Position numbers and translations under genes: made by a program. From Schmidtea nova (taxonomy: Eukaryota): a stretch of DNA of 64,000 nucleotides. The notes beneath the pieces are model-generated. The model saw only the letters and a list, made by a program, of their open reading frames with translations. It had not been told where the DNA came from and made no database searches. Shown one piece after another: positions 1-64,000 of the stretch. The first letter of the stretch is position 1; each line of letters starts with the position of its first letter. The stretch is from contig CM097884.1 in the NCBI GenBank assembly GCA_044892505.1, positions 36,642,001-36,706,000 of the forward strand. Reading direction: 5' to 3'.

Positions 1-500
1 AGACATTTACCCCATGTGAATTTGGAACATTTAAATAGCATTTTGCATTTTTGGGACTATAACCATATTTTGAACGCAAATGGAGATTAAATCCACATTC
101 GTCGATGTAGTATAGATTTTGATCCATTATATTTCTAATGTCTGCTGCGAACCTAGAGCGTAATACCTTATTGGCAATGAATTCCTACTTGCGGGCACAA
201 TCGTCATAACTTTTCTAGAATAGCTCATCTTCTTTATTAATCTAAAGCAGCTTGTTATACTACTTCTTATTGAATTAGACCTTAAGGTATCCGCCATATC
301 TTGCAATGTGGAGCCTGGAGCTTCTGTTAACTTCGAAGCAAGTAGATCCCTCCCCACGATTTTTGATTTAGTTTTTAGTGCTTTTTTATCGGAAAATGAT
401 TTTCAAGTGTTCAAATCTACGAAACTTCCATTTTCATAATTTCGTCTGAGCCTTTGCAATGTTGATTTACTAACTTTCAAAATTCGCATCATTTCCTTTG
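1..500 (-). mobile_element. Decayed IS630/Tc1-type (DDE_3) transposase fragment
   Basis: Minus-strand translation near the window start gives YIDECGFNLHLRSKYGYSPKNAKCYLNVPNSHGVNVS (first catalytic Asp motif), preceded by an HTH-like region with stops and a frameshift. Confidence 0.6.
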
Positions 501-719
501 GTTAATTTCTCCCTCTACTAGACTAATATTCGTTGAAATGGTTTCTTTTGTAAGTTCCTTTCTTGGTTTCCTATTCCCCGAAGGTAGAGATTCCCTTTCT
601 GTTACTTCTTCTTCGTTGTTCCGCCTAACCATAATTAAAATAAAAATATAAATATAAATATAAATGCTCGTTACAATTTAAAATCATTGAGTAATGAAAA
701 TTTTTTAAAAATTAAAAGC

Positions 720-845
720 GGGTCAATAAAACTGAAAAAAGGGGTCAATAAAAATGAAAAAAGGGTCAATAAAAATGAAAAAAGGGTCAATAAAAATGAA
801 AAAAGGGTCAATAAAAATGGAAAAAGGGGCCAATAATAATGGAAA
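720..845 (+). repeat. ~21-bp tandem repeat (AAAAAGGGTCAATAAAAATG), about 6 copies
   Basis: Visible directly; possibly subterminal repeats of a transposon. Confidence 0.8.
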
Positions 846-2364
846 ACCCTGTATTGTTATACATTTTTAATAAGCTCGAGCTTTTTAACCAAATAGTTCG
901 AGCTTTATGACTCGAGCCAGCTCGAGCCAGCAGCTCTACTTATTATTATAAAAGAAATTTATTTCTATTTGTGGTGAATTAGATTTTTAAACAGTTCATT
1001 ACAATTAAAGCAATCGCTACAATCATTAAAAAAAATTCAAATTTAAAAATAATTTGGTTTTAAAGTTGTCGAAATAAAATGAAGCCACTTTGACTTGTGC
1101 AATGAGCCAGAAAACCAAAAGACTATCAATACCACTGGAGATGAACGTAGCGAAAGCACTTATAAATTATGAAGATGAATTATGTCAGACTTAATCACTT
1201 GAGCCAAGTTTGGAAAAGGGTAAATTTAGTAGAGATCAAGAAATATTTTAATAAACATGTGGGATAACATGACTTAAAGACAATGAAATAGTAGATTGAA
1301 AATTAAATCTACAATGTGGAGACATGACAACCAAGCCAAGACAAAAGAAATTAAAAGAAATTGAATTGTTATTTTTCTCTGGACAGCCATATGAATATTG
1401 TAAGACTAATTATTCAACTTCCTTGCTGGAATAATTATAAGAAATTTTTACAAAATTTTTTTTCTTTCTTATCTTTTTCATTTACATTTGGAATTATAGT
1501 CAACTTTTCGTCTATTAGAATGGATTTTGATCCAACCAGTTTTATCTTCAGATGCTTTGATTAAGGTTGACCAATAACATCTTGTTTTTCTTAATTTAAG
1601 AAAATTTATATGACAATATCGTGATCGGTATAAATTTACTGGAATTCTCTAATTACACTTTGCTGTGAAATTCAAAATTAATTTCATGTTTAAAAAAATC
1701 CTGTAATATCGCTAAATAAGAATGATTATTTTTTAAAATTTATTGCTACTTGTAAAGGTGATCTACATTATGAAAATATGTCTTTACATCAAATAATGAT
1801 CAAAATAGTGATTACTTAATTTAGAAAAAAATATCTAAAAATAAATTACGACATCATTTTTTATTCTTTCAGACTGGATTAATAGGTTTCAATTTAATAT
1901 AAATTTTTAGCACTTCCTTTTTCAAGTGAAATAACACTTGAACAGAAGAAGTTCGGGAAATTTATGTTAAACTGAAAACATATATGGTTTATAGTCTAAA
2001 AGATGAAATCATTTTTCATTTATTTTATTTAATTTAAATCTGTTAATTTTATTTCACAATACATATTATAAAAATTTGTATTTTTTGCTGGAATTGTCAA
2101 TTAATTATTTTAATTTATTTTTAAATATTTTATTAATTTTTATTTTTAATTTTCCTTATTTTAAATTATCGATCAATATTTTTTATATTTTTAGATTTAA
2201 CAAAAATTTTCGNNNNNNNNNNNNNNNNNNNNNNNNNNNNNNNNNNNNNNNNNNNNNNNNNNNNNNNNNNNNNNNNNNNNNNNNNNNNNNNNNNNNNNNN
2301 NNNNNNNNNNNNNNNNNNNNNNNNNNNNNNNNNNNNNNNNNNNNATTATTTTAAATTTGATTAG

Positions 2365-2803
2365 GTTCCGTATTTCTTCAATCTGTCAGTTCTTTTGAAG
2401 AAGTATACAAAGAATATTGTATTAACTATGATAGAAAATTAGATTTGATAAGTAAAGTAAGAAAGACCTAAATCATGTTTTCAAATCAATCTAATTTAAT
2501 TTAGAAAAGCAAAATTTCAAACTTTACTGACTTTATCAGTGAAGGTTTAAATAGGTTGAATGATCTCGGAGTGTTTACAAGTACTTTGGATATGATGCTG
2601 GTAAAACCATTGCAAAGATTTTTAAAATACCCTTTGTTTTTAAAAACTATAATCGAGGTTATTATTAATTAATTAATAATTATTTAATTAGCATTAGAAC
2701 ACACTATCCGACCATCTAGATTTAAATGATTTACATGCAGCGTCTTCCGAATTCGATGTATTAGCTCAAAAGATAAACGAGAAAAAAAGATTTGAAGAAT
2801 TAA
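2365..2803 (+). CDS. DNMBP: DNMBP/Tuba-family RhoGEF, DH-domain exons 2365-2456, 2505-2657, 2698-2803
   Basis: Spliced translation SVFLQSVSSFEEVYKEYCINYDRKL...TLDMMLVKPLQRFLKYPLFLKTIIE-NTLSDHLDLNDLHAA...QKINEKKRFEEL matches DH conserved region 3 and the INExKR end of Tuba/ARHGEF37/38. GT-AG introns of 48 and 40 nt are phase-consistent. Upstream exons were not resolved. The symbol is family-level. Confidence 0.82.
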
Positions 2804-2883
2804 GTATGTTTGTAGAAATTTTTAAATATTTGACAAGTGTTTTCCAAATATTTTGAAAAACACCAAGTTTATTAAACATAAAA

Positions 2884-3925
2884 ACCATATATTTCGACTA
2901 AATATCAGTCTTTTTCAGGTCAGCAATCAGAATAATAAATAGATAATACGAAATATTCAAACAAATTAATCAATAATAATAATCTTTATCAAATTGCATC
3001 AAAATTCAATTTTTTAAAATAAATTCTTCACATAAAATTTTCAAATTAATTTTTATATAAAAATATTTTTAAAAAACACAAAATGTAAAAAAATGAAAAA
3101 TATTCTCAAAAACAAACATACTTATACCAAAAACACAATTTGCAAAATACAACACCCAGTTACTTAAACACATTCAAAATATCTTTGGAACGAGTAAATT
3201 GATTTAAATATCTAATCAAAAATGAAAAATATTCTCAAAAACAAACATACTTATACCAAAAACACAATTTGCAAAATACAACACCCAGTTACTTAAACAC
3301 ATTCAAAATATCTTTGGAACGAGTAAATTGATTTAAATATCTAATCAAAAATGTTTCACAAGTTACTCGTTCCCAATAATTAGTCAAACTTTTTACAATA
3401 ATCTTTAAATCAGAGATACCTATTTTTTATTGGCACATTTCCTAAAATGATCACTAATAATAGTCAATCCTTTTGGTCGGCAATGCTCAAGAACTCGGGT
3501 GCAGAGATGACGGGCAGTCTCTCCAATGTATGTGGCATTACACCCTTTAAATGAAAATTGATACACGAGCTCATAACACAAACCAAGTGGCGTTGGGCAT
3601 TTATTAGTGAACATACTGCTAGCTTTGCAAGACTACATGTTTGAGAATCTTTTGCTTAAATTATCTAAAGCCCTTAGAATAAGGTAATACCAACACATAT
3701 TTCGTATCAGTGCGATTAGATCGATTTCCGTGTCTTTTTAAAAATTTTTATGTAAAAATTTATTTTAAAATTTTATGTGAAGAATTTATTTTTAAAAAAA
3801 TTGAATTTTGATGAAATTTGAAGATCATTATTATTGATTAGTTTGTTTGAATGTCTCGTATTATTATTTATTATCTTGTTTGCTGGCCTGAAGAAGACTG
3901 ATATTTGGTCGAAATATATAGCATT
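2884..3925 (-). mobile_element. Penelope-like retroelement remnant: GIY-YIG fragment (3420-3614) between ~190-bp inverted repeats
   Basis: LVYQFSFKGCNATYIGETARHLCTRVLEH is a PLE GIY-YIG motif. 2884-3080 is the reverse complement of ~3730-3921. An internal 129-bp tandem duplication lies at ~3089-3346. Confidence 0.7.
3880..3925 (+). ncRNA. Minimal hammerhead ribozyme motif, Penelope type
   Basis: CTGAAGA-A-GAC-tgatatttg-GTC-GAAA-TATATA: catalytic core, 3-bp stem II and palindromic stem III. A degenerate inverted copy is at ~2886-2925. Confidence 0.55.
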
Positions 3926-4000
3926 ATGTTGACTATACTTAGTGGAAGTTTTTCAATTATTAAACCATTGTTATGTTATGTTGATTATATATATATATAT

Positions 4001-5794
4001 ATAACGAACTGGTAGCAACTTTGATTTGGTTTGAATTAGTTTATAGGTAACCTTTTCTCGGTTATAGCGAACCTTTTTCTTAATTTAAGATTTAAGATTT
4101 TTAATTCTCTAATTTTCATTATTTAATATTGATTAATTAAATTAATTAATTCGCCATTTAATTCGTTTTTCGAATAATACAAATTATTATATAACAATAA
4201 TTATTGAAATTTCTATTTAAATTAAATTTTCCTGTCATTCTCGAATAAACCCTTATTGAAATTTAAACAATCAAAGGGAGGATCATCTCAATTCGTGAAA
4301 AGTTTGAAATTATCCGTGAATTGGAAAGAGGGGAAACAAATTCGCAGGCTTGTAAGAAATACAAGCATTGATTCAATGGTTTAAAGTGCAGAGGGATTAT
4401 GGATGCCCCATTAATGGTCCGATTTTAAAGATTCAGGCAATTAGAGTATGATGATTTTACATGCAGTAATGGATGGCTTGATCGATTTAAAATCAGAAAC
4501 AATATTGTCTATGGTAAAATCAGCATTAAAGCTCTTTCGACAAATACGGATGTTGCAAGTAATTGGGTCAAATCAATTTGGCTCTATCTAAAAAAAAGAT
4601 TTTAACGAAGAGAACATCTACAATGCAGATGAAACTGGATTGTTTTACAACTTAACACTCGAAATGACCTTTAAATTCCGAAATGAAAAATGTGTTGGTG
4701 GAAAACAAATTCTGAACCGACTGACTGCTTTGGTCTGTGCAAACATGACTGGTACAGACAAAAACAACTTTTGTAATTGGGAAATTGCAAAACCCCCGAT
4801 GTTTTAAAAATGTTTAAAAAAACTGCCTGTTGAGTATACGGCAAACAAAAAAGTATGGAGGACTTCTGAAATTTTTGAAAATTACCTGAGAAGGTGGAAC
4901 AAAGAGTTGCAAAAAAAGAAAGATTTTACTTTTAGTTGACAACTGCTGCCCTGTTCATCCGAAAATACCCAGCCTAACCAATATCAAATTAGTTTTTCTT
5001 CCACTAAATGGAACTGCAATCTTTCAGCAAATGTATATGGGTGTAATAAAAAATCTGAAAGATTTTTTCCTAAGATTTCTTGTTTTTCTATTGATTGAAA
5101 GAAAGGAGACAGGAAAAGATGATAAAATCACTCTTTTGGATGCAATTCGCATGATAAAAGACGCTTGGGACAATGTCAATCCTCTGACAATTTCAAACTG
5201 TTTCAAGAAATCAGGTTTAAATTTAGAGACAGTTTCAAAAATTGAAGGTTTTGATGAGGAAGATTTGGATGAAGAAGACCTTTTTTTGTCACTGCGGTTA
5301 AAAACGAAAGGAATTAATAATTTTTCTCATGTTAAAGACTTTGATGACTTTGTACATGTTGATGATGATTTAGTTACAATTGTAATTTCATCAGATGAAG
5401 ATATCCTTCAATCAATTCTTCATAAAGAAGACAGTGAAGACGAAGCTGACAATGTTGAGGAAATAAAACCAGTTGTTTCGCTTTGACAGGCACAAGCAGC
5501 TTTAAAAATCCTAACACAATTTTCAGAGTGCAACAACACACCCGATCTGTTTTTATGGCAATCTCCGTCATCAGAAGAAATATAAGACACTTTAAGTTGA
5601 AGTTTATGAAGCAGAAATCCATTTTAAGTTATTTAAATAAATGAATGATTAAATATGCGTCGAATTTTTTATTTTTTGAATTTAATTTTGAACAAAGTCT
5701 ATTTTCCGGTTATAACGAACCCTGGTTATAACGAACTCTAGTTTTAACGAACAAAATATCTTGGTCCCATGCAGTTCGTTATAACCGAGTTTGA

Positions 5795-5797
<3 letters not shown>
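4001..5797 (+). mobile_element. Tigger/pogo DNA transposon with pseudogenized transposase (~4270-5620)
   Basis: CENP-B-like HTH (ISIREKFEIIRELERG), FTCSNGWLDRFKIRNNI and IYNADETGLFY motifs, multiple stops and frameshifts. Right TIR ...GTTCGTTATAACCGAGTTTGACTG-TA; left TIR partial; (TA)n on both flanks. Confidence 0.9.
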
Positions 5798-5841
<44 letters not shown>

Positions 5842-7689
5842 GCCTATATCTGTCATTTGTTCGTCTGCCCGTCTAAGTAGTTTTCAAAATCTACTACTGA
5901 CATTTATTAGAAGATAAATACAAAAATTAATCATTAATATATATATACTATGTAATATATACTATACTAGGCTTATTATCCGGCTTCGTTCGAGCTATGA
6001 TCTTACTCATACTTTATTCATTGCAATCAATTATACATATTACGCTCATTTTCTTCCAAATCACAAATATGTGTTTTTTTTACTGGAATACGACTGCTTA
6101 TCTACTACACTTCTAGAATGCTTGTGTTCTATAAATAGAATATATAGTTGTATTTCCTAACTTCATCCTATTTGTATTGAACTTTCAAATGTAGACACCG
6201 GAAATACAAATATTTGTGTCTGCATTAATATATTACTATATGATGTCACATGCTAAAAATATCACAATAGAAATGGCAGCCAGAAAGGCATGTGCAAATG
6301 TTGCGTGGCTACTGTTCACCGCCTGGAAGGTGTTCTTGTGATAAACACAACAATAGGTAGAGAAACTCAATCATTTCCCGTCTTATCTTGTAGATTGTTT
6401 AAATTGTGAAAAAAATTTAAAAATTTAAAAATTTGATTGTGTCATATCTGTCAAATGACGCATATTGCAATAGAATATTGTACAAAGAATTTATCACTAA
6501 TGTTCAAACACTAACAATTTTGATTCTAAATGTCTATATATAGAAAGCGCAAATGTAACGAAAAGAATTAGACATTTTAAATATTTTAAAATTCAGTATA
6601 CGTAACTTAAAATTATTTTCTATACATTTTACTAGTGAGAATCACGCCAGAAATTGTGATTTTTGATTTCTGGAAAATCGAGAAAACAGACTTTTGAAGT
6701 AATAAATTACGCCATACACTACTTTTTAAAAACTAATAAAGAACCACGTAGGGAATTATATGAGATAGAAAGTTGGAAATTGAAAAGCTAATTTTAAATT
6801 TAGGAAGAAGTAGCACCCACAAAATTTAGTTAAAAGTTAAAAATAGCACATTCCACCTAGAAATATCAGTTAGAATGACATTTGCAAATGTTGCGTCGTT
6901 ATTGTTCACCGTTTCGGAGAAGTTCTTGTGACAGACAGACANNNNNNNNNNNNNNNNNNNNNNNNNNNNNNNNNNNNNNNNNNNNNNNNNNNNNNNNNNN
7001 NNNNNNNNNNNNNNNNNNNNNNNNNNNNNNNNNNNNNNNNNNNNNNNNNNNNNNNNNNNNNNNNNNNNNNNNNNNNNNNNNNNNNNNCCTTTGCTGCAAA
7101 AATCTGTTATTAAGTGAAAATTTTCGATTATAAAATAATCATTATCAACTGGAATCTTCACCGTGTTTTGCTGTTTCTTTCCCATGAATTATATCCTTAT
7201 TATTGGATATAAATTTGATTATTATAAATTTTAAATTTTAAAATCTTTTTAGTTAAAAATTTAAAATGAAAAATAAAAACTTTGAAATTTAAAAGTTTTT
7301 AAAATAAATATAAATCTTATAATTTTTTTAAAAAAAATTCTCAATTTTAAAGCAAAAAAATTATCTTTTTTAAGATTCAATTTTTTTTGTTCAGTTTGTA
7401 TTTTATATTTTAATTTTCTAACCGTTATATTTGTAATTTTAAATTAATTTAATTATATATCTCTTTGAAATACCCATATATTTTCTGTACTTTCTGTTTT
7501 TCCCTATTTCTTTTTCTCCTTTTTAGAACAAAAATGTTTTTTTCAATAATGTAGTAAGTGGGCAATTTCGCTAACTTCCTCTTTAGAGTTAATTTTTGAG
7601 TGTTTGTTTCTATTTGAGAATAGCTTCTTTAAGTGTAAGATTTTTTTCATCGTTCAACCTTTGTTAATATTCTTACTGATATTAAATTA

Positions 7690-7830
7690 TCTTTATTTTC
7701 TTTCCGACATTGGTGAAGATGTCTAAATACAGATGACTTTTCACCAGGATCAAGATGTTCTTTAATTCTCTGATGCAAAGTCCAAAGGGTGCTTCCGATG
7801 TAAATTTCTTCGCATTTACCAAAGAATCAC
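7690..7830 (-). mobile_element. Second Penelope-like GIY-YIG endonuclease fragment
   Basis: Minus strand reads CEEIYIGSTLWTLHQRIKEHLDPGEKSSVFRHLHQC. Confidence 0.6.
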
Positions 7831-9368
7831 CATTATAGATATATTATTGAAAATAAATAAAATCAGTTATTTGTTTTTATCGGCTTTTCATCAAAGGTGA
7901 AAACTTTAAAAATTTTAAAAACAAATAAATTAATACTTAACTTGAATTAAAATTTTTTTTCTTAGTCATATTGCTTCATACTTGAACTACCAAAGCTGAT
8001 TGTATCGAAATTAATTAATGTAGTTAAATTGAAAATAAAATTATATTTTACTTATTTTAATGCTATATTAAAAATTCTTATATATTCTTATAACAATACA
8101 TACGTAGGGCTGTTAGTAACTTGTGAGACTTATATAAACAAAATTGCTGACTGATGTCAAAATTTCCTTATATTTGTTTTTTTATAACGATGGGTTAACA
8201 CAATTCTGGTGTAAATTTAAAATATCACTGTTCATCACAAAACACAATTTAAAGAGGTTATAACAATTACTAGGATGGTAGAACCTCTGTTATCGAAAAC
8301 GAAAAACCAGGAAGACCTTATGAAATTATTATGAAATTATTAAAGTTTAAAACAATCATACAAAAAAGAAAGAAGAATTATGTCCAAAGAATTAGCAATA
8401 TTTCTGAATGTGAGTAAATGTACCATTTATACTTTACTTGTACCAATGGTCTTACACAGCCGAAATTCACCGTTTTGAAATAGACAAGGAGAATTTAAAG
8501 ATTTAAAGTATTTAAAGATTTTTAATGTTTTGGTGACCATCATTAGGACAACATAACAACCATGAATAAAATTCCACTTGCACTCTATGTCTCAGGGTCA
8601 AATCAAGAATTTCAAAATGGAAATTCCTAGGAGAGCTAGGTCAAAGAAAATGAGGTTATAAACCAGTTACTAAAAATATTGTCAAGATTGACAGTGCCTA
8701 CTACTCGAGCCTCGTACAAAGTTCCTGGATGCTCAGAAAAGAATTTTAGGTCTCTAAACTGTATTATTTGTATGATAATGCTGCCATTCACACAAATGTT
8801 GTTTCGACATCAAAAATTGAGAGCTGTGGACTTCAACATTCCTCCAACATCTTTCCGCAGTCCTGGTCAGTTCCCATCTAATAAATACAAGTTCAACCAC
8901 CTTATGAAGAGCTTGATAGATCAGAGCATTTCTTCCAAAGAGAATTTGAGATATGCAATGATGATAATTTTCAATGAAAAGTCTCCTGACTTCTTCAAAA
9001 TCGCATTCCTGAACTTGGCTAACAGCTGCAAATAATGTGTTGATGTAATAAGAGATTGTTCTCAGAAATAAGATCCTTGATACTTGGTTTTTATGGAAAA
9101 ATCATTCTTTTTGATGTGAGTCTTACCACTTATTGGGCACACCAAGTATAAGAATTAAATTAATTTAAATTAAAAAATGTAAAATCTGTCATTTTGATAT
9201 GTAAGTTTTATTGTTAAAAATCCTTTGAGAATTTAGTATATTTTAAATGATAATTAGGAAAGAACTTTAAGTTGATTCATTATAAACGAAACTCTGCAAA
9301 TCTAGCATGACTTTCGAAACTGTAATTAGTAACACTGATTTATATTATTTGTCATTTTCATCTTGTAG

Positions 9369-9751
9369 GACAATTAACATTTGACAGAACTGAAAAATGG
9401 CACATGAGAACTATTCATGCGATTCAGAAGAAACCAAAAAGAGTTATTGCGTCCATATCTGGTGCCGTTCAAAACGAAGACATCGAATACCAAGAAACAG
9501 TTATAAAATTTAAAGAACTAAAAAAATGTATTTCCTTTTTCATTGACACCGTATTTATTCTTCGAGACAATTTAAAAGTAACTGAAAATATTTAAATAAT
9601 AATGTTACAATATATAAATCAGGAAATCCTTAACCTATATTCGGCCATAACCGATGACTTGACATCTATTATAAAATCTAATTTCGGTTCCAAGCTGCAT
9701 TTCTACTTGGTGGCTTGTAAACGAGGCGAAACTGATTATTTTAAAACACAT
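9369..9751 (+). CDS. DNMBP: DNMBP/Tuba-family gene, BAR N-terminal exons 9369-9577 and 9623-9751
   Basis: MRTIHAIQKKPKRVIASISGAVQNEDIEYQETVIKFKELKKCISFFID resembles the Tuba BAR start. Phase-1 join with exon 2698-2803; 45-nt GT-AG intron. Confidence 0.75.
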
Positions 9752-10493
9752 GTAATAATATTTATTATTTTTACTATGAATTTTATTTGTTAGCATTTGA
9801 GGTTTGTGATGTCGACGAAATCTTAAATGTAAATACTATTCTTTTTGCACGAAATAGCACTTATCCACAAATTCTTTATACATGCATAAAATAATATTTT
9901 TGTAAATGCTTATGAAATAATCAAACGGTATTCTATAAGAATTTTCTACTTTGTTGTTGCTGGGGTTTTTTTGTCTTTGAAAATATTATCTCAACTTAGC
10001 AGTTCGTTTTTTTGTTACTTTCATCTCTTTTAATCCTGTTCTTGTTAAGAAAAATTCATAAATCTTTTCCTAGATAGAAGGTTTCGTCATTAGTTTGTGA
10101 AGATCAAAATATTCGTTATCGAATATNNNNNNNNNNNNNNNNNNNNNNNNNNNNNNNNNNNNNNNNNNNNNNNNNNNNNNNNNNNNNNNNNNNNNNNNNN
10201 NNNNNNNNNNNNNNNNNNNNNNNNNNNNNNNNNNNNNNNNNNNNNNNNNNNNNNNNNNNNNNNNNNNNAATGTAAAAAAAAATTAAAAAAAATTTTTTTT
10301 GATCTATAGTCATCATNNNNNNNNNNNNNNNNNNNNNNNNNNNNNNNNNNNNNNNNNNNNNNNNNNNNNNNNNNNNNNNNNNNNNNNNNNNNNNNNNNNN
10401 NNNNNNNNNNNNNNNNNNNNNNNNNNNNNNNNNNNNNNNNNNNNNNNNNNNNNNNNNNNNNNNNNNNNAATATGCTAAATTTAAACAAATTAA

Positions 10494-10763
10494 TCAATAA
10501 TAATCATCTCCATACTATATCAAAATTTTAATTTAAAAATTTAAAAATTTTATTTATTTTATTTTATTACATAAATATTTTTTTTATGTAATTTTATTAA
10601 ATTAAATTTTATTTTTAAAATAATATGTATGTTGTTCTATGTAAAATGTTTGTTTTTTAATTATATTTTAAAAAATTTATATGTAATAAAATAAATTAAA
10701 TTTTTAAATTTTTAAATTTTTAAATTAAAATTTTGATATAGTATGGAGATTATTATTATTGAT
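10494..10763. repeat. AT-rich inverted repeat (arms ~10494-10580 and ~10681-10763) flanked by N gaps
   Basis: AATCAATAATAATCATCTCCATACTATATCAAAATTTTAATTT recurs as its reverse complement. Confidence 0.7.
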
Positions 10764-11869
10764 TAATAATAATATTATAANNNNNNNNNNNNNNNNNNNN
10801 NNNNNNNNNNNNNNNNNNNNNNNNNNNNNNNNNNNNNNNNNNNNNNNNNNNNNNNNNNNNNNNNNNNNNNNNNNNNNNNNNNNNNNNNNNNNNNNNNNNN
10901 NNNNNNNNNNNNNNNNNNNNNNNNNNNNNNNNNNNNNNNNNNNNNNNNNNNNNNNNNNNNNNNNNNNNNNNNNNNNNNNNNNNNNNNNNNNNNNNNNNNN
11001 NNNNNNNNNNNNNNNNNNNNNNNNNNNNNNNNNNNNNNNNNNNNNNNNNNNNNNNNNNNNNNNNNNNNNNNNNNNNNNNNNNNNNNNNNNNNNNNNNNNN
11101 NNNNNNNNNNNNNNNNNNNNNNNNNNNNNNNNNNNNNNNNNNNNNNNNNNNNNNNNNNNNNNNNNNNNNNNNNNNNNNNNNNNNNNNNNNNNNNNNNNNN
11201 NNNNNNNNNNNNNNNNNNNNNNNNNNNNNNNNNNNNNNNNNNNNNNNNNNNNNNNTCTTCGAAATAGCTACGGATAAGATTTTAATAAAAACATTAAAAT
11301 TTCAAAGTGAGATTTATTCTTGAGAATTCATTAAAAGAGCTTTTTTATGAAAGAATTATTCTAATTTTGTATAGGGAAGTAGTTTTTTTTAATTTTTTTA
11401 AATGTTTTTGTTTAAAAAAAGAGCATTTTATTAATTAAAAACTTTGAATCTGATTTTTTTAAAATTTTTTTAAAAAAGCACATTTGAATTACTGAAAATT
11501 ATTAAATAATAAAAATGTAAATTTTATTTAATATATCTCAAGAATAAATCTTAATTTATTTCAATTATCATCATTAAATCAGAATTCAGGAGAAAGAAAA
11601 TATCCAGAAAGAAGTGGGAAGTTATTTGGAAAGAATTTCGTATTGGAGTGATCAGGATCTTTTTAAGATTGAAATATTTCATCTAAATAAACATTGCGGA
11701 GAAGGCTTAACANNNNNNNNNNNNNNNNNNNNNNNNNNNNNNNNNNNNNNNNNNNNNNNNNNNNNNNNNNNNNNNNNNNNNNNNNNNNNNNNNNNNNNNN
11801 NNNNNNNNNNNNNNNNNNNNNNNNNNNNNNNNNNNNNNNNNNTTTCTGTGACATAACTATAAACAAATG

Positions 11870-12075
11870 AATATTGGCGAAGATATCAGATTTGACAACC
11901 ACATCAAGCTTATTAAACATAGTGAGGGAAAAAATAGCTTACTTTAAGGAACAAAATATTAAAGGAAAAAAATTAGGCAAAGTTTTAAAGTATATCTCAA
12001 CGATTCGCCCAACCAGCGTAGGGACTGAAAAAAGATTTCTCTGCAGCTGTTGTAATTGGTATAAACTGTAGATCG
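11870..12075 (+). mobile_element. hAT transposase C-terminal dimerization-domain fragment
   Basis: LKYISTIRPTSVGTEKRF resembles the hAT IPxTSVxxERxFS motif. Confidence 0.5.
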
Positions 12076-12356
12076 AGTTTGAATGATGAAACATAATGAT
12101 AGATCATAATTATTAATTATTCCTAAAACATATTCATATAAAATATTCATATTCATGAACCTAATAAATATATTTATTAAATATTTATATAATATTTAAT
12201 TATTTATTCAAATGGCCTGAAAATAACATGACTAATAAAAAATAACATTTAAACAAAATTTATGTAAGTTACAAAAACACACTACAAAAAACAATTGAAT
12301 GAAACCAGGTCTGTTGTGTGATTGGGTAAATTTATTTGCAACGTTTTCTTTTAAAC

Positions 12357-12596
12357 CAGTGATTTTCAATGTGTGCTCCGGGGAGCCCTGGAGCTCCATG
12401 GTAATATAATAAGCTTTTAGGCTATATGCAAATTAAAACAACCTTATTCATCTCATTAAGGTTAAACAGCAATGAAAACTAAAACGGTATGCGTTATAAA
12501 TAATTTCTTTAATATTTTTGCGCTTTCTAGCATAGGGGCTCCATTTTTCAAAAGATTGAAAAGGGTTCATTTGTAAAAAATGTTTGAAAAACGCTG
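12357..12596. mobile_element. hAT (Charlie-like) MITE
   Basis: Termini CAGTGATTTTCAA...TTGAAAAACGCTG; degenerate 8-bp TSD TTTTAAAC/CTTTAGAC. Confidence 0.6.
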
Positions 12597-12944
12597 CTTT
12601 AGACTAAACAGTTTAGAATAGTGAACATTAAATATGAAGTTCATGATGATTAAATAATAAGAATAATAAATAGAATAAGTATTCAATCACTGAAATTAAT
12701 TTCATGTTATATTTTAATTATTGAAATTCACATTTATGCTGACTTGCTAATTTTCAATCACTGATCAAATGCACTTCTCATTTTTATATTATTTTCTTTG
12801 AATGTCAATTATTAAAGCCACTCAAACAATTTGTTTATTCCGCTTATTGTCAGAGCTGCCCTAAGATCTTTGGTGCTCTTGATGGGTCTCAATTCCGTTG
12901 ATAAAAACTTATTAAATAAACATGGAAATGGTTCTTATTTATTT

Positions 12945-12983
<39 letters not shown>

Positions 12984-13172
12984 CATTATTTGCAATATAC
13001 CGAGATTAAAGCGTCGCAAATCAAGAAATAAAAATAAACAAATATTTTTACCTGCCATTATAAATTCTCCTCCGATTTTCTAGTTACTTCATTTTCCATT
13101 GAAATTATTGATAAGCCTGTAGAATTTTACTGAGTTCATTGATAATCAAGAATCAGTTTAATGATCTAATTA

Positions 13173-13900
13173 CACTGGGGAACATTTGGAAACTTTTTTT
13201 CGAGTGTTTTGATTTCATTATGTGATTCTGGTGTACTTTTTTATGCTGATCGTGAATATGAAATCCGTTTTTCTCTATCACGTCCAGTTTGTAAAAACTT
13301 TTGCATTTACTTTTCTATGAAAACGACGTTTTTGCCCCACACGTAATTTCTGTTCTTATATACACCCCATCTGTCCTAATTTAATTTCCATCTGCAAACT
13401 TCCAAACTGAGGAGAAGAACCTTTAAATATAGTACAATATATTTACCTATAAGAAATACAGAGGCCATAATCTTACATGACAGTCATTTATACTGTGAGA
13501 GAGGTGAAAATTGTCTTTTACGAGCTTGTCTTTTGTGAGCAGAACTACCATGTCGTTTTAGACACCAGCAGTAGTCAGCCATCGTGCTCACATTCCAAAT
13601 GCCTTGATATCGCTGTTCCATTTTGGCTATATCTTGGTGAAACCTCTCACCTTGTTCCTCACTGTAAGCACCTAAATTCTCGGGGAGGTAATCAAGGTGA
13701 GAGTGAAGAAAGTGCAGCTTTATACTCATTCGGCAGCCCAGTTTCTCATAACTGCGGATCAAATTCTCTACACACTGTTTATAATTTTGAACTTTGTTGT
13801 TGCCTAGAAATCCCTCCACGACTGACTTGAAATCTAGCCACGCTGCTTTCTCGACAGAGGTCATCATTGTGGTGAAAGAGATGTAATAATTATTAGTTGT
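13173..13900 (-). mobile_element. CMC/Chapaev-3-like transposase C-terminal fragment (ORF 13484-13867)
   Basis: MSIKLHFLHSHLDYLPENLGAYSEEQGERFHQDIAKMEQRYQGIW...MADYCW; CACTG terminus at 13173. The superfamily label is from recall. Confidence 0.6.
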
Positions 13901-41744: not shown

Positions 41745-42341
41745 ATGACCACCGATTTGATACAGAGAGAATTGGAAAAGATGTGGCGGATTCGGAGAGC
41801 CCAGGACAAGGAATTGGGTCTCCTCAAGGCACAATTGATCAAAGCAGAGGCACAGATAGCATACCTGCGCAAAAGCTGGTTTGCTCCGGCCAGAATGAAA
41901 GAGCAAATCAGTAAAACCGAGCGCGCCCAACAGACTGCGGCCGATTTCCAAATGGAATGGGAGGCTACGAAGATAGAACTCCGAAAATGTCTCCATTCCG
42001 TAACTGCCTCATATATTGAGAAGGAGCTCAGAGAGCAAATCCGTCCGGTTACGTATCAAGCTTGGACATCAGAAAAGAAGACGGTAAATTCCATTGGCAC
42101 GGATGTCGCCGATCTAATCGAAAGTCGGAATGAGACAGCTCCTGCAGCAAATTCAACCACCTCATCAGCAAATGCGCACCAGAAACGCAAGCGCATTGGG
42201 CAGAAACGGCGGAGACAGAGAAAATTATTTGCCCAGCGATTACAAAGCCAAGTAGATGGTCTACATCAGATGACCGAGGAGGCATTATTGACGGAGATTT
42301 TTCCTCCGGCGGGAGTTTTTACCGAACTAATTAAAAATTGA
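41745..42341 (+). CDS. 198-aa coiled-coil protein with a basic NLS-like patch, inside the LTR
   Basis: Heptad-like N-terminal half; KRKRIGQKRRRQRK; TAG acceptor-like site 1 nt before the ATG. Confidence 0.6.
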   Translation: MTTDLIQRELEKMWRIRRAQDKELGLLKAQLIKAEAQIAYLRKSWFAPARMKEQISKTERAQQTAADFQMEWEATKIELRKCLHSVTASYIEKELREQIRPVTYQAWTSEKKTVNSIGTDVADLIESRNETAPAANSTTSSANAHQKRKRIGQKRRRQRKLFAQRLQSQVDGLHQMTEEALLTEIFPPAGVFTELIKN

Positions 42342-42815
42342 ATAAATTGTTGTATTGGCTTAAGAATTTTATCGTTCATTTAAATTGATTTAATTAACTT
42401 TACCAATGATTAGATAAAGATAGAACAAAAGTATAAATTCATTTTACAAAATACCTAATAGAGATAAATAAATAATTAAGCGAACATTTGTTAAAATACT
42501 TCTTGCAGAATGAGAGAGGTTAAAGATAAATTTACTGAAAGATATTGCGGAACACCTAAATAGATGATTAAAGCATAAGTCCTTCTAACGGCAGCGATGA
42601 ACCCGTAAACATAAATGGGGAGTAGTACTAGCGATAGTGCTCACCTGCCCATCATTGTTTAACCACCCTGCGCATCACCAACTTGGTTATACAGGGAAAT
42701 AATCAAGGGCGCTTGAGTGTAGAAGTGCAATTTTGTGCATGATCATGGATGAGGGAATCCCTAGTCATTGTTAGAGCATTTTTCATCTAACCCCTCCATG
42801 AACCCAGCATAAATT

Positions 42816-42833
42816 TGGGGGCTCAGCCGGGAT
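42816..42833 (+). promoter_or_regulatory. Primer-binding site, tRNA-Pro-like
   Basis: TGGGGGCTCAGCCGGGAT matches the canonical tRNA-Pro PBS TGGGGGCTCGTCCGGGAT at 16/18. Confidence 0.85.
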
Positions 42834-43136
42834 CAACTTCGTTTTATCGGAAAAATGTAAACGTAAAATCTGCAGAGAGGTTTAAAATGCTCGGGTCAAT
42901 TAATTTAATAAAAAACAGAAAGGTTATAATTAAATGTAAATTATTGTATAAAAATTAAATAAACAACACGGCAGTGAACAAAAGTGAATTTAAAAATTAA
43001 AATGCATGCATAATTTGTCGGGACGACAATTTTCAGAAACACGGGGGGAGTTAAATATTAAAAGATACAGAACGAAACATATTACTACCTTAAAACGATA
43101 AAAATAACAGAGTTAAAACGATTATTTATTTAGTAA

Positions 43137-43598
43137 ATGGAGGAAAAACTGAAAGAAATTGAAGAATTTCTCAACACAGAAAGCGAAACATTAGAAACGA
43201 TTGGCAAGAAAATAAACCGATTTAGAGAAATTGAATTTCAGGAACCCACAACACAGACTGAGGAAACAGATGAATTAATAAAGATAACAGAAAGAACAAG
43301 AAAAATCGACATAGAGACCCGCTACAAATGGTACAGAGCACGATTAGAAAATGCAGAATTAAACCTTAAGTGCAGACAAATAGAACAACGATTAACCTCA
43401 ACATACAATCGATGGAGGGCGCAAGGGGTAGAAGCAGCGAAAAAATACCGACAGTGCTATATATGTGAGGATAGGGAGATACAAATTATGTTTTTACCTT
43501 GCGGACATTTTCGTTTTTGTAAAATATGTGCCAGCAAGCGCGACCTATGTCCTATGTGCAACCTGATGATTGACGATAAAATTATTGTGTATTTATAA
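43137..43598 (+). CDS. 153-aa coiled-coil plus C-terminal IAP/MDM2-type RING-HC protein (no BIR)
   Basis: CYICEDREIQIMFLPCGHFRFCKICASKRDLCPMCNLMIDDKIIVYL* fits the C3HC4_3 pattern. Confidence 0.88.
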   Translation: MEEKLKEIEEFLNTESETLETIGKKINRFREIEFQEPTTQTEETDELIKITERTRKIDIETRYKWYRARLENAELNLKCRQIEQRLTSTYNRWRAQGVEAAKKYRQCYICEDREIQIMFLPCGHFRFCKICASKRDLCPMCNLMIDDKIIVYL

Positions 43599-44073
43599 TA
43601 AATGAAATTTGAATGGAATTTTATTGATTTATTAATAAGGAAATCATGGGTACAATTGTTATATATAAATAATTTTTGAGCTACTGTAAAGTAGTCCGAT
43701 AAGAATCCATTGGGAGGTACCGATTGATCCACTTATCCAAGGTGTATAGAAAGGGGCCCATCGCAAATGTTGGAAAGTTTTTGTGATGTGATTGATCACC
43801 ACATCCTGCATTAATGGACCAACGCGATCTTTTTGTATATTTTGGTTGGGGAGAGAGATAGGGAAATCGTGATGGAGTAAAGCGCGCATAGAGAAAAATA
43901 AATAAAAAGTTGAAGCAGACTGATCAGGAATAGTTATGATAGAATAAAGAGATAAACGACAATTTTGAGAGAATAAAAGGTGCATAGTCAGCTCGCATAG
44001 AAGTAGTTATAACTCAGCTGAGAAATTTTAATCGCTAGCGAAGTAGGGAATTGTGATTAACCGGTTAAGTAAA

Positions 44074-44452
44074 GTTAGGAGATTTGTCCCTTGAAACAAA
44101 GGGTTAGGAGATTTGTCCCTTGAAACAAAGGGTTAAGAGATTTGTCCCTTGAAACAAAGGGTTAGGAGATTTGTCCCTTGAAACAAAGGGTTAAGAGATT
44201 TGTCCCTTGAAACAAAGGGTTAGGAGATTTGTCCCTTGAAACAAAGGGTTAGGAGATTTGTCCCTTGAAACAAAGGGTTAAGAGATTTGTCTCTTGAAAC
44301 AAAGGGTTAGGAGATTTGTCCCTTGAAACAAAGGGTTATGAGATTTGTCCCTTGAAACAAAGGGTTATGAGATTTGTCCCTTGAAACAAAGGGTTAGGAG
44401 ATTTGTCCCTTGAAACAAAGGGTTATTAGCGGTTTGTCCCTTGAAAAAAAGG
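44074..44452 (+). repeat. 29-bp tandem array, 12 near-perfect copies plus 1 degenerate
   Basis: Unit GTTAGGAGATTTGTCCCTTGAAACAAAGG at exact 29-nt spacing, no spacers. Confidence 0.95.
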
Positions 44453-44497
44453 GTTGAGGCCAATGAGCCATATTGAATGACCTAGCTAGGCGTTATG

Positions 44498-44657
44498 GAG
44501 AGATTAAATTGAGGCCAAGAGAGCCATTTGAGAGATTAAATTGAGGCCAAGAGAGCCATTTGAGAGATTAAATTGAGGCCAAGAGAGCCATTTGAGAGAT
44601 TAAATTGAGGCCAATAGAGCCATGTGAGATATAAAATTGAGGCCAGAAGAGCCATAG
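44498..44657 (+). repeat. 32-bp tandem array, 4 near-perfect copies plus 1 degenerate
   Basis: Unit GAGAGATTAAATTGAGGCCAAGAGAGCCATTT. Confidence 0.92.
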
Positions 44658-45268
44658 TGAACTATAGATATATCCGGATAAATAGTAATAGAGGGAATAT
44701 AGACCCATAGTGTAATCGTCGACGAGATTTAGAGTAGTGCGCACCAGTAGTTAAGAGAATGCGAGTAAAGCTGATTATGCAACCTTAAGTAAAGCATGCA
44801 AGGAGAATAGTAAAAATTTTTGGGCTGACCGGAACAACCGGCAGAATAAGTAAAAACGATTGCTAGCAGGGAATAATGAATAGAAATGATAAAATAATGA
44901 TAAACGAGTCAGAAAGACTCAGGGAATTAGAGCGCTCGAGCGACCAATAAATTGGGAAACTGTGGGAAAAGTAATTGATTGGATAAAGTATAGATAATTA
45001 TTACGACATAAATAGATAATTGTGACCAGTCTATAGATAATTTAAATAGACTAAAAATAAAGGGGAATCTGGGAATGGGAAATAATGAAAACCCAGTAAT
45101 AAGTAATCCCGAAAGAAAGGGAATAAAAGCGCGACGATAACAATAATGTATCGTTGAGGACCTTTGTATTTTAGATATACAAATCAATCAAATCAATCAA
45201 TCAAGCAAGAAGAATCAGAAAACGATAAGAGATAGAACAGAAAAATTGAGTATACAAAAGTAATCCCC

Positions 45269-48200
45269 TTGAGAAAAGGAGCAAAGAGTGTCGTAGTAAA
45301 GCCAACGGAAAAGAAAGTCGGTAGCAACAGTAATAAAAAAGACAAAACTAGTACTACAACAAAATCAACAAAAAAGCAGAAAGCCGGCAAAGATAACCCA
45401 CAAGGGAGTAAATCGAGGAAAATAATAAGAGATAAATCGATTACCGAAAACGATAAATTGTCAATAATAAGCAACAGCTCAAGTAACAAAGAAAACCAAG
45501 CCGAACCCAAGGAGAACCAAGCAAGTGAAATAGAGAGCGACGAAACTAACAACGATAATATCGAAGAAATAGAACACGAGATAGAACAAGAAGGAGAAAT
45601 CGACGAAACTAACAACGATAATATCGAAGAAGTAGAAAACGAGGTAGAACCAGAGATAGAAATCAACGCGAGTGATAACGAAAGTATAATATCAGATAAC
45701 GAAGGAATAAGAGAAACAGAAAGCGATTCAAGCTCGAGTAAAACGGAAGACGAACATAACAACGAACTAGAAACAAGAGGAAACGAAAGTAAAATAACTC
45801 AAGACAGCGGAATTGAAATGGGTGAACCAAGAGAAGAAATAAAGGATAAATTTTCAGGAGAACCGTTCAACGGAGATGCGAGTAAATTAGAAACCTTTTT
45901 AAAAGAATTTGGCATATTCGTGGAGGTATGCAAGTGGAAAGCTGAAACAACGGTAAGCAGAATTCAGTTATATTTGAAAGATAGCGCATTGGACCTATAT
46001 TTGGAAGCGAAAAATGGTACCAATCCACCTACAAGCTGGACAGCGATAAAGGATTTTTTCCAACAAACATTTGGAATAAATAAAGTGCTGAGCGAGGCAT
46101 TCATAGAATTCTCAATGAGGAAACAAAAGATGAATGAATCTAATGCGGTATACGCGAGCGAACTGAAAAAATTAGCAAAATCGGTATTCAAGGATGGAGG
46201 TCCAATAAACGAGGAGTTAATGGCAGCTATCTTCATAGGAGGACTAAGAAGACCCGACATAAGAGCGCAAGTAGGATGTCAAGGATGCAAAACCATAGAT
46301 CAAGCGTTAGAAACAGCTAACCGATTCGAATTGCATATGATAGGAAGCGAAGGCAGAATTTATCTAGCCATGGACACAGCGCAAACCGAACCGGAAGTAA
46401 ATCTCAACAATCACATTCCAAATTCGCAACAATTAAACCGACCACCCCCTCAACGAAGGAATGAAGGAAATAAAGTGCAGAACTTTGAAAGCCAAAACAA
46501 TTACAACCCTCAAAGACAAACAAAACAATGTAAAACATGCGGGAAGTTAGGACACTGGCAGCAAGAATGCTATCAAAATTTGAATTGCGGAAAATGTGGA
46601 GTTAAAGGACACTCGGAAAGCAGATGTTCTACAATAATCTGTTTTAATTGCGGACGACCTGGTCACTATTCAAGAAATTGCGGACATAAAAGTAATCAAC
46701 GAGGAAACTGGCAGAGTAATGGGAACCGACCAAATTACGGAAATCAAGCAAATACAGTAAACCGACCAGATTATGGGAACCAACAAGTCAATAATAACAA
46801 TAATCAGAACAAAACCACCCCCAAAGAAATACATTTAATGCAAGAAGTCCAAAGATTGACGGAACTTATAAACAATACGACGAGAGGAAATCCGCAAACC
46901 AATCAACAGCAAATTAGCATGATGAGAAAAATAGAAAGCGAAAACGAACGATTGAATCGAGAAAGTCAAGCACGACACGCTCAGGAATGGGCAAGAATAC
47001 AAAGAGAGGATGAACAAAAACAGCAAGAAAGAGAACGACAACCTCTAAGAATTAACATGCTAAGAGCAACAAACCAAACAGACACTCGCGAGAAAGAAAC
47101 CACACTGGAAATGAATTCGATAAACCCGAATCCAGCCGACAACGAAAGTCGAAAAGAAATAGTACAAAAAGATGAAGAAGTAGAAAAAGAAGCAGAAAAG
47201 GGAGTGGAAACCGAGATAAACCAGGAAGAGAGAAGAAAAATTTGGAAAAAAGGAATGATGGTAATCATGCCCAACGACCATATGTTTCGATTCCAATATA
47301 ACGCAAAAGAAAAGGTGGAAATACTGTTCAATAAAGTAAACCAGATGATTCCAGGAGTGACAAAACTGCCCAGAGAAGCGTTCTTACAAATAGGAGATGC
47401 ACCAACAGTAAAATTAAAATTAACAGATACATGGGAAAACGTGGGAGTAACAGAGACAAAAAGAAATGTGATGAGAATTAAAGAAATAGAACCAGAAGAA
47501 AGTCCACCACCAATACGTCACGAAACCCGAATCCGGCGAATATTTGAAGGAAAAATGATAAGAAGACGTTTAAAAGAGATAGACGAGTTGGGAAAGAAAA
47601 TGGGAAAAGTCGAAGTAATAGAGGACAAGAGTGAACCAACACCAGAAATTGACAAAAACGAACCAGAACCAACGGAGAATATACAAGGAGAAACGAACCA
47701 AACAGCACATATTAATATGTTAAGAAATACCACCAGAGAGTTTTCCGATGAAGAAGAAGATAGTGACATCAGTAGCCTAGCAGGAGACATATTAAATGAA
47801 TCCGAAGACGAAAATAAAGAGAGAGAAGTAATAAAGACCTCAGAACCTACACAGATAAAAGTAGATGAAATCCAGAAATTACTAGATAACTCGCTAGAAG
47901 TAATATATAACGAAGAGTTCATGGACAAGAAACAATATCGGAAATTCATGAAAGCATTACTACAAATGAACTACAAAGAATGGTTACAAGACCGGGAAGT
48001 AGACATGTTGAATCGATACGTAGGGAAATTAATAGAGGAACCACTCCTCAATTACACCATCTCAATAATAATAAATACATCTACACCAAGAATCTGGATC
48101 AAAACTCCATTTACAGACGATATCTACAGATGGGTAGAGGATAGACTAGGGAGCTCATACAAAAACAAATTCATCTATTCGCAGAATAGACTCGTAAAGA

Positions 48201-49000
48201 AAAGAACGCACTTAGTGGAAACAGGTATATGGCCAGGAGAAATAACTCTGTTATCAATATGCGATGAAAAGGAAGAAGAGAACCTACAAGAAGTTGCAAG
48301 GGAGGCAAACACGTGCTTCGAAAGGAGAATAAAACCTCGGTTAGAATACGAGAAAGAACGAGTCTTACGAAAGAATCTAAATTCCCTGATAGAACAAATC
48401 ATACCACAAGTCAAAAAACATAGAAAAGAGTTAATGAGAAGCGAATACGAGAAACTGAAACGATGTATTGAGTGCATACGTGACACAAGTCACACGAGAT
48501 GGTCACAAATCTCACACGACAAATTAATCGCAAAAATGGGAAAAACAATGTTCAGACAAGGGAAAATAACAGATCTAAAAATTTCAGTAGAATTACCTAA
48601 TGAGGACACCAAAGAAATTGAAGTGGTAGCGGATTGCACCATTAAAGAATTAATAAATGTCATCAACGAGACACTAGTGCAAAGAGAACCAGAAGACGAA
48701 TGGGAAGACGACATAATCATACAATACAACGAACATGTATTATGGGATCACGATGAGAGACGATTATATAAAATCGGTATATGGGATAATCACCAAACAA
48801 TCCACGTTAGCAGAATGGACGATACACCCAGAGAAACTGCTAAAGATGAGAAAAGAGAACGGGAACGACGGAAAGAAGTTGTGCATAAATTACAACAAAT
48901 AGTAGAAATTTATCGAAATTGGCGAATTTGGCCAGAATGGGAAAATGTATTAGAAGAACTCAATCTCAACCGACGAATACGAACACCCGTAGAAAAATAA
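45269..49000 (+). CDS. gag: Polyprotein part 1: acidic N-terminus, Gag (capsid ~45840-46350, three CCHC knuckles 46528-46682), ubiquitin-like domains
   Basis: FSGEPFNGDASKLETFLKEF capsid-like start; CKTCGKLGHWQQEC, CGKCGVKGHSESRC, CFNCGRPGHYSRNC. The track start is TTG; the first in-frame ATG is at ~45818. Confidence 0.9.
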   Translation: MRKGAKSVVVKPTEKKVGSNSNKKDKTSTTTKSTKKQKAGKDNPQGSKSRKIIRDKSITENDKLSIISNSSSNKENQAEPKENQASEIESDETNNDNIEEIEHEIEQEGEIDETNNDNIEEVENEVEPEIEINASDNESIISDNEGIRETESDSSSSKTEDEHNNELETRGNESKITQDSGIEMGEPREEIKDKFSGEPFNGDASKLETFLKEFGIFVEVCKWKAETTVSRIQLYLKDSALDLYLEAKNGTNPPTSWTAIKDFFQQTFGINKVLSEAFIEFSMRKQKMNESNAVYASELKKLAKSVFKDGGPINEELMAAIFIGGLRRPDIRAQVGCQGCKTIDQALETANRFELHMIGSEGRIYLAMDTAQTEPEVNLNNHIPNSQQLNRPPPQRRNEGNKVQNFESQNNYNPQRQTKQCKTCGKLGHWQQECYQNLNCGKCGVKGHSESRCSTIICFNCGRPGHYSRNCGHKSNQRGNWQSNGNRPNYGNQANTVNRPDYGNQQVNNNNNQNKTTPKEIHLMQEVQRLTELINNTTRGNPQTNQQQISMMRKIESENERLNRESQARHAQEWARIQREDEQKQQERERQPLRINMLRATNQTDTREKETTLEMNSINPNPADNESRKEIVQKDEEVEKEAEKGVETEINQEERRKIWKKGMMVIMPNDHMFRFQYNAKEKVEILFNKVNQMIPGVTKLPREAFLQIGDAPTVKLKLTDTWENVGVTETKRNVMRIKEIEPEESPPPIRHETRIRRIFEGKMIRRRLKEIDELGKKMGKVEVIEDKSEPTPEIDKNEPEPTENIQGETNQTAHINMLRNTTREFSDEEEDSDISSLAGDILNESEDENKEREVIKTSEPTQIKVDEIQKLLDNSLEVIYNEEFMDKKQYRKFMKALLQMNYKEWLQDREVDMLNRYVGKLIEEPLLNYTISIIINTSTPRIWIKTPFTDDIYRWVEDRLGSSYKNKFIYSQNRLVKKRTHLVETGIWPGEITLLSICDEKEEENLQEVAREANTCFERRIKPRLEYEKERVLRKNLNSLIEQIIPQVKKHRKELMRSEYEKLKRCIECIRDTSHTRWSQISHDKLIAKMGKTMFRQGKITDLKISVELPNEDTKEIEVVADCTIKELINVINETLVQREPEDEWEDDIIIQYNEHVLWDHDERRLYKIGIWDNHQTIHVSRMDDTPRETAKDEKRERERRKEVVHKLQQIVEIYRNWRIWPEWENVLEELNLNRRIRTPVEK

Positions 49001-49105
49001 TGGAACGAGAAAGGAAAATGTTGGGAACCAAAAGAAGGGGAATATGAAGAAGAATATAAAAGAGGAATTGAAGATGACTGCGAACCAGAGATAGGAAGGG
49101 TTTGC

Positions 49106-52100
49106 ATGGTGACAAGGAAAGCTACGCCAATAGACCTAGATGGACCAGAAACAGCGGCCATGTGGTTAGAAAGGGAAAAGCAAAAAACGGAAGAATTCGT
49201 CGAAATATTAAAAACTAATGCGCACGGTAAGAGAAAATTAATAAAGGGTCTCGCAGATTTTTTCGTGGTAAATGGGGAAGATATAACATGCTTGCGTAAA
49301 GTAGCAAAAGCAATCGCGGAATATAAAAGAGTTAACGAGTGGTGTCCGGAACAACTAGACCACGTAATTAGGAAATGGAGAAATCAAGAATTCTCGCAGG
49401 AAATTCCACAGAAAGTACATTTAAGAATAATATACCCAAACAAGGATAAGGAAGAGTTGTGGGTAGGAATAGCAGAAAAAATTCGAGATATTAAAAAGAA
49501 ATTGAGATACGAACCACCATTCCATTTACAACACCAAGGACGATCATTAGATAACAGTTTGGAAATCGGAATAACGCCAGCACAATTAGACCTCATGAAT
49601 ACCTTGACAGTAGAAGCAATAGCGGGTCAACCATTGAAACGTAAAGAAGAAAACCATAAACCACACGGAAGTATAAGTACGCCAAGCCCGATGAAATCAG
49701 TACTAACACCAGGGACAAGTTCAAGACGATCTGAGACAACACCCAGAGGAACCAGAGAAAGGACTCCACCACAACCATACGACGTGGACGAAATTTTAAC
49801 GGATAGCGACGATATGATAGAAGAGTTAACCGAATTAACAAGGGAAAAGGACGATAACATTTTCGAAAGAATACAAGAACTACCTACGACAATACAAATA
49901 ACCAACACCGGAGAAGCAGAAGTCGAAGAAGAAATAATAATAGAAGAAGTAAACGATTTGACAGAAGACGAAACGAGAGGAGCGAATGTCGAAAATGTAC
50001 AATTAACACAAGAAATGGAAAGATGGTTAGAAGAAAGAGCTAACGAACCAAGAGATGTCACCGAAGAAACCGGACGAGCAACAAGGTTTGTGGAAACAGG
50101 TACAGGAATTGATAAACGACCTAGAGGTAGACCTAAGACAGACCCAGCAACTGTAGTTGTAAGAAATAAAGACGAAAAGAGACAAGATCAATGGGAATTA
50201 TGTTTAAGGAAATTAAATAAAATTGCGGAGATGAAAGAAAAAGAGACAACACCAATATGTCAAGGGGAGGAATGGATATCGAAAACGATAATGGAGATAT
50301 TGGCAATAATTGATCCGGAATTAAGAAAATACTGGCGTATAACTGAGATAAGCGAAAAGGCGAAGTCGCTACACAGCGCAATCGCACCCATCTTACCGGA
50401 ATTCATAAAAGAAAAGACGAAGTCAAACCATTTAGACTGGCAAGGAACCACTACGTTAATAAAGAAACTGACAGAAGGAGCGGAAACAGATAACAAATAC
50501 GTAATAGCCATTGCATACACGATCTACAATCTGTTGACACTGAGTAGAGGTCTACCAAAACCCACTGCATTAGAGAGACATATAAAAAATACCGCAAAAA
50601 TTATAGCGAGAGAAATAGAACCATACGTCATTAACAAAGGAGGATGGGAAACATTTATAAAAACTAACCAGAAGAAAACGCAAGCGAAGAATATGAAAAA
50701 GAAATTCGAAAAAATATTGGAAGAGTTAGCAAAAGAACAAGCAGGAACGGGAAACGCGAAGTCATCAATGAATTTGAGTTCTATAATAATGATGATGTTG
50801 ATATGGATGATTAGCACCGATAGCGCAACAGCATTCGAAGTGTTTGATTGCGACCAAATGAAGTTAGGAGAAAAGTATTCATTGAGAGGTACGGAGCAAT
50901 GCAAAGATGCGACTCCAGTAGAGTTGCAAAAGATTAAAAAGGAACAATGGTACCACGTGTATCAAGAAGCAGAACTCATAAAGACAATGGTGAATGAATG
51001 TAAAGTGCAGAAGACGAGATTCGCATTCTACTGCGGGAGAGGACATTATTCAGCAATTGTCATGCCAGGAACGGAAAGAGAACCAATCGTGTTACAAGGA
51101 GAAGACTGCGAAGCACTGTTTAAACATGGAGAAGTAACAACAAGAGATAAAATCAAGATAAGAGGAAAGCCAGGAATGATGATGCAACAGACGTACTATG
51201 TAGCAGGACGGATTACGGGAGGAGAAGGATATTGTCAAGGAGAAACCTACCCGATATTCGGAGTACCCGCAACCAACTTAGTGGTGATGGATACGTATAT
51301 AGTCGAACTAAAAAGCTACGAAGCATTCTTCGAACCAACAACGGGAGAAATGAAAACGTTATCCATGTGTAAAATCGACAGGAGCATGTGTCAAACGGGA
51401 ATGTCAACATTAGTGTACAAACCAAAGGTAAACGAATGTCAGTTACAACTGCTACAAGGAGCAAAGTTCGACGAAATCCAAGGAAAAACGTTCCAGGAAG
51501 AAGACGAGGACGACAAAGATAGAGCAAAGCATCTCAAGGAAGCTTTAGAGAATAAAAGACAACTGAAACCGGATCATAGAGAAAAACGGATAGAGATGAG
51601 AGCCACACCAACAGTGTTGATAACCACAAATCAAGATGTGGGAATGAGATTCATAAAAGGGAAAGCAACCCTTAAGTGTAGTACAACGGTATACGAAACG
51701 AATTACCCAGGAATATATGTGTCAAAACAAGAAGTGCCAAATGCGAAACCCAAAATCGACACAATGGATATCAAACTACACTTGTATGTGAATAATAAAA
51801 TGGATTTCCTATTCCATAGAGGACAAGCCTCATTACAAAAAGTGTACTACGATTTGATAAACAATGATTGTATACTGAATCGAGAAATATTAAAGACAAA
51901 GTTGGCCGTAGCGATTACGAATCCAGATAGCGCGATGCCATTATTACCACTGAGAGAAGGACATTTCGGAAGAGTGGTCGGAGAAGCAATGTACGTATAC
52001 ATTTGCGAAAAAACACTCGCGCCGCTAGCAGCAACAACACAGTTGAAACCTGGAACCTGTACAAATGAGTTAGAAATCGATTACAAAGGAAAAGTACGAT

Positions 52101-55100
52101 ACGTTCAACCGGTGACGAGAATCATCAATCCACCAGGGTTTGAACCAAATCCATTCAACTGTAGTAATGCGTATGGACCGCTTTATCAAAAACCAGATGG
52201 TAAATGGGTTATGTTCCCAGGAAGATCCGAAGTGATAGCACCAAGAGAATTCGAGCTAATGCAGTTGTCAAAGGATAGGCAATTCAGCGACGTAGATGTC
52301 TCAAACAACGGAATATATAGTCCAAAGGATTTAGAAGCAGCAAGGCAGAATATATTATTCCCGGCAAGAAGAGAAGCATTACTGTCAAATATCGTAACGA
52401 TAACGGGAGGAACGGATTATCGAGAAGGACCGAATTATGAACTGTTGTTGTCACCAGCACATTTCAAGAAAGCCACCGAAAATATGATGAAAGCAATGTG
52501 GGGAAGATTTCTGATATTCGGACAAATGATGGCTGGAATACTGGGGGTTATATTAATAATACAAATCGTCAGAGTGATAATAACGCAAATGCTCGCGTGT
52601 TTTGACATCTACAAGAGAGAAAAGAAAGTGAATTGGAAAATGGTAGTAGGGTTTTTACCATTCCTCGCGAAGACGATGGTGTTGCACGGACACTCAAAGG
52701 ACATACATCGAATAAAGAGATTGTTGAAGATACTCGCAAAAATGAAGGGAACAGATGAAGAAGTAGGACGAAAATTTAAAAAGATAATGGATGACGAACA
52801 AGCAAGACAACAGCTCAAGAGAGAAAGAAAAGGTTTATGGGAGAGGATGAAAGGATATAAAACCCAAAATGATTCGAGTGACGACGACGATGACGATGAC
52901 GACTATAAGGGAGGACAAGTGTATAAGAACCAAGCACCCCAATACATCGAAAAGAATCCAGCCGACGCATGGAAATGTTACGCACCCCCACCAACCATGT
53001 ATCAAGAACCACTACAAGGAGGAAAAAATAGCACGATGCAAATGATGCCAATGACAAATGTATATCCCATGATACCAGAAGATTATAAAATGAGAAGATG
53101 TAGAAGCGTAGATCCACAAGGAGATACACACACGATCGCAGTAATGTCATCAAACACAGGTCCAGTATTAACCACGACAATAGAGATTAACGGAAGGGAA
53201 ATCGAAGCAATGATCGACACGGGAGCAAACATTTCCGCCATCGACATCAAATGGATACCACAAGAGCAAAGACGAGAAATAGAAAGGACAAACGTCCATG
53301 TAATTGCATGTAGCAAAGAAGTTGTAGAAGTAGCAGGAAGATGGTGGGTAAAAATACGCCATTTAAACACGGAAATCGATACGTACGTAGCAGTTATACC
53401 AGCATTAAGCGTACCTTGCATCATCGGAACAGATTTGATGCCAGCACTATTTAAAGAGATTGTAATCGACCTCGGAACAATGAGACTAAAGGATCGCACA
53501 GGACAAATATGCGCAATAGAAGCCAAAGTGACAAGTTCAAAGCAAATGATAATACCCGCAAGAAAGGAGAAAATATGTTACGTAAAAATAGATCCGACAA
53601 TCCAAGGGGATATGATTTTCGAACCAAGTAAGAGATTCGAGAAAAGAAAAGCGTTGCCAATGGCAAGAGGACTAGTTAACATAAACGACGATGGAGAAAT
53701 CCCAATAAACGTAGTAAACTTCGATGAAGAGGACAAAATAATATACGAAAACGAAAGATTAGGTAAATTAACCCCAATGATGGATATCGAACTACCAATA
53801 GAAGGGGCAGAGAAAGATAAAGAACCAACCTGGAATATTGATAGTGAATTATTAAATGAGGATCAAAGGAAGCAGCTAGAAAAACTCCTGATAGAGTATA
53901 AGGATATATTTGCAGCATCCGATTTAGATCTAGGAACATGTGAGGTCACACTACATACAATACCATTAACAGATGAAACACCAATTGCATTAAGGCCGTA
54001 CAAATTAGCGGAAGCACAGAAAGCAGTAGCAGAAGCAGAAGTGAAGAAAATGTTGGATGCAGAAGTAATCGAACCAAGTTGTTCACCCTGGCAATTCCCA
54101 GTGGTAATGGTAAAGAAAAAAGACGGAACACAGAGATTCTGCATCGACTATCGAAGATTGAATACAGTGACAAAAAGGGATACTTACCCATTACCAGACA
54201 TTAATGAAATGCTATTAACATTACAAGGAGCAGCATATTTTACGTCGTTAGATCTGAAAAGCGGATATTGGCAAATAAAAATGAAGGAAGAAGATAAGGA
54301 GAAAACTGCCTTTACCATCGGGAGAGATTTATATCAATTTCGGAAAATGCCATTTGGATTAACGAACGCACCAGCATCATTTCAGAGATGCATGAATTTC
54401 GTCACCCACGGAATAAAGCAGTGCATGGTCTACATCGACGACTTATTGATTTACTCTAGTACATTCGAACAACACATACAGGATATTCGAGATGTATTCG
54501 TTAGACTTAGACAATGGAAGTTAAAACTCAAGCCATCAAAATGCGATTGGGCAAAAGAAAAGGTTACATTTTTAGGACATATAGTGTCAGCAAAAGGAAA
54601 AGAACCGGATCCTAGAAACATCGACAAGGTAAAAGAATGTCCAGCACCAAAAACAATAACCCAAATACAAGAATTTCTCGGACTATGTGGATATTATAGA
54701 AAGTTTATAAAAGATTACGCCGGAATAGCAAAACCTATACAGGAGCTGGTAAAGAAAGATGTATCATTCATATGGGGAGACGAACAGCAAACAGCATTCG
54801 AGACATTAAGAGATAAACTGATAACCGCACCCATATTGGTACACCCAGACTTCAAGAAGCCATTCCTACTTGCAACAGATGCAAGCGGATATGCAGCAGG
54901 AGCCGTATTAGGACAATACGACGACGAAGGAAAAGAACGGGTAATCGGATATTATAGCCGGACATTCAAAAAGCATGAGAAAAATTACTCAGTAACAGAA
55001 CGGGAAGCATTAGCAATTATATTAGCTATTAAACACTTTAAATATTTACTATGGGGTCACATCATCTGCATAACAACAGATCACCAACCGCTTGTATGGT

Positions 55101-56908
55101 TAGGACAGCACAAGGAAACATCCAGTAGATTAATGCGATGGGCAATGCAGTTACAGGAGTACTCACCAGACATAAAATTTAAATCAGGACGAGCGAATGC
55201 GAATGCAGATTGTATGTCAAGACTGACATTTCCAGAACTAACCGATCCTGATGTACAACGAATTTGTGTATTAATAGCGGAGGATTTAGATTTTAGTGAG
55301 TTAAAGAAAGATCAACAAGAAGACAAAGAATTAGGACAAATCATAGAGTTCCTAACATCTCGAAATATGGAAGTATTCAAGGATAATAAGGAACTAAAGG
55401 AACATATAGGAAAATATCAACATCGCTACATAATAAATAAAGGATGGTTGTTAATACAAGACGGAGAAAAGAGATTGATGTGTTTACCGGAAAACAGAAG
55501 GAAAGAGATAATGATCCAGTACCATGATGGGAAATTAGGAGGTCATATGTCCGAGAAGAAGACAATAAATCGTATGAGACAAAAATATTATTGGCGAACA
55601 ATGGAGGAAGATATAAAAGAATGGATTAAAAATTGTCTAACTTGCGCAACCAGAAAGGATAGTGGGAAGAAATGGAAGAACCCACTACAACCAATGCCAA
55701 TACCAGCAGAGCCAATGACAACTATAGCAATGGACGTAATAGGACCATTACCAGAAAGTTTAAACGGAAATATTTATATATTGGTAATAACGGATTATCT
55801 GACGAAATTCCCGGAAGCATTTGCCATGCAAGACCAAAAAGCAAAAACCGTAGCAAAAATTCTAGTGGAAGAAATATGTTGCAGATACGGAACTCCAAAA
55901 CAAATACTCACAGACCAAGGAACTAATTTTATGAGTGAATTATTGAACGAGGTGACAAACTACTTCAGAATAGCAAAATTGAGAACTTCACCATATCACC
56001 CGCAAACGAATAGACAAACGGAGCGATTCAATGGTACATTGATCAGAATGTTATCAAATTACGTCAGCAGACATCAAACTGATTGGGACGAATACATAAA
56101 ATTATGTTTAATGGCATACCGAATGTCGATACATGCAGCAACAAAACTAAGCCCATTTCAACTTATGTATGGAAGAGAATGCAACATGCCCATAGATTTA
56201 GAGTATCAGCCACCATTATCGCAATATATGGAAGATGACGACTACGTAACCAAATTCAAAGAAAGAATGCAGGAAATATGGAAAACGGCAGAACTCAACA
56301 TTAAATTTTATCAGGAAAGTTATAAGGACTTACACGACCAAAAGAAAAATGTTAAAGCGAACGATCTAAAACCAGGAGATTGGGTGATAATAGAAACTCC
56401 CGAAATAATACCAGGAACTGTTAAGAAACTCCAAAGACCTGGAAGAGGACCTTATGAAATTATATACAAAAAAGACAATAATGTCAAAGTTAAGCTAGTA
56501 AATCGACCATTAATACGACCCATATATGTAAACACTTGCAGATGTAAGAAAGTACCTAAAACGATAACTACAACACCAGAGAATCGAATAATAACCAGAT
56601 CACAAACAGCCAGGATAAATATGCTCAGAGCTAATGCAACTGAAGACGACAAAGCAGAAATAAGGCAAAAAGAAATCAGAAATAAAGAAATTATATTGAA
56701 GGCGAGAGAGATAATGGGAAGATGGCATGTTAGAGACGAAGTAGGCATATCAAGGGATATTAGACATATAATTAGTCGTTACGCACAAGGATTACCAACC
56801 GAACCAATTATTTCTGAATTATTGGAAAAAATCCCTGAAATACTCTTATTGAAAGATGTAGGAGGACAACCAGCCTTACATAATGCGATAGAGTGTAAAA
56901 ACATTTAA
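49106..56908 (+). CDS. pol: Polyprotein part 2: Ubl, Bcl-2-like domain, signal peptide, chuvirus-like glycoprotein, aspartic protease, dUTPase-like spacer, RT, RNase H, integrase (GPY/F), first ankyrin repeat
   Basis: MIDTGA (~53216); YIDD (54431); ATDAS...EREALA RNase H; HHCC, MDVIGP, TDQG, ERFNGTL and RGPYEI integrase motifs. Same frame as parts 1 and 3. Confidence 0.95.
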   Translation: MVTRKATPIDLDGPETAAMWLEREKQKTEEFVEILKTNAHGKRKLIKGLADFFVVNGEDITCLRKVAKAIAEYKRVNEWCPEQLDHVIRKWRNQEFSQEIPQKVHLRIIYPNKDKEELWVGIAEKIRDIKKKLRYEPPFHLQHQGRSLDNSLEIGITPAQLDLMNTLTVEAIAGQPLKRKEENHKPHGSISTPSPMKSVLTPGTSSRRSETTPRGTRERTPPQPYDVDEILTDSDDMIEELTELTREKDDNIFERIQELPTTIQITNTGEAEVEEEIIIEEVNDLTEDETRGANVENVQLTQEMERWLEERANEPRDVTEETGRATRFVETGTGIDKRPRGRPKTDPATVVVRNKDEKRQDQWELCLRKLNKIAEMKEKETTPICQGEEWISKTIMEILAIIDPELRKYWRITEISEKAKSLHSAIAPILPEFIKEKTKSNHLDWQGTTTLIKKLTEGAETDNKYVIAIAYTIYNLLTLSRGLPKPTALERHIKNTAKIIAREIEPYVINKGGWETFIKTNQKKTQAKNMKKKFEKILEELAKEQAGTGNAKSSMNLSSIIMMMLIWMISTDSATAFEVFDCDQMKLGEKYSLRGTEQCKDATPVELQKIKKEQWYHVYQEAELIKTMVNECKVQKTRFAFYCGRGHYSAIVMPGTEREPIVLQGEDCEALFKHGEVTTRDKIKIRGKPGMMMQQTYYVAGRITGGEGYCQGETYPIFGVPATNLVVMDTYIVELKSYEAFFEPTTGEMKTLSMCKIDRSMCQTGMSTLVYKPKVNECQLQLLQGAKFDEIQGKTFQEEDEDDKDRAKHLKEALENKRQLKPDHREKRIEMRATPTVLITTNQDVGMRFIKGKATLKCSTTVYETNYPGIYVSKQEVPNAKPKIDTMDIKLHLYVNNKMDFLFHRGQASLQKVYYDLINNDCILNREILKTKLAVAITNPDSAMPLLPLREGHFGRVVGEAMYVYICEKTLAPLAATTQLKPGTCTNELEIDYKGKVRYVQPVTRIINPPGFEPNPFNCSNAYGPLYQKPDGKWVMFPGRSEVIAPREFELMQLSKDRQFSDVDVSNNGIYSPKDLEAARQNILFPARREALLSNIVTITGGTDYREGPNYELLLSPAHFKKATENMMKAMWGRFLIFGQMMAGILGVILIIQIVRVIITQMLACFDIYKREKKVNWKMVVGFLPFLAKTMVLHGHSKDIHRIKRLLKILAKMKGTDEEVGRKFKKIMDDEQARQQLKRERKGLWERMKGYKTQNDSSDDDDDDDDYKGGQVYKNQAPQYIEKNPADAWKCYAPPPTMYQEPLQGGKNSTMQMMPMTNVYPMIPEDYKMRRCRSVDPQGDTHTIAVMSSNTGPVLTTTIEINGREIEAMIDTGANISAIDIKWIPQEQRREIERTNVHVIACSKEVVEVAGRWWVKIRHLNTEIDTYVAVIPALSVPCIIGTDLMPALFKEIVIDLGTMRLKDRTGQICAIEAKVTSSKQMIIPARKEKICYVKIDPTIQGDMIFEPSKRFEKRKALPMARGLVNINDDGEIPINVVNFDEEDKIIYENERLGKLTPMMDIELPIEGAEKDKEPTWNIDSELLNEDQRKQLEKLLIEYKDIFAASDLDLGTCEVTLHTIPLTDETPIALRPYKLAEAQKAVAEAEVKKMLDAEVIEPSCSPWQFPVVMVKKKDGTQRFCIDYRRLNTVTKRDTYPLPDINEMLLTLQGAAYFTSLDLKSGYWQIKMKEEDKEKTAFTIGRDLYQFRKMPFGLTNAPASFQRCMNFVTHGIKQCMVYIDDLLIYSSTFEQHIQDIRDVFVRLRQWKLKLKPSKCDWAKEKVTFLGHIVSAKGKEPDPRNIDKVKECPAPKTITQIQEFLGLCGYYRKFIKDYAGIAKPIQELVKKDVSFIWGDEQQTAFETLRDKLITAPILVHPDFKKPFLLATDASGYAAGAVLGQYDDEGKERVIGYYSRTFKKHEKNYSVTEREALAIILAIKHFKYLLWGHIICITTDHQPLVWLGQHKETSSRLMRWAMQLQEYSPDIKFKSGRANANADCMSRLTFPELTDPDVQRICVLIAEDLDFSELKKDQQEDKELGQIIEFLTSRNMEVFKDNKELKEHIGKYQHRYIINKGWLLIQDGEKRLMCLPENRRKEIMIQYHDGKLGGHMSEKKTINRMRQKYYWRTMEEDIKEWIKNCLTCATRKDSGKKWKNPLQPMPIPAEPMTTIAMDVIGPLPESLNGNIYILVITDYLTKFPEAFAMQDQKAKTVAKILVEEICCRYGTPKQILTDQGTNFMSELLNEVTNYFRIAKLRTSPYHPQTNRQTERFNGTLIRMLSNYVSRHQTDWDEYIKLCLMAYRMSIHAATKLSPFQLMYGRECNMPIDLEYQPPLSQYMEDDDYVTKFKERMQEIWKTAELNIKFYQESYKDLHDQKKNVKANDLKPGDWVIIETPEIIPGTVKKLQRPGRGPYEIIYKKDNNVKVKLVNRPLIRPIYVNTCRCKKVPKTITTTPENRIITRSQTARINMLRANATEDDKAEIRQKEIRNKEIILKAREIMGRWHVRDEVGISRDIRHIISRYAQGLPTEPIISELLEKIPEILLLKDVGGQPALHNAIECKNI
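50768..52700 (+). CDS. env: Envelope glycoprotein region, Jingchuvirales/chuvirus G-like (putative class III fusogen)
   Basis: Signal SSIIMMMLIWMISTDSATA|FEVFDC; ECKVQKTRFAFYCG; YVNNKMDF...YYDLINNDC; GEAMYVYIC; NGIYSPKDLEAARQNILFP; TM at 52508-52600. The cysteine spacing matches my recollection of chuvirus G. Confidence 0.78.
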
Positions 56909-56953
56909 AGAGCAAAAGAATTCCTAAAAATCGCAAAAGAAACAAACCAAAAC

Positions 56954-59900
56954 TTGGACATAGGGAATCGGGAACAAGAAACTCCATTAATGACAGCCGC
57001 AATCCACCAAGCAGATAAAGAAATGATAGATCTATTGATAAAAGCTCATTTCAGTTGGACAGAACGAGATAGAGAGGACAAAACAGTGCTAAATCACGTA
57101 ATATGGAGTTCTCACCAACCAATGCTGAAATACATAATAGCTAACTCCACTTGGGAGATAGACGAACTAGTTAAAGGAGACATTATCAAAGAGGCAATCA
57201 AAATTGGTAAATGCAACACGATCCGTAAGTTAATCAAATGGAAACGACCAGAAGATGATACATGGGTCTTAGACATAAACGAAGTATACAGCGAAGGACA
57301 AAACGCACTGTTAAGATACCTTTTGAAATTTACTTGTGATCAGAAGACATTACTAACCTTATTAGACAGAGGAAACATAAACATCACAAAGAATGAAGAA
57401 GAATACAAATTCGATAAAGAGAAGGAAGCCTTATTCAATAAGATTAGGAAATGGTGTGCGAAACCACTTGATAAACTAATAACATACAAAGACATAAACA
57501 ATTTTAACGAGAAATACCAGACGATAGTAAGCGAATATGAGGAATTAGTAAAAATCTTAAACCATCCCGAAAAATGCAAACAGGTTTTAGAGAAAAAAGA
57601 AAGAGAAAGTAACAAGAAACTCACACCACTCTTCAAAGCAGAAGCACCATACCAAGCTAGACTAGATGCGATACAAGAAAAAGCAAAAGAATTGTTACCG
57701 GAATTCGAGAATAGTAAACATGCACTGGAAATACTCGGCGCATTAGTTGAAAAAGTACACGCATACGCAAAAGGAACTTACAACGGAAACGACATAGTAA
57801 TAATAAAAAAGGAGATGCCAGTAACATTCCTATTACCAAAAGACGGAATAATGCCCATACATAGAGCTTTACGAAATGGCAAAGATAGGAAAGTAATGGA
57901 AATTGCAAGAGTAATGCTAAATTGCGGAAGCAATATGAATATGATAGACGAGAAAGGAGATACACTTATGGTATTTGCAGCAAGGGCCAAAACGAAAACA
58001 AAGGTATTAGAAGAACTATACAAAGCAGGTGCAGGACTTACAGGAAAGACAGATAAAGATAATTCGATATTGGATGTAGCATTATTAACACACAATTGGG
58101 AAATGGTCAATTTCATTAAAACCGTCCCAAATCAGGAAGAAATAGATCACCTAACTGAGACGGTCAAGAAACCCAGTGTACTAGCAATGATGAACAACGT
58201 CGAATTAACAGAATCAATACTTACGTGGATAAATCCTAATACTAACGAACCAGCATTCAGGATTAATAAGTTTACAGAACATAACCAAAACTGGTGTATA
58301 AGAAGTGCCTTAATAACGTATAAATGGCCAGAGATATTGAAGATGTTTATGGAAAGAAAGGATCTAAGAATCACAACCAGCCCGAAAGAAGAAAAATACA
58401 CAGGCAAATGGAAAGAATTGATGAAGACATACATCAACAATTGGATCAAGGCCAAAAAGGAAATCTTAGAATATAAATCCACAAACAAAGTAATACCGGA
58501 GCAGGTAGAAACACAAGAATTTGAGGCAAGTAATCTAACGACATTAGCATATGCAAAATTGATAGAAGAAATCAATGTCGAGGACGACATTTTCGACGAG
58601 CCAGGGGGAGATGACAACACAGATAGTGACGACGGTAACAACTCAGAAAATTCAAGCGATCACGAACCACCCGATAAAGAGGAAAACGAGAGAAAAGACA
58701 AGAAACGAGACAAGGAAGGAAAGAAAGGTGAAGATGAAAAACAAAGAGATGAAGAGAGAGAACAAGGAACAAACGACCAAGGAGACACCCAAAGAACAGG
58801 TTATAAATCAACCATAAAACCATTCTTCAAACCAGAATTACTATTACTAACAATGATTATAACGTTAATTAATCCAAGTCAGGGAATGACATGTGAAGAA
58901 AGGGCAATAATACAAATAAAAAACGCAAAAGGAATCGAACGAGTATGTTGGTCGAAAAAGGACAAAACCACGGAACAAAATAGCCCGATGGATTGCAGAA
59001 TCTCAAAACACGAGCAAGAGATCATAGAGATCAATGACTTAGATCTAGATACCTGGTACAAAATATGCACCGTTAGAAAACAAAAGCATCCAAGATCACA
59101 CAACACAATCGCATGTGCAAAATACCAAACACCTAAAGCAGCCATGACAATACAACAGTCACCCAAAGGAGATTACATCCTCGGAAAATGTGGAAGAACA
59201 GAGACACAGGGAACAGAAAACAAAAAACCCCAGGTAATAGATAAGCAAACAACACCAACTATACGAATTACAATAAAGAGGCCCGAAGCAAGAGTTGCCA
59301 CAAACGAAACCGAAAGAGTGTCTTACCAAATGGAAGTATTATGCTTAGCACTCATACTAATAATGATAAAACGATTAGAGGAAGGAATAGAAATTGAAAC
59401 TATGACAATAACAGAAGTAGAAGATACACAGAATACTAACATAAAATGTTGGGCAAGGAATAACGAGGAAATCGGCGTAAATGAAATAAGGAAAAGTCGA
59501 AAACCAACAACGAATAAAGTAATTAAAGTATCCAAAGTAAAAGCGGATAAGACGTACAAACTATGCCTACTAGAAAAAGAGACAAACAAGAAAGGTACCA
59601 CAAAATGTAAAACATTCCAACCTGGAGAGGTAATAAAGTTCAGAAGGAGAACGAGGAAGAGAAATAAACAAATCAAGCAGAAACTAAACATAACATTAGA
59701 AATAAAAGAAATAGAACCAAATGTGAAAGGAGTATGCTGGAGGAAGTACGAAAAAGAAACGAATGAAAGAAAGACACCACAATGTCGAACAAGCACAGGA
59801 GCAACGACGATACAAATAAAAGGTTTAGAAAGTAAACAAACTTACGAAATATGTTTGGTAAAGAAAAATGATCAGATAACGATTAACGACCTAGAATGCG

Positions 59901-62287
59901 GAATATACACCACTTCATCCGGAACAAGAACTAAAACGATAACACGAAAAAATAAAAGAAGACAACGAAACAAAGGGAAACCGAAGTACACCACTACCTT
60001 TAAAAACAATAAACAACCGATAAGCCAAGAAGTTACGACAAAATCCGAGAAAAAGACATCAGCAACTCTGACATTATGGAAAATAGAGAATAAAACATTG
60101 GAGATATGTTGGATAATAGTCCAGAAATATATAAGAAGACAATCAAGAGAGTGCAGAAAAACAAATAAAGAAATCAAGATCGAAAAACTACAATTTAATA
60201 GCGAGTATGAAGTATGTGCCATAGAAAAAACGGACGCACTAGGAAACCAACAAGAAAGATGCGTAACCTACTATACACCAGTAAACGCAACATCAAAAGG
60301 AATAACAAGGAAACTCGAATTCAGGGAACTAAGCCAAACGAATGAACAAATGGACGCAGAAAAAACAATAACCGACCCTCAAGCAAAATGGACACCTGAA
60401 GAAGTTATCAAAGAAGTCAAAAGAAAGCAAGAGGAACGAGAACAATTAATGAGAAAACTAAAGGGACAATACGGAATAATGTTCAACCAAAGCGAACCTA
60501 TACCAACAGACGAGAATAAAGAAATTAAAGAACTAATCGGCTTAGGAATACTAACAGCAACCATACCAGTAATAATCGCGTTATCAGCTATATGGATACG
60601 CAAGATAAGCCCAAGAAAATCAACAACCCAATGGCTAAATATAGATAATACAAGCCATGGAGTAGAAATACTAGAAGGAAAAGCACGAGAAGAACCAAAT
60701 AAGAAAGAAGCGAAAAGCGGAAAACTAGGAATAAACAACAAAGACAAGGAAATAAAAGAGATTAAAGGCAAAGAGAAAAAATATGAAAGGCGGACCAGAA
60801 GCCTACCGCAGAGTTCAAAATGGTTGGGTCTAACAATAATATTGACATTAATCAATAGGGAAGAAGCAATAAACCCACAGACAAGGATAAAAGTAATAAA
60901 TGTCCAGGAAGTCGAGAAAATATGTTGGTATAGAGAAGATGAACCAATTGGAGAAAATAACCCACTAAAATGCATAATCAGAAAATCCGACCAGGATATC
61001 GTACGAATAGAAGAAATGGATGGAGGAACCATGCATCGGATATGCATAATAGAAAAGGAAAAGAAGTCGGGGCTACCTAAGACAGTCGTATGCCAGAAAT
61101 ATGAAACGCCTAGACTTGAATGGTATAGAGTAAAACCAACAAAGAAAGAAATCAAAAACACAATAGATCAACCAGCAACTCAGATAAGAAACACAACGGA
61201 TAAACCAGGAGAAGGGGAGAGAAGCATAAATAACACGAGAGAAGGAGCATCACCCCAACAAGATGTCGTATGCATAGCGTTAATAATAGCAATGTCCAAA
61301 CGTATCAACAAAGGAATAACAATAGAACAAATGGCCATGACAATAAGGAGAAAAGGCCGGAGTAGCAACAAAATATGCTGGGGATGGTACAACGAACAAA
61401 AAGAATACCAAGTTCAGACAAGCGACGAATCACGAACAAACAAGGAAACCGAAATACAAGAAATACAAATGGACGGAGAAGGAAGTATATGTATATGGGA
61501 GAAAGGAATCCAAGAAGATCAACCCGGAATAGAAAAGTGCAAGACATTCCAAAAAGGAGAAATTCTGAAATTCGATGAAAAAGAATTAACCAAAACAGAA
61601 AGAACTCTGACATTAACAGGACTTGATCAGACAGTGAAAGGAATATGTTGGACAAAACATAACCCAGAAGGAGAAGAAGGTAACCTAACCCACTGTAAAG
61701 AAACAGGGAATAAGGAAAATGTCGAATTAAAGAAAATGGAAGTAAATAGGACATACGCGATATGTACCTTCACCAGAAAAGGTTCAGAAAAACCAGAATG
61801 CGGATTATATCAGATCTCAGAGAAACTACAACAACAGATCGAACCAGGAAACATGGAAAACCGAACAAAAGAAAATAACGTCAAACAACTACTAAACCGC
61901 CATTGGTCTACCCAAGAAGTAATGAACAAAGTCAAGAGTCAAATACAGAAAGAGAAGAAGCCAGAGGCTCAAACCCAAAATGAGATAAAAGCGAATCAGA
62001 AGAAAATCAAAGCAACAAACCGTGGAAAAACAGTAATAGGACTAATCAGTATAGGAATATTAATAGCATATGGGATAATGACGACAAGCATGATAATATA
62101 TTGGAGATACAGAAAGAAAAACAAAGCGACAGCCATACAATGGCCAGATATAAAAATTATGAAGCAAAGAATAGAAATACCAGAAGAGATACAGCAAGAA
62201 TTCCAAAGAAGAACGAAAGGTAAAGAATTCTGGAAACAAATAGAAGATGAAGAACGATACGAGGAAAAGACGATAATGATGGTATAG
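56954..62287 (+). CDS. Polyprotein part 3: ankyrin repeats, then two related membrane modules with FN3-like domains
   Basis: ETPLMTAA, KTVLNHVI, PIHRAL, DTLMVFAA and SILDVAL ankyrin motifs; repeated CW...C...IxxLxxxxxYxIC...C..YxT FN3-like units; six hydrophobic segments. Confidence 0.85.
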   Translation: MDIGNREQETPLMTAAIHQADKEMIDLLIKAHFSWTERDREDKTVLNHVIWSSHQPMLKYIIANSTWEIDELVKGDIIKEAIKIGKCNTIRKLIKWKRPEDDTWVLDINEVYSEGQNALLRYLLKFTCDQKTLLTLLDRGNINITKNEEEYKFDKEKEALFNKIRKWCAKPLDKLITYKDINNFNEKYQTIVSEYEELVKILNHPEKCKQVLEKKERESNKKLTPLFKAEAPYQARLDAIQEKAKELLPEFENSKHALEILGALVEKVHAYAKGTYNGNDIVIIKKEMPVTFLLPKDGIMPIHRALRNGKDRKVMEIARVMLNCGSNMNMIDEKGDTLMVFAARAKTKTKVLEELYKAGAGLTGKTDKDNSILDVALLTHNWEMVNFIKTVPNQEEIDHLTETVKKPSVLAMMNNVELTESILTWINPNTNEPAFRINKFTEHNQNWCIRSALITYKWPEILKMFMERKDLRITTSPKEEKYTGKWKELMKTYINNWIKAKKEILEYKSTNKVIPEQVETQEFEASNLTTLAYAKLIEEINVEDDIFDEPGGDDNTDSDDGNNSENSSDHEPPDKEENERKDKKRDKEGKKGEDEKQRDEEREQGTNDQGDTQRTGYKSTIKPFFKPELLLLTMIITLINPSQGMTCEERAIIQIKNAKGIERVCWSKKDKTTEQNSPMDCRISKHEQEIIEINDLDLDTWYKICTVRKQKHPRSHNTIACAKYQTPKAAMTIQQSPKGDYILGKCGRTETQGTENKKPQVIDKQTTPTIRITIKRPEARVATNETERVSYQMEVLCLALILIMIKRLEEGIEIETMTITEVEDTQNTNIKCWARNNEEIGVNEIRKSRKPTTNKVIKVSKVKADKTYKLCLLEKETNKKGTTKCKTFQPGEVIKFRRRTRKRNKQIKQKLNITLEIKEIEPNVKGVCWRKYEKETNERKTPQCRTSTGATTIQIKGLESKQTYEICLVKKNDQITINDLECGIYTTSSGTRTKTITRKNKRRQRNKGKPKYTTTFKNNKQPISQEVTTKSEKKTSATLTLWKIENKTLEICWIIVQKYIRRQSRECRKTNKEIKIEKLQFNSEYEVCAIEKTDALGNQQERCVTYYTPVNATSKGITRKLEFRELSQTNEQMDAEKTITDPQAKWTPEEVIKEVKRKQEEREQLMRKLKGQYGIMFNQSEPIPTDENKEIKELIGLGILTATIPVIIALSAIWIRKISPRKSTTQWLNIDNTSHGVEILEGKAREEPNKKEAKSGKLGINNKDKEIKEIKGKEKKYERRTRSLPQSSKWLGLTIILTLINREEAINPQTRIKVINVQEVEKICWYREDEPIGENNPLKCIIRKSDQDIVRIEEMDGGTMHRICIIEKEKKSGLPKTVVCQKYETPRLEWYRVKPTKKEIKNTIDQPATQIRNTTDKPGEGERSINNTREGASPQQDVVCIALIIAMSKRINKGITIEQMAMTIRRKGRSSNKICWGWYNEQKEYQVQTSDESRTNKETEIQEIQMDGEGSICIWEKGIQEDQPGIEKCKTFQKGEILKFDEKELTKTERTLTLTGLDQTVKGICWTKHNPEGEEGNLTHCKETGNKENVELKKMEVNRTYAICTFTRKGSEKPECGLYQISEKLQQQIEPGNMENRTKENNVKQLLNRHWSTQEVMNKVKSQIQKEKKPEAQTQNEIKANQKKIKATNRGKTVIGLISIGILIAYGIMTTSMIIYWRYRKKNKATAIQWPDIKIMKQRIEIPEEIQQEFQRRTKGKEFWKQIEDEERYEEKTIMMV

Positions 62288-62412
62288 GGGCGGATTATGA
62301 CTGTAAATAATAGTGTAAATAACAAAGCATTACCGTAATAGTATGGGTATCGATATTATAAAAATTGTAAAAAGCTAGAAAAACAAAGTAAATGATGTAT
62401 ATAATTTAGAAA

Positions 62413-62769
62413 ATGACCGAACAGGACGAAACAACTGAAATAACTATGGCTATGAGATGGAAAGCACAATGTGATTTATTAGTACGAACAGTCAACTCAT
62501 TACAGAACCAATTAGCGGAAAGACAAATGTTATTATCAGAAAGTTATAACAACTGTTTCGAACAATTACACAGAATAGAAGAACAACAAAGAGTGATAAC
62601 CGAGCTCACCAGAGAAAATCAAAATATAAGCAATATCAATCAAAGACAAGCAATAGAAATAAACCATTTAACACGAGGAGAAAGAGAAGGATCCGAAGAA
62701 GGATGGATGAGTTGGGTAATAAATAGACTAAACAACGAAGCGGAACCAGATTCAACGAATGAGCCATAG
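62413..62769 (+). CDS. 118-aa coiled-coil accessory ORF
   Basis: Q/E-rich heptads, element-like codon style, TTTAG-AAA-ATG context. Confidence 0.6.
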   Translation: MTEQDETTEITMAMRWKAQCDLLVRTVNSLQNQLAERQMLLSESYNNCFEQLHRIEEQQRVITELTRENQNISNINQRQAIEINHLTRGEREGSEEGWMSWVINRLNNEAEPDSTNEP

Positions 62770-62861
62770 ATAAATAAAGCGGAAAATTGTAAATATGTAA
62801 AAATAAAAACAAGAAAAACCAAAAATAAATGACAAGTCGAATGTATATATTATTGTAGAGA

Positions 62862-64000
62862 ATGGACAGAGAAGAACGAATAATCGAGATTTTGAGATTA
62901 GAAAACAGAAAATGGAGCAAGAGGCTCACATGCGGAAAATGTAACAATTTATTACGAGAACCCAGACAAACGATATGTGGATGTAGAATATGTACAAAAT
63001 GTATACAAGAATTAGATACCACCGGAATAACAACATGCCCAGAATGTAAAGAAGGAGGAATAGTGTTGGACGAAACCAGAACGGACAAAGCAACCCAAAG
63101 AGAAATTATGAGCACCACAACGGAGTGCGTAAATACACCTTGTACATGGCAAGGACAAATAAGTAATCTAGAAAACCATATGGAAAAGTGCGAGGAGAAA
63201 AGAACCGAATGCGAGAAGTGCCAACAGACAATAATTCTAAAGAAGAGAGAACAACACAAGGAAGAATGTAAAGAAGAAGAAATCGCATGCGAGTATTGTG
63301 AAGCCCGAGAAACAAGGAGAAAAATCGAAGAGGAACACTTGAATATAACAGAGGAGAAAGTATGCAGACAATATGTAAGTAAATGTCCAAACAATTGCGA
63401 AATAACAGAAGAAGTAAAGTTACATGAACATTGGAAAGTATGTACCGAAAGACCAAGAGAATGTCCATATAACAAACAGGGATGCAAAGAAAAGCGGACG
63501 CGGCAATCAATGAAACAACACCTAGAAGAAGCAGCACTAACACATGTGGAAATGACAAACGAAACGACAAAAGAAACGGAACAGACAATCCAGAAATTAG
63601 AAAAAGAAGTAGAATCACATAAGATAATGATGAGTTTACTACTAGAAACAAGAGAGCAGTTTGAACTAACTCGCGAAAGAATGGAAAAGAAAATAATAGC
63701 CATAGAAGAATTAGGAAAAGGAATGAAAATACAATATAATCAATTAATACGAGAAATTGACGAAAGAAGGGACTTACCAATCGCACCTTACCTATGGAAA
63801 GTAACAGATTTCAGAGACAAACTAGCAGAAGCCAGAAATATGACGAAAACAGCAGTAATAAGCCCACCATTTTATTTATGGAAAAACGGGGTTAAAATAA
63901 GATTGAAAGTATACCCAAATGGAGACGGAAGAGGACAAGGAACACACGTGTCAATATTTTTCTCGCTATGTAAAGGAGAATACGATGACCTAATAGAATG
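62862..64000 (+). CDS. TRAF: Intronless TRAF-family protein (RING, TRAF zinc fingers, coiled coil, MATH/TRAF-C); 3' end beyond the window and absent from the ORF track
   Basis: My translation: CGKCNNLLREPRQTICGCRICTKC...CPEC; CVNTPCTWQGQISNLENHMEKC; CPYNKQGC...HLEE; YLWKVTDF...SPPFY...LKVYPNGDGRGQGTHVSIFFSLCKGEYDDLIEW. Confidence 0.93.
   Translation, partial: MDREERIIEILRLENRKWSKRLTCGKCNNLLREPRQTICGCRICTKCIQELDTTGITTCPECKEGGIVLDETRTDKATQREIMSTTTECVNTPCTWQGQISNLENHMEKCEEKRTECEKCQQTIILKKREQHKEECKEEEIACEYCEARETRRKIEEEHLNITEEKVCRQYVSKCPNNCEITEEVKLHEHWKVCTERPRECPYNKQGCKEKRTRQSMKQHLEEAALTHVEMTNETTKETEQTIQKLEKEVESHKIMMSLLLETREQFELTRERMEKKIIAIEELGKGMKIQYNQLIREIDERRDLPIAPYLWKVTDFRDKLAEARNMTKTAVISPPFYLWKNGVKIRLKVYPNGDGRGQGTHVSIFFSLCKGEYDDLIE

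Follow-up and report, generated by a model that had tools for sequence, protein, structure and literature searches.

The polyprotein of a giant retroelement in Schmidtea nova ends in two homologous modules of FN3-like domains. We tentatively read them as predicted type I membrane glycoproteins that would assist the element's fusogen in attachment or adhesion, and their pairing as the outcome of capture from a sister family. The window, that is, the whole stretch of DNA analysed, comprises 64,000 nucleotides. A sequence-only reading of it had proposed two tandem modules at the polyprotein end, each running from a signal-like segment through a CW unit, a middle hydrophobic segment and further units to a TM and a basic tail. 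Hydropathy and unit alignment bear this layout out, and all six proposed hydrophobic segments are found, at 58838, 59336, 60533, 60821, 61265, and 62030. The two modules contain:

58838..58885, plus strand: signal-like segment 1, small residues at -3/-1 compatible with cleavage
58898..59134, plus strand: FN3-like unit 1, six strands, four Cys
59336..59386, plus strand: middle helix H2, uncharged over 11 residues, with C and KR...GI invariant, probably in the lumen rather than a span
59390..59620, plus strand: FN3-like unit 2, three Cys, no confident fold
59684..59914, plus strand: FN3-like unit 3, strands B–G, first strand a predicted homodimer interface
60059..60283, plus strand: FN3-like unit 4, in module-1-type modules only
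60395..60478, plus strand: predicted stalk helix of module 1, from a structure model
60533..60598, plus strand: membrane anchor 1, 22 uncharged residues, then basic residues
60599..60820, plus strand: putative cytosolic loop, remnant of the tail start, then junction to module 2
60821..60868, plus strand: signal-like segment 2, with a Glu at -3 that puts cleavage in doubt; perhaps an uncleaved anchor
60875..61111, plus strand: FN3-like unit 5, orthologue of unit 1
61265..61315, plus strand: middle helix H4, homologue of H2
61319..61555, plus strand: FN3-like unit 6, three Cys
61595..61816, plus strand: FN3-like unit 7, homologue of unit 3
62030..62104, plus strand: membrane anchor 2, 25 uncharged residues, then basic residues
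62105..62287, plus strand: cytosolic tail, its last four residues hydrophobic and the final one V

Of the seven CW units, module 1 has four and module 2 has three, and all share the invariant positions C, W, C, and C. The CW..C..YxIC..C signature ascribed to the unit holds in part: the CW/Cys pattern recurs, but the Tyr of YxIC is lost in units 5 and 6. The second Cys is absent from both units directly following the middle hydrophobic segments (units 2 and 6). Homology of the units is reflected in their pairwise scores, which exceed those of all 300 shuffles for 18 of the 21 pairs. The CW...C...C pattern matches six of the seven units, compared with a mean of 0.0035 (maximum 1) over 2,000 shuffles, and has zero matches in two upstream frames. 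The modules are collinear, unit 1 corresponding to unit 5, H2 to H4, unit 2 to unit 6, and unit 3 to unit 7, with unit 4 as the surplus one.

The FN3-like fold suggested for these units is supported by a profile search, by a model of unit 3 and its Foldseek comparison and, weakly, by the ESM Atlas. The fn3 family is present in 30 of 34 profile matches. The AlphaFold model of unit 3 has a pLDDT of 84, and 48 of its 50 top folds are FN3 by title or known identity. A two-sheet sandwich with FN3 strand order is present in the predicted unit-3 and module models. Both have six strands: the unit-3 model started at strand B, and the module model has a pLDDT below 50 at the place of strand A. In units 1 and 5, the signal segment occupies this place. 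The modelled units are predicted to take an FN3 fold that lacks strand A and is held shut by two disulfides, and a homodimer prediction pairs unit 3 via the open edge formed by its first strand. Pfam fn3 (PF00041) stays below its family cut-off in these units, the best score being 12.7 bits against 25, in one of the seven. Animal FN3 arrays (fibronectin, LAR, Dscam, NCAM, Tie2, and gp130) resemble the modules in that the β-sandwich superposes over strands B–G and in their signal-ectodomain-anchor-tail layout. They differ in sequence (6–20% identity), in that the models lack strand A, and in the two internal Cys pairs of the modules. The module Trp sits in strand C, not in strand B as in animal FN3. 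No donor was found at the sequence level.

The modules belong to an element that extends from 39641 to window-equivalent position 69432 (29.8 kb) and has a 4-bp target duplication. Its 5' and 3' LTRs are 99.87% identical, the latter lying outside the window and ending at the same position 69432. Three features frame its coding part:

39641..42809, plus strand: 5' LTR, TG...CA, 3,169 bp, defined by LTR-LTR identity, ends, and flanks
45236..62287, plus strand: polyprotein frame with gag/CCHC, Bcl-2-like motif, chuvirus/gB-type fusogen, PR, RT, RNase H, IN, ankyrins, and the two FN3 modules
50780..52600, plus strand: Env, with signal, Monjiviricetes_fusion ectodomain, and anchor (PF24664, E=2e-70; hydropathy)

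The CCHC knuckles, protease, RT, RNase H, integrase, and ankyrins were identified in the frame by a Pfam-type domain scan. The Bcl-2-like motif upstream of env is weak: Bcl-xL gives a best E of 8e-4 over 26 positions, and Pfam Bcl-2 matches three of five rows (best 0.011), the window's own row being without a match. In the window copy, two stops break the frame into pieces of 1,254, 2,635, and 1,792 aa. Among 150 scored copies (from 1,915 candidates; 89–100% identical), 33 have open frames of at least 5,600 aa, and hence the two modules form the C-terminal part of one polyprotein of about 5,680 aa. Of 14 close copies, 13 hold modules 1 and 2 within a single open frame. As there is no conserved Met ahead of any of their hydrophobic segments, the modules are probably made from the polyprotein rather than from starts of their own. 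No GT-AG joint turned up in three runs whose kind is not recorded, a result that has no bearing on expression.

In length (about 30 kb) and LTRs, in a single polyprotein of about 5,000 aa with gag-PR-RT-RH-IN (from Pfam domains and open copies), in an env in frame between the weakly matching BCL2-like motif and the protease, and in its ankyrin, TRAF/MATH, and RING cargo, the element is Burro-like; no BIR domain was reported among its scanned frames. It matches the planarian Burro/GYPSM1 type as described in section 7 of PMC6431247, the comparison being with that description. According to that text, these elements measure about 30 kb, are flanked by long LTRs and encode a single very large polyprotein in which env stands between gag and pol, their cargo including a BCL2-like motif, ankyrins, TRAF, and RING. 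A Burro-like ORF1 given there has 5,140 aa, as in the sister family L032/L037. The section names neither an FN3 domain nor a membrane protein behind integrase, and fibronectin and FN3 do not occur in the main text, whereas the window family has a frame of about 5,680 aa with two modules. Also unlike that description, TRAF is a separate downstream gene in the window family.

This TRAF-like gene (window 62859–64000 continued in L016:862–2238) is complete, encodes 458 aa with RING, zinc fingers, and MATH, and directly follows the polyprotein; it is 46–90% identical across sister families. Further along the element, beyond the window, a 189-aa ORF (L016:3489–4058) has a signal-like start, a helical-looking ectodomain, an anchor, and a basic tail. 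It represents a third non-env membrane protein and has no Pfam match below E=0.01. Inside the LTR lie ORFs of about 160 and 200 aa (window 41076–41555 and 41733–42341), present in two copies each per element and without Pfam match. A primer-binding-site-like sequence (window 42812–42832) follows the LTR and resembles what we take to be a tRNA-Pro site. Upstream of gag are an accessory ORF (window 43137–43598) with an IAP-type C3HC4 RING at its end and, in the leader, tandem arrays of units of about 30 bp and 29 bp (window 44070–44660). A 324-aa AT-rich frame without Pfam match (window 38330–39304) lies outside the element, just upstream of the 5' LTR. Nested, inverted, or internally deleted copies are found at L042:6236–7237, L035:7945–10000, and L043; they include a second TRAF in opposite orientation, the env of another copy, and a gag joined straight to unit 3. 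Behind the polyprotein of a shorter Burro-like family (L020, ORF from 9472 on into L021) lies a gene for a DEDDh-exonuclease-like product of 487 aa (RNase_T, E=0.0017).

We then considered the topology of the modules. Signal cleavage sites carry small residues at -3 and -1. On hydropathy and charge only, the modules have a type I layout, with a signal, one anchor of about 20 residues, and basic residues behind the anchors at 60533 (module 1) and 62030 (module 2). The four upstream hydrophobic segments (58838, LLLLTMIITLI; 59336, VLCLALILIMI; 60821, WLGLTIILTLI; 61265, VVCIALIIAMS) are mutually similar and each is 34–37 residues ahead of a CW, for which reason H2 most likely arose through duplication of a signal-plus-unit block. 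We consider it quite probable that H2 is a lumenal or membrane-dipping helix, and it is probably a duplicated, uncleaved signal that remains in the lumen. H2 has exactly 11 uncharged residues in all eight representative rows, and the anchors have 17–25; no structure model packs it. The H2 Cys is invariant (22 of 22 rows), and so is the CW Cys in unit 2, whose usual partner is lost. Sequons occur on both sides of H2 in eight of eight rows, total sequon counts exceeding those of shuffles in only one of the eight. That H2 is instead a real or marginal span or a back-up signal, making the modules multi-pass or of dual topology with unit 1 opposite units 2–4 in some chains, is distinctly unlikely. 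Its hydropathy over 11 residues is the highest in the frame (3.55), with KR behind, its 19-residue hydropathy reaches 2.08 in one family, and its likeness to the signal segments and distance from a CW would suit such a role. However, a span would leave unit 1 or units 2–4 in the cytosol, yet both keep paired Cys and sequons. Moreover, column identity behind H2 is the maximum of the module (0.65) and behind the first, true signal the minimum (0.24), the position matching -3 of a cleavage site holds an acidic residue or Asn, and the preceding Met is not conserved. The ambiguity that the short middle segments had raised is thus partly eased, insofar as the conserved Cys and sequons suggest that H2 probably does not span. 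Segment 2, if uncleaved, may tie module 2 to module 1 via a 74-residue cytosolic loop.

The origin of the tandem was traced through sister families retrieved via their env relatives. Three of them have a single module, with four units in L032/L037 (5,140-aa open frame) and L033/L038 and three units in L034/L045. In the core that they share, module 1 has 72% and 56% identity with the four-unit families and module 2 has 60% with the three-unit family, while the two window modules are only 33% identical to each other. In a tree of nine rows, modules 1 and 2 stand apart with full support. Local duplication of module 1 into module 2 was rejected on these identities (60% to the sister versus 33% to each other) and on the tree, which rejects a common clade of the two (p-AU 4e-122). 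In integrase, ankyrins, and TRAF, the window family groups with the four-unit families, and so does the final tail, with 37 and 36 of 48 matches to them against 12 of 48 to the three-unit family. Because module 2 groups with the three-unit family and the other genes and the tail with the four-unit families, module 2 was most likely inserted by recombination from a sister family into the tail of module 1. In older copies, the start of the final tail is visible behind anchor 1. The module pair noticed in the sequence-only reading therefore stands, while its Burro-like family and the recombinant origin of the tandem had been overlooked.

The ectodomains are under purifying selection, with dN/dS of 0.18–0.47 in all nine pairs compared. 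We also inspected five more distant elements (integrase 41–53% identical), two from the Schmidtea nova genome and three of four metagenome loci, the fourth being too short. Each has a signal 75–95 residues after integrase, a 230–340-aa ectodomain, and one anchor. A membrane protein thus occupies the same place behind integrase in all nine lineages examined, which were chosen through env. As an architecture, the second membrane glycoprotein proposed beside the fusogen is conserved, under purifying selection, and in the same place in the nine lineages. Two of the five distant ectodomains resemble FN3 pairs, which we regard as a lead only; on comparison with the CW units, homology was not demonstrated. 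The last residue of the frame is V or I at all 29 loci of the close families, a count in which the window's own copy appears twice, and three of the five distant elements close with T-x-V; these ends fit a PDZ-binding or ER-export end. We take the tail's terminal-V tetrapeptide to be of this motif class. In the metagenome gag-env-pol elements L028:2–10279 and L029:97–11205, about 500 additional residues separate env from the second protease-like match; the tails of both end in T-x-V, presumably of class I PDZ type.

An attachment role would work as follows. The fusogen anchor would bring the chain back to the cytosolic side, where pol and ankyrins follow, and each signal-like segment would then restart translocation. 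The 11-residue middle helix would pass to the lumen, and each anchor would halt transfer with its basic tail inside, the terminal V directing the product to the cell surface or a scaffold. The outcome would be one or two anchored FN3 arrays whose tail binds a scaffold. On the particle or producer cell, the FN3 arrays, strongly basic in module 1, could bind matrix, glycans, or a neighbouring cell and so bring the fusogen to the target membrane, the second module adding a second binding specificity. We favour this role because the post-integrase slot holds a membrane protein in all nine lineages, because the ectodomain turns over while the fusogen stays, and because the ectodomains of module 1 carry a strong positive charge (+37 to +40 in three families, located mainly in two linkers; env has +4 and module 2 has +6 to +10). 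That gB-type fusogens elsewhere work with separate binding proteins also speaks for it. The support is soft, since the lineages were picked via env and the A-rich strand inflates Lys, and with it the charge excess. In herpesviruses, a class III-type gB fusogen acts with a separate β-sandwich attachment protein. The division of labour would be the same in the element, but there is no homology, the best viral fold match of the modules having E=0.026. A broader version, which we rate as rather unlikely, is that flatworm gag-env-pol elements run a herpesvirus-like two-part entry, in which a conserved gB-type fusogen and an exchangeable attachment glycoprotein behind integrase cooperate, the latter consisting in this element of disulfide-locked FN3 domains without strand A, self-associating via its open edge and being swapped or stacked between families through recombination to change tropism.

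In the main rival reading, the modules would be host-modulating surface cargo without a role in entry, that is, mimics or decoys for a host ligand or receptor of cytokine- or adhesion-receptor type, acting with the TRAF, ankyrin, RING, and Bcl-2-like products. This is somewhat unlikely. Their nearest folds are cell receptors and matrix proteins, a TRAF gene directly follows the polyprotein, the cytosolic tail is conserved up to its terminal V or I, and Burro1 cargo is reported to shield stem cells from apoptosis (cited in PMC13465017). However, no host donor was found, the modules lie inside the structural polyprotein and not among the separate accessory genes, and distant elements keep position and architecture with the ectodomain sequence replaced, although a decoy could behave alike. 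Surface architecture and lineage-specific ectodomains would also agree with modules that block entry of related elements into expressing cells by receptor interference or fusogen inhibition, and capturing the module of a second family would broaden such exclusion. Viral exclusion proteins offer the analogy, but hundreds of copies of several families share one genome, and we consider this very unlikely. The interruption of the window copy's polyprotein upstream of the modules might suggest passengers without present function. This notion is largely refuted by purifying selection between families, given the dN/dS values above, the single open frame holding the modules in nearly all close copies, and Cys that are invariant across families, and it retains next to no probability.

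LTR retroelements are usually credited with a single envelope protein. GAG-ENV-POL errantiviruses with an HSV/gB-type env from Platyhelminthes, Nematoda, and Bryozoa (PMC13524379) resemble the window element in gene order and fusogen class (PF24664), but fibronectin is not mentioned in the main text of that paper and the passages covered describe no second glycoprotein, whereas the window element is predicted to have one. No FN3 modules or second glycoprotein in such elements were found in the literature searched, including the main texts of PMC6431247 and PMC13524379; Grohme 2018 and Lee 2026, outside this scope, could mention a transmembrane region. In their available text, PMC9094657 ascribes FN3 topology to just one part of a fusogen, its domain III, and PMC8532177 and PMC13465017 treat Burro expression and function, not these domains. 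The planarian secretory cell nidovirus (PMC6211748) likewise has host-like extracellular modules (FN2) beside ankyrins in a flatworm virus polyprotein, proposed there for shedding or transmission, but FN2 is a different 40-residue fold and the virus is unrelated. The sORF2 of MDG1-group retrotransposons (10.1101/2025.03.14.642691), as its available text has it, is also a non-env membrane protein of an LTR element, for cell-to-cell passage, but it is small and fusogen-like and substitutes env, whereas the modules are large folded ectodomains alongside env. With respect to these texts, the element type, env position, and ankyrin/TRAF/Bcl-2-like cargo are known, and the predicted FN3 modules as a second glycoprotein appear to be new.

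The finding provides an annotation for the last fifth of a Burro-type polyprotein, hitherto unassigned, and the six-stranded FN3 variant predicted in it is unusual. Should modulation of the host be their only role, the modules would still add a surface arm to the known anti-apoptotic cargo of Burro. The main text of PMC13524379 calls target-cell choice elusive for most such elements. If the attachment reading is true, a second conserved glycoprotein exchanged between families would show how gB-type elements pick their target cells, and the modules would give a concrete handle on this choice in an animal group amenable to RNAi.

Follow-up and report, generated by a model that had tools for sequence, protein, structure and literature searches.

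A recently inserted LTR retrotransposon, which runs over the right end of the window (the whole stretch of 64,000 nucleotides of Schmidtea nova DNA that was analyzed), carries a complete TRAF gene, and this gene is under purifying selection. By analogy with known systems, we give a probability of roughly 0.55 to the reading that the gene was captured by an element of the Burro type, is kept intact by selection, and promotes survival, or blunts stress or immune death signaling, in those cells in which the element is active.

The TRAF Gene and Its Domains

The frame that begins with the ATG at 62862 is open up to the end of the window and reaches its stop in the adjoining genomic DNA (Table 1). 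A full array of RING, zinc fingers, coiled coil, and MATH domain had been proposed from the letters by the sequence-only reading, and domain searches, structure alignments, and structure prediction all confirm that the ORF encodes a complete TRAF. Pfam recognizes the MATH domain (MATH_2, E 6e-21, 75.5 bits against a cut-off of 32; TRAF-mep_MATH, E 3e-19) and the zinc fingers (zf-TRAF, E 3e-8, 34.6 bits against a cut-off of 27), which also align with TRAF6 RZ structures. The AlphaFold model has a mean pLDDT of 86.6 and consists in its C-terminal part of a helix at residues 225–303, with block pLDDT values of 83–92 save at its end, followed by a beta-sandwich at 310–448. Foldseek matches this model to the TRAF domains of TRAF3, TRAF1, TRAF2, and TRAF5 (E about 1e-16) and to the RING–zinc finger part of TRAF6 (E 4e-11).

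Pfam RING models match weakly, with E values of 0.02–0.1 that fall under the cut-off. The RING reads C24-x2-C27...C39-G-C41-R-I-C44-x2-C47...C59-x2-C62; its eight zinc ligands, the fourth included, are all cysteines, at the canonical spacing of the TRAF2, TRAF5, and TRAF6 RINGs. CGCRIC, correctly read at first sight in place of CGHRFC, occupies the site of CGHRF/YC in canonical TRAFs.

The A-rich codon style that had been likened to that of the element is equally real. A3 is 0.56, and the RSCU of the gene correlates with that of the element's pol and polyprotein C-terminus at r=0.92–0.93, as against 0.21–0.65 for seven host TRAFs. The distance from the polyprotein stop, given earlier as 575 bp, amounts to 574 nt from 62287 to the ATG; the 118-aa ORF that lies in this gap had been overlooked.

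Table 1. Features of the element and of its TRAF gene. Window-equivalent positions continue the numbering beyond the window
Feature	Position	Strand	Basis or remarks
5' LTR, 3169 bp, TG...CA	39641..42809	+	AAAG precedes; PBS-like TGGGGGCTCAGCCGGGAT follows
153-aa accessory ORF upstream of polyprotein, C-terminal C3HC4 RING (PF13920)	43137..43598	+	Pfam; also in sister family B
Single-frame polyprotein, two in-frame stops in present copy	45236..62287	+	Pfam, ORF reading
First cassette spacer, polyprotein stop to 118-aa ORF	62288–62412	+	Belongs to the spacer set enriched in TGTA/TGTAHATA
118-aa coiled-coil-like accessory ORF, first in 3' cassette	62413..62769	+	dN/dS 0.09; orthologue in family B
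92-nt spacer before TRAF	62770..62861	+	Four TGTA, two TGTAHATA, three AATAAA; T-rich TAG acceptor-like site 3 nt before ATG
TRAF gene, 458 aa	62862..64000, on to window-equivalent 64238	+	ATG at 62862, ORF reading, Pfam, AlphaFold, Foldseek
RING, Cys replacing usual His (C24–C62)	62931..63047	+	Aligned with TRAF2/5/6 RINGs
TRAF-type zinc fingers, about aa 89–222	63126..63527	+	Pfam, alignment
Coiled coil, predicted helix, aa 225–303	63534..63770	+	AlphaFold model
MATH/TRAF-C domain, aa 310–448, cut by window end	63789..64000	+	Pfam, PDB sequence search, Foldseek
ORF353, coiled coil	window-equivalent 64352–65413	+	ORF reading beyond window
ORF189, two hydrophobic segments	window-equivalent 65489–66058	+	ORF reading beyond window
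3' LTR	window-equivalent 66262–69432, beyond window	+	Then AAAG

The Carrier Element

The TRAF gene sits between two LTRs, 2 kb before the 3' LTR. Its placement inside the element, which the sequence-only reading had assumed, is thereby borne out, the 3' boundary lying outside the original window. The LTRs are identical at 3168 of 3169 positions, apart from a 2-nt indel, and both flanks carry the AAAG target duplication; the carrier is a recent insertion of 29.8 kb.

By its layout the carrier is a Ty3/gypsy element with an envelope gene and belongs to the Burro type of planarians. The polyprotein contains a gag zinc knuckle, a weak BCL-2-like stretch, a Monjiviricetes-type fusion glycoprotein (env) in frame between gag and protease, RT, RNase H, and integrase in gypsy order, and ankyrins. 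The BCL-2-like stretch gives E values of 1.4–2, at the BH2 end, with a three-row profile; it has no match in Pfam or in the Atlas, and no useful match in the PDB when searched as a single sequence. In the polyprotein of the present copy, Pfam finds neither MATH nor BIR. The RING of the 153-aa upstream ORF is one that we take to be IAP/MDM2-like.

Burro and GYPSM1 are giant gypsy-like planarian LTR retrotransposons (Jurka 2007; Grohme et al. 2018, as given in PMC6431247). The carrier resembles Burro, as described in the available part of PMC6431247, in its length of ~30 kb, its multi-kb LTRs, its one huge polyprotein, the CCHC knuckles of gag, a TRAF-C/MATH domain, the in-frame fusion glycoprotein of mononegavirus type that separates gag from protease, the RT-RH-IN region, the ankyrins, and, putatively, the BCL-2-like stretch (weak here). 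What the review reports of a TRAF in the published elements is the MATH_TRAF_C domain only, placed in ORF1 for S. mediterranea and, for D. tigrina, in an accessory ORF that lies upstream, whereas the element here has a whole RING-ZF-CC-MATH gene downstream of the polyprotein, within a four-gene cassette.

Several minor features of the element may be recorded here. The PBS-like TGGGGGCTCAGCCGGGAT at 42810–42833 lies 6 nt past the LTR, is also found in family B, and presumably resembles a tRNA-Pro site. Two ORFs lie inside the LTR (41079–41555, 158 aa, and 41745–42341, 198 aa) and are repeated in the 3' LTR; neither has a Pfam match. A related LTR ORF is found 1.5 kb from one host TRAF (L117), on the opposite strand. 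The 5' untranslated region holds tandem repeats of 29 nt and 32 nt at 43987–44660. The polyprotein C-terminus (59000–62287) is built of repeated Cys-containing segments with hydrophobic stretches between them, and the matching region of family C gives a weak fn3 match (E 0.005); from their sequence, these segments are possibly membrane-anchored receptor-like pieces.

Copy Number and Element Families

All 40 matches scored in the TRAF search, out of 556 candidates, cover the whole query at 97–100%, and at all 30 loci picked by TRAF there is element DNA on both sides. A further 39 copies were picked by integrase similarity, to avoid selection by TRAF, and 8 kb was fetched for each. In thirty-four of these the TRAF is present at its place in full (open in 27, broken in 7) and two have part of one, while the 8 kb fetched for the remaining three contains none. 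Those three have a same-strand TRAF match 22–26 kb away, perhaps behind insertions. Counted by exact 20-mer matches, which give lower bounds, TRAFs within such elements number at least 173 in family A, that of the present copy, and at least 114 in family B (reversed controls, 0); the figure of 173 comes from the better-shared 20-mer, another having given 112.

The TRAF of family B has 470 residues, is 52% identical to that of family A, and occupies the same position in the same cassette of an element with 3.3-kb LTRs. Between the two genes pS is 0.75 and pN 0.28, with synonymous sites near-saturated. The RT-IN region of family A is 87% identical to that of family B and 82% to that of a Burro1-like family C. 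Family C, with an LTR of about 4 kb, has only a MATH domain, inside the polyprotein after gag, as does Burro1 in the account of PMC6431247. This MATH domain groups weakly (95/54) with the TRAFs of A and B, which suggests a single capture with fusion later. At two loci, L111 and the family B locus L112, deletions appear to fuse MATH to neighboring ORFs.

Selection on the TRAF Gene

Thirty-two family A sequences were compared after four tandem near-duplicates and copies with coverage below 90% had been dropped. They give a dS of 0.117, a dN of 0.015, and a ratio of 0.13, and the same ratio is obtained from six copies of family B; the element TRAF is thus under purifying selection. By domain, the ratio in family A is 0.12 for the RING, 0.15 for the zinc fingers, 0.13 for the coiled coil, and 0.08 for MATH, and all eight RING cysteines are kept in 31 of the 32 copies. 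Elsewhere in the element, values are 0.27 at the polyprotein end and 0.07–0.26 in the other cassette ORFs. Variants shared among family A copies have a ratio of 0.11 (41 nonsynonymous, 92 synonymous) and private variants one of 0.30 (78 nonsynonymous, 64 synonymous, and 4 stops). Tighter constraint on shared than on private variants would be the mark expected from selection through transposition.

For a neutral passenger, a functionless retrocopy of a host TRAF, it could be said that 7 of the 34 full-length copies are broken. The ratio of 0.13 in both families rules this explanation out for practical purposes, and it sits poorly with the retention of the gene across the A–B split and with its full adoption of the element's codon use.

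Host TRAFs and the Origin of the Element Gene

The host MATH search yielded 2419 candidates, of which 150 were scored. About 77 of these are element-like, as counted from coordinates and frame lengths, and ~73 are host-like, mostly at C2:405–455 Mb; 43 loci were fetched, with 2 others. Large tandem TRAF/MATH host arrays lie near the C2 end in that interval, many of them with RING and MATH in separate frames, and smaller single-frame host clusters are found at C3:43.8–43.9, C2:416.8, C2:452.9–453.0, and C1:154.6 Mb. In the 11 fetched array genes that have both parts, RING and MATH are in separate frames, and an acceptor-like TTTCAG is present in four of the five examined. Array genes have A3 values of 0.27–0.37, against 0.45–0.56 in element TRAFs.

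The sequence-only reading had singled out the Cys of the RING as a variant. Of the distinct host RINGs, 20 fit a pattern in which either H or C is permitted, and every one of the 20 has Cys, so the replacement is a host-lineage trait rather than an element novelty. Ile stands at the site in one more host gene, and His is retained in a TRAF4-like one. The 150 public relatives divide into 22 with Cys (the Dendrocoelum TRAF is one), 76 with His, and 52 that gave no RING match. These counts rule out an element-specific change; Cys for His is usual among triclad TRAFs. The absence of introns, also noted from the letters, is correct insofar as a single frame lies inside the LTRs, but it is not diagnostic: 9 of the 20 host genes with a matched RING likewise run from RING to MATH in a single frame, so that intronlessness is no marker of capture, and as proof of capture it is ruled out.

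The element TRAF is about 26–31% identical to full-length host genes. The best-sampled tree has 40 rows and was built as a quick LG+G4 version; the other full-length tree is also a quick one. In the 40-row tree, the element TRAFs cluster with four unnamed public proteins (SH-aLRT 99). Their clade is nested in one of 30 rows (SH-aLRT 97), to which all seven sampled Cys-RING host genes belong, together with Dendrocoelum TRAF-4 and Dugesia japonica TRAF2-like A; the TRAF4-like host gene that keeps His falls outside. The phylogeny thus places the element gene within the triclad Cys-RING group, but no host gene of the present genome lies inside the A+B clade in any tree that holds such genes. The nearest host branch is unstable. 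In the MATH tree, from which 16 frames that were short or without MATH had been dropped and near-duplicates skipped, it consists of host genes L113 and L123 (97/91); in a two-part tree the element TRAF is sister to all Cys-RING host genes; and in two further trees, the 40-row one included, the host sister is an open fork. The element rows fail the composition test. AU tests under LG models reject neither a grouping of array genes with the element clade (p=0.24, 0.135) nor a tree in which the element TRAF joins the TRAF2-like proteins of the outgroup (p=0.12, 0.105). Judged from these sequences, it is likely that the gene was captured, long ago, from the host lineage's own TRAF family.

Known triclad TRAF2-like proteins (Dugesia japonica TRAF2-like A, ADF47429.1; Dendrocoelum lacteum TRAF-4, T1DBK6; Smed-TRAF-1/2 and 2A/B, described in PMC7586133) share the architecture and the clade of the element TRAF, and the Dendrocoelum protein shares its Cys RING as well. 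The element gene differs from these host TRAFs in its low identity to them, its A-rich codons, its mobility, and its hundreds of copies. The four public proteins in the element clade (P0016, P0029, P0040, and P0150) have the K/E/R/N-rich make-up of the element TRAF and are, by sequence, likely to be element-borne TRAFs of other planarians; their grouping suggests that gene sets may come to list TRAFs of the element type as if they belonged to the host.

It had been suggested that retroelement-borne TRAFs contribute to the TRAF/MATH expansion reported in planarians. As regards raw ORF counts the suggestion stands, given the copy numbers above, but the tandem arrays of the host lie outside the element clade in every tree that includes them. 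A count of 121 MATH domains has been published (PMC6109357). The TRAF expansion is not connected with elements in the available parts of PMC6109357, PMC11410931, or PMC7586133, the last of which contains no mention there of 'transpos' or 'Burro'. Where planarian TRAF/MATH genes are counted in transcriptomes or gene models, copies borne by elements can be among them.

A stronger proposal would be that the copies are kept for the benefit of the host, as a domesticated supply of TRAFs, and that elements seeded the host arrays. The element-like half of the scored MATH matches, the AU tests that do not reject arrays together with the element clade, and the four public proteins could all be cited for it. 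The proposal is nevertheless very unlikely, and seeding of the arrays is unsupported by the sequences: the A+B clade contains no host-type gene, the array genes have host codons and split frames, and blastn finds no similarity to the family A LTR, or to the internal region up to the TRAF, at any of 19 host loci. The stronger constraint on shared variants, combined with the broken copies, is also the pattern of selection through transposition.

An Operon-Like 3' Cassette

The TRAF is the second of four ORFs, of 118, 458, 353, and 189 residues, between the polyprotein and the 3' LTR. The spacers measure 125/92/113/75 nt in family A and 123/91/89/73 nt in family B. Of the 14 accessory ORFs in the two families, 12 have a YAG no more than 4 nt from the ATG, compared with 79 of 518 background ATGs of the elements. 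The corresponding counts for T-rich acceptor-like sites are 10 of 14 and 13 of 518, with a T-rich threshold that was set after the sites had been seen. Ahead of the TRAF, the site is conserved in each of the 34 copies whose start was found.

The spacers are also enriched in TGTA, with 15 occurrences against 2.1 in shuffled sequence for family A and 14 against 1.9 for family B; none of 5000 shuffles reaches the observed values. TGTAHATA occurs 7 times in 405 nt of family A spacers and not at all in 19.8 kb of coding sequence, and 6 times in 376 nt and not at all in 6.9 kb, respectively, in family B. UGUAHAUA is the Pumilio element, and UGUA is a helper motif for poly(A) addition. With spacers of about 100 nt, 3'-end signals, and acceptor-like sites before most of the ATGs, the cassette is, at the level of sequence features, operon-like in both families.

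Expression of the element TRAF from its own processed mRNA, by way of the acceptor-like site before its ATG, seems plausible. In the flatworm Macrostomum, operons with spacers near 100 bp are resolved by SL trans-splicing (PMC8629364), and the cassette might be processed in the same manner; cis-splicing from an upstream donor would fit the motifs equally well. Four contig-type sequence runs aligned over L031:1–7700, the genomic stretch that completes the gene, cover LTR and flank; 15 of their 23 joints were viewed, none has GT..AG ends, and the runs speak neither for nor against expression. The arrangement hints at a way in which numerous accessory genes might be expressed by a retroelement whose hosts use trans-splicing.

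A bolder picture may be sketched, and we hold it only tentatively. Burro elements could be complex retrovirus-like agents with a captured cell-death toolkit (a full TRAF, an IAP-type RING, and a BCL-2-like stretch) in a true eukaryotic operon. The SL machinery of the host would separate the genes of the 3' cassette into individual mRNAs, and these would be tuned to stem cells by the Pumilio sites of each spacer. If this were true, no full-length TRAF genes of some planarians would be more common than those borne by elements, which would account for part of the reported 'expansion'.

Relation to Published Elements and Viral TRAFs

Two components of the present finding are already in print, namely MATH/TRAF-C in Burro, in an accessory ORF among other places (PMC6431247), and a TRAF in a DNA virus (PMC3352826). 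ORF111L of the megalocytivirus ISKNV resembles the element TRAF in that a viral genome carries a TRAF of host origin, made up of RING, coiled coil, and MATH domain, whose closest relatives are the TRAFs of the host group (PMC3352826). It belongs to a large DNA virus of fish, has 296 residues, and is reported to be pro-apoptotic through TRADD and caspase-8, whereas the element TRAF has an endogenous, reverse-transcribing carrier, keeps the zinc-finger array, and has 458 residues. Among the papers listed, literature searches found no full TRAF architecture in a retrotransposon, no report of selection on one, and no operon-like cassette or SL-resolved retroelement operon; Grohme et al. 2018 and its supplements lie outside their coverage and may show such an ORF. 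Within that coverage, and in the part available, PMC6431247 is the only source that links TRAF-C to Burro. What had been a MATH domain annotation in Burro becomes a selected, full-length host-signaling gene that is present hundreds of times across two families.

Possible Function

Arkhipova and Yushenova noted BCL2-like, BIR, and MATH domains in Burro elements and proposed that these elements meddle with apoptosis and ubiquitination (PMC6431247). The sequence of the TRAF suggests how this might be done. The protein would trimerize through its coiled coil and MATH domain and enter complexes of host TRAFs or receptors, either by itself or in hetero-oligomers. The sequence-only reading had proposed that retroelement-borne TRAFs could rewire TNF/TLR signaling. 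The RING may act as a scaffold or heterodimer partner of the TRAF2/3/5 type more than as a stand-alone K63 ligase of the TRAF6 type. Its first zinc loop, CGKCNN, is like those of TRAF2 (CSACRN) and TRAF5 (CAFCHS) and unlike that of TRAF6 (CPICLM), in which the Ile/Leu has a role in Ubc13 binding. Linker-helix residues D75 and R80 align with zebrafish TRAF6 Arg126, a residue tied to ubiquitin activation and RING heterodimers (PMC5702613). The MATH groove is partly kept relative to TRAF3, with SSSF changed to TSTS and SGCP to AGEP, and its binding partners may therefore differ from those of host TRAFs.

The net effect would be pro-survival. RNAi of planarian TRAFs raises cell death, and host TRAFs are needed for survival (PMC7586133); in a related planarian, loss or knock-down of PIWI derepresses BURRO1, which is then expressed in differentiated cells (PMC8532177). 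It is on these two observations, together with the IAP-type RING, the weak BCL-2-like stretch, the kept linker Arg, the TRAF2/5-like first RING loop, and the partly kept MATH groove, that we favor a pro-survival adaptor.

Retroviral accessory proteins send host restriction factors for ubiquitination. It is accordingly worth considering the element TRAF as an active E3 ligase, or substrate adaptor, directed against a host restriction factor, such as an antiviral protein or one of the piRNA pathway, and not mainly concerned with death signaling. The near-complete retention of the RING cysteines at a RING dN/dS of 0.12, the kept linker Arg, a MATH groove diverged from that of TRAF3, and the second RING gene of the element would all suit such an activity, as would the derepression of BURRO1 on PIWI knock-down (PMC8532177). 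We regard it as unlikely in view of the first zinc loop, which is TRAF2/TRAF5-like and not TRAF6-like; the TRAF2 RING appears not to bind E2 (PMC5702613).

The opposite polarity, a pro-apoptotic or signal-activating TRAF, has its precedent in ISKNV ORF111L, which binds TRADD and activates caspase-8 (PMC3352826). A related suggestion, prompted by the fusion glycoprotein and by the hydrophobic segments of ORF189 and of the polyprotein C-terminus, is that the TRAF acts with membrane proteins of the element to turn on signaling that aids particle release or cell proliferation. Both seem rather more unlikely, since a genome-resident element in hundreds of copies would gain little from killing host cells, and inspection of the element's tails by eye reveals no clear TRAF-binding motif. 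The published idea of meddling with apoptosis and ubiquitination is now open to direct tests by RNAi and biochemistry.

Sequence Around the Insertion

Two further features of the window lie upstream of the element. Immediately before the insertion, at 38330–39304, there is an open frame of 324 residues with host-like codons and no Pfam match. At 18400–24400, long inverted repeats flank a G/T-skewed region of 21-nt repeats, a structure that is possibly a DNA transposon.
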